From an uncultured Alphaproteobacteria bacterium (GTDB lineage: Bacteria; Pseudomonadota; Alphaproteobacteria; Rhizobiales; Xanthobacteraceae), in contig CAVTCD010000003.1 in NCBI GenBank assembly GCA_963733165.1, forward strand, positions 147,516 to 211,515: DNA of 64,000 bases, read 5' to 3'. How positions within the stretch are numbered: position 1 is the stretch's first letter; each line of letters opens with the position of its first letter. The position numbers and the translations under genes are program-made. This document shows, piece after piece, positions 1-64,000 of the stretch. The notes beneath the pieces are model-generated. The model was given only the letters and a program-made list of their open reading frames with translations, was not told the origin of the DNA and did no database searches.

Positions 1-564
1 CGGTGAAATTGGCAAGCCCGATCCGGCCGTCGATCGGCGAGCGGATTTCGGTGTAGCCGAGATTGATCTTGCGCCTGCTCGAGCAACGCCTGCGCCTGCA
101 ACACGTCGGCCTGCGCCGACTGCTCGGCGGCCGCACAGCTGATCGACCGTGGATTGCGGGACGTTCTGGTTTTTCACCAGCGCCTGGGCGCGCTGCAGTT
201 GCAAATTGGCATTGACTTCGGTCGCCTTGGCCTTGGCGAGATTGGCGGTCTGCTGGTCGACCGCGGCCTTGTAGGTGTCCTGCTCGATGCGGAACAGCAG
301 ATCGCCGTTTTTGACCTGCTGGCCTTCGGTGAAATTGCGCTCCTCGATGAAGCCGGGCACCCGCGCCACGACGTCGACTTTGTCGATCGCGACGACGCGG
401 CCGATGAAATCGCCGGTCTCCGTCACTTGCCGGCTGACCACCGGGCGCACGGAAACCGCCGGCGGCGGCGCGGCGTTTTGTGCTGCGGCTGCGCCGCAGC
501 CAACGAGGACTATGAGCGCCCCGAATGCGAGACTGCGATCGCGCAGGCTATTGCGACCAGGCAT
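1..564 (-). pseudogene. efflux RND transporter periplasmic adaptor (membrane-fusion) subunit, 5' part only (gene continues past window start); two apparent +1 frameshifts
   Basis: Manual minus-strand translation from ATG at 562-564 gives MPGRNSLRDRSLAFGALIVLVGCGAAAAQN (lipobox LVGC) ...TGDFIGRVVAIDKVDVVARVPGFIEERNFTEGQQVKNGDLLFRIEQDTYKAAVDQQ...KNQNVPQSTVDQ. The expected continuation AAEQSAQADVLQAQALLEQAQ and then INLGYTEIRSPIDGRIGLANFT is present but in two other frames (junctions near 135 and 68). It is not in the ORF track because no stop lies inside the window. Confidence 0.7.
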
Positions 565-875
565 AGACACTCTCCCGGCGGCGAGGTTCCCTAAGCACAT
601 CCGATTGGCCCTCGAAGCTTAAGCGGCAGTTTGTTCAACCCCGGCAAAAGTGCAACTTACATGGCTCCCCGGCCCAATTGAACGTTTGCTTGCAGCTATT
701 TTTGGCGGTCTGACTTGCGCGAAGTGGCGGCATGCAATTTGGCATTGCAGCTCAATCCTGCTTGCGGTCATGCACCGTGCCTAAAAGGCCCGTTCAGTTG
801 CCGTTCATTGCCGCAGTCATCTTATTCGGCCGCCACCGAATCTCGCAGCGTGGTGTCAACAATCGGGAGAGAAAC

Positions 876-1115
876 ATGAGATCGATCGTCTTAAGCGCCG
901 CATTGGCACTTGGATTAGCAACCGCCGCCAGCGCCGCTGGATTCACCCCCGTTCCGATCGGAACCAACGGCGGCCTGGTGATCAAGGTTGCGGAAGGCTG
1001 CGGAGCGGGATGGTGGCGCGGCCCAGAGGGCCATTGCCATCCGATGGCGGTGGGGCGCGCCTGCCCACCCGGATACCATCTTGGCCCGGAAGGCAAGAAA
1101 TGCTGGCCCAACTGA
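876..1115 (+). CDS. small secreted Cys-rich protein (GCG/CRPN-type repeat-like), 79 aa
   Basis: This is the C-terminal 79 codons of ORF 732..1115, with GGGAGA 7 nt upstream of ATG 876. It has a signal peptide MRSIVLSAALALGLATAASAAG and two Cys pairs, GCGAGWWRGPEGHC and CPPGYHLGPEGKKCWPN. The family name is from memory. Confidence 0.7.
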   Translation: MRSIVLSAALALGLATAASAAGFTPVPIGTNGGLVIKVAEGCGAGWWRGPEGHCHPMAVGRACPPGYHLGPEGKKCWPN

Positions 1116-1146
1116 TTTCGCTGGCTGGCGCGCAAGATTGAAAATG

Positions 1147-1180
1147 CGGCCGGGCCATTCGGGGCCGGCCGTTTTGTTTT
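1147..1180. terminator. bidirectional intrinsic terminator between convergent genes
   Basis: CGGCCGGGCC / GGGGCCGGCCG forms a 10-bp GC stem with 1 mismatch and a 5-nt loop. It is followed by TTTTGTTTT on the + strand and preceded by AAAAT (a T-run on the - strand). Confidence 0.6.
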
Positions 1181-1644
1181 CACCTCTCCGCGCACGATCC
1201 GAGAAATTGCAGCACCACTTCGCGCCGGTGCGGCGCCGCGCGGTGTTCGGCCACATAGATGCCCTGCCAGGTGCCGAGCGCCAATTCGCCGGCGGCGACC
1301 GGCACCTGCAAGGACACGCCGTTGAGCATGGATTTGATATGGGCCGGCATATCGTCCGGCCCTTCCACCTCGTGCACCCAGCCGGCATGCGCCGGCGCCA
1401 GCCGCTTGAGCGCGGTGACAAGATCGGTGCGCACATCAGCGTCGGCGTTTTCCTGGATCACCAGCGAGGCCGAGGTGTGCTTGAGATAAACCAGCACAGC
1501 GCCGTCGCGTGCTTTGCTCTCGGCAAGGAAGCGCGCCACGTCGCGGGTGATCTCAAAAAAGCCCTCGCCGGACGTCGTTACCGACAGAACGGCGCTCGCG
1601 ATCGTCTCGACGCGCGCGGTTTTGACAGCGGAGAGCTTGTTCAT
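1180..1644 (-). CDS. YjbQ/UPF0047 family protein (secondary thiamine-phosphate synthase-like)
   Basis: ORF track, 154 aa. Characteristic sequences: GEGFFEITRDV...LVYLKHTSASLVIQENADADVRTDL...DDMPAHIKSMLNGVSLQVPV..GELALGTWQGIY..EHR. Confidence 0.8.
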   Translation of the reverse strand: MNKLSAVKTARVETIASAVLSVTTSGEGFFEITRDVARFLAESKARDGAVLVYLKHTSASLVIQENADADVRTDLVTALKRLAPAHAGWVHEVEGPDDMPAHIKSMLNGVSLQVPVAAGELALGTWQGIYVAEHRAAPHRREVVLQFLGSCAER

Positions 1645-1659
1645 GAAAGCGAACGCGCT

Positions 1660-2127
1660 TTAGCTCTTGTTCAAGACCTGCTTCTGCGCCCGTTCGACCG
1701 CATCGACGAAGCGATGCCAGACGTGATCCATGAACGTGACCATGCGATCGATGTCGGCGTCGCTCGGCAGATGCACTCCAGTTTCGTCGTTCTGCGCCAG
1801 CGGCTCCGGCATGATGCCGGTCGGCAACGGCAGGCCGCGCGACAGCAAGTCCTTCTTCAGCGCCGCATTCTCGGTGCGCAGCCGCGCGATCTCGTTCTCC
1901 AGCACCGCGCGATCTTCCGGCGCCGCTTCGCAGGCCCAGCCGACGCTCTTTCGGCTGCACAGCGAGACTTCGCCGCTCTGGGTGTCGAGCCGCACCAAAC
2001 CGTCGGCCTGCTTCGCGAAGACGTAACGGCCGCCGGCAGTGTCCGGCGTCGCGTCGTCGGCGAGAGCGGGCGCGGCCGCGCACAGCACAGCGGCGACAAC
2101 AGCGATGCGTTTGAGGATCATGATCAT
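1660..2127 (-). CDS. secreted hypothetical protein
   Basis: ORF track, 155 aa. Signal peptide MIMILKRIAVVAAVLCAAAPALADD, two Cys and a coiled-coil stretch AVLENEIARLRTENAALKKDL. Confidence 0.65.
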   Translation of the reverse strand: MIMILKRIAVVAAVLCAAAPALADDATPDTAGGRYVFAKQADGLVRLDTQSGEVSLCSRKSVGWACEAAPEDRAVLENEIARLRTENAALKKDLLSRGLPLPTGIMPEPLAQNDETGVHLPSDADIDRMVTFMDHVWHRFVDAVERAQKQVLNKS

Positions 2128-2364
2128 AGCCTCCGGCGATTGCGCGACGCGCTTGATCTTAGAGCATCATCAGAGAAAGTCTTGCGCGACTTCGCAGTGC
2201 ACAATCGAGCCCTGAAAAACCCGCTGCGCACGGCCTTATTTGTTGTTATTTCAAAGCATTAGCATAGGTCCGCCGTTTCTTGACTTGGCGGAACCCCCTC
2301 AGTATGGTCCGCGCGGCTTCAAGGCGCGGGCGTGCCGCGATCGCAAGCCGCGAGTGTCGAGAGC

Positions 2365-2748
2365 ATGAGCGACGCGCGCGAAAACGGCGACCGGGACAAG
2401 CAGCAAACCAACGAGGCCGCTCTCTCCGCGAGGCTCCAGCGGCTCAACGAAGGTCTCGGCCAGGCACGCGGTGCCGGCCGGCCTTCGGACGGTTCTGGTG
2501 CGGATCGGGCAGCGACTGCATCCGGTTACGCCAGGGGCTTTCGGCTCTCCAGCGAACTTGTTGCAGGCGTTGTGGTCGGTGCCGGTCTCGGCTGGCTCAT
2601 CGACCGCTGGCTCGGCATCTCGCCCTGGGGGCTGATGATATTTCTCTTGCTCGGCTTTGCCGCGGGCGTGCTCAATGTCATGCGCTCCGCGGGGGTGGTC
2701 GCGGGCACCGCGCTCGATGACTGCGAACCCGGAGCAGCCGGAAAAAAT
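2365..2748 (+). CDS. atpI: ATP synthase protein I (AtpI); 3' end uncertain because the frame has no stop until 3696
   Basis: Lies within ORF 2332..3696 from MSDARENGD. The AtpI-like hydrophobic core is [53 protein letters not shown]. The end given assumes a stop at the A6 run 2742..2747 (GGA AAA AAT AAG would become GGA AAA AAA TAA with one more A). Confidence 0.5.
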
Positions 2749-2755
2749 AAGGGCC

Positions 2756-3508
2756 ATGCAAGTCGATCCGATCCACCAGTTCCAGATCAAAAACCTGGCG
2801 CCATTGGCCGACATGGGCGGCCATCAGTTCAATTTCACCAATTCGGCGTTGATGATGTTCATCATCGTCGGGGCGGTGTCGACGCTCTTGATCGGCGCGA
2901 CGGCGCCGCGCGCGGTGGTGCCGGGACGGCTGCAGTCGATCGCGGAAATGTCCTACGAGTTCGTCGCCAATACGGTGCGCAGCTCGGCCGGCACCGAGGG
3001 CATGAGGTTCTTCCCGTTCGTGTTCACGCTGTTCATGTTCATCCTGTTCGCCAACCTGATCGGGCTCATCCCGTATTCCTTCACGGTGACGAGCCAGCTG
3101 ATCGTCACCGCGGCGCTGGCGCTGCTCGTGTTCTTCATCGTCGTCGGCTACGGCTTCTGGCGGAACGGGCTGCACTTTCTCAATCTGTTCGTGCCGAAAG
3201 GCGTGCCGAAGGCGATCCTGCCGGCGATCGTCGTCATCGAGGTCTTGTCGTTTGTGTCGCGGCCGGTGTCGCACAGCGTGCGTCTATTCGCCAACATGCT
3301 GGCCGGCCATATCACGCTGCAGGTGTTTGCCGGCTTCATCATCATGCTGGCCGGCTCCGGCGTGCTCGGCTGGTTCGGCGCGGCGCTGCCGTTCGCCATG
3401 GTGGTCATGCTCACCGCTCTGGAGCTTCTGGTGGCCTTCCTGCAAGCCTATGTCTTTGCCATTCTCACCTGCATCTATCTCAACGATGCGATCCATCCCG
3501 GCCACTGA
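2756..3508 (+). CDS. atpB: F0F1 ATP synthase subunit a
   Basis: ORF 2657..3508 taken from the internal start [11 protein letters not shown]. The conserved LFANMLAGH motif is present; 250 aa. Confidence 0.9.
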
Positions 3509-3545
3509 CGGCCGTTCGTTGCAACCGCACAAAAGGAGTTCAGTC

Positions 3546-3773
3546 ATGGATCCGACCGCCGCGAAATACATCGGGGCCGGCATTGCCTGCATCGGCATGG
3601 GCGGCGCCGGCATCGGCGTGGGCATCATCTTCGGCAACTATCTTGCCGCGGCTTTACGCAATCCGTCGGCCGCGCAAGGCCAGTTCGGCAACCTGATTTT
3701 CGGGTTTGCCATCACCGAAGCGCTCGGCATTTTCTCGCTGCTGATCGCGCTGTTGCTGCTGTTCGGGCTGTAA
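3546..3773 (+). CDS. atpE: F0F1 ATP synthase subunit c
   Basis: Tail of ORF 3252..3773: [75 protein letters not shown], 75 aa. Confidence 0.92.
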
Positions 3774-3792
3774 AGCCCTCCGCCGCACGCCG

Positions 3793-4323
3793 ATGGCCGA
3801 ACCGACCGCCCATACTGAAGCGCCAGCGGGGCACAGCGCGTTCCCGCCGTTCCAGGCGGAGCATTTTCCGTCACAGCTGCTTTGGCTGGCGGTCAGCTTC
3901 GTGCTGCTTTACGTCCTGATGTCGAAGATCGCCTTGCCGCGCATCGGCTCGATCCTGGCGGATCGCAGCAAGCGCATCGGCGACGATCTGGCGGCGGCGG
4001 AACGCCTTAAGGAGCAATCGGACGCGGCGCATGCCGCCTACGAGAAGGCGCTCGCCGACGCGCGCGCCCGCGCGCAGGCGATGGCGAGCGCGACGCGGGA
4101 GCAGCAGGCCAGCGCGGCCGAGGCGACGCAGAAACGGCTCGAAGCGCAGCTGCACGAGCGGCTCATCGCCGCTGAACAGTCGATCGCGGCCACCCGCGGC
4201 GCCGCCATGGGCAATGTGCGCTCCATCGCGGCCGACACCGCCGCGGCGATCGTCGAGCGCCTGATCGGCAAGGCGCCGTCCGACCAGGACGTGGCCGCGG
4301 CGCTCGACGCCGGCAAGAGCTGA
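3793..4323 (+). CDS. atpF2: F0F1 ATP synthase subunit b'
   Basis: ORF track, 176 aa. One TM helix (LLWLAVSFVLLYVLM) followed by a long Ala/Glu/Arg-rich helix, in the usual position after atpE. Confidence 0.8.
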   Translation: MAEPTAHTEAPAGHSAFPPFQAEHFPSQLLWLAVSFVLLYVLMSKIALPRIGSILADRSKRIGDDLAAAERLKEQSDAAHAAYEKALADARARAQAMASATREQQASAAEATQKRLEAQLHERLIAAEQSIAATRGAAMGNVRSIAADTAAAIVERLIGKAPSDQDVAAALDAGKS

Positions 4324-4341
4324 ACAAGAGCTGAGGCGACG

Positions 4342-4836
4342 ATGCTTGAATCCTTGAAAGAAACCGAGAACTGGGTCGCGATCGGCTTTCTCTGCTTTCT
4401 CGGGCTGCTCGGCTATCTCGGCGTCCACCGCAAGCTGCTCGACGCGATCGATGCGCGTTCGGCGCGCATCAGATCGGAGCTCGACGCCGCGCGCCGGCTG
4501 CGCGAGGAGGCGCAGGCGCTATTGTCCGAGTTCGAGCGCAAAGGCCGCGAGGCCGAGAGCGAGGCTGCGGCGATCATCGCCGGCGCCAAGGCCGAAGCCG
4601 AGCGGATGGCCGCCGAAGCCAAGACAAAGACTGAAGAATTCGTCGTCCGCCGGACCAAAATGGCGGAAGCGAAGATCGCCCAGGCCGAAGCCCAGGCGGT
4701 TGCCGACGTGCGCGCCGCCGCGGCCGACGCCGCGGTCGCCGCCGCCGAAAAGATTCTCGCGACTGCCGCCAAGGGCAAGGTCGCCGAGGATCTGCTCAAT
4801 GCCGGCATCGCGGACGTCAAACAAAAGTTCAATTGA
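4342..4836 (+). CDS. atpF: F0F1 ATP synthase subunit b
   Basis: ORF track, 164 aa. One N-terminal TM helix followed by a charged coiled coil, in the usual position after b'. Confidence 0.8.
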
Positions 4837-5010
4837 ACGCGCGCTACGACCGGCCTGCCGAGCCCTGCCCAATCCACAGACCAGATTTGGATAGTGCCTC
4901 GGTCTGAGACACTACCCAGATTTGATATTGTGTATAACTCCGCGGCGCGCGCGCATTAGGCTTTGAATACCGCCGCCGCGCGGTATCTTGCAGCTGCAAT
5001 TTTCCTCGGA

Positions 5011-5716
5011 ATGCCGGAAAGCGGCCATTCTGCATGGCCGAACCTATCGGAGGGACCCTTGGTCATCTTCGATTGTAACGGCGTGCTTGTCGACAGCGAG
5101 CCGATTGCGGCCGCGGTGCTTGTCGAAGCGTTCAAACGCGTCGGCATGGCACTGACGGTGGAATCGATGACGCGCCGTTTTCACGGCCGGCGTCCGGCGG
5201 ATATTTTCGCCGCGGTCGAGGCGGCCACCGGCAAGGCGCTGCCGGCCGAGTTCTCCGCCACGGTGGCGACGGAAACGCTGCGGCGGCTGCGCGCCGAGTT
5301 GCGCTCCATCCGGCACGCACCGCATGCGCTGACCTGGATCCGCGGACCGAAAGCCGTCGCCTCCTCTTCGCCGCTCAACCGCGTCCGCGCCAGCCTCGAA
5401 GTCACCGGCCTGTTGCGCTTTTTCGAACCGCGGCTGTTCTCGGCGAGCGATGTGCGCAAAGGCAAGCCGGCGCCCGATTTGTTCCTGCTCGCCGCCGCGC
5501 GCAGCGAGGTCGAGCCGGCGCAATGCATCGTGGTCGAGGATTCGGCGCCGGGGATCGCCGCGGCGGCCGCCGCCGGCATGACGCCGATCGGCTTTGTCGG
5601 CGGCAGCCAGACGCCGGGCCGGCTTGCTTCCGAGCTTCTCGCCATCGGCGCCCGCGCCGTTGTCGCCGACATGCGGGCGACTGAAGAACGCGATCACCGA
5701 TCTGCGCGGCTGGTAG
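5011..5716 (+). pseudogene. HAD-superfamily hydrolase (beta-phosphoglucomutase/phosphatase-like) with a +1 frameshift 15 codons before the stop
   Basis: ORF 4963..5901 carries the HAD motifs VIFDCNGVLVDSEP, SSS, KGKPAPD and VEDSAPGI. After ...AVVADM the ORF frame runs 180 nt into the convergent gene. The +1 frame instead reads RLKNAITDLRGW and stops at TAG 5714..5716, 6 nt before the neighbour's stop. The start codon is uncertain. Confidence 0.65.
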
Positions 5717-5722
5717 TCTGCG

Positions 5723-6535
5723 TTACCCCGTCGGGGCGTTCGGGTTGGGTTTCCGTTTGGGCTTCGGTTTTGCCGCGGGCTTGCCCTTCGCCTGATCCTC
5801 CTGCGCGGCGCCGATCGGATCGAAACCGATATAGACGATATAATTGTCGAGCGCGGCCGACGATGGCAGCGGGAAAGTCAAGCCTTCCTCGATATGGGTG
5901 AAGGCGACATTGCCTTCGTTACCGACTGTAACCGGAATCCGGATCAGCCTGGTGACGACCATTTGCGATCCCGAGGCCGGCTCGTTGACCACGGCAATGC
6001 GCAACGGCACGTCGACCTGACCGGGTCCGCCGGCAGGTCCGACGATAATGCGCCCCTCGACGCCGACCTTCATCACCAATTGACCGTTGACTATTCTGCA
6101 TTCGCGCGCGGCGCGCACGAAGTCGCCCTGATATTTGAGCGACATCGCCTCATTGGTGCCGTCCGGCGGCGGCGGCGGAATGGTCAGCGTCGACGCGCCC
6201 TGGCGGATGTCGATGAACGGACAATCGACATCGGGTTGCGCATTGGCGACCGGCTGCGGATCGCGCTGCGACGCGCCGGAGAAGAAACTCGCGACCTTGT
6301 CCTTGAAAGAAGGCGTGCTCGCCGGCGGCGGAGCCGGCGCGGCCGGCGTAGCCGCAGCAGTGGCGGCCGGTGCGGGCGGCGTTGCCGCGGTAGTGGCGGC
6401 CGGGGCCGGCGACGGCGTGCCGATGCCGACCGTGCTGCTGGTGCATCCCGCCGCCACGAGCGCGAGCGAAACCGAAGCCGCGATCGGCGCGCGGTCGCCC
6501 CACTTCGTTCGATGAATGTCGCGCCGCATCCCCAA
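5723..6535 (-). CDS. lipoprotein with Ala/Pro-rich linker, unknown function
   Basis: ORF track, 270 aa. Lipobox LALVAAGC, an APAATTAATPPAPAATAAATPAAPAPPPAS linker and a Lys/Pro-rich tail. Confidence 0.7.
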   Translation of the reverse strand: MGMRRDIHRTKWGDRAPIAASVSLALVAAGCTSSTVGIGTPSPAPAATTAATPPAPAATAAATPAAPAPPPASTPSFKDKVASFFSGASQRDPQPVANAQPDVDCPFIDIRQGASTLTIPPPPPDGTNEAMSLKYQGDFVRAARECRIVNGQLVMKVGVEGRIIVGPAGGPGQVDVPLRIAVVNEPASGSQMVVTRLIRIPVTVGNEGNVAFTHIEEGLTFPLPSSAALDNYIVYIGFDPIGAAQEDQAKGKPAAKPKPKRKPNPNAPTG

Positions 6536-6654
6536 TCCATCGCCCTAAGCCGCGATGCCCTCGATCTTATACCAAGCCAACCGTGGCCATCCCAAGGCAC
6601 CCTGGAAAGCGAGTGGGCATGGTTAAGACCTTGAACCGCCAATACTTTGGACGG

Positions 6655-7242
6655 TCACACCGCTGGACCGTCCTTTAGCCGGGCATAGAGCAGGTGATCC
6701 TGCCAGGTGCCATTGATGCACAGATATTCCCGCGCATAGCCTTCGCGCACGAAGCCGGTTTTCTCCAAAAGCCTGATCGAGCCGGTATTGTTCGGGATGC
6801 ACGCCGCTTCGAGGCGATGCAGCCGCAATGTCGCGAAAGCGAACGGAATGACGGCGCGCACTGCCGCCGTCATGTAGCCCTGGCGCACGAACGTCAGGCC
6901 CATCCAGTAGCCGAGGCTGCCGGCCTGGGCGACGCCGCGGCGGATATTGGCCAGCGTCAATCCGCCGACCAGCGCGCCGTCCGAATAGCGCACGATCAGG
7001 AACGCGTAACCCTGGTCGGTCCGCAAATCCTCCGCATAGCGCTTGATGCGGCGACGGAACGCGCCGCGGGTGAGATCGTCGTCCGGCCAGGTCGGCTCCC
7101 AAGGCGTGAGGAAATCGCGGCTGGTGTCGCGCAGCGCCGCCCATTCGTCGAAGTCCGTCATCTGCGGCGTGCGCAGCATGACCCCGTCGCCCTCGACGCT
7201 CGGCAACGGCTCGGCAAAATTGATGGTGCGGAAAAACGCCAA
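6655..7242 (-). CDS. GNAT family N-acetyltransferase (RimJ/RimL-like)
   Basis: ORF track, 195 aa. Typical sequences: GYWMG..FVRQGYMTAAVRAVIPFAF..L.LHRLEAACIPNN..SIRLLEK.GF..EG. Confidence 0.8.
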   Translation of the reverse strand: MAFFRTINFAEPLPSVEGDGVMLRTPQMTDFDEWAALRDTSRDFLTPWEPTWPDDDLTRGAFRRRIKRYAEDLRTDQGYAFLIVRYSDGALVGGLTLANIRRGVAQAGSLGYWMGLTFVRQGYMTAAVRAVIPFAFATLRLHRLEAACIPNNTGSIRLLEKTGFVREGYAREYLCINGTWQDHLLYARLKDGPAV

Positions 7243-7259
7243 ACTTCACCAACGGCTCG

Positions 7260-8531
7260 TCATGCGGCCCGGCGCGTCAAAGTCTCGGCAATCGCCGCCG
7301 CACTTTCAAGCCCGGAACCAAGGCCGAGCATCGCGGTGGCGAGCTTGCCGCGCGACAGCAGCGCCCGGCCGGCGGCGCGCGCGCTATCGACCGTCACGGC
7401 GTCGACCTTGGCGACCAGTTCATTGAGCGGAACCGGCCGGCCGCGCGTGATCATCTGCCGCGCCAACTGCTCGATGCGGGCGCCGGAGCTTTCCAGCGCC
7501 ATCAACAGGCCGGCTTTCATCTGCGCTTTGGCGCGCGCGACTTCCGACTCGGAAATGCTGTCGGCGGTCGAGGCGATCTCATCGACGATCAGCCGCATCA
7601 GCTCCGACGTGTCGGCGGCGTCGGTGCCGGCATAAAGGCCGAACATGCCGACGTCGGAATACGGCACGTGGAACGAGTAGATCGAATAGCACAGGCCGCG
7701 CTTTTCGCGCGCTTCCTGGAACAGCCGCGACGACATCCCGCCGCCCAGCACGTTGGTGAAGACCTGCAGGCTGTATAGCGCCGGATCGGTGATCGGCAGG
7801 CCAGGCAGCGCCAGCGCGATATGCACCTGCTCGAGCTCGCGCTTCTCGACATGGGTGCCGCCACCGAAGCTGGCCGGTTCCGGCGTCGGGCTGGCCGGAC
7901 CGTCGAACGTGGCGAAGCGCTTCTCCACCTCGGCGACAACGGCCTGATGCTCGACGGCGCCGGCGGCGGCCACCACGATGTCGGGGGCGCGATAATTCCT
8001 GGCGAGATAATCGCGCAACCTGCCGCCGTCGAACGAGCGCACCGTTTTCGCCGTGCCCAGGATCGAGCGGCCGAGCGACTGGTCGGGAAAAGCGATGACC
8101 TGCAGATGCTCGAAAATGAGATCGTCCGGCGTATCGGCGACGGCGCCGATCTCCTGCACGATGACGCTCTGCTCGCGGATGAGCTCCTCGCGATCGAACG
8201 ACGGCTCCGAAAGAATGTCGGCAAGCACGTCAAGCGCCAGCGGCACGTCGGTCTTGAGCACGCGCGCGTAATAGGCGGTGCTCTCGGCGCCGGTCGCCGC
8301 ATTGAGATCGCCGCCGACCGCCTCGATCTCCTCGGCGATCTGCCGCGCGGTGCGCCGCCGCGTGCCTTTGAACGCCATGTGTTCGAGGAAGTGCGAAATG
8401 CCGTGCTCGTCGCGGCGTTCGTCGCGGCTGCCGGAATTGACCCAGACGCCGAGCGAGGCGGTCTCGAGATGCGGCATCGTATCGGTCACCACGTTGATGC
8501 CGGATTTCAAGGTCGTGACCTCGACACTCAT
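7260..8531 (-). CDS. M16 family zinc metallopeptidase (pitrilysin-like)
   Basis: ORF track, 423 aa. HxxEH zinc motif in GISHFLEHMAFKGT. Shares a 4-nt start/stop overlap with thrC. Confidence 0.85.
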   Translation of the reverse strand: MSVEVTTLKSGINVVTDTMPHLETASLGVWVNSGSRDERRDEHGISHFLEHMAFKGTRRRTARQIAEEIEAVGGDLNAATGAESTAYYARVLKTDVPLALDVLADILSEPSFDREELIREQSVIVQEIGAVADTPDDLIFEHLQVIAFPDQSLGRSILGTAKTVRSFDGGRLRDYLARNYRAPDIVVAAAGAVEHQAVVAEVEKRFATFDGPASPTPEPASFGGGTHVEKRELEQVHIALALPGLPITDPALYSLQVFTNVLGGGMSSRLFQEAREKRGLCYSIYSFHVPYSDVGMFGLYAGTDAADTSELMRLIVDEIASTADSISESEVARAKAQMKAGLLMALESSGARIEQLARQMITRGRPVPLNELVAKVDAVTVDSARAAGRALLSRGKLATAMLGLGSGLESAAAIAETLTRRAA

Positions 8532-9943
8532 GCAGCCGCTCCTTCCTGTGCCGCGCGGCTCGCCGCAAGGACGAAACGCTCGACCGCTGATTGGTCGGCC
8601 GGCAGCGCGGTGACGCGCTCCGGACGCTCACTGATATCGGACAACCATTCCGGCAAAGGCGGACGCTGGCCGCAGGCCGCCTCGACCGCTTCGGGAAATT
8701 TGGCGGCGTGCGCGGTGGACAGCACCACCATCGGCACCGCCGGGTCGCGCGGCTCCTTTTCCGCCACCGCAATGCCGACCGCCGTATGCGGATCGACGAA
8801 ATTTCCGGTTTCGCGCTTGACCGTGCGGATGGTCGCCGCAACTTCGTCCTCGTCGGCGCGATCCGCGGAAAACAGCGCGCGGATGGCGGCCAGCGCGCGG
8901 GCCGACAGCGTGAAGCGGCGCGACTGCGTAAGCGACGCCATCACCGCGCGGATCGCGGCAGAGTCACGGTCATAGGCGTCGAACAAGAGGCGCTCGAAAT
9001 TCGATGAAACCTGAATGTCCATCGACGGCGAGGTGGTCGGCACCACGTCGCGCAGCTCGTAGACGCCGGTGCGGAGCGTGCGCGCCAAAATGTCATTGAC
9101 GTTGGTGGCGATGACCAGCCGGTCGACCGGCAGGCCCATGCGCTCGGCGACATAACCGGCATAGATGTCGCCGAAATTGCCGGTCGGGACCGTGAAAGCG
9201 ATTTTGCGTTCGGGCGCGCCGAGCGAAACCGCAGCGGTAAAGTAATAGACGGCCTGCGCAACGATGCGCGCCCAATTGATCGAATTGACGCCGGACAGCC
9301 GGACCTGGTCGCGAAAAGCGTGGTGATTGAACATGCCCTTCACCAGGGCCTGACAGTCGTCGAACGTGCCGTCGATGGCGACGGCGCTGACATTTCCGGC
9401 GTTTGACGTCGTCATCATGCGCCGTTGCACGTCGGAAATCCGCCCGTGCGGAAACAGCATGACGAGGTCGACCTGATGGCGGCCGCGGAACGCCTCGACC
9501 GCGGCGCCGCCGGTATCGCCCGACGTCGCCACCACGATGGTGCGCCGCTCGCCGCGCGCGGTCAGCACGTGATCCATCAGCCGCGCCAGAAGCTGCATCG
9601 CCAAATCCTTAAACGCCAGCGTCGGGCCGTGAAACAGTTCAAGCGCAAAGGTGTTGACGCCGAGCTGCACCAGCGGCGCCACCGCCGGATGGCGAAAATT
9701 GCCATAGGCCTCGCGCGTCATGCGGGCGAGGTCGGCGGCGCTGACGGTTTCGTCGATGAAGGGACGGATCACCTCGACCGCGACCTCGGCGTAGGATTTT
9801 CCGGCAAACCCGGCGATCGTCGCCGGCTCAAGCCGCGGCCAGGCGTCCGGCACATAGAGGCCGCCGTCGCGGGCGAGACCCGCGAGCATGACCTCGGCAA
9901 AGCCGGACGGCGGGGCTAATCCCCTGGTCGAAACGTAGTGCAC
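8528..9943 (-). CDS. thrC: threonine synthase
   Basis: ORF track, 471 aa. N-terminal MHYVSTRG, PLP-lysine context GPTLAFKD, and ATSGDTGGAA. Confidence 0.9.
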   Translation of the reverse strand: MHYVSTRGLAPPSGFAEVMLAGLARDGGLYVPDAWPRLEPATIAGFAGKSYAEVAVEVIRPFIDETVSAADLARMTREAYGNFRHPAVAPLVQLGVNTFALELFHGPTLAFKDLAMQLLARLMDHVLTARGERRTIVVATSGDTGGAAVEAFRGRHQVDLVMLFPHGRISDVQRRMMTTSNAGNVSAVAIDGTFDDCQALVKGMFNHHAFRDQVRLSGVNSINWARIVAQAVYYFTAAVSLGAPERKIAFTVPTGNFGDIYAGYVAERMGLPVDRLVIATNVNDILARTLRTGVYELRDVVPTTSPSMDIQVSSNFERLLFDAYDRDSAAIRAVMASLTQSRRFTLSARALAAIRALFSADRADEDEVAATIRTVKRETGNFVDPHTAVGIAVAEKEPRDPAVPMVVLSTAHAAKFPEAVEAACGQRPPLPEWLSDISERPERVTALPADQSAVERFVLAASRAAQEGAAA

Positions 9944-10135
9944 CTGTCAGTCCCTAAGCGTTCCCTCGCAGCCGGCGCCAACTGCCGGCACGGGCCGATT
10001 AAACTCTTGATTTCAGGCGCCATTTGGGGACAGCCGGCACAGCCGCCGCCCCTTCGCAACGCCGGAACCGCTGTCACACTAGATGGCGCCTATTAGGAAC
10101 GCAAAGGGGGCGTAATTCGTCGCGGACGCGAGGTT

Positions 10136-10948
10136 TTATGTCTTGTTTTTGCCGCCGCGGCTCCTCGAGGAGAACGCCCAGGAGATGAAAACCCCCGCCA
10201 GAACGGCCGCCAGACCGAACCAGGTCAGCGCATATTGCAGGTGGTTGTCGGGCAGCTCGACCGTGAGCTTGCCGGGCTGTGGCAGGCCGCCGGGCGGTAC
10301 CGGCGTCTCCTGTTCGACATAGAAGGGGGCGACCTCATCCGACCCCGGTTGCGGTCCCTGCCCGATCCCCTTGGCCGCGGCCATTGAGGCGGGATCGGCG
10401 GTGAACCACAGGTTATGCGCCGGATCGTCATTGGGCGTGAACCAGTGGCGCGCGTCCGGCCAGCGCAGCGCGCCCATGATATCGACCGGCCCCGACAGAT
10501 CGCCGCCGGGCCGCGATTTCGCATCCTGCCGGCCGTCGGGCACGAAGCCGCGATTGACCATGACGATGCCGCCGTCGGCAAGCCGCGCCGGCGTGAAAAT
10601 CCAATATCCCGGTCCGAGGTCGGCTACATCGGGGCGGAACGCCGAGGCGGCGGCGAAGACCAAAGCTTCGCGGCTGTTGTCGAACGCGGCCGTGAATTTG
10701 ACGTGGCGGTATTCGTCGGCGGCGGGGTCCAATTGCGGCCAGCCGCTTGCCCCCGGCAGCACAAACGGCGGCGCCGCGAGACGCTCGGTGAGCGAGGCAA
10801 TCAGCCCTTCCTTCCAGGCCTTGCGCTCGATCTGCCAGACGCCAAGCCCGATGAGGACCGCAAAGGCGACGATGGCGGGCACCAGCAGACCGAGCCACGA
10901 GCGGGACTGTCGCCGCGGCGCAGGCTGCGTGTCGGTCTGGAACTGCAC
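10136..10948 (-). CDS. SURF1 family cytochrome oxidase biogenesis protein
   Basis: Lies in ORF 10136..11098. The start is set to GTG at 10948, just after the DUF983 stop. Contains LGVWQIERKAWKE and a C-terminal TM helix YALTWFGLAAVLAGVFI. The start is uncertain. Confidence 0.75.
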   Translation of the reverse strand: MQFQTDTQPAPRRQSRSWLGLLVPAIVAFAVLIGLGVWQIERKAWKEGLIASLTERLAAPPFVLPGASGWPQLDPAADEYRHVKFTAAFDNSREALVFAAASAFRPDVADLGPGYWIFTPARLADGGIVMVNRGFVPDGRQDAKSRPGGDLSGPVDIMGALRWPDARHWFTPNDDPAHNLWFTADPASMAAAKGIGQGPQPGSDEVAPFYVEQETPVPPGGLPQPGKLTVELPDNHLQYALTWFGLAAVLAGVFISWAFSSRSRGGKNKT

Positions 10949-10950
10949 GA

Positions 10951-11346
10951 TCAGTTCTCGCCGCCGCCGCCGTCGCCGAAACGGCCTTCCGCCGCCTTGT
11001 GATGGTATTGCAGCGCGATCATCAGTCCCTTCATCGGCCGCAGCGGCCCGAGCGTGAGAATGAAAATCAGCGGCAGCCACAACACCGCGTGGACCCAATA
11101 GGGCGGCTGATAAAGAATTTCAGTCACCAGCGCGCAGCCGACCACGACGGCGCCGGCGAAGAACATGATGAATACCGCCGGTCCGTCGCCGGCATCGGCG
11201 AAATCATAGTCGAGCCCGCAGACGTCGCAGCGCGGCCGCAGCGCCAAAAATCCCTGGAACAGCTTGCCGCGTCCGCAGCGCGGACATGCGCAGGACAATC
11301 CGGCGGCGATAGAGCCGGAAAGCGTCGTTATCGATTTTTCGGTCAT
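10951..11346 (-). CDS. DUF983 domain-containing membrane protein
   Basis: ORF track, 131 aa. Zinc-ribbon-like CPRCGRGKLF...RCDVCG followed by two TM helices, at the conserved position between ctaE and SURF1. Confidence 0.8.
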   Translation of the reverse strand: MTEKSITTLSGSIAAGLSCACPRCGRGKLFQGFLALRPRCDVCGLDYDFADAGDGPAVFIMFFAGAVVVGCALVTEILYQPPYWVHAVLWLPLIFILTLGPLRPMKGLMIALQYHHKAAEGRFGDGGGGEN

Positions 11347-11355
11347 ACACTTGTT

Positions 11356-11458
11356 CCGTCACCCTGAGGTGGCCGCGCAGCGGCCCTCGAAGGGGGACGG
11401 CCCGGGCGCCGCGGCCGTATCCTTCGAGGCTCGCTGCGCTCGCACCTCAGGATGACGG
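11356..11458. repeat. about 103-bp imperfect palindromic intergenic element (MITE/RIME-like)
   Basis: Left arm CCGTCACCCTGAGGTGGCCGCGCAGCGGCCCTCGAAGG; reverse complement of right arm CCGTCATCCTGAGGTGCGAGCGCAGCGAGCCTCGAAGG, about 31 of 38 positions matching by eye. Lies between the DUF983 start and the ctaE stop. Confidence 0.7.
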
Positions 11459-11493
11459 AAGGCGCGCGAGACCCTGTCAATCAGATCGGGGCG

Positions 11494-12339
11494 CTATCCT
11501 CCCGGCGCGCCGCCCCACACATAGATGCAGGCGAACAGGAACAGCCACACGACGTCGACGAAATGCCAGTACCAGGCGGCGAACTCGAAGCCGAGATGCT
11601 GCGTCGTTGTGAACTGACCGGCCAAAGCTCGGAACAGGCAGACGATCAAAAAGATCGAACCGATGATGACATGGGCGCCGTGAAATCCGGTCGCCATGAA
11701 GAAGGTCGCGCCGTAGATGTTGCCGGAATAATGGAACAGCGCGTGCATATATTCCCACGCCTGCACGCAGGTGAAGCTCAAGCCGAGCGCGATGGTCAGC
11801 ACCAGGCCCTGGACCAATCCTTTGCGATCGTTCTCAAGAAGCGCGTGATGCGCCCAAGTCACCGTCGTGCCCGAGGTGAGCAGGATCAGCGTGTTGAGCA
11901 GCGGGAAATGCCAGGGATCGAAAGTCTCGATGCCCTTGGGCGGCCACACCCCGCCGGTAAAGGCGATCCGCGCCACGTCCTGAAACTGGTCCGGGAACAA
12001 AGCGGTGTTGAAATAGGCCCAGAACCAGGCGACGAAGAACATCACCTCCGAGGCGATGAACAGGATCATGCCGTAGCGGTGCGAAATCTGCACCACGCGG
12101 GTGTGGTCGTGCTCGACTTCAGCCTCGTGGATGACGTCGCGCCACCAGCCGATCATCGTATAGGCGATGCCGATCGCGCCCACGCCCATGATCAGCGGCG
12201 CGTAGGGCACCATTTGATGCATCCAGAGAATGAGCCCGACGGCGAGGAAAAATCCGGAGGTCGCGCCGATCGCCGGCCACGGACTGGGATTGACCAGGTG
12301 GTAATCGTGGTTCGGCTTGGCGTGTGCAACATCAGCCAT
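11494..12339 (-). CDS. ctaE: cytochrome c oxidase subunit III
   Basis: ORF track, 281 aa, seven TM segments. N-terminal HDYHLVNPSPWP and WYWHFVDVVWLFLF. Confidence 0.92.
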   Translation of the reverse strand: MADVAHAKPNHDYHLVNPSPWPAIGATSGFFLAVGLILWMHQMVPYAPLIMGVGAIGIAYTMIGWWRDVIHEAEVEHDHTRVVQISHRYGMILFIASEVMFFVAWFWAYFNTALFPDQFQDVARIAFTGGVWPPKGIETFDPWHFPLLNTLILLTSGTTVTWAHHALLENDRKGLVQGLVLTIALGLSFTCVQAWEYMHALFHYSGNIYGATFFMATGFHGAHVIIGSIFLIVCLFRALAGQFTTTQHLGFEFAAWYWHFVDVVWLFLFACIYVWGGAPGG

Positions 12340-12396
12340 CGTCGTCTTCTCCAGTTGACGCGGCGGTCGCTGCCGCCGGCGCCTTTGCAGTTGCCG

Positions 12397-13017
12397 TTAG
12401 ATATGCCCGGACTTTTCCTGATCCGTGCTCTCCGCCACCGGCTGTTCCGGCTCATGCACCGCATAGAAGGTGTAGGAAAGCGTGATGTCCTTGAGAGTAT
12501 CCTGCTCCGAATCCTTGGCGAGCTTGGGATCGACGTAGAAGACCACCGCCATGTCGCGCTTCTCGCCCGGCTTGAGCGTCTGCTGGGTGAAGCAGAAGCA
12601 GTTGATCTTCTCGAAATAGATGCCGACGGTCGGCGGCGTCACATTGTAGCCGGCCTGGCCGGTGGTGACGCGGGCGGTCTGGTTGGTCACCGTGTAATAG
12701 ACGGTGACGACCTGGCCGAGCTTGACGTTGACGGTGCGCTGCTCGGGCTCAAACGTCCACGGCAGTCCGGGAGCGATGTTGGAATCGAAGCGCACCGTGA
12801 TGGTGCGGCCGGGCACTTCATGCGCCGGCGCCGAGTGCGCCACCTGCGTGGTGCCGCCGAACCCGGTGGTGCGGCAGAACCAGGAATAAAGCGGCACCGC
12901 CGCATAAGCCGCGCCAACCATCACGGCGACAAAGCCGCCGCAGGCGAACGCGACGATCAGATCGCGCCTGGCCACGCGCCGCGCGATGGGATTCGGAGTT
13001 GTCATTGGCCCTTTCAT
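12397..13017 (-). CDS. ctaG: cytochrome c oxidase assembly protein CtaG/Cox11
   Basis: ORF 12397..13311 taken from the internal MKGPMTTPN. Contains PLYSWFCRTTGFGGT and the CFCF copper motif. Its ATG overlaps the stop of the upstream 57-aa gene. Confidence 0.88.
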   Translation of the reverse strand: MKGPMTTPNPIARRVARRDLIVAFACGGFVAVMVGAAYAAVPLYSWFCRTTGFGGTTQVAHSAPAHEVPGRTITVRFDSNIAPGLPWTFEPEQRTVNVKLGQVVTVYYTVTNQTARVTTGQAGYNVTPPTVGIYFEKINCFCFTQQTLKPGEKRDMAVVFYVDPKLAKDSEQDTLKDITLSYTFYAVHEPEQPVAESTDQEKSGHI

Positions 13018-13186
13018 GGCCGCTCCAGCACGCCGGGGCCCTTCACCAGCGTCACGATGTAGAACAGCACCACCAGCACGCCGAGCGACACCGCAATCGC
13101 AATCGACCGGGCGCGGCGCGCGCGCGTCTGCTGCTCGGTGAGCTTGATGCCGTTCGGCGGCTCTTCTTCGTTCATCGCTATACTCA

Positions 13187-13187
<1 letters not shown>
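13014..13187 (-). CDS. small single-TM protein between ctaB and ctaG (CoxF-like), 57 aa
   Basis: Tail of ORF 13014..13706: MSIAMNEEEPPNGIKLTEQQTRARRARSIAIAVSLGVLVVLFYIVTLVKGPGVLERP. Start and stop overlap ctaB and ctaG respectively. Confidence 0.6.
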
Positions 13188-15762
<2,575 letters not shown>

Positions 15763-15786
15763 TCAGCTTAAGTTTCGTGCCCGCCG

Positions 15787-16671
15787 TTACTGCGGCGACG
15801 CCGGCGTCGCCGCCGTCGCCGCCGCGAATGTGTTGATCGGAGCCGTAGTATCGTTGGCGTATTTCTGTTTGGCGCTGGCGGCCCATGCCGCGAATTCGCC
15901 GTCGTTCACGACTCGCACCGCAATCGGCATGAAGGAATGGTTCTTGCCACACAGTTCGGAACACTGGCCGTAGAACATGCCTTCAATGGTCGCCTTGAAC
16001 CAGGTCTCGTTGATGCGGCCGGGAACGGCGTCGATGCGAATGCCGAATGACGGCACGGTGAAGGAATGGATGACGTCGGCGCCGGTGACGAGCACATGGA
16101 CCACCTTGTTGACCGGCACGACCATTTCATTGTCGGCTGTGAGCAGGCGCGGCTGACCGGGCTTGAGATCCTTTTCGTCCACCATCAGCGAATCGAATTC
16201 GAAATTGCCGTTATCCGGATAGCTGTAGCTCCAGAACCACTGTTTGCCGGTCGCTTTGATGGTGAGGTCCGGCGTCGGCACGTCGAGCTCGAGGAACAGG
16301 AGACGGAACGACGGCACCGCGATCACCGCCAGGATGACAACCGGAATGATGGTCCAGGCGATCTCGATCACCGTATTGTGGGTGGTGCGCGACGGGATCG
16401 GATTGGCGCGCGCGTTAAAGCGCACAATGATGATAAAGAGCAGCGCCAGAACGAAGACCGAGATCGCGGCAATCACCCAGAGCAGGAAATAGTGGAAGGT
16501 GGCCACCTGCTCCATCACCGGTGAGGCCGAATCCTGCAGGTCCATTTCCCAGGGCGTCGACTGCCCGAGTCCGGCCAGCGCCGGCCCAGCACCCGCAAGC
16601 AAAGCGCCGGCGGTCGCAAGGCAAAAGCCCGTGGACGCGGCAATGGCGGTCAAGCGTGAGAACAACTTCAT
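15787..16671 (-). CDS. ctaC: cytochrome c oxidase subunit II
   Basis: ORF 15787..16905 taken from the internal MKLFSRLTAIAAS (signal peptide). CuA site HSFTVP...CSELCGKNHSFM. Confidence 0.9.
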   Translation of the reverse strand: MKLFSRLTAIAASTGFCLATAGALLAGAGPALAGLGQSTPWEMDLQDSASPVMEQVATFHYFLLWVIAAISVFVLALLFIIIVRFNARANPIPSRTTHNTVIEIAWTIIPVVILAVIAVPSFRLLFLELDVPTPDLTIKATGKQWFWSYSYPDNGNFEFDSLMVDEKDLKPGQPRLLTADNEMVVPVNKVVHVLVTGADVIHSFTVPSFGIRIDAVPGRINETWFKATIEGMFYGQCSELCGKNHSFMPIAVRVVNDGEFAAWAASAKQKYANDTTAPINTFAAATAATPASPQ

Positions 16672-17118
16672 CGGTCGCTCTGCTCCCTGTTGTTCGATCT
16701 TGTCACGACCGTCCACGGTGAGCGCCGACCTTACTCCAGCGCCGACCATAACAGCATGACGCCGCCCGCTTCCGGCAGGACTTTCGCCACGGCGCTTCAA
16801 GTCCTTGGCAGGCATTGGCGGGATGGAGGATCCCGGTTCCTCCAAACCACAAATCGGGCTCTGCTGCAATGCACTCATCACAGGCCGCCGGCCGGCCATG
16901 CACAAAGCTATTGCAGGGCTCGCTGGCGGAAGCCGAAAGCGCGCCGAGTCCTTCCTTCACGCACCAAGTCCACCTTCGCGTAGCCACAATGCCTTGATTT
17001 GGATCAATCTTGACACGGTGTTCTCACCATGTACGCAAGCCTCGCGCGGCGACCTGCCGGCGCGGCTGATTCGCGCATGGAAGCGTGTCGGGGGCGGCTG
17101 GCCAGGGGACTTAAGATC

Positions 17119-17679
17119 ATGGCGAAATCCGGTTGCCGTCGGCGGCTGCGCCCAATGGGGTGCGTGCTCGCCGCCGCCGCCGTCATTGTCGCGGCCACAG
17201 CATCCAGCCAGCTTTTGACCGGTCGGGCCTTGATTGATCGAGCCTTGGCGCAGGGCGCCGTCAAATCGGTCTATGGCGACTGGCAAATCCGCTGTGACAC
17301 CCCGCCGGGCGCGCAGGCTCAGCAGTGCGCCCTGATGCAAAGCGTGACGGCGGAAGACCGGCCCAATGTCGGCCTCACCGTGATCGTGCTCAAAACCACG
17401 GACCAGAAGAACCGGCTGATGCGGGTGGTGGCGCCGCTCGGCGTGCTGCTGCCGTCCGGCCTCGGCCTGAAAATCGACGATCAGGACGTCGGCCGCGCCG
17501 GCTTCGTGCGCTGCCTGCCCAATGGCTGCGTCGCCGAAGTCGTCATGGACGACAAACTGATCAGCGAGCTGCGCACCGGCCAGACCTCGACCTTCATCAT
17601 TTTCCAGACGCCCGAGGAAGGCATCGGCTTTCCCATGAGCTTAAAAGGCTTTGGCGACGGCTACGACCAACTGCCGTAG
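17119..17679 (+). CDS. invasion-associated locus B (IalB) family protein
   Basis: Lies in ORF 17029..17679. Contains YGDWQIRCD, QQCALMQ, GFVRCLPNGCVAEV and FIIFQTPEEGIGFPMSLKGF. The start codon is uncertain. Confidence 0.75.
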   Translation: MAKSGCRRRLRPMGCVLAAAAVIVAATASSQLLTGRALIDRALAQGAVKSVYGDWQIRCDTPPGAQAQQCALMQSVTAEDRPNVGLTVIVLKTTDQKNRLMRVVAPLGVLLPSGLGLKIDDQDVGRAGFVRCLPNGCVAEVVMDDKLISELRTGQTSTFIIFQTPEEGIGFPMSLKGFGDGYDQLP

Positions 17680-17708
17680 CCGGCAATCGCGGCGGGAGAA
17701 TAATCCTC

Positions 17709-18713
17709 ATGCGCGCTTTTACCGCCGCGCTTGTCGCCGCCGCCATCGTCGCGCTGTCCGTTTCGCCGTTCGTTTCGCCTTTCATTTCGCCGTCCTTGGC
17801 GCAGAGCCAAAGCGATTATCCCAACCGTCCGGTGACGCTGATCGTGCCCTATGCCGCGGGCGGCGTCGCCGACGTCGGCATGCGCATTCTGGGCGACAAG
17901 CTGTCCGGCCGGCTGAACCAGCAATTCGTCATCGAGGATCGCCCCGGCGCCGGCGGCATTGTCGCGGCGCAAGCCGGCGCCGCCGCCGCGCCCGACGGCT
18001 ATACGCTATTGATGACCGGCAACAACAACGCCATCGCGGCCGCTCTGTTCAAATCGCTGCCGTACAATATCCTGACCGACTTCGCCTCGGTCTCGACCGC
18101 GGCCTTCTTCGATGTGCTGTTGGTGACGCGCGCCGGCTCGCCGCTCAATTCGGTGCAGGACGTCGTCTCGGCGGCCTACGCCAATCCCGGCAAGCTCAAT
18201 ATCGGCACCATCAATCCGGGCAGCACGCAAAACCTCGCCGCCCAACTTTTTGTCAGCACCGCCGGCATCAAAGCCACGATCGTTCCGTTTCGCGCATCGC
18301 CCGACATGGCCGGCGCGCTGATGCGCGGCGACATCGATGTCGCCTTCGAGTTTTACGCCGCCATCGACGGTCTGCTTGCCGACAAGAAGCTTACGGCGCT
18401 GGCGAGCGGCGGGCTCGCCCGCACCGCCTATCTGCCAAACGTTCCGACCGTCATCGAAAGCGGCATCGCCGGCTACGAAGTTACCAGCTGGAACGGACTT
18501 GCTGTTCCCGCCGGCACGCCGCCGGGCATCATCGCGACGCTCAACCAGGCCATGAAAGACGTCATTCCCGCCGACGATGTTCAGAACAGAGCGGCCAAAA
18601 TGGGCATGGCCATGCGCTGGAGCGCGCCCGCTGACATGACGGCGCGCATGAAAGCCGACATCGCCAAATGGGGTGCGGTGATCGATACCGCCGGCATCCC
18701 GAAGCGGGATTGA
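17709..18713 (+). CDS. tripartite tricarboxylate transporter substrate-binding protein (Bug/TctC family)
   Basis: ORF 17325..18713 taken from the internal MRAFTAALVAAAIVAL. Contains YPNRPVTLIVPYAAGGVADV. Confidence 0.85.
   Translation: MRAFTAALVAAAIVALSVSPFVSPFISPSLAQSQSDYPNRPVTLIVPYAAGGVADVGMRILGDKLSGRLNQQFVIEDRPGAGGIVAAQAGAAAAPDGYTLLMTGNNNAIAAALFKSLPYNILTDFASVSTAAFFDVLLVTRAGSPLNSVQDVVSAAYANPGKLNIGTINPGSTQNLAAQLFVSTAGIKATIVPFRASPDMAGALMRGDIDVAFEFYAAIDGLLADKKLTALASGGLARTAYLPNVPTVIESGIAGYEVTSWNGLAVPAGTPPGIIATLNQAMKDVIPADDVQNRAAKMGMAMRWSAPADMTARMKADIAKWGAVIDTAGIPKRD
17760..17795 (+). repeat. in-frame 12-nt x3 tandem repeat inside the TctC signal peptide
   Basis: GTTTCGCCGTTC GTTTCGCCTTTC ATTTCGCCGTCC encodes VSPF VSPF ISPS. 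Confidence 0.8.
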
Positions 18714-18807
18714 GCACCCCTCGCCGGCCGGCCGTGAAGCGATTATGTAAGGCGCAACAGGAAACGCCCGAGAATAACGCCTCAGTATAACGCCTAGGGA
18801 CACCGCA

Positions 18808-20235
18808 ATGGCCAATGAACCCGCCCCGATCTCGCTTGTCGACCGCGCCGGTCTTGACCGGCCCAAGCTCGCAAAAATCATCGCGCGCGGGCTGGACGGC
18901 GCCGACGATGGCGAACTGTTCCTCGAATACCGCCAGGCCGAAGCTTTGGCCTTCGACAATGGCCGGCTCAAGCAGGCGACCTACGACACGTCGCAGGGCT
19001 TTGGCCTGCGCGCGGTGAAGGACGAGGCGGTTGGTTATGCCCATGCCTCCGACGTCTCGGAGGCGGCGATCGAGCGCGCCGCGGATACGGTGCGCGCGGT
19101 CAAAGGCGGCTATTCCGGTCACTATGCCGAGCCGCCGGCGCGAACCAATGTGAAGCTTTATGGCGAGGAGTCACCGCTCGCTACTCCCGGCTTCGAAGAA
19201 AAGGCGCGGCTTCTGCAAACCATCGACGCCTATGCCCGCGCCAAGGATCCGCGCGTGCGCCAGGTCACCGCGAGCGTCGCCGCCTCATGGCAGGCCGTCG
19301 AAATTTTACGCGGGGACGGCGAGACCTATCGCGACATCCGGCCGCTGGTGCGTGTCGGCGTTTCGGTCGTGGTCGGCGACGGCGACCGCCAGGAAACCGG
19401 CAGCGACGGCTATGGCGGCCGCGAAGGCTATGAGCGCTTCATCGCCACCAACGCGTGGCAAGGCGCGGTCGACAACGCCATCCGCCAGGCTTTGGTCAAT
19501 CTCGAAGCCGTGCCGGCGCCCGCCGGCGAGATGGACGTCGTGCTCGGCCCGGGCTGGCCGGGTGTGATGCTGCACGAAGCCGTCGGCCATGGCTTGGAAG
19601 GCGACTTTAACCGCAAGAAGACGTCGGCCTTCGCCGGGCTGATGGGCCAGCAGGTCGCCTCCAAGGGCGTCACCGTGATCGATGACGGCACCATGGCGAT
19701 GCGCCGCGGTTCGCTGTCGATCGACGACGAGGGCACGCCGACCAACCGCACGGTGCTGATCGAGGACGGCGTCCTGGTCGGCTACATGCAGGACCGCCAG
19801 AACGCGCGGCTGATGGACATGAAGCCGACCGGCAACGGCCGGCGCGAAAGTTTCGCCCATGTGCCGATGCCGCGCATGACCAACACCTACATGCTGCCCG
19901 GCACGCGCGATCCGAACGAGATCATCGCCTCGGTGAAGAACGGCATCTACGCCACCTATTTCGGCGGCGGCCAGGTCGATATCACTTCGGGCAAATATGT
20001 CTTCCAGTGCACCGAAGCCTATCGCATCGAGAACGGCAAAGTCGGCGCGCCGATCAAGGGCGCCATGCTGATCGGCAACGGCCCGACCGATCTGCACCGC
20101 GTGTCCATGGTCGGCAACGACCTGGCGCTCGACCACGGCATCGGCACCTGCGGCAAGAACGGCCAGGGCGTGCCGGTCGGCGTCGGCCAGCCGACGCTGC
20201 GCATCGACCGCATCACCGTCGGCGGGACCGGCTAG
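18808..20235 (+). CDS. tldD: metalloprotease TldD
   Basis: ORF track, 475 aa. HEAVGHGLEGDFN motif. Confidence 0.92.
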   Translation: MANEPAPISLVDRAGLDRPKLAKIIARGLDGADDGELFLEYRQAEALAFDNGRLKQATYDTSQGFGLRAVKDEAVGYAHASDVSEAAIERAADTVRAVKGGYSGHYAEPPARTNVKLYGEESPLATPGFEEKARLLQTIDAYARAKDPRVRQVTASVAASWQAVEILRGDGETYRDIRPLVRVGVSVVVGDGDRQETGSDGYGGREGYERFIATNAWQGAVDNAIRQALVNLEAVPAPAGEMDVVLGPGWPGVMLHEAVGHGLEGDFNRKKTSAFAGLMGQQVASKGVTVIDDGTMAMRRGSLSIDDEGTPTNRTVLIEDGVLVGYMQDRQNARLMDMKPTGNGRRESFAHVPMPRMTNTYMLPGTRDPNEIIASVKNGIYATYFGGGQVDITSGKYVFQCTEAYRIENGKVGAPIKGAMLIGNGPTDLHRVSMVGNDLALDHGIGTCGKNGQGVPVGVGQPTLRIDRITVGGTG

Positions 20236-21362
20236 CTCTTGAAGTGCTTCGATAATTTGAGGCCTTGGGCCTGATAATTCGAGCCGATGCCGGTGCCGTA
20301 AAGCTGGTCGGGACGCGCCAGCATTTTTTCGTAAACCAGCCGGCCGACGATCTGGCCGTGTTCGAGGATGAACGGCACTTCGCGCGAGCGCACTTCCAGC
20401 ACCGCGCGCGAGCCCAAGCCGCCGGCGCCGGCATAGCCGAAGCCCGGATCGAAGAAGCCGGCATAGTGGACGCGGAATTCGCCGACCAACGGATCGAACG
20501 GCACCATCTCGGCGGCAAAATCGGGCGGCACCTGCACCGCCTCGGTCGACGCCAGGATATAGAATTCGTCGGGATCGAGGATGAGACTCCGGTCGGCGCG
20601 CGCGGCGATCGGCTCCCAGAAATCGGCGGCATCGTAGGCGGCGCGGCGCTCGACCTCGATGACCGCGGTATGGCGCTTGGCGCGATAGCCGACAATGCCG
20701 TTGCCGTTCGCCTGCATATTATTGGGCGCGCTGCTGCCGGCGAGATCGATGCTCACCGCGATGCCGTCGCCCAGCACCGCCTCGGCGCGATCGACCAGAC
20801 GCTCGCGCGCATGCAGCCGCTGCAGCGCCTCGGCGCTGAGGGCGGCGTCGCCGCGGCGCAAGCGCAACTGCGACAGCCGCGAACCTTCCCGCACCAAAAC
20901 CGGAAAGGTTTTCGGGCTGATCTCGGCATAAAGCGGACCGTGGTAACCGCCGGCGACGCGGTCGAAGCCGCGTGTCTCGTCGGCGATCACGCGGGTGAAA
21001 ACATCGAGCCGCCCGGTCGAGCTTTTGGGATTGGTGGCGGCGGCAATGTCCGGCGGCAGCGCCAGCCGCTCGATCAGCGGCACGATATAGACGCAGCCGG
21101 TCTCCAGCACCGCGCCGTCGACCAGCGAGAATTCGTGCAGTTTCAGTTCGGCGATGCGCTGATCGACCGTGGTGCCCGGCCCGGGCAGGAAGCTGGCGCG
21201 CACCCGGTAGGCGATGGAGCCGAGCCGCAGATCGAGGCTTGCCGGCTGAATCTGGTCGGGCGCGAACGGATAAAGCGCGCGAATCCCGCCCGCCTGCGCC
21301 AGCGCCGCGATCATGCGGTCGGGCAAGATTCCCTGGTCCGAAGGTGCGAAGGACAGCGTCAC
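20232..21362 (-). CDS. dcd: 2'-deoxycytidine 5'-triphosphate deaminase (long alphaproteobacterial form)
   Basis: ORF track, 376 aa. Two dUTPase-like halves (NPKSSTGRLDVFTRV; DPGFGY). Confidence 0.8.
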   Translation of the reverse strand: MTLSFAPSDQGILPDRMIAALAQAGGIRALYPFAPDQIQPASLDLRLGSIAYRVRASFLPGPGTTVDQRIAELKLHEFSLVDGAVLETGCVYIVPLIERLALPPDIAAATNPKSSTGRLDVFTRVIADETRGFDRVAGGYHGPLYAEISPKTFPVLVREGSRLSQLRLRRGDAALSAEALQRLHARERLVDRAEAVLGDGIAVSIDLAGSSAPNNMQANGNGIVGYRAKRHTAVIEVERRAAYDAADFWEPIAARADRSLILDPDEFYILASTEAVQVPPDFAAEMVPFDPLVGEFRVHYAGFFDPGFGYAGAGGLGSRAVLEVRSREVPFILEHGQIVGRLVYEKMLARPDQLYGTGIGSNYQAQGLKLSKHFKS

Positions 21363-21444
21363 TGGCCACCGATTGTGATCGGCGATCTAAGCCTAAGCCC
21401 GGTTTGACGCAAAGATGCACGCGGCGTATAACCCCACTATCCCG

Positions 21445-21500
21445 TGGTCATTTGAGCCGGCCGGCTTGCAGCCACGTAAAATAAATCGCTAAAAGGCCGG
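21445..21500 (+). promoter_or_regulatory. candidate SAM-II (metA-type) riboswitch-like leader of metZ
   Basis: GGUCAUUUGAGCCGGCCGGCUUGCAGCCACGUAAAAUAAAUCGCUAAAAGGCCGG. The 5' GGUCAUUU can pair with AAAUCGCU, and the internal CCGGCC can pair with the 3' GGCCGG in a pseudoknot-like way. An A-rich CGCUAAAA tail recalls the SAM-II consensus. This is from memory only; no covariance model was run. Confidence 0.4.
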
Positions 21501-21511
21501 GGACGCGTGAG

Positions 21512-21551
21512 CCCGGCCCGAGGATTTGTCCTCCCGGCCGGGTTTTTGTTT
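21512..21551 (+). terminator. intrinsic terminator/attenuator in the metZ leader
   Basis: CCCGGCC(C)GAGG-ATTTGT-CCTC(CC)GGCCGGG forms 7+4 bp with a small internal loop. It is followed directly by TTTTTGTTT, 18 nt before the metZ ATG (RBS AGGAGGG). Confidence 0.6.
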
Positions 21552-21568
21552 GGCCATAGGAGGGCCAG

Positions 21569-22759
21569 ATGACCGCGTCCGCCAAAAAACTCTACCGCCC
21601 GGAAACCCGGCTGGTGCAATCCGGCACGCTGCGCTCGCCGTTCGGCGAGACATCGGAAGCGCTGTATCTGACCCAGGGCTACGTTTACGACACCGCCGCC
21701 CAGGCCGAAGCGCGCTTTAAGGGCGAGGATCCCGGCTATCAATATTCGCGCTTCGCCAATCCCACCGTCGACATGTTCGAGCGGCGCATGGCCGCGTTCG
21801 AGGGCGCCGAAGCCGCGCGCGCGACCGCAACCGGCATGGCGGCGGTGACGCTGTCGCTGGTCGGCCAGCTCAAAGCCGGCGACCACGTCGTCGCCTCGAA
21901 GGCGATGTTCGGCTCGTGCCGCTATGTGGTCGAGGATTATTTGCCGCGGTTCGGCGTCGCCTCAACTCTGGTCGACGGTTGCAACCTCAACTCCTGGCGC
22001 AACGCGGTGCGTCCCAACACCAAGACGTTTTTTCTCGAAAGCCCGACCAATCCGGCGCTCGAAGTCATCGATATCGCCGCCGTCGCCGAGATTGCGCATG
22101 AGGCCGGCGCTACGCTCGTCGTCGACAATGTGTTCGCCACACCGCTGTTTCAAAGCCCGCTGGCGCTGGGCGCCGACTGCGTCGTCTATTCGGCGACCAA
22201 GCATATCGACGGACAGGGCCGCTGCCTCGGCGGCATCATCCTCGCTTCGCAGAAATTCATCATGGACAAGATCCACGTGCTGCTGCGCCAGACCGGCCCA
22301 TCGATGTCGCCATTCAATGCCTGGGTCCTGCTCAAGAGCCTGGAGACGCTTTCGGTGCGGGTGCGGCGGCAGAGCGACAGCGCGGCAACTCTGGCGGTGG
22401 CGCTCGCCGGACATCCAAAAATTTCACGCCTGATCTATCCGGGCCGGCCCGATCATCCGCAGGCGGCCATCGTACAGAAGCAGATGCGCGGCGGCTCGAC
22501 GCTGGTTGCGTTCGAAGTCAAAGGCGGCAAGAAAGGCGCGTTCCGTTTTCAGGACGCGCTCAAGCTCATTCGCATCAGCAACAATCTCGGCGATGCCAAG
22601 AGCCTGGTCACGCATCCGGCAACGACGACGCACCAGCGGCTCACGCCGGCGCAGCGCGCCGAGATCGGCGTCAGCGACGGCTTGCTGCGCGTCTCGGTCG
22701 GCCTCGAACATCCGGACGATATCGTGGAAGACGTCCTCGCCGCGCTCGACGCAGCGTAA
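21569..22759 (+). CDS. metZ: O-succinylhomoserine sulfhydrylase
   Basis: ORF track, 396 aa. Cys/Met-metabolism PLP enzyme with SATKHIDGQGR (PLP lysine). Confidence 0.88.
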   Translation: MTASAKKLYRPETRLVQSGTLRSPFGETSEALYLTQGYVYDTAAQAEARFKGEDPGYQYSRFANPTVDMFERRMAAFEGAEAARATATGMAAVTLSLVGQLKAGDHVVASKAMFGSCRYVVEDYLPRFGVASTLVDGCNLNSWRNAVRPNTKTFFLESPTNPALEVIDIAAVAEIAHEAGATLVVDNVFATPLFQSPLALGADCVVYSATKHIDGQGRCLGGIILASQKFIMDKIHVLLRQTGPSMSPFNAWVLLKSLETLSVRVRRQSDSAATLAVALAGHPKISRLIYPGRPDHPQAAIVQKQMRGGSTLVAFEVKGGKKGAFRFQDALKLIRISNNLGDAKSLVTHPATTTHQRLTPAQRAEIGVSDGLLRVSVGLEHPDDIVEDVLAALDAA

Positions 22760-22768
22760 TCGCGCCGC

Positions 22769-22800
22769 TTACTGGATGCCCGACTTCGCAGGCGTCACGG
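22769..22800. repeat. REP-like remnant overlapping the last 10 codons of the SGNH gene
   Basis: TTACTGGATGCCCGACTTCGCAGGCGTCACGG resembles the TACTGGAT...CATGAC REP units at 30921 and 40121. Confidence 0.5.
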
Positions 22801-23803
22801 CCGGATGAGCCGCGGCCGAGGCGATCGGGCGCGTCGCTGCTTCGGCAATCGCACCGCCGATGAGCTTGGCCCAGCAGGCATAGCTCCAGTCGTTCATGTG
22901 CAACTGGTCCGGCGAGACAAAATCGGCAAAGGCGAGGTGCTGGACCTCGTACCAATCGCGCATCACCGCGAAGCGGCGGAACAGATCGACGTTCTCTGTC
23001 TTGGCGGCAAGCGCGATCTGCTCGACCATCTCCGAGGTCTCTGACTTGGCGTTCACCGCCGGCGCGAATTGCGGATCGATCAGGACGATGTCGGCGTCGG
23101 CGGCCTTCAACTGCTCGATGCCCTCGTGCAGCTCAACCTCGTGGGCGTCGAGCGGGCGATCGCGCAGCACCGAATTGGTGCCGACCTGCCAGAGCACGAG
23201 TTGCGGATGCGCCGCGATGACGTCGGCGGCAAAGCGCGCCATCATCTGATCGGTCTCTTCGCCGTTGATGCCGCGATTGAGCACCGTGATCTGATGACCG
23301 GGAAAGCGCTGCCGCAGTTCGACGGCAAGCCGGTTCGGATACGAGGCGTCGGGCGAACTGGCGGCGGCGCCGGCGGTCGATGACGAGCCGATGGCGACAA
23401 TGGTGAGCGGCTCGCCGCTCGCCAACTGCCGCATGGTGCGCACCAGCGGACGATCGAAACGTGAAAATTCAACCGGCGCGCTGCAGGCGATCGTCGCGAC
23501 CGGCGCTGCGGCCGGCTTCATCACATCTTGCTTCATCGCATCGGATGCCGGCCGCGTTGCCGGCGTGACCACCGCGGGCATCGCCGCGGGCGTGGCGGCG
23601 GGCGCGGCAACCATCAAGAGGTCATCAGGTGCGACCGGCTGGTCAGGTGCGACAAAGAGCGCAGGCGGCCCGACCTGTGCTTGTGCCGGCGTTTGCAGTG
23701 CGAAAAGAGTTTGCAGTGCAAAAACGGTTTGCAGTGCGAAAACCGCCGTGACGGCCGCAGCCCGCCCGCGGCAGGCGATGTTTGTTTGCTTTTCGGAAGT
23801 CAT
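22769..23803 (-). CDS. SGNH/GDSL hydrolase family protein, secreted
   Basis: ORF track, 344 aa. Block I IVAIGSSSTAG, GINGE, and a late D..H (MNDWSY). The N-terminus carries a repeated FALQT signal region and the C-terminus ends ...TPAKSGIQ. Confidence 0.8.
   Translation of the reverse strand: MTSEKQTNIACRGRAAAVTAVFALQTVFALQTLFALQTPAQAQVGPPALFVAPDQPVAPDDLLMVAAPAATPAAMPAVVTPATRPASDAMKQDVMKPAAAPVATIACSAPVEFSRFDRPLVRTMRQLASGEPLTIVAIGSSSTAGAAASSPDASYPNRLAVELRQRFPGHQITVLNRGINGEETDQMMARFAADVIAAHPQLVLWQVGTNSVLRDRPLDAHEVELHEGIEQLKAADADIVLIDPQFAPAVNAKSETSEMVEQIALAAKTENVDLFRRFAVMRDWYEVQHLAFADFVSPDQLHMNDWSYACWAKLIGGAIAEAATRPIASAAAHPAVTPAKSGIQ
23691..23744 (-). repeat. in-frame 18-nt x3 tandem repeat in the N-terminal signal region of the SGNH gene
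   Basis: GTTTGCAGTGCGAAAAGA GTTTGCAGTGCAAAAACG GTTTGCAGTGCGAAAACC encodes (V)FALQT (V)FALQT (L)FALQT on the minus strand. Confidence 0.85.
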
Positions 23804-24573
23804 TAACGCGTCGTTTGCATTCTCACGGCGTCAAGATGTGCGGCATTGATGATCTGTGACGCCAGGGCCCGGCCGATGCACTCGTGAACACGTCGCGCCA
23901 TATCATACTTCTTTGTAGCGGTATAGAGATCGAACGTTCCGTCATCGTTCCACGAATGCATGATCGCCAGGCGGTCGAACAACAAAGCACCGCGCGCCTG
24001 GGCGACGAGCCGCATGACGTCGGCATAGGCGGAAACATCGAGCATCGACTCGGTGCGCGGGCTGTATTGCATGTTCATCAACACGACGTCGGCGCCGTCG
24101 CTTTGAATCTTTTCGACACCATCATCGAGGCTCGCACGAAAATCTTCCGCTTCGACGCCACTGAGCGCGTCGGCCGTGCCGGTTTGCCAGATCACCAGCG
24201 CCGGCTTGTCGTCGGCGAGGATCTTGCCCAAGCCCGAAACCATGGCCGCGGTGGTTGCCTTCGACTGCACGTGCGGCGTGACTTTGATCTCGATGCCCAT
24301 CAACCGCGCTTTGAGCGCCTCTTCCAGCCGCGCCGGATAGGCGGAATGCACGCCCTCCGGACCGGTCAGCGCCGAGGACCCCGAACCGATCACGCTGACA
24401 TCCAAGCGGTGCTTGGTCTTGACCTCGTTCAACACGCGGCTGAGATCGGTGTCGGTCTCCAACAGTGATGCCGGTACGTCGCAAGCTTCGGGCTGTGGCG
24501 CCGCATAGGCGACGCCGCCCGCGGAACCGGCGGCGAACGCGATCGTTGCAACGATGGCTATGACCAGCTTCAT
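23803..24573 (-). CDS. SGNH/GDSL hydrolase family protein, secreted
   Basis: ORF track, 256 aa. Signal peptide MKLVIAIVATIAFAAGSAGGVAYA and block I VSVIGSGSSALTG. Start and stop overlap the neighbours on both sides. Confidence 0.8.
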   Translation of the reverse strand: MKLVIAIVATIAFAAGSAGGVAYAAPQPEACDVPASLLETDTDLSRVLNEVKTKHRLDVSVIGSGSSALTGPEGVHSAYPARLEEALKARLMGIEIKVTPHVQSKATTAAMVSGLGKILADDKPALVIWQTGTADALSGVEAEDFRASLDDGVEKIQSDGADVVLMNMQYSPRTESMLDVSAYADVMRLVAQARGALLFDRLAIMHSWNDDGTFDLYTATKKYDMARRVHECIGRALASQIINAAHLDAVRMQTTR

Positions 24574-25802
24574 GCCTCGCCCCCCGCGAGGTCCGCGTCC
24601 GGCGGCTTAACGCGCGCTGTGGGGCTTCGCCCTTCTATCTCCTTGTACCACGATATCAGGCTTGCTGTCGCAACCATGATCCCGATGCCCAGCAGGCTGA
24701 TGGCTGTCTGCATCAGCGGGCCGCCCGAATACTCGCTGATGATGAATTGCGCGGCAAAGGCCAGGAATACGCCCAGGCAAAAGATCTCGAGTGAATGCTG
24801 GCCGCAGACAATCGCCGGCTGCAAAATCGGCGACTTCAACGCCGGCCAATCGCGCGGCACGAACCGCACGGTGACCGCGGCGAGCGCCAGGAAATGGGCA
24901 AAGCGCAGCACGTCGAGATTGGTCTTGTCGATTGGATACATCCAATCGCTCAACCAGCTCGGCACGAAGCGATCGAGCGGTTCGTAATACCAGGTCAAGG
25001 TCACGGCGAAGGCGAACACCAGATAGGCGATAGCGATGCCAAGCACGACGCGCGAGCGCAGCACGCCGGCAAGCCGCTGCGCGCCGCCGAGCGCGCACCA
25101 GGCGCCGAACACGAACAGCAGTTGCCAGGCGAACGGGTTGAAGAACCAGACCCCGTTCGGATAGGCCGGCAAATTCCAGTCGAAATTCCAGGCCAGCACA
25201 TAGACCAGGGCGGAGCCGGCGAGCGCCAAGGCGGGCTGCCACAGCAACAGCCGCAGCATCGGCGGGAAAAACAGCAACAGCACGATATAGAGCGGCAGCA
25301 CGTCCATATTGGTCGGCTTGAACTTCAGGATCAGCGCCTGGAAAATCGTGACGTCGGGCTGCTTGAGAAAATCGAGGATATTCATTTCCTCGGCGTAGAG
25401 CGGGTTGTCGAACGTCGCCGCGACATAGGCAATTTCGGCCATGAAGATCGTGAACAGAAAGATGTGCGCGACGTAGATTTGCCAGGCGCGCCGCAGCACG
25501 CGTGCGCTAGCGATAAGAATGCCGCGCTCGCGCATGGCGCGGCCGTAGACGAAGGCCGCGGTGTAACCAGAAATGAAAATGAAGATTTCGGTGGCGTCGG
25601 AAAAGCCGTAATTGCGCAGGGTGAACCAATTGACGATGTTTTCCGGGATATGGTCGAGGAAAATCAGCCACAGCGCCACGCCGCGGAACAGATCGAGCCG
25701 CAGGTCGCGTTCGGTTGCCAGCGCCGGCAGCGGCGAAACCACCGCCAGCGGCTTCGCAAACACGGTTTTGGCGAACATATCCCTTGCAGACATCGGCTTC
25801 AC
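24570..25802 (-). CDS. OpgC-domain membrane acyltransferase
   Basis: ORF track, 410 aa, about 10 TM segments. RLDLFRGVALWLIFLDHIP is typical of the OpgC/acyltransferase-3-like family. Confidence 0.8.
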   Translation of the reverse strand: MKPMSARDMFAKTVFAKPLAVVSPLPALATERDLRLDLFRGVALWLIFLDHIPENIVNWFTLRNYGFSDATEIFIFISGYTAAFVYGRAMRERGILIASARVLRRAWQIYVAHIFLFTIFMAEIAYVAATFDNPLYAEEMNILDFLKQPDVTIFQALILKFKPTNMDVLPLYIVLLLFFPPMLRLLLWQPALALAGSALVYVLAWNFDWNLPAYPNGVWFFNPFAWQLLFVFGAWCALGGAQRLAGVLRSRVVLGIAIAYLVFAFAVTLTWYYEPLDRFVPSWLSDWMYPIDKTNLDVLRFAHFLALAAVTVRFVPRDWPALKSPILQPAIVCGQHSLEIFCLGVFLAFAAQFIISEYSGGPLMQTAISLLGIGIMVATASLISWYKEIEGRSPTARVKPPDADLAGGEA

Positions 25803-26028
25803 GGCGGCTTTAAGACCTTTCCATCCGCCCCGGCACGGCGGCTCGGCGGCAACGCCGAATCTGCGCCCATGGCGCCCGGGTCAATTTAATCCGGCATGTG
25901 GAATTTGCGAAATCTCGCGCGCATAATTATTGCATCAAAAGCCGCGCCGATATTCACTTCTACGTGGAATCGTCCCCTGAATATGCCCATTGAGTCTTGT
26001 GCCGGCGGAACAGTGCCAGGAACCGTGC

Positions 26029-26421
26029 ATGTACCGTACCGTGACCCGCAATATCGAGGTCGTGGTGACCCCGCGCTTCGTCGCCGACCGGTCATCGCCC
26101 GAGAACAATTATTACTTCTGGGCCTATACGATCTCGATCACCAATAACGGCAACGAAACGGTGCAGCTCAAGACCCGCCACTGGCGGATCACCGACGCGC
26201 ATGGCCGCCGTCAGGAAGTGCGCGGTGCCGGCGTGGTCGGCGAGGAGCCGGTGCTCAAGGCCGGCGAGGCCTTCGAATATACCAGCGGTGTGCCGTTGCA
26301 GACGCCGTCCGGCTTCATGGTCGGCACCTATGGCATGGTGAGCGCGGGCGGCGAACATTTCGATATCGAAGTCCCGGCGTTTTCGCTCGACAGCGCCGAG
26401 AACAAGCGCACGCTCAATTAG
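26029..26421 (+). CDS. apaG: Co2+/Mg2+ efflux-associated protein ApaG
   Basis: ORF 25990..26421 taken from the internal MYRTVTRNIEVVVTPRFV. Contains YFWAYTISITNNG, HW.ITD and F.YTSG. Confidence 0.88.
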   Translation: MYRTVTRNIEVVVTPRFVADRSSPENNYYFWAYTISITNNGNETVQLKTRHWRITDAHGRRQEVRGAGVVGEEPVLKAGEAFEYTSGVPLQTPSGFMVGTYGMVSAGGEHFDIEVPAFSLDSAENKRTLN

Positions 26422-26432
26422 GAATTAAAAAG

Positions 26433-26460
26433 GCGCGAGCCGCTGATGCGGCCCGCGCCG
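26433..26460 (-). terminator. intrinsic terminator of the 41-aa gene (minus strand)
   Basis: GGCGCGAGCCGC-TGAT-GCGGCCCGCGCC forms 11 bp with 1 mismatch. The minus-strand reading is followed by TTTTT (26428..26432). Confidence 0.6.
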
Positions 26461-26495
26461 AAAATCTGTGTAACAGGTTTTGGTCGCAAGATTTG

Positions 26496-26621
26496 TTAGC
26501 GGCCGATCTGCACGCATGTGCCGCTGTCGTGGACCTGCTTGCAAACTTGTTCGGCATTGGCGGCGTGCGAAAGCGCAAACCACAGGGCGGCCGTCGCAAC
26601 GCCGATCAGGAATTTGCCCAT
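26496..26621 (-). CDS. small secreted peptide, 41 aa (not in ORF track)
   Basis: Manual translation: MGKFLIGVATAALWFALSHAANA|EQVCKQVHDSGTCVQIGR. A strong RBS GGAGG lies 7 nt upstream, the signal peptide has an ANA cleavage site, the mature part has two Cys, and a terminator lies downstream. Confidence 0.6.
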   Translation of the reverse strand: MGKFLIGVATAALWFALSHAANAEQVCKQVHDSGTCVQIGR

Positions 26622-26759
26622 GGGTAGCCTCCGCTGCTTACCCCAAGTCAATATCGTCACACCTGGTTTGGTTCCCGACTTTTCGCAACCCGCCGAGCCC
26701 GGCTGGAAGTTGATCGGGCAAGGCGTCTAACTTCAGAAAAATTTAGATATTTCAATAAT

Positions 26760-27782
26760 TTAAGTCGCCGACGGGGCAGCGGCCTGGCCGGCAACATCCT
26801 GCGGGGCGAAGACGTAAGTCGAACTGCAAAACTCGCAGGTGACGGTGATCCGGCCGTCCTCGACCATGTCGTCGCGGTCGGCTTGCGAAAAACTGCGCAG
26901 CATGTTTTCGACGTTTTGGCGCGAGCACGAGCACTGTGCGGTGACCGGCGCGGCGCGAAACACCCGCACGCCGCGTTCGTGGAACAGCCGGTAAGCCAGC
27001 CGCTCGCTCGACAGCGCCGGATCGATCAGTTCGATGTCGTTGACGGTGGCGACCAGCGAACGGCCTTCGACCCAGGCCTCGTCTTCGGGCAGCACATGGG
27101 GCGCGGTGCCCGCGGGCGCGTCGCCGGGATCAAGATCGGCCTGGCGCGCGCGCTCGGCTGAGTTGGGCAGGAATTGCAGCAGAATGCCGCCGGCGCGCCA
27201 GCGCCGGCGCGCGCCGTTTTCGCCGGCGACGAATTCCTCGGCGACGGCGAGCCGCACGCGGGTCGGGATCTGCTCCGAGCGCAAGAAATATTCATGCGCG
27301 GCGTGTTCGAGGTCATCGCCTTCCAGCGGCACCAGGCCCTGATAGCGGCTCATGTCCGGCCCCTGGTCGATGGTCATGGCGAGATGGCCGTGGCCGAGCA
27401 GTTTCCCGGGCTGAGCCTCGTTGGCGGCGATCGCCGCTGCAACGTGCGCGGCGTCGAAACGGGCGCAAGCCCGCACGTTGCCGGGCGAGGTGAAATCGAC
27501 CACCAGCATGCGCACCGGTCCGTCGCTCTGGGTCTGCAGGATGAAGCGGCCGTCGATCTTGAGGCTCGAGCCGAGCATGACCGTGAGCACGATCGCCTCG
27601 CCGAGCAGCTTGGCCACCGGCGCCGGATAATCGTGACTGGTGAGAATGCTATCGACCGCCGGCCCGAGCCGGACGATGCGGCCGCGCAGATCGAGCGCCT
27701 TGACCGCGAACGGCAGGATCGTGTCGTCGAGGCCGGTTTGGTCAGGCTCGCGGACCGGGATGGCGAAGTCGGGGTTGTTCAT
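26760..27782 (-). CDS. hslO: Hsp33 family redox-regulated chaperonin
   Basis: ORF 26760..27896 taken from the internal MNNPDFAIPV. C-terminal zinc centre CSCS...CEFC. The start codon is uncertain. Confidence 0.85.
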   Translation of the reverse strand: MNNPDFAIPVREPDQTGLDDTILPFAVKALDLRGRIVRLGPAVDSILTSHDYPAPVAKLLGEAIVLTVMLGSSLKIDGRFILQTQSDGPVRMLVVDFTSPGNVRACARFDAAHVAAAIAANEAQPGKLLGHGHLAMTIDQGPDMSRYQGLVPLEGDDLEHAAHEYFLRSEQIPTRVRLAVAEEFVAGENGARRRWRAGGILLQFLPNSAERARQADLDPGDAPAGTAPHVLPEDEAWVEGRSLVATVNDIELIDPALSSERLAYRLFHERGVRVFRAAPVTAQCSCSRQNVENMLRSFSQADRDDMVEDGRITVTCEFCSSTYVFAPQDVAGQAAAPSAT

Positions 27783-27846
27783 CGGGCACAATATAGGTGC
27801 GGAGGGGCCAAATTTGAGGTCTCGCGCGGCCGGCGGAAAACCGGCG

Positions 27847-28776
27847 TCAACCGCCATTGGCGTGCAGGCACCAGGCCAAAATCCCCTTCTGCGCATGCAG
27901 CCGGTTTTCGGCCTCGTCGAACACCACCGAATGCGGCCCGTCGATCACCTCGTCGGTGACTTCCTCGCCGCGATGCGCGGGCAGGCAATGCATGAAGATG
28001 GCGTCCGGCTTGGCCCGGGCCATCAGCCGCGCATTGACCTGATAGCGCTTGAGCAGATTGTGGCGGCGCGCGCCGTTGCGGTCGCCCATCGACACCCAGG
28101 TGTCGGTGACCACGCAGTCGGCGCCCTTCGCCGCCTCGTCCGGATCGGTGCCGAGCTCGATCGCGGCGCCGGAGGATTTGATCCACTCGATCAGCGGCTT
28201 TTTCGGCGCCAGTTCCGGCGGCGTCGCCACGCGCAAGCGGAACTGGAAGCGTTCCGCCGCCTGCATCCATGAGGTCAGCACGTTGTTGGCGTCGCCGCTC
28301 CACGCCACGGTGCGGCCGCGGATCGGGCCGCGATGCTCCTCGAAGGTCATGACATCGGCCATGACCTGGCACGGATGCGAGCGCCGGGTCAGCCCGTTGA
28401 TCACCGGCACCGTGCCGTGACGCGCCAGTTCGGCGATGTCGTCGGGATCAAGCGTGCGGATCATGATGGCGTCGATATAGCGCGACAGCACGCGCGCCGT
28501 ATCGGCCAGCGTCTCGCCGCGGCCGAGCTGCATTTCCTCCGCCGTCAGCAGAATGACGTCGCCGCCGAGCTGGCGCATCGCCACTTCGAAGGACACGCGG
28601 GTGCGCGTCGACGGCCGCTCGAAAATCATCGCCAGCGTCTTGCCGGCGAGCGGACGCCCGGCGGCGTCCGGCTTGCTCTTCATGTTGCCTTTCATGGCGC
28701 GCGCGGCATCGATCATCGCCCGCAGCTCGGCCGGCGGAATGTCGATCAGGTCGAGGAAGTGGCGGATGCCGCTCAT
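27847..28776 (-). CDS. argF: ornithine carbamoyltransferase
   Basis: ORF 27847..29373 taken from the internal [10 protein letters not shown]. Contains STRTR, HPCQ and HCLP motifs. Its ATG overlaps the argD stop (ATGA). Confidence 0.92.
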
Positions 28777-29983
28777 CCGGCCGTCCTCTCCGTCCGCTTC
28801 GGCGAACGCGCGCGGTTCAATTGGGCGCAAGCGCGGTCGAGCCGGGTCACGCCTTCGGCGATTTCCTGCTCGCTGATGATGAGCGGCGGCAGCAAGCGCA
28901 CGACGTTGTCGCCGGCGCCGACCGTGAGCATGTTCTCGGCGCGGGTCGCATCGACCAGCTCGGCGGCCGGAATGTGCATCCGCAAGCCGACCAAAAGCCC
29001 TTCGCCGCGCACTTCGGCGATCAGCGCCGGATAGCGGTCCTTGATCTCCGCCAGCCGCTGCTTGAACAGGATGCCGATCCGTTGGACGTGATCGAAGAAA
29101 CCCGGCGCCAACATCACGTCGAGCGTCGCATTCACCGCGCTCATTGCCAGCGGATTGCCGCCGAAGGTCGAGCCGTGGGTTCCGGCGGTCATGCCCTTGG
29201 CGGCCTCGTCGGTCGCCAGCACCGCGCCGACCGGAAAACCGCCGCCGAGCGCCTTGGCGAGCGACATGATGTCGGGTGCGACGCCGGCGCGCTGGTAGGC
29301 GAACAGCTCGCCGGTGCGGCCCATGCCGCTCTGCACCTCGTCGAACACAAGCATGAGACCGTGCGTATCGCACAGCTCGCGCAGCGCCCGCAGGAACGAC
29401 GGCTCGACGATGCGCACACCGCCCTCGCCCATCAAGGGTTCGATCATGATGGCGGCGGTTTCATTGCCGATGGCGCGTTTGACCGCATCGAGATCGCCGA
29501 ACGGAACCTGATCGAAGCCGTCGACGACGGGGCCGAAGCCGTCGAGATATTTCTTCTGCCCGCCGGCGGCCAAAGTCGCCAGCGTGCGGCCGTGGAACGC
29601 GCCTTCGAAGGTGACGATGCGGAACCGCTCCGGGTGCTCGTTTACCGCCTGGAACTTGCGCGCGGTCTTGATCGCGCCTTCCACCGCTTCGGCGCCGGAA
29701 TTGCAGAAGAACACTACGTCGGCGAAACTTGCCGCGCACAGCCGCGCCTGGCGGCACGCTCGGACTCCGGAATCTCATACAGGTTGGAGACGTGCCAGAG
29801 CTTCTGCGACTGCTCGGCAAGCGCGGCGACCAGATGCGGATGGGCGTGGCCCAGCGCGTTGACGGCGACGCCGGAGGTGAAATCGAGATAGCGCTCGCCG
29901 TCGGTCGCGATCAGCCATACGCCTTCGCCCCGCTCAAAGGCGAGGTGCACGCGCGCGAAAGTTCCCATCAAATGCGATGTCAC
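28773..29983 (-). pseudogene. argD: acetylornithine aminotransferase, interrupted by one -1 frameshift near 29750
   Basis: ORF 29714..29983 ([24 protein letters not shown]...[29 protein letters not shown]) and ORF 28773..29714 (FFCNSGAEAVEGAIKTARKF...) are colinear ArgD pieces. The second frame reads [19 protein letters not shown] just upstream of its first Met. Confidence 0.85.
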
Positions 29984-30353
29984 GGCTCAAACCCGCGAAC
30001 GCTGCGCTGTAACATTCCGCACAGCTAAAACGAAATGTGCCGCCTCTCCGGGCGGCACGGACACATATTCTATTTCCGTGCGGCTCACTGTCAACACACG
30101 ATAATTGCGCACCGCGAACCCCTTTTGTACCCAGTTCATCCACACGCAGCAGGAATGTGTGGACTCATTTTGGTCGAAGTCTTGCGCCAGACTCCGGGCG
30201 TATTGTAGCCTTTCCATTGCCAAGTACGACATTTCGTGCGGCGGACAGTCTTCTCAAGCGTCGGTGTTGAGTGCGTGTTGGGCGGCTACGCGCTGCCTGG
30301 CTCAATGGGGGATTCCCGAAAAGGGGGGACCGGACGTGCAAGGAGGATTGGGC

Positions 30354-30851
30354 ATGTCGTGGACTGACGAGCGGGTCGAGCTGCTCAAGAAGCTGTGGTC
30401 GGACGGCCTTTCGGCAAGTCAGATCGCGGCCGAACTCGGCGGCATCACCCGCAACGCGGTGATCGGCAAAGTGCATCGGCTCGGCCTGTCGGGCCGCGCC
30501 AAGAGCACGTCGAGCGCTTCGCCGCGCCCGCGCAAGACGCGTTCGCCGAACCACATGCTGCGCATCGGGCGGGCGTCGATCCGCGGCAATACCGCGCTGG
30601 CCCATGCCTACGATCTCGAAGCGGAAGCCGAGCCGGAGCTGATCGACAACATCATCCCGATCGGCCAGCGCCGCACCATTCTCGAGCTGAATGAACAAAC
30701 CTGCCGCTGGCCGGTCGGCGATCCCGGCAGCAGCGACTTCTTTTTCTGCGGCGGCAACACGCTCGCCGCGCTGCCTTATTGCGCCTATCACTCCCGCGTC
30801 GCCTATCAGCCGGCCAGCGATCGCCGGCGCGACAAGCGGCCGTTGCGATGA
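30354..30851 (+). CDS. gcrA: cell-cycle regulator GcrA
   Basis: ORF 30105..30851 taken from the internal MSWTDERVELLKKLWSDGLSASQIAAELGGITRNAVIGKVHRLGL. RBS AGGAGGA upstream, and a C-terminal CRWPVGDP...FCG...YC motif. Confidence 0.9.
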   Translation: MSWTDERVELLKKLWSDGLSASQIAAELGGITRNAVIGKVHRLGLSGRAKSTSSASPRPRKTRSPNHMLRIGRASIRGNTALAHAYDLEAEAEPELIDNIIPIGQRRTILELNEQTCRWPVGDPGSSDFFFCGGNTLAALPYCAYHSRVAYQPASDRRRDKRPLR

Positions 30852-30852
30852 T

Positions 30853-30883
30853 GTCATGCCCCGCGCAGGCGGGGCATCCAGTA
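30853..30883. repeat. REP-type palindromic unit
   Basis: GTCATGCCCCGCGCAGGCGGGGCATCCAGTA, with stem ATGCCCCGC/GCGGGGCAT. Confidence 0.75.
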
Positions 30884-30920
30884 AACACCGCGCCTTCAGG
30901 CCAATACCTACTTCGTCGAA

Positions 30921-30951
30921 TACTGGATCATCCGCCTTCGCGGATCATGAC
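30921..30951. repeat. REP-type palindromic unit, inverted relative to 30853..30883
   Basis: TACTGGATCATCCGCCTTCGCGGATCATGAC. Its reverse complement differs from the unit at 40041 by one base by eye. Confidence 0.75.
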
Positions 30952-30960
30952 GGCGCGCGA

Positions 30961-31662
30961 TCAGCTCGCCTTGCCGAACCGGTCGTCGAGCGAATAGCCC
31001 GCACCGCGCACGGTGCGGATCGGATCGGTGGCGTGGCCGCGGTTGAGCGCCTTGCGCAGGCGGCCGACATGAACGTCGACCGTGCGTTCGTCGATATAGA
31101 CGTCGCTGCCCCACACGCCGTCGAGCAATTGCTCACGCGAGAACACGCGGCCCGGCCGTTCCATCAGGAATTCGAGCAGGCGAAACTCGGTCGGCCCGAG
31201 ATCGACCGGGCGGGTTGAGCGCGAAACGCGCTTCTTCTCGCGATCGAGTTCGAGGTCGCCGATGGTCAGCACCATGGCGACGCGTTCGGGACTGGCCCGG
31301 CGAAGGAGCGCGCGAACCCGCGCCAACAGTTCCGGCACCGAGAACGGCTTGACGATGTAATCGTCGGCGCCGGTGGCAAGCCCGCGCACGCGCTCGCTCT
31401 CCTCGCCGCGCGCGGTGAGCATGATGATCGGCAGCGATTGGGTTTGCGGCCGCGCCCGCAGCCGCCGGCACAATTCGATGCCGGACAGACCGGGCAGCAT
31501 CCAGTCGAGCACCACGAGATCCGGCGCGGTTTCCTTGAGCCGCGTGTCGGCTTCGTCGCCCCGGGTGACGGCGTCGACTTCGTAGCCTTCGGCCTCGAGA
31601 TTGTAGCGCAGCAACGTGGTCAGCGGCTCTTCGTCTTCCACGATCAGGATGTTGGCTCCCAT
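30961..31662 (-). CDS. phoB: phosphate regulon response regulator PhoB
   Basis: ORF track, 233 aa. Receiver domain with LVVLDWMLPG plus an OmpR-type winged helix. Confidence 0.92.
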   Translation of the reverse strand: MGANILIVEDEEPLTTLLRYNLEAEGYEVDAVTRGDEADTRLKETAPDLVVLDWMLPGLSGIELCRRLRARPQTQSLPIIMLTARGEESERVRGLATGADDYIVKPFSVPELLARVRALLRRASPERVAMVLTIGDLELDREKKRVSRSTRPVDLGPTEFRLLEFLMERPGRVFSREQLLDGVWGSDVYIDERTVDVHVGRLRKALNRGHATDPIRTVRGAGYSLDDRFGKAS

Positions 31663-31686
31663 CCCGGTCTCCTGTTTTGTCAGCGG

Positions 31687-32433
31687 CTATTTCTTCAACA
31701 ACCCTGGCGGAAAACTCGTGGTGTCACCTTTCGGACGCTGATCGGTAATCGGACGGCCTTCCGCCATGTAATAGACAGTTTCGGCGATGTTAGTGGCGTG
31801 GTCGCCGATCCGCTCGATGTCCTTGGCGCAGAACATCAGATGCATGCAGAAGGTGATGTTGCGCGGGTCCTCCATCATATAGGTGAGGAGCTCGCGGAAC
31901 AGCGAGGTGCACATCGAGTCGACTTCTTCGTCGCCGTTCCAGACCGCCAGCGCGGCCTGCAAATCGCGGCTGGCATAGGCGTCCAGCACCTGCTTGAGCT
32001 GCGCCAGCACCAGCGCCGACATGTGTTCCACGCCGCGAATGAGCTTCTGCGGGTAAAAATCTCCATCGAGCGCGACGACGCGCTTGCCGATATGCTTGGC
32101 GTGGTCGCCGATGCGCTCGAGGTCGTTGGCGACGCGCATGGCGCCGATGATATCGCGCAGGTCGATCGCCATCGGCTGGCGGCGGGCGATGGTGAGGATG
32201 GCTTTTTCTTCGACTTCGCGCTGCAGGGCGTCGATCGAGGGATCGAGCGAGATGACACGCTCGCCGAGCTCGACGTCGCGCTCGACCAGCGCCTGGACGG
32301 CATCGGAAATCTGGCGTTCCGCAAGGCCTCCCATTTCGGCGACCTTGCGGGTGATCTCCTGCAGATCGGTATCGAACGCTTTGGCGGTGTGGTCGATTCT
32401 GGTGGTGGTGCCGATTTCTGTCATTGTTTTCAC
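31687..32433 (-). CDS. phoU: phosphate signalling complex protein PhoU
   Basis: ORF track, 248 aa. Two PhoU repeats (DLERIGDHA and DIERIGDHA). Confidence 0.92.
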   Translation of the reverse strand: MKTMTEIGTTTRIDHTAKAFDTDLQEITRKVAEMGGLAERQISDAVQALVERDVELGERVISLDPSIDALQREVEEKAILTIARRQPMAIDLRDIIGAMRVANDLERIGDHAKHIGKRVVALDGDFYPQKLIRGVEHMSALVLAQLKQVLDAYASRDLQAALAVWNGDEEVDSMCTSLFRELLTYMMEDPRNITFCMHLMFCAKDIERIGDHATNIAETVYYMAEGRPITDQRPKGDTTSFPPGLLKK

Positions 32434-32453
32434 CTGGTATTTCTATTCGGCGC

Positions 32454-33275
32454 TTATCCGAAGCGGCCGGTGATGTAGTCCTGCGTGCGTTGATCGTGCG
32501 GCGCGGTGAACATTTTGCTGGTCGAATCGAATTCGATCAGTTCACCGAGATACATGAAGGCGGTGAATTCCGATACGCGGGCGGCCTGCTGCATGTTGTG
32601 GGTGACGATCACGATCGTATAGTCGGCGGTCAGCTCGTCGATCAGTTCCTCGATCTTGGCGGTCGAGATCGGATCGAGCGCCGAGCAGGGCTCATCGAAC
32701 AGGATGACTTCGGGGCGCACCGAGACGGTGCGGGCGATGCACAGCCGCTGCTGCTGGCCGCCCGAAAGGCTTTGGCCGTTAGCGTTGAGCTTGTCCTTCA
32801 CCTCTTCCCACAGAGCGGCGCGGCGGAGCGCAGTCTCGACCCGGCCGTCGAGCTCGGATTTCGACAGCTTCTCATAGAGCCTGATGCCGAACGCGATATT
32901 CTCGTAAATCGACATCGGAAACGGCGTCGGCTTCTGGAACACCATGCCGATGCGCGCGCGCAACAGATTGAGGTCCTGCTTCGGCGACAGGATGTTGCCG
33001 CCATCGAACAGGACTTCGCCGGTGGCGTGCTGATGCGGATAGAGGTCGTACATGCGGTTGAGCACCCGCAGCAAAGTGGATTTGCCGCAACCCGACGGGC
33101 CGATGAAGGCGGTCACCTTGTTCTCGTAGAGCGGCAGGCTGATCGATTTAAGCGCCCTCGCCTCGCCATAGAAGAAATCGAGATCGCGGATCGTGACTTT
33201 CTCGGCCAAGCCCACCTGATCCGTTGGCGCATGGTTGACGGCGGGAACCGAAACTGAAGCAACGCTCATGTTCAT
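32454..33275 (-). CDS. pstB: phosphate ABC transporter ATP-binding protein
   Basis: ORF 32454..33374 taken from the internal MNMSVASV, whose ATG overlaps the pstA stop. Walker [10 protein letters not shown] and signature LSGGQQQRL. Confidence 0.92.
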
Positions 33276-34129
33276 GACTGTTTTCCCGATGGGACGAGGG
33301 TCCGTGCGGTTATGCTTAAAGCCAGCACCGCCAGCGTGATGATGAGGGCGCCGGTCCAGGCCAGATCCTGCCAATCCTTGTAGGGGCTGAGCGCGAACTG
33401 GAAGATGACGACCGGCAGGCTGGAGATCGGCTGGTTAAGGTCGGTGCTCCAGAACTGGTTGTTGAGCGAAGTAAATAGAAGCGGCGCGGTTTCGCCGCTG
33501 ATTCGGGCGACCGCCAGCAGCACGCCCGTCATCATGCCGGCACGCGCCGCGCGATAGCAGATGCGTGTGATCGACATCGAGCGCGGCAAGCCAATAGAGG
33601 TCGCGGCCTCGCGGAGCGCATTCGGCACCAGGGTGAGCATGTCCTCGGTCGTGCGCACCACCACTGGGATGACCAGCACGGCCAGCGCGACACCGCCGGC
33701 GTAACCGGAGAAATGCCCGAGCGGCGCGACCATGACTTCATATATGAACAGGCCGACGACGATGGAAGGCGCGCTCAACAGGATGTCGTTGATGAAGCGC
33801 ACCACACTGGTCAATTTGTCGTGGCGGCCGTATTCGGCCATGTAAGTGCCGGCGAGGACGCCGATCGGCGTGCCGATCAGGACGGCGAGGGTTGTCAGCA
33901 CCAAGCTGCCGAAAATGGGATTGAGCAGGCCTCCGGTCGAACCGGGCGGCGGCGTCATCTGCGTGAACACCGCGACGGACAGACCGGAAAAGCCCTTCCA
34001 CAACAGCGCGCCCAGGATCAGCACCAGCCAACCGAGGCCGAATGCGGTCGCGGCGAAGGCCAACACCGTTGCGATTGCGTCGCCGCGGCGGCGGCCGGAA
34101 TAGCGAGACGGCAGGATCTTCTCCGGCAT
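33272..34129 (-). CDS. pstA: phosphate ABC transporter permease PstA
   Basis: ORF track, 285 aa. EAA-loop region [13 protein letters not shown]. Confidence 0.9.
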
Positions 34130-34133
34130 GGCT

Positions 34134-35150
34134 TCACCCGATCCGGCGTTCGATGCGCATCAGCATGAAACGCGCAATGGCGAGCACAATGAAAGTAATG
34201 ACGAACAGGATCAGGCCAAGCTCGATCAGCGCCGAGGTGTACAAATCGCCCACCGCTTCGTTGAATTCGTTGGCGATGGTGGCGGAAATGGTGGTGCCGG
34301 GCGCCAGCACCGAGGCGGAGATGCGGTGCGCGTTGCCGATGACGAAGGTCACCGCCATGGTTTCGCCGAGCGCGCGGCCGAGCCCCAGCATAATCCCGCC
34401 GAGGACGCCGACCCGCGTATAGGGCAGCACCACATTGCGCACCACTTCCCACCGCGTGCAGCCAAGACCATAGGCCGCTTCCTTGAGCACGGCGGGCACC
34501 GCCTCGAAGACGTCGCGCGTGATCGAAGTTACGAACGGCAGCACCATGATGGCGAGGATCAATCCCGAGGTCAGCACGCCGATGCCGTAAGGGGGGCCGG
34601 CAAACAGCGAGCCTATTCCGGGCACATTGCCGAGCGTATTGATCAGGAACGGCTGCAACGTCGCCTGCAGGAACGGAGCAAACATGAACAGGCCCCAGAT
34701 GCCGTAGATGATGCTGGGGATGCCGGCGAGCAATTCGATCGCGGTGCCGATCGGCCGCCGCAGCCATTGCGGGCACAGCTCGGTAAGAAAGAAAGCAATC
34801 ATCAAGCCGACCGGAACCGCGATCAGCATGGCGATGAACGACGTCAGAATGGTGCCGTAGATCGCCGGTAGCGCGCCGAAATTCTCGGTGACGGGGTTCC
34901 AGCGCTCGCTGGTGAGGAAGCCAAAACCGAATGTTCTGATCGCCGGGATCGAGCCCTGGATCAGCGAGATGATGACGCCGCTTAACAACAGCAGCACGCC
35001 GATAGCTGCAGCGCGGGTCAGGTGGCGGAATACCGCGTCGCCAAACCGCAGCCGATCGAGGACCTTCATGCGCGGGGTGGCCCCGGCCGAGATCGCCATT
35101 CGGCTAGACAACGCTACATCGGCCACTGACTGCCTCCGCGCAGTTTGCAT
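34134..35150 (-). CDS. pstC: phosphate ABC transporter permease PstC
   Basis: ORF track, 338 aa. Contains [14 protein letters not shown]. Confidence 0.88.
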
Positions 35151-35281
35151 CGGCTCTCCTTTGCGGTTCGCGCCGGAGAGCTAATCAAGGGATTTTTGGG
35201 CCGTTAGACAAGGCGCTATCGGTGACGCGGTGCAAAAGAGAAAAAGGCGCCTTTTGAGGCGCCTTTTCCCGCATGCGTGGA

Positions 35282-36316
35282 TCAATAGACCGGCTTGCCG
35301 TCGGAACCTTTGATCTTGTCCTTCCAGGTCTTCTCGATCAAAGCGACGACGCCATCCGGCATCGGCACGTAGTCGAGATCGGACGCCATCTGCTTGCCGT
35401 TCTTGTAGCCCCAGGCGAAGAACTTCAGCGCTTCGCTCGACGCGACGGGATCCTGCGGGGACGTCTCCATCAGAATGAAGGTCGATCCGGCAACCGGCCA
35501 CGACTTGTCGCCGGCCGCGTCGGTCAGGATGACGCGGAAATTCGGCGCACTGGTCCAATCGGCGCCGGCGGCGGCGGATTGGAACGCCTCCATTGTCGGG
35601 GCGACGGTCTTGCCGGCGTGATTGACCATCTTGGCATAGGTCAGGTTGTTCTGCTTGGCGTAGGCGTATTCGACATAGCCGAGCGAACCGACGGTCTGCG
35701 CGGTGTTGTTGGCAACACCCTCGCTGCCTTTGGCGCCGATGCCGACCGGCCATTCGACGGCGGTGTCGGAGCCGACTTTGGACTTCCAGTCCGCACTGAC
35801 CTTGGACAGATAGTCGGTCCAGATGAAGGTGGTGCCGGAACCGTCGGAGCGATGCACGACCGCGATCGCGGTGTCGGGCAGAGTGACGCCGGGATTGAGT
35901 TTGGCGATCACCGGATCGTTCCACTTGGTGATGTTGCCGAGGAAGATCTGGGCGATGGTCGGACCGTCGAGCGTGACCTCACCCGGCTTGATACCCGGCA
36001 GGTTCATAATCGGGACGACGGCGCCGTTGATAACCGGAAACTGCACGAAATTGTTCTTGGCAACGTCGTCCGGCACCATCGGCTTGTCGGTGGCGCCGAA
36101 GGTCACGGTCTTCGCGATGATCTGCTTGATGCCGCCGCCCGAGCCGATCGACTGATAGTTCAGTCCGACGCCGGTGTCTTTTCTGTACTGGTCCGCCCAT
36201 TTGGCGAGCACTGGATAGACGAAGGTCGAGCCGGCGCCGGTAATGTCGGCGGCGGCGGCGGGAAGAACCGTCGCGGCCAGCAAGCTGGCGACGGCTATGG
36301 ATGTCAGATGTTTCAC
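35282..36316 (-). CDS. pstS: phosphate ABC transporter substrate-binding protein PstS
   Basis: ORF 35282..36367. The start is set to GTG 36316 ([32 protein letters not shown]), with AGGAG 8 nt upstream. Confidence 0.88.
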
Positions 36317-36533
36317 GTCATCATCTCCTGTGAGTGGAATTCCGGACGACCCAACTGGCCGTCCCAAATTCCGAGAAAAGTTGCGAACGATGTCGGCTTA
36401 ACGTCCCCGTTTGGGCGCTTCGGTTCCGTCCGCTGTTGTTCAGAAAACGCGCTGCATCAGGAATTGCCCCTGCCAGGCGGACCCGCAGCGCAGGCATGGT
36501 TAGGTTTGGCACGTAACCGTTCTATGAGCGGCG

Positions 36534-36551
36534 CATGACAATGAGATGACA
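36534..36551 (-). promoter_or_regulatory. Pho box (PhoB binding site) upstream of pstS
   Basis: The minus strand reads CTGTCAT-CTCA-TTGTCAT: two 7-nt direct repeats with a 4-nt spacer, about 220 nt upstream of the pstS start. Confidence 0.6.
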
Positions 36552-36577
36552 GCGCAAGTCACTGAGTAAACAGCGAT

Positions 36578-37858
36578 TTATCGCTGATGCGCGGCAACCG
36601 CGGTGGGCAGGTGAATGGTGAAAGTGGCGCCGGCTCCGGGCGCGCTGTCGATGGTCAAGCGTCCGCGATGGCGGTTGAGGATGTGCTTGACCAGAGCAAG
36701 GCCGAGACCGGTGCCGCCTTGGGCACGGCTTTCGGTGACGTCCACCCGATAGAAGCGCTCGGTCAGCCGCGGCAGGTGTTCGGGCGAGATGCCGGGGCCG
36801 TAATCGCGCACGCTGACCAAGGCTTCCGGCTCGCCGTCGGCCGAGGTTCCAAGCCCGAGCTTGATATCGACGCGCCGGCCGGCGGCGCCGTATTTGAGCG
36901 CGTTCTCGACCAGATTCTCGAAAATGCGAACCAGCTCGTCATGGTCGCCGAGCACGGTGAGCGCGCTCGCCGCCTCGATATTGACGGCGACGCCGCGATC
37001 GCGCGCCAGTGTTTCCAGCCCGTCGACGACCTGGCGCACGATCGGCACCAGATCGACCGGCGTGTCGGGACGGCGATGCGCGTTGAGCTCGATGCGCGAC
37101 AATGACAACAGATCGTCGATCAGCCGCGCCATGCGCCGCGCCTGTTCCTGCATGATGGCGAGGAAGCGTTCGCGCGCTTTCGGATCTTCGCGCGCCGAGC
37201 CCTGCAAGGTCTCGATGAAGCCGAGCAGGGCGGCGAGCGGCGTCCGCAATTCGTGGCTGGCATTGGCGACGAAGTCGGCGCGCATTTCCTCGACCCGGCG
37301 CAGCGGTGTCAGATCGTGGAATGTCATCAGCACCAGATCGGGCTGCGTCGCATTCGGCTCGCGTTTGACCGGCATGACGACGGTTTCGTACCAGCGATCC
37401 ATCGGCACGCGCTCGAAATAGACGACGCGCTGCTCCTCGCCCGTCATGGCGCGGCCGATGGCCTCGATCAGGTCGGGCATGCGCAGCGCGAAGGAAACCG
37501 GCTCACCTTGCCGCAGCGCCGGCGCCAGCGCGCGGGCGCGCTCGTTGAGCGCCAGCACGCGGCCGTCGCGGTCGAGCGCAACGACCGGATCCGGCAGGCC
37601 GGCGACAAGCGCGCGCAGCAGATCGTCGCCACGCTCGGAAATAGCGATCGGCTGGGCGAGACGAATATCCTCTTTGCCGGAACGTACCGCGAGCGCGGCG
37701 GCGGCGGCGACAATGGCGAAGCCCGAGGCGGCATAGGCGATGGGCAGCATTCCGGCCATCGTCAGCACGGCGAACACGATAGCCGCGGCGCCGATCACAA
37801 GCCCGCCGCCGCGCCAGCGCCTGGCGGCAGTGAGCGCGCGATCTTCGGCCAGGCTCAT
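36578..37858 (-). CDS. phoR: phosphate regulon sensor histidine kinase PhoR
   Basis: ORF track, 426 aa. TM, PAS, H-box FVANASHELRTPL, and GTGLGLALVKH. Confidence 0.9.
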   Translation of the reverse strand: MSLAEDRALTAARRWRGGGLVIGAAAIVFAVLTMAGMLPIAYAASGFAIVAAAAALAVRSGKEDIRLAQPIAISERGDDLLRALVAGLPDPVVALDRDGRVLALNERARALAPALRQGEPVSFALRMPDLIEAIGRAMTGEEQRVVYFERVPMDRWYETVVMPVKREPNATQPDLVLMTFHDLTPLRRVEEMRADFVANASHELRTPLAALLGFIETLQGSAREDPKARERFLAIMQEQARRMARLIDDLLSLSRIELNAHRRPDTPVDLVPIVRQVVDGLETLARDRGVAVNIEAASALTVLGDHDELVRIFENLVENALKYGAAGRRVDIKLGLGTSADGEPEALVSVRDYGPGISPEHLPRLTERFYRVDVTESRAQGGTGLGLALVKHILNRHRGRLTIDSAPGAGATFTIHLPTAVAAHQR

Positions 37859-37888
37859 AAGCCCTCCCGCACCGCGTCGCGCGGCGCG

Positions 37889-38966
37889 TCACGATATGTC
37901 CGATTTTTCCCGAATCCGCGCATTGACGGTGCTCATCGGCGCCGACGCCGCTTGAGATATGCGACGCGCGGCGCGGCCGAGCAAGGCCTCGCGAATTCCA
38001 AGCACGCCGAGCGCGAGCACCCAGGGGAATAATGTAATACAGCAGGCGAAACAGCAGCAGGCCGGCCAGCAGGTCTTCCTTGTCGAACTGCCAGAGCGCC
38101 ACCATCATGGTGGCGTCGAATACGCCAAGTCCGCCGGGCGCGTGGCTGGCAAAACCGAGCAGTGTCGCGGCGACAAAAATCACGGCCACGGTGGCAAAGC
38201 CGAGATTCGGCTCGTCCGGCATCAGCATGTACATGGCGGCGGCGCAGCAGCACAGATCGACGATGCCGATCGCGATCTGAATGAGCGTCGACGGGCCGCC
38301 AGGCAGCGTCACCTGCCAGCCCTCGCGGCCGATGACGCGCGGCTTGACCCAGACCCAAGCCACATAACCGGCGAGCATGCCGAGGATCACCAGCGCCAGC
38401 ACGCGATTGCACCACAGCGGCAATTGATCGAGCGCGCGCGCCGCTTGCGGAGCATCGAGAATGCCCAAACCCAGCACGGTGGCGTTGCCGAGCCAGAAGG
38501 TCAGCCCGGCGATGAAGCAGATCTTGGTGACCTCGATGACGGAAAGGCCCCAGCTGGAATAGATGCGGTAGCGCACCGCACCGCCGGAAAAGACGCTGGC
38601 GCCGACATTGTGGCCGATGGCGTAGCTGGTGAATCCCGCCAGTGCGGCGATGCGATATGGCACCTCGGAACGGCCGATCGCGCGCAGCGCGAACAGGTCG
38701 TAGAACGTCAGCGTCAGATAGCCGGCGGCGACGAACAATCCGGCAAAAATGAGCGTCGGCCAATCGGTCGCTTCCAGCGCGTCGATCAGCGCGTCGGGAT
38801 CGATGTCGCGCAGGATGCGGTAAAGCACCACCGCGGCGACCGCGATGATGGTCAGGCTGAGCGCGACGCCGATCCGGCTCCAGCCGATCTTGCGGCCGAA
38901 AAAATGCGCGGTCCCGCGCAGCTTCTTCAACATACCGCGTTCCGGACCGGCCGCTTGCGCATCCAT
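37889..38966 (-). pseudogene. flippase-like / lysylphosphatidylglycerol-synthase TM-region (UPF0104) membrane protein with a +1 frameshift near 38020
   Basis: ORF 37503..39404 taken from MDAQAAGPERGMLKKLRG. The multi-TM body ends ...LLFRLLYYIIPL and then runs as Arg-rich junk through phoR. The +1 frame reads VLALGVLGIREALLGRAARRISQAASAPMSTVNARIREKSDIS and stops at TGA 37889..37891, 30 nt before the phoR start. Confidence 0.7.
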
Positions 38967-39124
38967 AGAGAGAACTCGTTCCGTCCCGCCAGCGTGAACC
39001 GGCTCCCAGTAGCAGATGTCGTGCGCCGGGGCGAGAGCGCAAAGCCATTTCCGCTTGCGCGATGTTTGGCCACACCCTGTCGGCCGGGCGCTGCCGCGGA
39101 TTGCTCCTGTTGCGCCGCACACAG

Positions 39125-40024
39125 CTAATTTTGCCGGCCCTGCGCGAAGAACTCCCGCAATTCCCGATATGTCTCCTGCGGCGCCTCTTCGGAAAGGTAG
39201 TGGCCGCACGGCAGCGCCTTGGCGCCGCGAATATCGGCGGCGTAGCGCTGCCAGATTTCGCCCGGACCCGGATTGGTGTTGCGTCCAACGCCGCCGGTCG
39301 CGCCCCACAACAGCAGCACCGGACAGGCGATTTTCCGACCCGCCGCGAAATCCTTGGTATCCATGTCGAAGTCGACGGTGGCGCAGGCGCGGTAATCCTC
39401 GCACATGGCATGCACTGTCGCCGGATTGCGTATGTAGCGCTTATATTCGGCAAGTGCGCGCGGATCGAAGAAGCTCAGGCCCTGCTTGGTTTTGGCAAGT
39501 TTCTTCTCGATGAAATAATCCGGGTCGGCGCTCATCAGATGCTCGGGGAAATCGTAGGGCTGGATCATGAAGAACCAGTGCCAGGAGAATGTCGCCCAGG
39601 CCTTGCTGGGATTGTTGAACAGATGATGCTGCGGAATGATGTCGAGGATGGCGGCGCGAGTCACCGCCTGCGGATGATCGAGGCACATGCGGTGCAGCAC
39701 GCGCCCGCCGCGATCGTGGCCGGCGGCATAGAAGCTCTGGTGGCCGAGCGCCGCCATGACCTCGATCTGGTCCTGCGCCATGGCGCGGAACGAATAGCCC
39801 GAATGGTCGTCGCCGCCGGGCGGTTTTTCGGAATCGCCGTAGCCGCGCAAATCGGTGGCGACCACGGTGAATTCTTCGGCGAGCTGAGGCGCGAATTTAT
39901 GCCATGACAGATGGCTGAACGGATTGCCGTGCAACAGCAGCAGCGGCGGGCCTTTGCCGCCATAGACGGTCACGATGCGCGCGCCCGACGTTTTTATCTC
40001 CGCCCGCGTAAAACCTTCGAACAT
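39125..40024 (-). CDS. alpha/beta hydrolase (haloacetate/fluoroacetate dehalogenase-like)
   Basis: ORF 39125..40048 taken from the internal MFEGF, with RBS GGGAGGA. Contains LLLLHGNP, nucleophile elbow GHDRGG and WHWFF. The first 8 ORF codons overlap a REP unit. Confidence 0.8.
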   Translation of the reverse strand: MFEGFTRAEIKTSGARIVTVYGGKGPPLLLLHGNPFSHLSWHKFAPQLAEEFTVVATDLRGYGDSEKPPGGDDHSGYSFRAMAQDQIEVMAALGHQSFYAAGHDRGGRVLHRMCLDHPQAVTRAAILDIIPQHHLFNNPSKAWATFSWHWFFMIQPYDFPEHLMSADPDYFIEKKLAKTKQGLSFFDPRALAEYKRYIRNPATVHAMCEDYRACATVDFDMDTKDFAAGRKIACPVLLLWGATGGVGRNTNPGPGEIWQRYAADIRGAKALPCGHYLSEEAPQETYRELREFFAQGRQN

Positions 40025-40040
40025 GTGTCCTCCCGGTTCT

Positions 40041-40071
40041 GTCATCATCCGCGAAGGCGGATGATCCAGTA
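40041..40071. repeat. REP-type palindromic unit
   Basis: GTCATCATCCGCGAAGGCGGATGATCCAGTA. Confidence 0.75.
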
Positions 40072-40120
40072 GGCTCAGCAGACTGGCTACATCAATGCAG
40101 GAATGGCATCAATTGTGATT

Positions 40121-40149
40121 ACAGGATGCCCGCTTTCGCGGGCATGACA
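40121..40149. repeat. REP-type palindromic unit, inverted relative to 40041..40071
   Basis: TACAGGATGCCCGCTTTCGCGGGCATGAC. It translates as the spurious MPAFAGMT ORF 40126..40368. Confidence 0.75.
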
Positions 40150-40181
40150 GCGAAAGGCCGAAAACACACGAGGGAAGTGAA

Positions 40182-40766
40182 ATGCCGTCAGACATCGATC
40201 CGGATTCCGGATTTCGCCTGCCGCTGCCGAAGCGCGAGGATTTGGACGAGGTTGGCAAGCGCGCTTACGATCGCGCCAATACGCCGGGGAAAACCATTGT
40301 CGGTTTGCGCGGACCGGGAGGAATTCACCTCTACAGCACCAAGACCGTCGAAGCGCACAATACCATGAATCACTATCTGCGCTTTGGCGCAGGGTTCGAT
40401 CCGAAAGTCCGCGAGGTCGCGATCCTCGCCGTCGCGCGCGAAATGGACAGCCGGTTCGAATGGGCCGCGCACGAACCGGAAGCGCTGAAAGTCGGCGTGG
40501 CGCAGTCCGTGATCGACGTCATCAAGCATCGCAAAAGTACCGACGGTTTGAGTGAAATGGACGCGGCCGTCATCGAATTCGGCCGCCAGGCCTTGCGCGA
40601 TCACAAGGTCACCTCGGCGGCTTTTGCCCGGATGCGCAAGCTGTTCGAACCGGCGCAATTGGTCGACCTCGTGTTGCTGATGGGCAATTACGCCGGCACC
40701 GCGATTTTGCTTGCCGCCTTCGACATGCAGGTCGCCGAAGGCCGGCCGCTGTTGCCGGTGCCGTAA
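40182..40766 (+). CDS. carboxymuconolactone decarboxylase (AhpD-like) family protein
   Basis: ORF track, 194 aa. Contains REVAILAVAREMDSRFEWAAHEP. Confidence 0.75.
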   Translation: MPSDIDPDSGFRLPLPKREDLDEVGKRAYDRANTPGKTIVGLRGPGGIHLYSTKTVEAHNTMNHYLRFGAGFDPKVREVAILAVAREMDSRFEWAAHEPEALKVGVAQSVIDVIKHRKSTDGLSEMDAAVIEFGRQALRDHKVTSAAFARMRKLFEPAQLVDLVLLMGNYAGTAILLAAFDMQVAEGRPLLPVP

Positions 40767-40800
40767 GGTTCACCCTCTCCCGTTCCGGGAGAGGGAAAGT

Positions 40801-42339
40801 TCAGCCCTTCTTCTTATCGAGCCCGAACTCGCTCCAGCGCGCCTTGGCGGCGGCGATGTCGTCGGGCGCCGGCCACACCGTCGGCGGGAAGCGCGCGCCG
40901 CCAAGATCGGGGTCGGGGTCGTAATCGAGATTGATGGTGGCGTCGATCAGGACGCGGTTCCATTTGCCGGTGCCGAATTGCGCGACATTGCGGTCGCGCC
41001 GCCGCGTCGACGGATCGAGTCCGGCGCCGAAGGTCGACGGCATGATTACGATGTCGTCCTCGCCGGCATTGACGCGATAGGCGACTGCCCAATCGACCGC
41101 GGCGTAATCGTGGATGTCGATATCGTCGTCGACCACGGTGACGTGCTTGTAGCGCACATGCGCGGCCGATGAGCCCCACAGCGCATTGGCGACCTGCTTG
41201 GCCTGGTTGCGATAGCTCTGCTTGATCTGCACGAAAATGTTGGTGCCGGCCTGTACCGGCGGACACCACACGTCGGTGACGCCGGGCACGCCGGCGCGGT
41301 CGAGCACGTTCCACGCCGTCGCCGCGCGCATGATCGACGAGCAGACGCCGTTCTCCGAATAGCTGCCGGGCATCGAGCCTTCGATGGTGCCGCGCAGGAT
41401 CGGATCGGTGCGGTGGGTGATGCAGGTGACGCGGATCGCCGGCTTGGGCGAGCGGTCGCCGGCGACATAGCCGGTGAACTCGGCGAACGGCCCTTCCATC
41501 ACGTAGGTCTCCGGATCGATGCCGAGATAGCCTTCGATGACGATTTCGGCAGTCGCCGGCACATGCAGATCGACGGTCTCGCATTTGACCAGCTCGACCG
41601 GCGCGCCGCGGATGGCGCCAATGACATCGTATTCGCACAGGTCCTTCGGCACCGGCGAACCGCCGACAAAGTCCATCGACGGCTCCCAGCCGATGGCGAC
41701 CGCGATCGGCATTTCCTTGTGCCCGGCCTGCTGCCAGGCGGTGACGTGATGGCCGATATGCTGCGCCCGCCACATTAGGATCGGGATGAGATTCTTGCCC
41801 GCCACCATGCCGCGATAGACGCCGACATTCATGATGCCGGAATGGGGATCCTTACTGACGACGCCGCCATAAGTGAGAATGTAACGGCCGCCGTCGATGC
41901 GATTCCATTGCGGCACCGGGAATTCGTTGAGATCGACGTCGCCGCCCTTGACCACGTTCTCCTTGACCGGGCCGGTCTTGACGATTTTCGGCGCGATGCC
42001 TTCGGTCAGGATGGTGCGGCCGAGCTTGACCAAGCCGCGCGGGTGCGTTTCGGGCGGCAGGCCCATCAGCATGGCGAGCCGCCGATAGCTGGCGAGCGTC
42101 CCGGTCATGACCTGGCGGCAGCGGCTGTTGGCGCCGTAGTCGCGGATATTGTTGAACAGGAGCGCCGGTCCGTCGGCCTGACCCTGCGCCAGCCGCGCCA
42201 CGGTGCCGAGCTCGATATTCCAGTCGACCTCGGCGTCGATGCGCTTAAGCTCGCCGGCGGCGTCGAGCGCCTTTATCCAGCCGCGCATGTCGCCGTAAGC
42301 AACCGGCTTTCGTTCGCTGATCTTTTGCTCGCCGATCAT
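40801..42339 (-). CDS. UbiD family decarboxylase
   Basis: ORF 40801..42444 taken from the internal MIGEQKISE, with RBS AGGAAC; 512 aa. UbiD-like blocks: DMRGWIKALDAAGELKRI, GPALLFNNI, GGSPVP and EGPFAEFTGY. Confidence 0.85.
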   Translation of the reverse strand: MIGEQKISERKPVAYGDMRGWIKALDAAGELKRIDAEVDWNIELGTVARLAQGQADGPALLFNNIRDYGANSRCRQVMTGTLASYRRLAMLMGLPPETHPRGLVKLGRTILTEGIAPKIVKTGPVKENVVKGGDVDLNEFPVPQWNRIDGGRYILTYGGVVSKDPHSGIMNVGVYRGMVAGKNLIPILMWRAQHIGHHVTAWQQAGHKEMPIAVAIGWEPSMDFVGGSPVPKDLCEYDVIGAIRGAPVELVKCETVDLHVPATAEIVIEGYLGIDPETYVMEGPFAEFTGYVAGDRSPKPAIRVTCITHRTDPILRGTIEGSMPGSYSENGVCSSIMRAATAWNVLDRAGVPGVTDVWCPPVQAGTNIFVQIKQSYRNQAKQVANALWGSSAAHVRYKHVTVVDDDIDIHDYAAVDWAVAYRVNAGEDDIVIMPSTFGAGLDPSTRRRDRNVAQFGTGKWNRVLIDATINLDYDPDPDLGGARFPPTVWPAPDDIAAAKARWSEFGLDKKKG

Positions 42340-42492
42340 GGGTTGTTCCTGGCGGTATCGGGCGTGCCCTGTCAATTCCGCCCTCTCCTCTTTGCCTGAC
42401 CGATCGCGCGCAACGCAATTCGTTCTCGCGATGCGCGATTGCATCCGAGCTATGCCAAGCCGTTGCAGAAGCCCCCCTTAAAAAGGGGGAAT

Positions 42493-42638
42493 GGAGCGCC
42501 GGGAGGCGCCAAAAGGTCGTGGCCACGCCACGCGAACGGATGTTACCACCCGCCCGCGCTTCGGGCGCGGCGCGCGCCACAGAACGATCCGCTTGCGCGA
42601 ACCGTCTGCTTCGGGCGCGCGGCGCCTCCCGGCGCTCC
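42493..42638. repeat. long-stem inverted repeat element upstream of the UbiD gene
   Basis: A perfect 18-nt inverted repeat, GGAGCGCCGGGAGGCGCC (42493..42510) and GGCGCCTCCCGGCGCTCC (42621..42638). The 110-nt interior contains GCTTCGGGCGCG twice (42558, 42608). Confidence 0.6.
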
Positions 42639-42806
42639 ACCGCAGTTCTCGCGAGACGGCCGGCCGCCCCGAACAGAACCGCTTTCGCTCCGCATCCGGG
42701 AGTACCCTCGGCCGAAGGCATCCGTCGATGAGCGAGATTCGCTCCTGTAACTTAAACGGTGACTAGTGTCAACAGAAATGTGACGGCTTTCTAGCTCGTC
42801 ATTGCC

Positions 42807-43586
42807 CTACGCGCTTGCCCTTTTTACGCTGTCCTGAACCGCCGTCTCCGGGGGTTTGAGGAAGGCGTCAAACCGCTCCTTGACGATCGCGTAGCACTCG
42901 CACGACGCCCGCTCGAGGCCGGCGCGATCGAGAACCTGGATCGTGCCGCGGCTGTAGCTGATGAGGCCGGCCGCCTGCACCGACTGCGCCGCCAGTGTCA
43001 CCGACTTGCGATTGGCGCCCAGGATATTCGCCAGAAAATCGTGGGTGTAGGTCAACAATTCACCCTCCGCCCGGTCATGCATCATCAGCAGCCAGCGGCA
43101 CATTCTTTCTTCCGTCGTATGCACGGTATTGCAGGCGACGGTTTGCTGGACCTGCGACAGCAGCGTTTCCGAATAGCTGACAAACAGATTGCGGACGTGT
43201 TCGCTGGTCTTGAATTCGGATTGCAGCAATCCGATCGGGCAGCGAACCATGCGGCCCTCCAGTTGCACGATGCAGCGATTAAACGAGACCCGGCTGTACA
43301 TGGCGGCGAACAGGCCGAAGGCGCCTTCGCGGCCGATATTGGCGGTTTCGATGGCCGAGCCGTTTTCCAAAACGGTCAACAGCGAGAGCACCGCCCCTTG
43401 CGGAAAATAGGCGTGCTTGAGGAGGCCGCCGGCCTCGCAAACGACGGCGCCGAGCTTGAGCGTGACCGGCTCGAGATGGGAATCGATGCGCTTGCGGCTG
43501 TCGGGCCCCAGCGCGGCGAGCAACTGATTGCTCAGCGCATTGCCTCGCGCTTTGATCGCGGTATTGGCGTTGACACGGGCATCCAT
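42807..43586 (-). CDS. Crp/Fnr family transcriptional regulator
   Basis: ORF 42807..43658 taken from the internal MDARVNANT. A cNMP-binding-like beta barrel plus the C-terminal HTH FLANILGANRKSVTLAAQSVQAAGLISYSRG. Confidence 0.8.
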   Translation of the reverse strand: MDARVNANTAIKARGNALSNQLLAALGPDSRKRIDSHLEPVTLKLGAVVCEAGGLLKHAYFPQGAVLSLLTVLENGSAIETANIGREGAFGLFAAMYSRVSFNRCIVQLEGRMVRCPIGLLQSEFKTSEHVRNLFVSYSETLLSQVQQTVACNTVHTTEERMCRWLLMMHDRAEGELLTYTHDFLANILGANRKSVTLAAQSVQAAGLISYSRGTIQVLDRAGLERASCECYAIVKERFDAFLKPPETAVQDSVKRASA

Positions 43587-43682
43587 TGTCCCAGTCCAGC
43601 GCCTTTCCCGGCGGCGAGTTTGAGCAAAACCGCACGCTTTGATACGCTTGGGGAACACCTGGCCGACGAAGCCGATTTCGGG

Positions 43683-44054
43683 CTACGGGCCGATCAGCGC
43701 GCGGATTTCGGCAATCATTGTCGGCGCATGATAGGGCTTGAGAAAAAAACGACTGCCTGCCGTCAAATCGCTCCCTATCAGCCGAACCTGGCTGGACGCA
43801 ATGATGGTCTTGATGGCCGGCCAGCGCTTGCACACCGTACGCGCGAGACCCAGCCCATCCATGCTGCCCGGCATCGTGACGCTTGTAAGCATCAAGGCAA
43901 TATCCGACCGCGATTCCAAAATGGCTATGGCTTCGCCAGCATCGCCGGCTTGCAGCGCCACGAAACCGGCGTCCGCCATGATATCGGCGGTGAGCGACTG
44001 CAAAAGCGCATCATGTTCGACGACCAAGACAACGTGCGGTGATCTGCCGGTCAT
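43683..44054 (-). CDS. single-domain receiver protein lacking the phospho-acceptor Asp (pseudo-receiver)
   Basis: ORF track, 123 aa. Receiver fold with conserved IIASS and FLKPY. The acceptor position reads LMLTSVTMPG (Ser) where PhoB in this same window reads LVVLDWMLPG. The acidic pair is EH(D) instead of DD/ED. Confidence 0.75.
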   Translation of the reverse strand: MTGRSPHVVLVVEHDALLQSLTADIMADAGFVALQAGDAGEAIAILESRSDIALMLTSVTMPGSMDGLGLARTVCKRWPAIKTIIASSQVRLIGSDLTAGSRFFLKPYHAPTMIAEIRALIGP

Positions 44055-44257
44055 GGTGTCGGCATCCCGGCGTTAGACATTTCCGGGCCGGCATTCGCGC
44101 TCGGCCCGGAAACCGCCGAGGCGCCCCAGAACTGTGCCATGTTGACGAAATGCGACTGCAGATTTCGGCTGGGAGCGACTTTCGACAGCTGCATGCAATC
44201 GGCCTGCAGGCGCAGGCATTCCAGAGCATGCTTTCGCAGTTGTTTCGCATCGGACAT
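44051..44257 (-). CDS. small hypothetical protein (68 aa) translationally coupled to the receiver gene
   Basis: ORF track. RBS GAGGT 6 nt upstream, and its TGA overlaps the receiver ATG (ATGA). Helical N-terminal half: MSDAKQLRKHALECLRLQADCMQLSK...HFVNMAQFW. Confidence 0.6.
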   Translation of the reverse strand: MSDAKQLRKHALECLRLQADCMQLSKVAPSRNLQSHFVNMAQFWGASAVSGPSANAGPEMSNAGMPTP

Positions 44258-44429
44258 GGCGGACCTCGTGAAATCTCGCCATCACCATTGCAGCCGCCGC
44301 TTGTTGTGTCGGTGGTCTACGCCACGCAGGACAAGGAGAATATTCGGCGGAACGAGGCGGCCGGAACTCCGAGCGCGGGTGTCGCGTTGTTCCAGCCAAT
44401 AACGGCTGCTTGGATTCGGGAGCGCTCCC

Positions 44430-44753
44430 ATGAACACTCAATCACACAACAGCCCGCCTCGCCGATCGGCGTTGGCGATGGCTCTCATGGCTGCATCCTT
44501 GTTTGCGCTCTTGGCCCTGGCGGGAACCTGCGTGGCTTTGGCGGGCGCCCAGGCGCAGAGCGCCAATTCCTCTTCTCACGCAGCGGGCGCAAGTCCCGAG
44601 GCCGCGGCGCCGCCGCCAGTGATTGAAAGTGCGCCCACAACGCCGCCGGCGACATTCAACGCGCCGGCCGCGTCAACGACGATGCCGCAATCGCCTGAGG
44701 CACCCGTTTCCTCGACGCTGCCCAGTTCGGGACCTGGCGCGGCCCACCTGTAA
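44430..44753 (+). CDS. secreted low-complexity Ala/Pro/Ser-rich protein
   Basis: ORF track, 107 aa. RBS GGGAG, and a signal/TM region ALAMALMAASLFALLALAGTCVALAGAQA. Confidence 0.5.
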   Translation: MNTQSHNSPPRRSALAMALMAASLFALLALAGTCVALAGAQAQSANSSSHAAGASPEAAAPPPVIESAPTTPPATFNAPAASTTMPQSPEAPVSSTLPSSGPGAAHL

Positions 44754-44916
44754 GCCGGGGATTTAATTAAAATCTCTTTCGCCCGACCCGGAGCGAAGCC
44801 TGCCGGTGGCGCGCCACAACCGGATGCGCGGCATTGTTTGTCCCTGTTTCCACCGCCGCAGGTATGTCATCTTCCCGCACCGTGCCTGATGTATTTATGG
44901 ACCAGGAGAACGCCTG

Positions 44917-45120
44917 ATGAGCAACGGCAGTACGCTTTCGCTCCCCGAACTGGAAGATCGCATCGCCATTACGCGTGACAATATCCGCCAGCTGATTGAA
45001 CAGGCCGCCGCGAACTCCGGCGCCGCGGATGAAGATCGCAACGCCGACCGCATCGCGCAACAGAACGAAGAGCTTGCAAAGTTGATCAAGCAAAGAGATG
45101 CGCTGCTGAAGAAGAAGTAG
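44917..45120 (+). CDS. small coiled-coil hypothetical protein (67 aa)
   Basis: ORF track. Strong RBS AGGAGA 7 nt upstream, and charged helical sequence ending KLIKQRDALLKKK. Confidence 0.6.
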   Translation: MSNGSTLSLPELEDRIAITRDNIRQLIEQAAANSGAADEDRNADRIAQQNEELAKLIKQRDALLKKK

Positions 45121-45138
45121 CGGCGCGGGACCGGTTCG

Positions 45139-46191
45139 TCACTCCAGGCGTGCGACCACGGCGAGCCGCTTGATCTCGTGATTGAGATACGCCTGCAGGA
45201 ACGCCTCATAGTCCTTAAACGACACGCAGCCGTTCGAATCGCCGTTCGGGCCGAGCATGTAGCTGTGCGCCAGGATGCCGCTGCGGCCAAAGACTTTGTC
45301 GACATCGACGGGGATCATGCGCAGCGCCGCCACGCCGTGAAACGGCGCTTCGCGCGGTTCGAGATCGTAGATATCGGGCGGCGTGACGCCGAGGTCCTTA
45401 ACGCTGGCGGTGCGCGGATCGTCGAGCCTGCTGCCGTAGCCCGAATGCGCTTCGAGCTCCCTGCCATCCGGCAGGTAAACCTTATGCGCGGAGATGTCGT
45501 AAACGGCGGTCCAGCGGTCGTAGCGGCCCGCTGCGGCACTCTGCCCATCGCCCAGAACGGCTTTGTCGTCCGGCGCCGCATAAGCGAGCATCATCGCTGA
45601 AGGTTTTGGCGACGATTTGCCGAACAGTTTTTCAAACAATGTCGGCGGCGCGTCCGGCGCGACGGCGGCGGTGCGCGCGATATGGGAGCCGTCGCGAACG
45701 GCGGCGGTGCGGAGCGGCGCCAAGGAAAGCGGCGGCGGCGGCGGGACGGCGGCGTTCCGCGCGATGCGATCGTCGCCCGGCGGCGGCGACGACGCGACGT
45801 TTTGCGCCGGCGCGGTAGGCGGCGCGGTCGCCGCCTGCTGGACGGCCGATTGCGGCGCGGTCCTGACAAACGTGCCGGGCGCAAAACCCAGCGAATGAGA
45901 ATCAAACAGCAAAGCGTAAGTGGTGGCGTCGGCCGGTGCAGCGGGGGTTGCCACGTCGAGCCGGTCGCCGCGCGTGGCGGCAATGTCGGCCGGATCGGCG
46001 CCGCCGTCGGCGCGATCGATTGCCTTGTCGGCTCCGGCGCCGATCAGGTTGACGCCAAGAATCCAGGCGCAGGCGCAGGCGACGCAAGCGAGAGCGGCGG
46101 CGGCGGCCAGCCGTTGCGGGCGCGCGCTCGATCGCAACTCTCGATGATCGCGGTCCCCCAAAACGGAACACGACGCGTTCCTGAACGTCAT
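45139..46191 (-). CDS. DUF2778 (Tlde1-like L,D-transpeptidase fold) domain protein with N-terminal TM anchor and Pro/Ala-rich linker
   Basis: ORF track, 350 aa. RBS GAGGGGA. TM helix LAAAAALACVACACAWILGV. C-terminal domain ...YLPDGRELEAHSGYG...GVTPPDIYDL...HSYMLGPNGDSNGCVSF. The family name is from memory. Confidence 0.75.
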   Translation of the reverse strand: MTFRNASCSVLGDRDHRELRSSARPQRLAAAAALACVACACAWILGVNLIGAGADKAIDRADGGADPADIAATRGDRLDVATPAAPADATTYALLFDSHSLGFAPGTFVRTAPQSAVQQAATAPPTAPAQNVASSPPPGDDRIARNAAVPPPPPLSLAPLRTAAVRDGSHIARTAAVAPDAPPTLFEKLFGKSSPKPSAMMLAYAAPDDKAVLGDGQSAAAGRYDRWTAVYDISAHKVYLPDGRELEAHSGYGSRLDDPRTASVKDLGVTPPDIYDLEPREAPFHGVAALRMIPVDVDKVFGRSGILAHSYMLGPNGDSNGCVSFKDYEAFLQAYLNHEIKRLAVVARLE

Positions 46192-46469
46192 TCCCCTCGT
46201 ACCCGGCTTGAATATCGCTTCTCCGCGCGGCGTCCGGCGGCCATCCCATTGTCGCGATCACGATGTCGCGGCCGGCCGGTTGCGAAAAAGCGAGAAAGCT
46301 CCCCATCGACGAAAGATCGCGCGAAAGAGCGCGGACCTTCCGCAGTCATTCAAAGCAGTTTGCGTTAAACGCCGGTTAAATGCAGGCCGAAGGCAAAATT
46401 AGAGCGCTCCGGCGGCGGATTTTGGCAAATCCGGGAACACTCTGTGGCGCCGTGGTTCCATTTTTATGG

Positions 46470-46817
46470 TTACCGTATCTTATAGAGCGCGTGGCGGCGG
46501 TTGCGGGTGAAGGGGCGCACCTGTTTGGGCCAGCGTCCGGTTTCGGAAGCCTTCGCCCATTCGCGGCTGGTCAGGACATGCGGACCGTCGATCTCGTAGA
46601 TCGCGCTATGGCGCGGGCCGTCCTGCGCGATGGGCTTTTCTTCGCCGCCGATATTGAGCACGAACGGCTCGCCGGCGAGCCGCGCCACCGCATGCACGCC
46701 GGGCACTTGCAAGAGATTGGGCACGTGCTCGGTGTCGTAGACCTCGTTGAACAACGCCTCCTTGTCGGCGTCGACGTCCATCGAGGCGACGAACAGATAT
46801 TTGGATTCGATCGGCAT
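46470..46817 (-). CDS. EthD/DUF4286-like (dimeric alpha/beta-barrel) protein
   Basis: ORF track, 115 aa. Its ATG shares one base with the TauD stop. Contains FNEVYDTEHVPNLLQVPGV. Confidence 0.6.
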   Translation of the reverse strand: MPIESKYLFVASMDVDADKEALFNEVYDTEHVPNLLQVPGVHAVARLAGEPFVLNIGGEEKPIAQDGPRHSAIYEIDGPHVLTSREWAKASETGRWPKQVRPFTRNRRHALYKIR

Positions 46818-47719
46818 CAGAACGGCTGGTCGCCGTTGATGGTGCAGCGGCGCATGACGCGCTTCAAGCGCGCCTCATCGAAGCCGGTGGCGCGGTGCAA
46901 CGTACAGCGGTTGTCCCACACCATGCACTGGCGCGGCGTCCAGCGATGCGTGTACACGCGTTCCGGCGGCGTAATCGTGGCGTTGAGCTCCTCGATCAGC
47001 GCGCGGCCTTCGTCATAATCCATGCCATCGATCGATTCGGCATGATCGCCGAGGAAAATCGCCTTGCGTCCGGTGTCGGGATGGGTGCGCACGATCGGAT
47101 GCGCGATCGGCGGCACCTTGGCCTTTTGTTCCGCCGTCATCGGATCCTCGCCGTGGCGGCGGCTGCGCGAAAAATCCAGATTGTGGATAGCGCAGCGGCC
47201 CTCGATGCGCGCCTGCATCGCCGCCGGCAACAGATCGTAGGCCGAATACATGTCGGCGAATTCGGTTTCGCCGCCCGCTTCCGGCACGATTTCCGAATAC
47301 ATCATCGTCGCCTGGCCGGTGCGCTCGCGCCAGGAGCCGTCGGTGTGCCAATACAGCGTGCCCTTGTCCGGATGCTTGCCGCTCGGATTGCCATCGCGGT
47401 CGAGGTTGGACAGCATGTAGATTTCCGGCTGGTCCTTGTAGCCGTGATACTGGTTCATCACATGGATCTGCACCTCGCCGAAATTGCGCGCGAAGGCGAC
47501 CTGCGTCGCCGGCGGCAGATCGACGTCGTGGAACACGATGAGCTGGTAGTCGAGAAAAGCTTCATAGATTTTGGCGAACAAAGCCGGCGAAACCGCCTGT
47601 TCCAGCGTGATGCCGGAAATCTCGCAGCCGAGCACCGGATGCAGCGGCCTCACCTGGAACGGCCAGTCGCGGCCCTTACGTTTGGCTGTTTTAAGCTGCG
47701 CTTGCGCCAGTTGCGCCAT
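46817..47719 (-). CDS. TauD/TfdA family Fe(II)/2-oxoglutarate dioxygenase
   Basis: ORF track, 300 aa. RBS GGGAGG, the WHTDGSW (HxD) motif and a distal His in HRWTP. Confidence 0.85.
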   Translation of the reverse strand: MAQLAQAQLKTAKRKGRDWPFQVRPLHPVLGCEISGITLEQAVSPALFAKIYEAFLDYQLIVFHDVDLPPATQVAFARNFGEVQIHVMNQYHGYKDQPEIYMLSNLDRDGNPSGKHPDKGTLYWHTDGSWRERTGQATMMYSEIVPEAGGETEFADMYSAYDLLPAAMQARIEGRCAIHNLDFSRSRRHGEDPMTAEQKAKVPPIAHPIVRTHPDTGRKAIFLGDHAESIDGMDYDEGRALIEELNATITPPERVYTHRWTPRQCMVWDNRCTLHRATGFDEARLKRVMRRCTINGDQPF

Positions 47720-47802
47720 GACGACCTCCCGGCAGGTTCTTGGTCTGCGTTGATGCGATTATGCCAGCGCCGGCGCGCGGTTCATAGCCGGGGGATATTT
47801 CC

Positions 47803-48681
47803 TCAACGAACAAACTTGTAGCGAAACCGGTCGCCGTCGGCCTCGATGCGGCCGGTGGTTGGATGCGGGAAGTGGATCGGCAGCACGAACGTGCCGGTTC
47901 CGGCGGTGTCGCTCAAGAATTTTCGCCGCGAGCGGGCGGCCTGCGCCGGATCCCAATCGAAGATCGTCGACCAGTCCGGCTCCCGGCACTGCAAGGCGTG
48001 ATGCATCATATCGCCGACGACGACGGCGTGAAGGCCGCGCGAGCGGATATTGACGCAGCAATGGCACGGCGAGTGGCCCGGCGTCGGAGTGAGCGTGAAC
48101 GTATCGTCGAGCGCGAAATCGTCGTCGACCAGGAGCGCCTGGCCGGCCGCGACCACCGGCTCGCAATTATAGCCCCACACATTGCCGCCGCCGCCGGGGC
48201 GATTGCCGCCGCGTTTATATTCGTCTTCCCAGGCGGCGTATTCGCCCTTGTGGAAAATGTATTTGGCGTTCGGGAAGGTCGGCACCCATTTGCCATTGCG
48301 CAGCATCGTGTTCCAGCCGGTGTGGTCGATGTGCAGGTGGGTGCAGAACACGTAGTCGATATCTTCGAAGCGCAGGCCGGCCGCGGCAAAGCCGTCGAGC
48401 CAGGGCTTTTTGGGAAAATCCATCGGCGGCGGATAGCCCTTGTCCTCGCCGGTGCAGGTGTCGATCAGGATGGTGTGCTTGGGCGTGCGCACCACGTAGG
48501 TCTGATAGGTGATGACCATCTTGCCCGACGCCGGATCGAACACTTCCGCATCGAGCTCGGCGAGGTGGCGTTTGCCGACTTCGGGGCTATAGGCGGGAAA
48601 CATCTCTTCCGGCTTTCGCCACGGCCCGTCGCGTTCGATGATACTGGTGATGGTGACGTCGCCAATCGTGAGCTTTTTCAT
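47803..48681 (-). CDS. MBL-fold metallo-hydrolase (lactonase-like)
   Basis: ORF 47803..48735 taken from the internal MKKLTIGDVTITSI. Contains the HLHIDHTGW (HxHxDH) motif. Confidence 0.85.
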   Translation of the reverse strand: MKKLTIGDVTITSIIERDGPWRKPEEMFPAYSPEVGKRHLAELDAEVFDPASGKMVITYQTYVVRTPKHTILIDTCTGEDKGYPPPMDFPKKPWLDGFAAAGLRFEDIDYVFCTHLHIDHTGWNTMLRNGKWVPTFPNAKYIFHKGEYAAWEDEYKRGGNRPGGGGNVWGYNCEPVVAAGQALLVDDDFALDDTFTLTPTPGHSPCHCCVNIRSRGLHAVVVGDMMHHALQCREPDWSTIFDWDPAQAARSRRKFLSDTAGTGTFVLPIHFPHPTTGRIEADGDRFRYKFVR

Positions 48682-48816
48682 ATTAACCCATCCAATGATC
48701 CGGCCGGGAATCTTGCCGAGCTTATACCCGAGCATATTGTACGAAGCCGCGAAACGCCCATAGTATGGCTTGGGGAAAGTACGACTCGGGAACCCCGAGC
48801 CGGCGGGGGCAACATT

Positions 48817-49680
48817 ATGAGAATCCTGCAGTGCGCCTGCATCATCGCCTGCATGACCATTGCAGTTGCAATTCCCTATCCATTTCTACCGCGTGAGCCG
48901 TTACCCGTCGGCGACGTGAAAGCCGCCGTCGCTCCCGTGCAAGATCCCCTGCAAGATCCCGTGCAAGAACAGACGGCAAAGGCGGAGGGTGATTTTTCGT
49001 CGGACTATGCCCCTCATCCAATGCCGTCAAAAGAGGAGCTCTTAAATCTCGCTTATTACGCCTATTCCGAGGTTCCGCCCGACAGGAAACCGGCGGATAC
49101 CGTTTTAGATGCACTGCAAAACACTGCGCTTGGCACGCCGAACGAGGAGATCAAGCTTGCATCGCATGCATTCGGTCTGGACTTCGGCTTTATGAAAGCT
49201 GTCGCCAGAATCGAATCCGATTTCGATCCCACGCAGCAAACCGGATCTTATATCGGGCTGTTTCAGCTCAGCCATTACGAGTTCAACAAATACGGGGCCG
49301 GCGACATTGTCAGTGCGCGCGACAACGCCATCGCTGCCGCCTATAAATTTACCACCGCGGCGATCCTGTTCGAATTGGTGACACACAAGAAACCGACCTT
49401 GGATGATCTTTATTTGATCCATCAACAGGGAACGCAGGGCGCGGAGGAACACGTCAGCCATCCGGAGCGGATAGCCTGGAAGTCGATGTGCGCCACCGAC
49501 GAAGGCAGGGAAAAAGGCGAGAAATGGTGCAAGCGCGCCATTTGGCTCAATACGCTTCCGGCTCTAAAGAAGATTGTGAAAAAAGTCGATAATCTGACTT
49601 CAGGCGCGTTTGTGGCGATGTGGCAGCAGCAGGTGGCTCTATTCTATGCGCGCTATTCCGACGCGATTACCGAGAAATAA
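48817..49680 (+). CDS. SLT-domain (lytic transglycosylase-like) membrane-anchored protein, compositionally atypical
   Basis: ORF 47863..49680 taken from the internal MRILQCACIIACMTIAVAI (TM helix). SLT-like motifs AVARIESDFDP, IGLFQLS and AAAYKF. Many A/T-ending codons, unlike the neighbours. Confidence 0.7.
   Translation: MRILQCACIIACMTIAVAIPYPFLPREPLPVGDVKAAVAPVQDPLQDPVQEQTAKAEGDFSSDYAPHPMPSKEELLNLAYYAYSEVPPDRKPADTVLDALQNTALGTPNEEIKLASHAFGLDFGFMKAVARIESDFDPTQQTGSYIGLFQLSHYEFNKYGAGDIVSARDNAIAAAYKFTTAAILFELVTHKKPTLDDLYLIHQQGTQGAEEHVSHPERIAWKSMCATDEGREKGEKWCKRAIWLNTLPALKKIVKKVDNLTSGAFVAMWQQQVALFYARYSDAITEK
48937..48972 (+). repeat. in-frame 12-nt x3 (third copy degenerate) tandem repeat
   Basis: GTGCAAGATCCC CTGCAAGATCCC GTGCAAGAACAG encodes VQDP LQDP VQEQ. 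Confidence 0.7.
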
Positions 49681-49682
49681 AA

Positions 49683-50024
49683 CTATTTGAAGCGTTCGCC
49701 CGGCGGCGCGATTTCAGTCACCAGATCGCGAATGAGCTTTTTGTTCGGCAACGGCGTCAACGTCATCTCGCGCGGTTCGAGCCGTGCGGTGCAGGCATAG
49801 ACCGTCTCGCCGTCGAGCTGGATCATGCATTCCTTGCAGGCATTGGCGTTGATGCAGGAGAAGCGAATCGCCAGCGACGGATCCTGGTTGATGCGCAGCC
49901 AGCGCAGGCCGTCGAGCACCGACTGGCCCGGCTCGAACGGCACCTCGAACGTCTGCCATCGCCCGGCATCACGCTCGGCGCCGCGCCAGATTTTCAGCGT
50001 GGCCTTTGCTGCTCGCGCGTTCAT
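49683..50024 (-). CDS. 2Fe-2S iron-sulfur subunit (succinate dehydrogenase/fumarate reductase Fe-S N-domain-like)
   Basis: ORF track, 113 aa. Cys cluster SCINANACKECMIQLDGETVYAC. Its ATG overlaps the stop of the upstream flavoprotein gene (ATGA). Confidence 0.75.
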   Translation of the reverse strand: MNARAAKATLKIWRGAERDAGRWQTFEVPFEPGQSVLDGLRWLRINQDPSLAIRFSCINANACKECMIQLDGETVYACTARLEPREMTLTPLPNKKLIRDLVTEIAPPGERFK

Positions 50025-51732
50025 AATGCGAGCGCCTCGGCCGGCGCGCCGGAAATCCGCATGTCGCCGCCGCGCAGCGTGACGCGCTGATGCAGCTGCC
50101 AGTGCGGCAGCGTCTGCGGAAAATCTTCGCGCTGATGCGCGCCGCGGCTTTCGCCGCGGTTGAGCGCGGCTTGCGCGACCGCGCGCGCCACCGCGAGCAT
50201 GTTGCGCAGATCAAACCATTCGAGCCGCTGCAGATCGAACAATCCCCCGCCGAAGGAGGAGGCCGGCGGCCGCTCGCCAAGCTCGGCCGTCAGCGCGGCA
50301 ATGCCGGCCAGCGCGCGGGTGAGCTTTGCGCCGGTGCGCAGCGGGCCGACATCGTCGGCCATGATCGTTTGCAGACGCGCGATCATCGCCGCGGTATTGC
50401 GCGCGCCGCCACTCGGCGCCGCGGCGCGCACCAGATCGAGCGCCGCGCCCGTGTCTTGCGCGCGGAAATTTTGCCGCGACTCCTGTTTGGCGCGGTCGGC
50501 GGCGCTGCGGCCGGCGCGGCGGCCGAACACCAAAGCCTCCGTAATGGCGTTGCCGGACAGCCGGTTGGCGCCGTTCGGGCCGCCGACCACTTCGCCGGCG
50601 ACGAATAAACCGGGCACCGACGTCGCCATGCTGGGCTCGGCGACCACGCCGCCCATGTGGTAATGCGCGATCGGCGCCACCTCGACCGGCATTTTGGTCA
50701 GATCGATGGCGTTGGCGGCGAGGCGATCGATCACCGGACCGAACGCCGCGCGCAACGCCGCTTCGCTGCAATGCTCGAACGAGAGATAAGCGCCGCCATG
50801 CGGCGAGCCGCGCCCGGCCTCGACTTCTTTCATGATGGCGTAGGTGGCGAGGTCGCGCGCCAAGACGTATTTGCCGTCCTCGTCCGAACCGTATCGCGAG
50901 GTGAATTCTTCCATCGACCCATTGAGCAGCCTGCCGCCGAGCTTGTAGCGGAACGGATCCCACATGATCGGGTCCATGCCGACCAGCCGCGGCGCCAAAT
51001 GCCCGATCGGGAAGAACTGCACGAATTCCATGTCGATCAGCGCGCAGCCGGCGCGCAAGGCGAGCGCGTAGCCGTCGCCGCCCATATTGGTCGAGGCGCT
51101 GTTGCGCCTATAAAGGCGAGTAAGCCCGCCGGTCGCCAGCACCGTTGCCTTGGCTGCGATGATGACCGGCGCGCCGGAGCCGAGATGATAGCCGACCGCC
51201 CCGGCGACCTCGCCATCGCTCGACAACGAGATCGACGATGCAGAGGTCGCCGACCTTGCGGATGTTCGCTTGCGCGCGATCTGCGTGCGCAGCGTCTTCG
51301 ACACCGCCGGGCCGGTATTGATGAAATCGACATAGACGCAGCGCGGCCGGTCGTGGCCAGGCGCCGTGGTCGCGGCGATGTGACCGTCTTTGCGCGCCCA
51401 GCCGACGCCCCAGCGCATCGAGCTCGCGGATGCAGTCCGGCGCGTCTTCGCACAGCAGCTGCGCCAAATTTTCGTCGCACAGGCCGCGGCCGGCGGCGAT
51501 GGTGTCGGCAGTAATGGTGCTGCCGGATCGTCGGGCACCTCTTCGCCGAGCGCCACGGCCACCGTCATCTGCGCCATCACGGTGGCGCCGCCGCGCCCGA
51601 TCAGGCTCCGGTCGGCAGAGCATGCAAACCGCGCGCGCCGCGCCGCGCCGCCTCGATCGCGGCATACATGCCCGCGGCGCCGGAGCCGATGACCAGCACA
51701 TCGGTTTCGAGGGCGATGGGGTCTGGGGTCAT
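50021..51732 (-). pseudogene. FAD-binding flavoprotein (SdhA/FrdA/NadB-like), 6-7 frameshifts in its first 600 nt
   Basis: Colinear pieces lie in three frames: MTPDPIALETDVLVIGSGAAGMYAAIEAARRGAR / DRSLIGRGGATVMAQMTVAVALGEEVPDD / RQHHY / ADTIAAGRGLCDENLAQLLCEDAPDCIRELDA / WGVGWARKDGHIAATTAPGHDRPRCVYVDFINTGPAVSKTLRTQIAR / ANIRKVGDLCIVDLVV / DGEVAGAVGYHL... The remaining about 370 codons are uninterrupted (ORF 50021..51580). Confidence 0.8.
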
Positions 51733-51754
51733 GCCTGAAGGTAGAATACCGCCC

Positions 51755-51804
51755 GTCCCCGCGAAAGCGGGGACCGAGACTGGATTCCCGGCTTTCGCGG
51801 GAAT
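51755..51804. repeat. two adjacent REP-type hairpins
   Basis: GTCCCCGCGAAAGCGGGGAC (51755..51774) and ATTCCCGGCTTTCGCGGGAAT (51784..51804). They translate as the spurious IPAKAGNPVSVPAFAG. Confidence 0.75.
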
Positions 51805-51811
51805 AAGCGGG

Positions 51812-53144
51812 TTACCCCGGCAGCGGCTTGCCGTTGGTCTCCGGCAGGAACGGCGCGACACAGAAGCCGAGGACGTAAATACAGGCGATCGTCATTGCGG
51901 CGTGGCTGTAGCCGCCGAACTGCACGATCAAGACGCCGGCAAACAGCGGCCCGAGAAAGGCGATGAAGCGCGGCGCGTTGAAGGCGAAGGCAAGCCCGGT
52001 CGCGCGCGAGCGCGTCGGGAACAGTTCCGGCAGCCAGACCGGCATCCAGGAATATTGTCCCAGCGTGAAGAACGCATTGACCGCCGCCGCGATCAGCAGC
52101 AGATCGAGATCCTGCGTCCACAGGAACAGCACCGGCGTCATGACAAAGGCCGCCGCGAAGTAAAGCATCGTGATCGGCTTGCGGCCGAAACGGTCGGCGA
52201 GAAAGCCGAGGCTGATATAGCCGAGGATGGCGCCGAAATTGTAAGCCATGCCGGCGTAACTCGCCCATTGCGGGCCCGGCAGGCCGGCTTTGGCGGCGAC
52301 CGAGGCGACATAGGGCGGCACCCACGACGAGATGCCCCACCAGGCAAGCGTCGTGGTCAGCGACATCAGAAACACCAGGACGGTGCGCCGGCGCGTCTCC
52401 GGCTCGGCGAACAGGTCGGCGACGGTGAACCGGTTCAGCGCCGTTTCCTCAGCCGAAAGCGCGGCGCCGGCAGCCTTGCGGGCGCGGGCTTCGCGGCGGC
52501 GCGCGTCGGTCTGTTGCCAAACCGCGGATTCATCGATCGAGGTCCTGATCCACAGCGTCAGCAGCGCCGGCAGAATGCCGATGACGAACATATAGCGCCA
52601 GGCATCCGGTCCGAAGCCCGAGACGAACAGCCAGACGAATGAGGCCAGAAAGAAGCCAATGCCAAGCCCGCATTGCATCAGGCCGGCGCCCTTGCCGCGC
52701 GCGTGCTGCGGCCACAGCTCGGCCATCATCGAGGAGCCGGTCGCCCATTCCGAACCGATGGCGATGCCGACGGCAAAGCGCAGCAGCGCAAACGAAATCC
52801 AGTTGAACGACAGCGCGGTGAGCCCGGTGAGCAGCGAATAGCCGAGAATGGCGTAGATCATCGTCCGCTTGCGGCCGATATAATCGGCCAGAATGCCGCC
52901 GCAGACGCCGCCGATGCCCCAGCCGAGCAAGGTGATGGCAATGATCGTGCCCGCATAGCCGGGAATTTGCGAATATTGCGCCGGTTCGAGCAGACTGTGC
53001 ATGGCGGCGCCGACGGTGAGGATCAGCGCATAGGTTTCGTAGCCGTCGAACAGCCAGCCGAGATTGGCGGCAGCGAGCGTGCGCCATTGGCTCGTGGTGA
53101 GCGAGCGATACCAAGGCAGTTTGCCGGCGCGTGAAATCCGTCAT
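51812..53144 (-). pseudogene. MFS transporter (sugar/aromatic-acid porter-like) with a +1 frameshift after codon 6
   Basis: ATG 53144 has a strong RBS GGGGAGGA and reads MTDFTR. The body AGKLPWYRSLTTSQWRTLAAANLGWLFDGYETYALILTVGAAMHSLL... (continuing as ORF 51812..53002) is in the +1 frame, and that frame has a TGA just upstream. Confidence 0.75.
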
Positions 53145-53199
53145 GTCGATCCTCCCCTTATATTTTCTTGCCGCGAAGTTAGCCGAAAGATCGCGCAAG

Positions 53200-53713
53200 T
53201 CATAGCGCCAAGCCATAATGCCAGGTCATGGCGCCAAGTCGCAGACGCGGGTCACGATGCGGGGCGGCAGGCGCGGCAAACGCCGCCGCCAGCCGCGCGG
53301 CAAATTGCCGTTCCATCTCCTTGGCCTTGGAGCGCAGCACCGGCTGGCCGAGACTGCCGAGCTTGCCGGTCAAGGCGGCCTCGACCTCGTAGTCGATCTT
53401 GGTGGCGTCGCCGTCTTCGGTCAGCCTGGTCAGCGCCGTCGCGGTGAGCCGGCCGACAATGCCGAGCGGGGCGCCTTCGACCTTGGCCTCGATCTCGCTC
53501 GGCGCCTCGGCGCGCACGACTTCGACCGTCACCTTGAACTTGAATTTCATGTAGGCGACTTTGGTTTCGAACACGCGCCGCGTAAGTGTCGGGCGCGGTC
53601 TCGGCCAGCTCGCTGACGCCGTCGACGCAGGACGCGAAGAAACGCGCATCGCGCACCGCCTTGTAAACCTCGGCGCGCGGCGCCTTGACCGTCAGTTCTC
53701 CGGAGAATTTCAT
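53200..53713 (-). pseudogene. CoxG/SRPBCC family protein with a +1 frameshift near 53575
   Basis: ORF 53252..53713 starts MKFSGELTVKAPRAEVYKAVRDARFFASCVDGVSELAETAPDTYAAR. ORF 53200..53649 continues VFETKVAYMKFKFKVTVEVVRAEAPSEIEAKVEGAPLGIVGRLTATALTRL... The 3' end is uncertain. Confidence 0.7.
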
Positions 53714-53728
53714 GGCGACTCCGCGCTT

Positions 53729-54245
53729 TCACGCGCGCAACGCCGTGAGCATGTCCTTGATATATTCGTCGGCGCTCGAAATCACCAGCATCATGACGTG
53801 CGGCCGCAATTGCGCGAGCATTTTCGACAGCGTCTCGTCGCTGGTCGCGGCGCTGCCGATGATCAGCGCCGTCGTCATGACGTGCTTGACAGCTGCAGGC
53901 TTCGCCGATGATGGCCGCCGCCGCGGCGTTTTCGCCGGCGCTCGCCACCATCACCACCAGATCGGCCGACGTCCACCTCGTCGACCAGATCCTTGGTGCG
54001 GCCGGCGAGATCGTTGAGCCAGCCGCCCATCGAGAAGCGGCTCGCCCTGCCGCGGCGCGCCGGAAAACGCCGAGGCGGTGAGGAAACTCGCGCGCTGCCA
54101 TGGCGAGCTGCGCCAGCTCCTTGACGATGCGCTCGCTCGGCGTGTCGAGCGCGATCACCTTGACGGCGCGCGGTTGCGAATTCGGCCGGTCGATGCGGAA
54201 TTTCGCCTCCGCCGCCGAACTCATCCGGGCCGATTCACTGTCCAT
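53729..54245 (-). pseudogene. hypothetical protein, about 4 +1 frameshifts
   Basis: RBS GGAGGAGA and ATG 54245. Pieces: MDSES...KVIALDTPSERIVKELAQL / PWQRASFLTASAFSGAPRQGEPLLDG / WLNDLAGRTKDLVDEVDV / ADLVVMVASAGENAAAAAIIGEACS / KHVMTTALIIGSAATSDETLSKMLAQLRPHVMMLVISSADEYIKDMLTALRA-stop. Junctions near 54105, 54027, 53967 and 53891. The total length of 517 nt is not a multiple of 3. Confidence 0.55.
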
Positions 54246-54358
54246 CGCGCGCTCTCCTCCGCACAGCGCTATCCGCAATATAGCGGAAAGTCGCAGATAT
54301 TTCATTATCCCGCAGTCTTGTATAAAGCGCTCCGTCCGAAGCTCGTCGCAGGAAGCTC

Positions 54359-54674
54359 ATGTCCGCAGCAAAGCGCCTCGAACTATGCACCACCGCCGAG
54401 GTCGCGCCCGGCGCGGCGCTCAAGGTCGAGATCGGGGATTTGGCGCTCGCCGTGTTCAATGTCGACGGCGAATTCTATCGTCACCGACGACGCCTGCACC
54501 CACGGGCCGGGCTCGCTGTCGGAAGGCTATATCGAGGACGATGTCGTCGAATGCAATTTCCACAACGGGCAGTTCAATATCCGCACCGGCGAAGTGGTGT
54601 CGCCGCCCTGCATGGTGCCGGTCAAGACCTATCCGGCCACGGTCGTCGACGGCAAAGTGACGATCGAGGTGTGA
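54359..54674 (+). pseudogene. Rieske-type [2Fe-2S] ferredoxin with a +1 frameshift near 54480
   Basis: ORF 54359..54712 reads MSAAKRLELCTTAEVAPGAALKVEIGDLALAVFNVDGEFY. The tail of ORF 54078..54674 continues VTDDACTHGPGSLSEGYIEDDVVECNFHNGQFNIRTGEVV..PCMVPVKTYPATVVDGKVTIEV, with CxH...CxxH Rieske ligands. Confidence 0.8.
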
Positions 54675-54788
54675 GCAGGCACAATTGGGCCGTGGCCCAT
54701 CTGGCGAGCTGATCGATCGTGATTTCAGTTGACGAACCGCGCGGCCCCGGCTTGTTGCTGTCCAACAAATTTATGGAGGATCGCCCCG

Positions 54789-55893
54789 ATGACGAGAACA
54801 AAGCCGCCGTTCCGCGCCGACGTGGTCGGCAGCATTTTGCGCACCGCGCCGTTGAAGGAGGCGCGCGCGAAGCGCGAAAAGGGCGAGATCACCGCGGCGC
54901 AACTCAAGGAGGTCGAGGACCGCGAGATCGAGAAGATCATCAAGAAGCAGGAGGAGGTCGGGCTCAAATGCGCGACCGACGGCGAATTCCGCCGCTCGTG
55001 GTGGCATTTCGATTTCTACGGCATGCTCGACGGCGTCGAGATCGACGAGCTCGATCACGGCATCCAGTTTCAGGGCGTGCAGACCCGGCCGCGCACGCCG
55101 CGCATCACCGGCAAGCTCGGCTTCTCCAACCATCCGATGCTGGAGCATTTCAAGTTTCTCAAGGCGCACACCCGCGTCACGCCGAAAATGTGCATCCCGA
55201 GCCCGGCGACGCTGCATTTCCGCCTCGAGCCGAACGCCATCGAGACCAAGGACTATGCCGACCGCAGCGCCATCTTCGACGATCTGGCGAAGACCTACCG
55301 GCAGGCGATCCGCGGCTTCTACGACGCCGGCTGCCGCTATCTGCAATTCGACGACACCGCCTGGGCCTATCTGTGCTCGCAGGCCGAGCTGAAGAAGGCG
55401 CGCGACCGCGGGCTCGACGCCGACCGGCTGCAGCAGGACTATGCCCGCGTCATCAACATGCGCGCTCGAAGGCAAGCCCGCCGACATGGTGGTCACGACC
55501 CATGTCTGCCGCGGCAATTTCCGCTCGACCTGGATTTCCGAAGGCGGCTACGAGCCGGTCGCCGAGACCATGCTCGGCAAGCTGAACTACGACGGCTATT
55601 TCCTCGAATACGACACCGCGCGCGCCGGCGGCTTCGAGCCGCTGCGCTTTCTGCCCAAGGGCAACAAGATCGTCGTGCTCGGCCTCGTCACCACCAAATC
55701 CGGCACGCTCGAAAAGAAGGACGACGTCAAGCGGCGCATCGACGAAGCGACCAAATTCGCCGCGCTCGATCAGCTTGCTCTGTCGCCGCAATGCGGCTTC
55801 GCCTCGACCGAGGAAGGCAATGTGCTCGCCGAAGAAGAGCAATGGGCGAAGCTGCGCATGGTCGTCGAACTGGCGGACGAGGTGTGGGGCTGA
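54789..55893 (+). pseudogene. cobalamin-independent methionine synthase (MetE C-terminal domain)-like protein with a +1 frameshift near 55460
   Basis: ORF 54729..55988 taken from the internal MTRTKPPFRADVVGSILR (RBS GGAGGA) reads through to ...DYARVIN. ORF 55441..55893 continues ALEGKPADMVVTTHVCRGNFRSTW...LALSPQCGFAST. Confidence 0.8.
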
Positions 55894-55899
55894 CCGGTC

Positions 55900-56623
55900 T
55901 CAGACTTGCGCGATCAGCCTTCTTGCGCCGAGCCGCTTGTGCACATGCACCATCAGCGCCATGGCGAACAGCGGCGTCGCCAGATTGACGATCGGGATCG
56001 AGACGAAGGCGGCGATGAACAGGCCGCCGACATAGACCGTCGCGGCATTGCGCTTGCGCAGCGCTTGGCTTCGGCCGGCGGCCGGAACCGCATGGCGGCA
56101 AGCTCGAAATATTCGCGGCCGAGAATATAGGCGGTGGCGAGGAAGAAGATCACGGCGCCGAAGCCGGCGAAGAGCAACAGCGGCGCGGCGCACAGATAGA
56201 TCAAGACCGCCAGCAGCGCCGTCTTGATGCCTTCCCACAGCGCCAGCCACAGCGGCAGCGCCTTGCCGGGCGGATCGGCCGGATAATGCTCGCGCTCGAC
56301 TTCGTCGGCGATGCGGTCGGCGAAGAAGCTGCCGACCACGGCCGTCACCGCCGGCATCAGCAAGACACTGCCGACGACAATGCCGAAGCCCGGCGGCGAT
56401 CGACAGCAGCCAGGCAAGGGCGCTCGCCGGCGCGTGCGCCTGCGGGCCGAGCGTCGTCTCCACCGAGGCGCCGCCGGCGCCGAGCAGATGCACGATCAGC
56501 CGTTCGAGCGCGATGCCGGCGACGACGATGAGCGCCAGCGCAAGCCCGATCGATCTTCCACAGCACCGCGCGCAGCGGCGGCGCGAACATCTGGGTGATC
56601 GCGTTGATGGCGTCGTCGAGCAT
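55900..56623 (-). pseudogene. EI24/CysZ-like membrane protein, 3 frameshifts
   Basis: RBS AGGAGG and ATG 56623. Pieces: MLDDAINAITQMFAPPLRAVLWK / SIGLALALIVVAGIALERLIVHLLGAGGASVETTLGPQAHAPASALAWLLSIAA / GFGIVVGSVLLMPAVTAVVGSFFADRIADEVEREHYPADPPGKALP...YFELAAMRFRPPAEAK / LRKRNAATVYVGGLFIAAFVSIPIVNLATPLFAMALMVHVHKRL... Confidence 0.7.
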
Positions 56624-56822
56624 GGCGGCCTCCTTGCGTATCCCGGGGGCGGCAGCGTAAACGGTGCCTGACGCGGATCGCGCGGACCGTCGACGAGCTC
56701 TGCGAGGTACCGATCTCGGATTCCCTGCGAGCGCATCACTGCGTGACTTCGCGCGTCCGTGAATGTCGTTCAGGCATCGGCTCTTAAGCGCAGCCGCCGC
56801 AATGACGCAGCGCGTCACGCGG

Positions 56823-57638
56823 CTAGCGCTTCGCGTCGTCGTCCGCGCGCTGCTGCGGCACCAGCGGAATATCCGCCGCTTCGCGGCGCGCCGCGACAGG
56901 TCGGCCCATTGCAGCGACTTGTAGTCGAAGCCGCGCGCGATGGTCGGCTTGACCACGTTGAAATAGGGCGAAATGTCGAAGTCGCGCGGGCAATACAGCG
57001 AGGAGTGGCGGATTTCCAAAATCTCCTCGCGCGCCTGCCGGCTGCCGGTGAGCTTGATCTTGGGCAGGATCGGATAGCGCACGGCGCGGAACGCATCCGC
57101 GATCAGCGCCGAGCAGATCAGCCGCGTCGGATCGCCCGAGCCGAGCGCGATCATGCGCCGGCGCCAGCGGTGCGGCACCGGCAGCGGCAACAGATAGCGC
57201 AACAGGTCGATGATGTTTTTCAGATCGTAGGCGAAGCCGATGCGCTCGACGGCATAGGCGCAGACCAGCGCGCAATCCGCTTCGGTCAGGCCGACCGGCC
57301 GGCAAATCCGGGTGTGGAAGCGGGTGTATTTCGACAGCGGCGCCGAGACGACGCCCTCGCCGACATTGGCCTCGATCAGCACATGCGGCTCGCCGTCGGC
57401 GGTGCGTGCGGCCGGCGAGCGGCCCGACATAAAGCGCCGAATGCGACCAGGTCGACTGCGTGAGGTATTTGATGACGCCGGCGATGTGGTTGTTGCCCTC
57501 GACCAGGAGCACGTCGCCGGGCTGCAGCGATTGGCGCAACGCCTCGGGATCGCTCGGCGTAAACGGCTCGTAGCCGTGCACCGGCTTTTGCAAGTAGCGG
57601 GCGATCACCCGCCCAACGCCGTCGAGCATCCTGCTCAT
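56823..57638 (-). pseudogene. YiiX-family permuted papain-like protein, 2 frameshifts
   Basis: RBS GGGAGG and ATG 57638. Pieces: MSRMLDGVGRVIARYLQKPVHGYEPF...PGDVLLVEGNNHIAGVIKYLTQSTWSHSALYVGPLAGRT / ADGEPHVLIEANVGEGVVSAPLSKY...ICSALIADAF...YKSLQWADLS / REAADIPLVPQQRADDDAKR-stop. Junctions near 57418 and 56890. The family name is from memory. Confidence 0.65.
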
Positions 57639-57857
57639 GGTGGGCCTCCCAGCCACGCGCGCGCGGTTTTGCCGCGTCTCTGTTTTTGGACTTATTTTAT
57701 GTCCTCTTTTATGCCAACTCCCTTGCAATTTGGTTCACACCGCGGCCGCCCCGATTGACCGGGCTTTAAGCATGGCGTTTGCCCGCCCTGCGCCGTTCGG
57801 TGCAATCTGCGTCGGGGTATCAGCCGAAAAGCAATTGGAAACCATGCCGCGCAAACC

Positions 57858-59323
57858 ATGCAGCAAGTGAGCCGACGTTCGTTCCTCGCCGCCTCGGCCG
57901 CGTTTGCGGCGCGGCCGGCATTTGCCGCGACGCCGGCGCGCGGCTTCGGGTCCGGTCGACGTCGTGATCGTCGGCGCCGGCGCCGCCGGCATCGCCGCCG
58001 CGCGCAAGTTCGCCGCCGCCGGCCGGCGCTATGTCGTGATCGAAGCGACCGATCATGTCGGCGGCCGCTGCGTCACCGACACTAAAGAGCTTCGGCGTGC
58101 CTTACGATCGCGGCGCGCACTGGATCTACCTGCCCGACGTCAATCCGCTGACCAAGCTCACGCCGCACCGCGGCATCGACGTCTATCCGGCGCCGCAGAG
58201 CCAGAAGGTGCGCATCGGCCGCCGCTTTGCGCGCGAAGGCGAGCTCGAGGATTTTCTGACCGCGCAAGTGCGCGCCACCCGCGCCATCGACGATGTCGCG
58301 CGCAAGGCCGATGTTCCGTGCGAGCAGGTGGTGCCGGCCGATCTCGGCGACTGGCGCGCGACGGTCGAATTCGTGCTCGGCCCGTATAATTGCGCCAAGG
58401 ATCTGGCGCAGGTGTCGTCGTTCGATTTCGCCAAGGCGGCCGAGCGCAATGCGGCGGCGTTCTGCAAGCAGGGTTTTGGCGCGCTGCTCGCCGCGCTGGC
58501 GCAGGGACTCACGGTGCAGCTGTCGACGCCGGCGAAGTCGATCGACACGCGCAGCGGCGTCAGCGGTCGAGACGGCGAAGGGCACGATCAACGCCCGCAC
58601 CGCGATCGTCACCGTGCCGACCAATGTCGTCGCGTCCGGCGGCCTGAAATTCATTCCCGATCTCGGCCACCATCAGATCGACGCCTTCGGCCGCATGTCG
58701 CTCGGCAGCTACGACCACATCGCGCTCGAGCTCAACGGCAATCCGCTCGGGCTCGACAGCGACGATCTGGTTTTCGAGAAATCGGCCGACACGCATACCG
58801 CGGCGATCCTCGCCAATATTTCCGGCACGCCGCTGTGCACGATCGACGTCGCCGGCGCGTTCGGCCGCGATCTGTCGGCGCAAGGCGAAGCCGCGATGTT
58901 CGACTTCGCCGCCGATTGGCTGGCGAATCTTTACGGCGCCGAGATCAAAAACGCGATCGGCCGCAAGCACGCGACGCGCTGGAACGCCGATCCCTATGCG
59001 CTCGGCGCCTGGTCGGCCGCCGTGCCGGGCAGCCAATTCGCGCGCCGGCAATTTCTCGATCCGATCGCCGACAATGTCTGGTATGCCGGCGAAGCCGCGC
59101 ACGAAACATTGTGGGGCACGGTCGGCGGCGCCTGGGAATCCGGCGAGCGCGCCGCCGACGCGGTGTTGCGCCAGCTCGGCCCGCTCAAAGCCGCGCCGGC
59201 GGAGAGCCGAAGCCGCGCCGGCGCGCAAGCCGCAACGCGCGCGCGCCGAACAGCAAGAGCCCTGGCAGCGCGCCGCACCAATATTTTGGCGACACGCCCA
59301 GCATCATGCGGGAAGAACGGTAG
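57858..59323 (+). pseudogene. TAT-signal flavin-containing amine oxidase, about 4 frameshifts
   Basis: Pieces: MQQVSRRSFLAASAAFAARPAFA (twin-Arg signal) / VDVVIVGAGAAGIAAARKFAAAGRRYVVIEATDHVGGRCVTDTK / SFGVPYDRGAHWIY...LSTPAKSIDTRSGV / VETAKGTINARTAIVTVPTNV...NVWYAGEAAHETLWGTVGGAWESGERAA... The last frame change lets the gene stop at 59323, abutting pheT. Junctions near 57945, 58085, 58560 and 59205. Confidence 0.8.
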
Positions 59324-61744
59324 TTACTCCCGCAGCACGCCGCCGGTGCGCTTGTTGACCTCGCCGACGATTTTCGCCGCCAGCGCCTCGATCTCGGCAT
59401 CGGTCATGGTCTTGTCGCGCGGCTGGATCGTCACCGCGATGGCGATCGACTTGCGCCCCGGCGCGATGCCTTTGCCCTCGTAAACGTCGAACACGCTCAC
59501 GCCGGTAATGAGCTTGCGGTCGGCGGAGGCCGCCGCGCGCAAAATATCGGCGGCCTTCACATTGCGCTCGACCACGAAAGCGAAATCGCGCTCGACCGGC
59601 TGAAACGGCGACAGATCGAGCGCCGGTTTGGCGCGCGTCGCCCGCACTTTCGGCTCGGGGATGCGTTCCAGGATGACCTCGAAGGCGACCAGCGGGCCTT
59701 CGGCATCGAGCGCATCGAGCGCGTTCGGATGCAGCTCGCCGAAATAACCGAGCACGTTTTGCGGCCCAATCTGGATCGTTCCGGAGCGGCCGGGATGCAG
59801 CCAGGCCGGGCCGCCCGGCACCACTTGCAGCGCCGACGAAGGCGCGCCGGCCGCCGTCAGCACGGCGAGCGCGTCGGCTTTGGCGTCGAACGCGTCGACT
59901 TCGCCGTCGCGCTTTGACCAATGGCGGCCGATGCCGGACGGCTTTGCCAGCGCGCGGCGGATGCCGGCGGCGGCGGTAAACTGATCGGCCGGCTGATCGC
60001 CGCGAAAAATCTGGCCGACTTCGAACAGGCCGGTGTCGGCAAAGCCGCGGTCGGCGTTCTTTTGCGCGGCGGCGACGAGGCCGGGAATGAGGCTCGGCCG
60101 CATGTCGGACAGGTCCGCCGCGATCGGATTGGCGAGCGCCAGCGCCGCGCTGCCGCCGCCAAACAGTTCGGCGCGCGGCTTGGCGATGAACGACCAGGTC
60201 ACCGCTTCGACGAGGTTGCGCGCGGCCAGCGCGCGCTTGGCTTTGCGGGTTCGCGCCTGAAGCGGCGTCAGCACCGGCTTGCGCGCCGCCGCGCCGCGCG
60301 GAAACGGCGTCGGCGGCACGCGATCGACGCCGAGGATGCGCACCACTTCCTCGACGATATCGGCCTTGCCCGCCACGTCCGGTCGCCACGACGGCACCGC
60401 GACTTTCACCCGCTCGCCCTGGCCGGCGACGAAAAAGCCGAGCCGTTCGAGCACGCGGCGCAGCTCGGTGAGCGGCACGTCGATGCCGGCCAGCCGCTCG
60501 AGCTCGGACTGCGGAAAATCGACGATGCGTTCGGGCGGCTCGGCGCTGCCGGCGACCGTGACTTCCGACGGCGTGCCGCCGCACAAATCCATCACGATGC
60601 GGGTGGCGAGTTCGAGCCCCGGCAGCATGAAGGCCGGATCGACGCCGCGCTCGAAGCGATAACGCGCGTCGGAATTGATGCCGAGCTTGCGTCCGGTCTG
60701 CGCGATGTTGATCGGCTCCCACAAGGCCAATTCGATCAGCACGTCGGTGGTGGTTTCCGAGCAGCCGGTCTTTTCGCCGCCCATGATGCCGGACAGCGAC
60801 TCGACGCCGTCCGCGTCGGCGATGACGCAGACCGCCTCGTCGAGCGTATAGGTCTTGCCGTCGAGCGCCAGCAGCGTTTCGCCTTTTTGCGCGCGGCGGA
60901 CCGTAAGGTCGCCATGCACTTTGGCGGCATCGAACACGTGCAGCGGCCGGCCGCGATCGTAGGTGATGAAGTTGGTGATATCGACCAGCGCATTGATCGG
61001 GCGCAAGCCGATCGCGGTCAGCCGCTTTTGCAGCCAATCCGGCGACGGGCCGTTCTTGACGCCGCGTACCAGACGCAAACCGAACGCCGGGCATAACGAC
61101 GGCGTGGCGCCGAAGTCGAGCGTCACCCGCACCGGACAGGGAAATTCGCCCTTCACCGGCTTGATGGCTGTGTCCTTGAACTTGCCCATGTCGGCGGCGG
61201 CGAGGTCGCGCGCGATGCCGTGCACGCCGGTGGCGTCGCCACGGTTCGGCGTCAGATTGATCTCGAGCACCGGATCGTCGAGGCCGGCGAATTTGGCGTA
61301 AGGCTCGCCGACCGGCGCGTCGTCCGGCAGCTCGATGATTCCCTCGTGGTCGGCGGAGATTTGCAGCTCGAATTCCGACACCAGCATGCCGCGGCTTTCG
61401 ACATCGCGGATTTTGCCGACGCCGAGCGTGATGTTTTTGCCGGGAATGAAGGCGCCGACCGGCGCGAATACGCCTTTCATGCCGGTGCGCGCATTCGGCG
61501 CGCCGCACACGACCTGGATCGGCTTGCCGTCGCCGGTATCGACCATGCAAACCCGCAGCCGATCCGCGTTGGGATGCTGCTTGGCTTCGGTGACGCGGGC
61601 GATGACGAACGGCGCGAACTGCTTGGCCTTGTCCTCGATGCGCTCGACCTCGAGCCCGATCATGGTGAGCTTGTCGGCGATTTCGCCGAGCGAATGGTCG
61701 GTGTCGAGATGCTCTTTGAGCCAGGTGAGGGTGAATTTCATCAT
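59324..61744 (-). CDS. pheT: phenylalanine--tRNA ligase beta subunit
   Basis: ORF track, 806 aa. [14 protein letters not shown] is the typical PheT N-terminus. Confidence 0.95.
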
Positions 61745-61748
61745 GGCT

Positions 61749-62831
61749 TCAGGGGCTTAATCCCCCCGCCAGCGTCGGGAAATCGAGCGGGCGGAAGCCG
61801 TAATGCGACAGCCAGCGCACATCGGCTTCGAAGAAGGCGCGCAAATCCGGCATCCCGTATTTGAGCATGGCGATGCGGTCGATCCCCATGCCCCAGGCAA
61901 AGCCCTGATATTCGTCGGGATCGAGCCCGCAATTCTTCAGCACGTTCGGATGCACCATGCCGCAGCCGAGAATCTCCATCCAGTCGTCGCCTTCGCCGAA
62001 GCGGATTTCGCCTTTGTCGCGGCGGCACTGAATGTCGACTTCGAGCGACGGCTCGGTGAACGGAAAAAACGACGGCCGGAACCGCATACCGACGCGATCG
62101 ACCTCGAAGAACGCCTTGAAGAATTCTTCCAGGATCCACTTGAGGTGGCCGAGATGCGACGTCTTGTCGATGACGAGACCCTCGACCTGGTGGAACATCG
62201 GCGTATGGGTCTGGTCACTGTCGCTGCGATAGGTGCGGCCAGGAATAATGACGCGGATCGGCGGCTTCTTGGTCAGCATGGTGCGCACCTGCACCGGCGA
62301 GGTGTGGGTGCGCAGCAGAAGTCGTGTGCCGTCCGGCTTCGGATTGAAGAAGAACGTATCCTGCATGTCGCGCGCCGGATGGTCCGGCGGAAAATTGAGC
62401 TTGGTGAAGTTGTAGTCGTCGGTCTCGATGTCGGGGCCTTCGGCCACCGCGAAGCCCATATCGGCGAAGATCGCGGTCAACTCGTCGATCACTTGCGTAA
62501 TCGGATGGACGCGGCCGATTTCGAACGGCGCTTCGCGCACCGGCAGCGTGACGTCGACGCTTTCGGTGTTGAGCCGCGCGGTGAGCGCCGCGTCCTTGAT
62601 CTCGTCGCGGCGCGCGGCGAGCGCGGCGTTGACGCGATCCTTCAGCCCGTTGATCAGCGGCCCGTGGGTCTTGCGTTCCTCGGGCGGCAGCGTGCCGAGG
62701 GTCTTCAGCAGCGCCGTGATCGAGCCGCTCTTGCCCAAAGCCGAAACCCGCACCGCTTCGATCGCGGCCTCGTCGCCCGCGCCCGCGATCTCGGCGAGGA
62801 TTTCGTTTTCAAGCTGGGCGGTGTCGGCCAT
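61749..62831 (-). CDS. pheS: phenylalanine--tRNA ligase alpha subunit
   Basis: ORF track, 360 aa. Class II motifs [12 protein letters not shown] and [10 protein letters not shown]. Confidence 0.95.
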
Positions 62832-62852
62832 CGCTGTAGCGTTTCTGTTGCC

Positions 62853-63353
62853 TCAATCCGGCAGGAACGGCAGGTCGGTATCGGACGGACGGCCGCCGGC
62901 CTGGGTGAGCATGCCGTGGACCTGACCGCGGTGATGGGTCTGGTGATTGAACATATGGGTGACCAAGACCCAGCGCGGCCGCGTCCATTCGCGCTTGGTG
63001 GCGCCGGAATAATAGGTCTGGTCGGCGGCGAGCCAGCCGTCGCCGATGGTATCCGCCCAAGCGACGATCTTACCGTCAAAAGCGGCGCGCTCGGATTTCA
63101 GGTTTTCCCAATCCGGATAGAGCGTGCCGGATTCCGGAATGCCCACTGTCGGCCGCGGCAGATCGGTGAAGCGGCTCATCCAGCTATGATCGGCCCAAAG
63201 GATGTGGCTCAGCGTCTTGTGGATGGAGCCGAACCAGGCGCCCCGCTCCTGCCGCCGTTCGGCATCGGACAGCCGGTCGGCGACGCCGTACAGGTTTTCA
63301 TTCTGCCAGCGATTGTAGCGCGCCATTCGCTGTGCATAAGCGCGGTCGATCAT
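62853..63353 (-). CDS. DinB family protein
   Basis: ORF track, 166 aa. Contains YNRWQN, HILWAD and the FNHQTHHRGQ His triad. Confidence 0.8.
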   Translation of the reverse strand: MIDRAYAQRMARYNRWQNENLYGVADRLSDAERRQERGAWFGSIHKTLSHILWADHSWMSRFTDLPRPTVGIPESGTLYPDWENLKSERAAFDGKIVAWADTIGDGWLAADQTYYSGATKREWTRPRWVLVTHMFNHQTHHRGQVHGMLTQAGGRPSDTDLPFLPD

Positions 63354-63362
63354 GGCACGCTC

Positions 63363-63722
63363 TCACGCCGCTAGCGCGGACTTGGCCTGACCGACGATCG
63401 CTTCGAATGCCGCCGGCTCGGTGATGGCGAGGTCCGAGAGCACTTTGCGGTCGACCACGATGCCGGCCTTGGCCAGCCCGGCGATGAAACGGCTGTAATT
63501 AAGCCCGAACGGCCGCACCGCGGCGTTGAGTCGCTGGATCCACAGCGCGCGGAAGGTCCGCTTGCGCCGCTTGCGGTCGCGATAGGCATATTGGTTCGCC
63601 TTCTCCACCGCCTGCTTGGCGATGCGGATGGTGTTCTTGCGCCGGCCGTAATAGCCTTTGGCCGCCTTGAGCACCTTTTTATGCTTGGCATGAGAGGTGA
63701 CGCCGCGCTTGACGCGTGCCAT
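63363..63722 (-). CDS. rplT: 50S ribosomal protein L20
   Basis: ORF track, 119 aa. [19 protein letters not shown]. Confidence 0.95.
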
Positions 63723-63780
63723 GACTTTTCTCCTTCACAATCGGACGCTTGGAAAAACGAATGCCGAAACCGGCCGGTCT

Positions 63781-63981
63781 CTAGCCGTTCGGCAAAAAGT
63801 ACTTCTTAATCTTGTCGCCGTCGGTCTTGAACATCACGTTGGTGCCGCGCAACTGGCGGATTTGCTTTTTGGTGCGCTTGATCATGCCGTGGCGCTTGCG
63901 CGACTGCGCATAGAGGACCTTTCCGGACCCCGTCACCTTGAAGCGCTTTTTGGCGCCCGACTTGGTCTTGATCTTGGGCAT
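63781..63981 (-). CDS. rpmI: 50S ribosomal protein L35
   Basis: ORF track, 66 aa. [21 protein letters not shown]. Confidence 0.95.
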
Positions 63982-64000
63982 TTGGCTCTCCTTTGGCCGC

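Follow-up and report, generated by a model that had tools for sequence, protein, structure and literature searches.

Pseudogene decay, as in Mycobacterium leprae and recent symbionts, disrupts runs of adjacent genes through frameshifts but spares the essential genes next to them. Real decay of this kind is marked by a deletion bias, indels of varied size, nonsense codons and evenly relaxed dN/dS, and the same lesions are often found in sister genomes. Among sequencing errors, those in homopolymer runs are the classical signature of Nanopore, 454 or Ion Torrent data. The Microflora Danica (MFD) long-read catalogue was generated from Nanopore reads only, using Flye and a single Medaka round; where coverage is low, its authors describe errors associated with Nanopore sequencing (PMC12313526). 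For R10.4 assemblies, a coverage of ~40-fold is needed to reach a near-finished state (PMC9262707). In collapsed long-read assemblies, nearby allelic variants lead to misalignment and to INDEL errors that mimic frameshifts (PMC8445201).

The stretch of DNA analyzed here, referred to as the window, is 64 kb in length and contains a block of nine adjacent genes that are all split across reading frames, flanked by intact genes. The block is very probably a stretch of faulty consensus in a long-read metagenome assembly, most likely a Nanopore-only one, rather than a biological state of the genome. Junctions, i.e., the points at which the reading frame changes, were located with our own frameshift-aware dynamic programme, in which six orthologous proteins per gene were aligned with the window DNA; DNA multiple alignments were also built from the same six orthologues per gene, and a junction was counted when at least half of the references agreed. 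The frameshift-aware alignment yielded 25 clusters, representing 25–26 junctions, between 51221 and 59281, with every one of the nine genes affected. An earlier note on this DNA had described the same nine split genes with intact flanks and had arrived at roughly 24 junctions, in good agreement with this census. Its view that the pieces are colinear parts of single proteins was likewise confirmed, at 80–94% amino-acid identity to single orthologues, and its gene names agree with the Pfam families of the intact orthologues from the related locus L081. The comparison of indels per kb inside and outside the block, which the note had suggested, gave 2.97 junctions per kb in the block, whereas the 19.9 kb of coding sequence checked against references outside it had 0.20 per kb (binomial p = 4e-10).

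At the left border, the 2Fe-2S (Fer2_3) gene (49683..50024, minus strand) is intact and reads in a single frame against six orthologues, and its L081 orthologue belongs to Pfam PF13085. The adjoining gene for a FAD flavoprotein (FAD_binding_2 and Succ_DH_flav_C; 50021..51740, minus strand) has 6 junctions, all in its N-terminal 400 nt: 51221 (+1), 51268 (−1), 51416 (+1), 51510 (+1), 51526 (+1) and ~51618–51624 (+2 or +5). The clumping reported earlier for this gene is thus real, with no junction in 50033–51218, and the left edge of the error-dense zone lies at 51221, ~1.2 kb to the right of the 2Fe-2S gene. The MFS transporter gene (51812..53158, minus strand) is broken once, at 53129 (+1), 10 codons past its start codon and in agreement with 6/6 references; from 51818 to 53125 it forms one frame with 95% identity to the protein of locus L006. 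The CoxG-family gene (53200..53713, minus strand) also has a single junction, 53575 (+1; 6/6 references), where the window reads GCG[C]GTG and the orthologues have GTG or CTG. Four junctions, all +1 (53891, 53970, 54037 and 54107; 4–6 of 6 references), split a conserved protein of unassigned function (53732..54305, minus strand), whose intact 170-aa L081 orthologue gave no Pfam hit.

Two genes on the plus strand follow, each with one junction supported by 6/6 references. The Rieske ferredoxin gene (54359..54674) is interrupted at 54479 (+1), where TA[TC]GTC in the window corresponds to TAC or TAT in the orthologues, and the gene for a MetE C-terminal-like protein (Meth_synt_2; 54789..55893) at 55458 (+1), with a reconstructed protein that is 94% identical to its orthologues. 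The EI24/CysZ-like membrane protein (55921..56632, minus strand) has 3 junctions, at 56063 (−1), 56385 (+1) and 56554 (+1), again in 6/6 references. The YiiX-like (Peptidase_C92) protein (56829..57679, minus strand) has firm junctions at 56884 (−1) and 57404 (+1) and a weaker one at ~57651, near its N-terminus. Finally, the amine oxidase gene (Amino_oxidase; 57770..59323, plus strand) has 5 firm junctions, at 57939 (+1 or +4), 58084, 58565, 59205 (+1) and 59281 (net +1), plus 1 weaker junction at 57862. The patch ends ~45 nt short of pheT (59324..61744, minus strand), the right border of the block, which is intact over 807 codons in one frame, with 93.7% identity to its L006 counterpart and no frameshift against 6 references.

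The frameshift-aware alignment found no junctions in 8.5 kb of coding sequence on the two sides of the block, consisting of 45142–50024 (including the 2Fe-2S gene) together with pheT, pheS, a DinB-family gene and rplT. Junctions of the same kind occur further away from the block and are sparser there than inside, a point in favour of an artefact that is at work in other parts of the window as well. For example, coding sequence at 29–42 kb has 4 junctions in 11.3 kb. One gene (29145..30057, minus strand) carries a smaller patch, at 30030 (+1), 29984 (+1) and 29749 (+2), with 3–4 references in agreement, and an isolated junction is found at 38027 (+1; 4/4 references) within 37892..38966 (minus strand). 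In addition, the gene for a RND efflux adaptor that is cut by the window start (1..480, minus strand) shows 2 frame changes, near 135 and 74, as seen in the frame model and three-frame translation rather than by orthologues. The ~6 junctions previously counted outside the block are thereby located: three at 29749–30030, one at 38027 and two in the adaptor gene, at 1–140 of the window.

Since several references are long-read MAGs with errors of their own, the junctions could in principle be alignment artefacts or errors of the reference sequences instead of the window. For each junction, 4–6 independent references agree, including short-read MAGs such as L001, L004, L005 and L009. Moreover, a codon-usage frame model and a GC3 plot, both of which are reference-free, change frame at the same places as the reference-based calls. 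The agreement between the two refutes a reading that was given hardly any weight. A different proposal is that programmed ribosomal frameshifting or transcriptional slippage allows the genes to be decoded despite their shifts. Protein sense is kept on both sides of every junction, as recoding would require, yet the 26 sites are spread over nine unrelated genes, share no homopolymer, slippery motif or common sequence context, and are unshifted in the orthologues. With no recoding signal and unshifted orthologues, this proposal is effectively refuted, and its probability is practically nil.

The net shift is +1 at 20 junctions of the block and −1 at 6, and the observed indels measure 1, 2, 4 or 5 nt. 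The DNA alignments show single extra bases in the window that are missing from all six orthologues. The same alignments contain no window-private deletion >3 nt, and no insertion is shared by relatives among the 6 orthologues per gene. These observations bear on the possibility of a very recent, true pseudogenisation, in which nine dispensable genes freed from selection gathered real frameshifts. The affected genes are all of accessory type while the essential genes that flank them are clean, and the gene content of parts of the region differs among relatives. The ratio of nonsynonymous to synonymous changes (N/S) in the block is also raised in the window lineage, at 72/150 = 0.48 vs. 0.25 for L006 and 0.35 for L081 (p = 0.01). 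The +1 bias (20:6) and the lack of deletions >3 nt are, in turn, opposite to the deletional bias of bacterial pseudogenes, as reportedly described by Mira, Ochman and Moran in 2001, and no lesion is common to any relative. Nor do the aligned codons inside the block genes contain a single stop among ~3000 corrected codons. Random substitutions in these codons would, as computed, create a stop in 2.9% of cases, and 4–8 stops are expected if 5–10 substitutions are assumed per indel, giving a probability of 0.02 to 5e-4 for observing none. The earlier statement that neither nonsense codons nor large deletions are needed to explain the breaks therefore stands.

Signatures of purifying selection appear largely intact in the block. 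For instance, when compared with L006, the block has a dN/dS of 0.18 and the flanks have one of 0.14, and window-specific N/S in the junction-free part of the MFS gene is 10/39 vs. 10/38 in relatives. Window-specific amino-acid changes are concentrated at the junctions, with 11/72 located within 9 nt of one, as compared to 4.3% of all codons that near. In the FAD gene, 17 such changes occur in the junction-dense 430 nt (51205–51633), as compared to 12 over the other 1.1 kb. This clustering is better explained by patches of bad consensus than by uniform decay, and the untouched stretches of the FAD gene (1.1 kb) and the MFS gene (1.3 kb) also speak against decay. At distances >30 nt from any junction, N/S of the window lineage is still 0.43, and a mild relaxation of selection would give such values too; the raised N/S counts as a point against an artefact. 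On balance, pseudogenisation is very unlikely, and the decaying accessory block envisaged in the earlier note is not supported, given the +1-biased indels, the lack of stops, larger deletions and shared lesions, and the largely intact marks of purifying selection. Alternatively, the indels could be real but stem from a very recent, insertion-biased mutational burst, e.g., in one error-prone repair or replication tract, that inactivated 8 kb of dispensable genes before substitutions accumulated. Such an event is a far-fetched possibility.

As a control for sequencing technology, 80 related loci were examined, of which 43 came from Nanopore-only MFD “bin” MAGs and 37 from other projects, mostly short-read and including “ilm_asm” and MEGAHIT-named contigs. 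Frameshift junctions were present in 20/43 of the Nanopore-only MFD loci vs. 0/37 of the others (Fisher p = 5e-7). The events in the MFD loci (52 net +1 and 14 net −1) do not differ in direction from the window events (odds ratio 0.9, p = 1.0). They are likewise clumped and outside homopolymers and, in addition, affect essential genes. This is perhaps best exemplified by L028, from a sister long-read MAG, which has 10 junctions in the essential gene pheT and 2 in pheS. An identical signature in essential genes, absent from the other assemblies, is hard to reconcile with pseudogenisation. It also bears on two features that count against an artefact, namely that dispensable-type genes alone are affected and that the patch ends so close to pheT. 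The earlier note had taken both to favour biology; given patches of the same type inside pheT and pheS of L028, this argument loses its force. Its other suggestion, an error-rich, unpolished long-read stretch, is the one that these loci support. No intact copy with >96% amino-acid identity to the block was found for direct comparison.

Consensus errors of this kind would arise if the window stems from the same kind of assembly as the sister long-read MAGs. The consensus caller would then have left ~20 spurious extra bases and ~6 missing bases in ~8 kb (51.2–59.3 kb), each of which would put a gene that is otherwise normal and under selection out of frame. The local cause was presumably weak or mixed read support. 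Read depth may have been low or the stretch left unpolished or, alternatively, the reads of two co-occurring, closely related strains may have been merged, in which case the consensus would contain the two alleles next to each other where the strains differ, e.g., TA[T][C]GTC. Within the artefact reading, roughly half of our confidence goes to strain mixing and the rest to low depth or an unpolished stretch.

At 68 insertion sites in the window and related loci, homopolymers are not enriched, the run-length distribution equals the background and no k-mer motif is overrepresented. Homopolymer-length errors, the classical Nanopore signature, are therefore absent from the indel sites, which counts against the artefact reading; the indels fall outside the homopolymer subclass of long-read artefact. 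The inserted base equals an alternative orthologue allele at an adjacent column in 49/68 cases, whereas random insertions gave 54.6% when simulated (p = 0.002), a moderately significant signal for which the alleles were taken from orthologues and not from polymorphism within the sample. Such allele matching hints that two variants may have been merged at consensus calling. The same two-allele merging, with inserted bases matching alternative alleles, would be expected from a collapsed duplicate, i.e., two diverged genomic copies of the block merged by the assembler into one error-ridden consensus. In a related bin, MFD02671.bin.1.99, two contigs (L010 and L021) do carry this locus. Self-BLAST, in contrast, revealed neither a further copy nor a partial repeat of the block within the window, where the collapsed duplicate raised in the earlier note thus has no support, and in the region fetched for the long-contig close relatives L006 and L081, the syntenic copy is a single one. 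A collapsed duplicate would be one form of artefact rather than a competing explanation, and is considered unlikely.

As a probable product of consensus errors, the split genes matter for practice rather than as biology. Automatic annotation would score nine genes here as pseudogenes, including those for a transporter, an amine oxidase and a flavoprotein-ferredoxin pair, so that the metabolism of the organism would be understated. Almost half of the 20-kb Nanopore-only loci sampled from this clade carry such errors, which come in dense patches and can fall in essential genes. The errors are mostly single-base insertions outside homopolymers, which suggests that quality control focused on homopolymers would miss them, and that claims of pseudogenes or gene loss from Nanopore-only MAGs require prior frameshift-aware annotation or strain-aware polishing.

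In comparison to known systems, the block is similar to decay of the Mycobacterium leprae type in that a run of broken genes lies beside intact essential genes, but differs from it in having no deletion bias with varied indel sizes, no nonsense codons, no shared lesions and no clear sign of evenly relaxed dN/dS. It shares with the residual indels of Nanopore-only MAGs assembled with Flye and Medaka both the splitting of conserved genes by 1-nt indels and the occurrence of errors in patches (PMC12313526, PMC9262707). Published accounts of errors in Nanopore-only MAGs stress homopolymers and low-GC genomes, whereas the errors of the window and its sister loci are outside homopolymers. The haplotype collapse of Trypanosoma brucei Lister 427 is comparable in its frameshift-like INDELs near allelic variants, with the inserted base here often equal to an orthologue allele of the adjacent column (PMC8445201). 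That case concerns PacBio data from a diploid eukaryote, whereas the “alleles” in the present case would be those of co-occurring bacterial strains, putatively two in number.

The nine adjacent genes at ~50.0–59.3 kb of the window, from the FAD flavoprotein gene to the amine oxidase gene, are confirmed to be split across reading frames, an observation that is accurate and far beyond chance. Evidence comes from a frameshift-tolerant protein-to-DNA aligner, written for the purpose, with which every gene at 45–64 kb was compared with six orthologues each; the references included long-read as well as short-read MAGs, and DNA alignments were made with the same set. A junction (i.e., a frame change relative to orthologues) was accepted if at least half of the references supported it. 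Twenty-five clusters, equal to 26 junctions, were found in the block, all within 51221–59281: 51221, 51268, 51416, 51510, 51526, 51620, 53129, 53575, 53891, 53970, 54037, 54107, 54479, 55458, 56063, 56385, 56554, 56884, 57404, 57651, 57862, 57939, 58084, 58565, 59205, and 59281. Each split gene is colinear with a single orthologous protein spread over two or three frames. Per-gene counts read by eye in the earlier note agree almost exactly with the orthologue-based ones, namely six for the FAD flavoprotein, one each for the MFS transporter, CoxG, Rieske, and MetE-like proteins, four for an unknown protein, three for EI24, two to three for YiiX, and five to six for the amine oxidase. Unbroken stretches also occur inside the block, where the final 1.1 kb of the flavoprotein gene and, in the MFS gene, 1.3 kb are free of junctions. 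The flanks are intact, as had been claimed, with no junctions in the genes at 45.1–50.0 kb, pheT, pheS, the DinB-family gene, or rplT, and junctions amount to 2.97 per kb inside the block versus 0.20 outside (p = 4e-10). The possibility that the references are in error, rather than the window, is excluded, since six references per gene agree and a reference-free codon-usage model, like a GC3 plot, switches frame at the same places. Within CoxG (53200–53263, minus strand), the frame following the 53575 junction runs ~20 codons beyond the end of all orthologues; the protein may have a genuine C-terminal extension here, or another error close to the stop codon may have escaped detection.

The codon-usage frame model was run over the whole window and recovered the block junctions. 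About six junctions had been reported elsewhere, and this number holds. Four lie at 29–42 kb, of which three (30030, 29984, and 29749) form a smaller +1-type patch in one gene at 29145–30057 (minus strand) and one is an isolated +1-type junction at 38027. Two further frame changes, from the frame model and translation, are in a truncated RND efflux adaptor gene at 1–140 (minus strand). Other flags of the model were rejected as frameshifts upon ORF inspection: those at 2.3–3.8 kb and 12.4–14.7 kb are ordinary gene boundaries of atpI/atpB/atpE and ctaG/ctaB, respectively, and that in a Pro/Ala-rich ORF (5723–6535) is a low-complexity stretch. Composition of the block is the same as that of the rest of the window (G+C ~64% throughout).

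The lesions themselves are of a restricted kind. DNA alignments show a single surplus base in the window that is absent from six of six orthologues, and the net change is +1 (one extra base) at 20 block junctions and −1 (one missing base) at six. Alignments of the block with orthologues contain no window-private deletion longer than one codon, and its aligned codons include no stops, while 2.9% of random substitutions there would create one. Slippery contexts are lacking and the orthologues are unshifted, which excludes programmed frameshifting, in which the genes would be read through their junctions. Genuine recent decay of the block genes is also disfavored, given the bias toward insertions, the missing stops and larger deletions, and the privacy of the lesions to the window.

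Relatives were sought by scanning the reconstructed MetE-like protein against one genome per species. The query returned 80 related loci, nearly all from soil Xanthobacteraceae MAGs. The closest relative, L006 (a Microflora Danica long-read MAG), is colinear over 44.9–64.0 kb of the window with 87–92% DNA identity, and its alignment opens 74 gaps across 50.0–59.3 kb versus five across 59.3–64.0 kb. Every block gene is intact in L081, a JGI contig. An exact-sequence look-up of the window's 2Fe-2S and pheT proteins found no matching record, and a search for a near-identical intact copy using the unbroken MFS protein gave a best match of 96% identity on this same L081 contig, which at 88–90% DNA identity is no nearer to the window than L006. 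Two contigs of one bin, MFD02671.bin.1.99, each carry a MetE-like locus with 91–92% identity to the query, and the bin therefore represents two close genomes or a duplication.

All 80 loci were screened for frame junctions with 20 reference proteins. Junctions were present in 20 of 43 loci from Nanopore-only Microflora Danica "bin" MAGs versus none of 37 from other projects (Fisher p = 5e-7), the latter including "ilm_asm" assemblies of the same survey, MEGAHIT-style contigs, and a few of unconfirmed technology. Frameshift-aware alignment of the flagged genes yielded the same fingerprint as in the window, with 50 insertions and 13 deletions of a single base plus three other events, and a +1:−1 ratio (52:14) indistinguishable from the 20:6 of the window. 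The events in these relatives are clumped, lie outside homopolymers, and hit essential genes. At ~16370–19410 of the Nanopore-only MAG locus L028, for example, pheT is interrupted by ten junctions and pheS by two. The earlier note had counted the restriction of damage to dispensable genes in favor of biology, an argument that carries no weight because this sister assembly has the same kind of patch within pheT. Microflora Danica MAGs are Nanopore-only Flye assemblies with one round of Medaka polishing, and Nanopore-associated errors are acknowledged for the lower-coverage MAGs of that catalogue (PMC12313526); the same group showed that near-finished R10.4 assemblies require ~40-fold coverage (PMC9262707).

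Across the 68 insertion sites of the window and related loci, the run-length distribution of homopolymers, whose errors are the classical Nanopore type, equals background, and a k-mer test for methylation-motif error showed no enrichment that was significant after multiple testing. In two pairs of independent long-read MAGs, both members have one inserted base at an identical orthologous position, one pair (L008 and L067) in pheT with the context CTGCGCTCGGA... and the other (L016 and L019) in pheS with the context CCTATCG.TGCGAACTC. These common insertions hint at a sequence-dependent error component missed by the k-mer test.

Selection on the block genes was examined as well. Relative to L006, dN/dS amounts to 0.18 for the block genes and 0.14 for those of the flanks, a measure that alone cannot part very recent decay from artefact, and lineage-specific and distance-to-junction tests were therefore added. 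YiiX (56829–57679) versus the L006 ORF at 8368–9294 (minus strand) gave a dN/dS of 1.24 with very low dS; this L006 ORF is probably in the wrong frame or itself damaged. Other YiiX references are normal (e.g., L014, a further related locus, at 88.7% identity). With the YiiX pair left out, lineage-specific N/S in the block is 72/150 for the window, 40/159 for L006, and 31/89 for L081 (p = 0.01), while the same comparison shows no window excess in the flanks. The window excess is concentrated near junctions: eleven of the 72 window-specific amino-acid changes are ≤9 nt from one, a zone that holds 4.3% of codons. The flavoprotein gene has 17 changes in its junction-dense 430 nt (51205–51633) compared with 12 in its remaining 1.1 kb, and window-specific changes are not in excess in the MFS gene. 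Such co-clustering of changes and junctions at ~100 bp is expected of poor-consensus patches and not of uniform neutral decay. Farther than 30 nt from any junction N/S is still 0.43, and a mild, real relaxation of selection in the block is therefore possible.

Of the two explanations originally offered, an error-rich long-read stretch is thus favored by the technology control, and genuine decay, opposed by this control, the insertion bias, the lack of stops, and the clustering of amino-acid changes at junctions, is very improbable. A local patch of consensus errors from long reads is the best explanation for the block. A collapsed intragenomic duplicate, also suggested, is a variant of the artefact explanation, and self-BLAST of the 64-kb window revealed neither a repeat nor a second copy of the block. 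Since such patches consist mostly of +1 insertions outside homopolymers, they are missed by homopolymer-oriented quality checks.

Gene content varies around the patch. In several relatives (the comparison covered L043, L064, L077, L059, L070, and L056), the region corresponding to 29–39 kb is joined straight to that at 54.7 kb, and YiiX has been lost with its segment; the missing segments, as in L043 and L064, are 39.1–54.7 kb (~15.6 kb) and 56.6–57.85 kb of the window, and the ~15.6-kb segment and YiiX gene therefore vary within the clade. The error patch begins and ends elsewhere than at these breakpoints. Scans with tRNA and Rfam models for island boundaries found nothing inside or beside the block. 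The only Rfam match in the window is a SAM-alpha riboswitch (RF00521) at 21434–21512 (plus strand; 77 bits versus a gathering score of 36), just upstream of an ORF at 21560–22750 (plus strand).

As to the origin of the error patch, numerous insertion sites resemble two alleles placed one behind the other. For instance, the window reads TA[T][C]GTC at 54479 (orthologues TAC or TAT), GCG[C][G]TG at 53575 (GTG or CTG), AA[G][A]TCG at 56554 (AAG or AAA), and GA[T][C] at 51526 (GAT or GAC). Inserted bases were compared with the alleles that orthologues have at the adjacent column, using identically processed, simulated random insertions as a control. Matches numbered 15 of 18 in the window versus 58.5% expected, 34 of 50 in related long-read loci versus 53.2% expected, and 49 of 68 when pooled (p = 0.002). 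This test lends moderate support to the idea that reads of two close strains may have been merged, with a consensus that kept both variants; low local depth would be the other obvious cause. The same mechanism has been described where haplotypes collapsed in a eukaryotic assembly from long reads (PMC8445201), although that system involves the haplotypes of a eukaryote, whereas a mixture of bacterial strains is proposed here.
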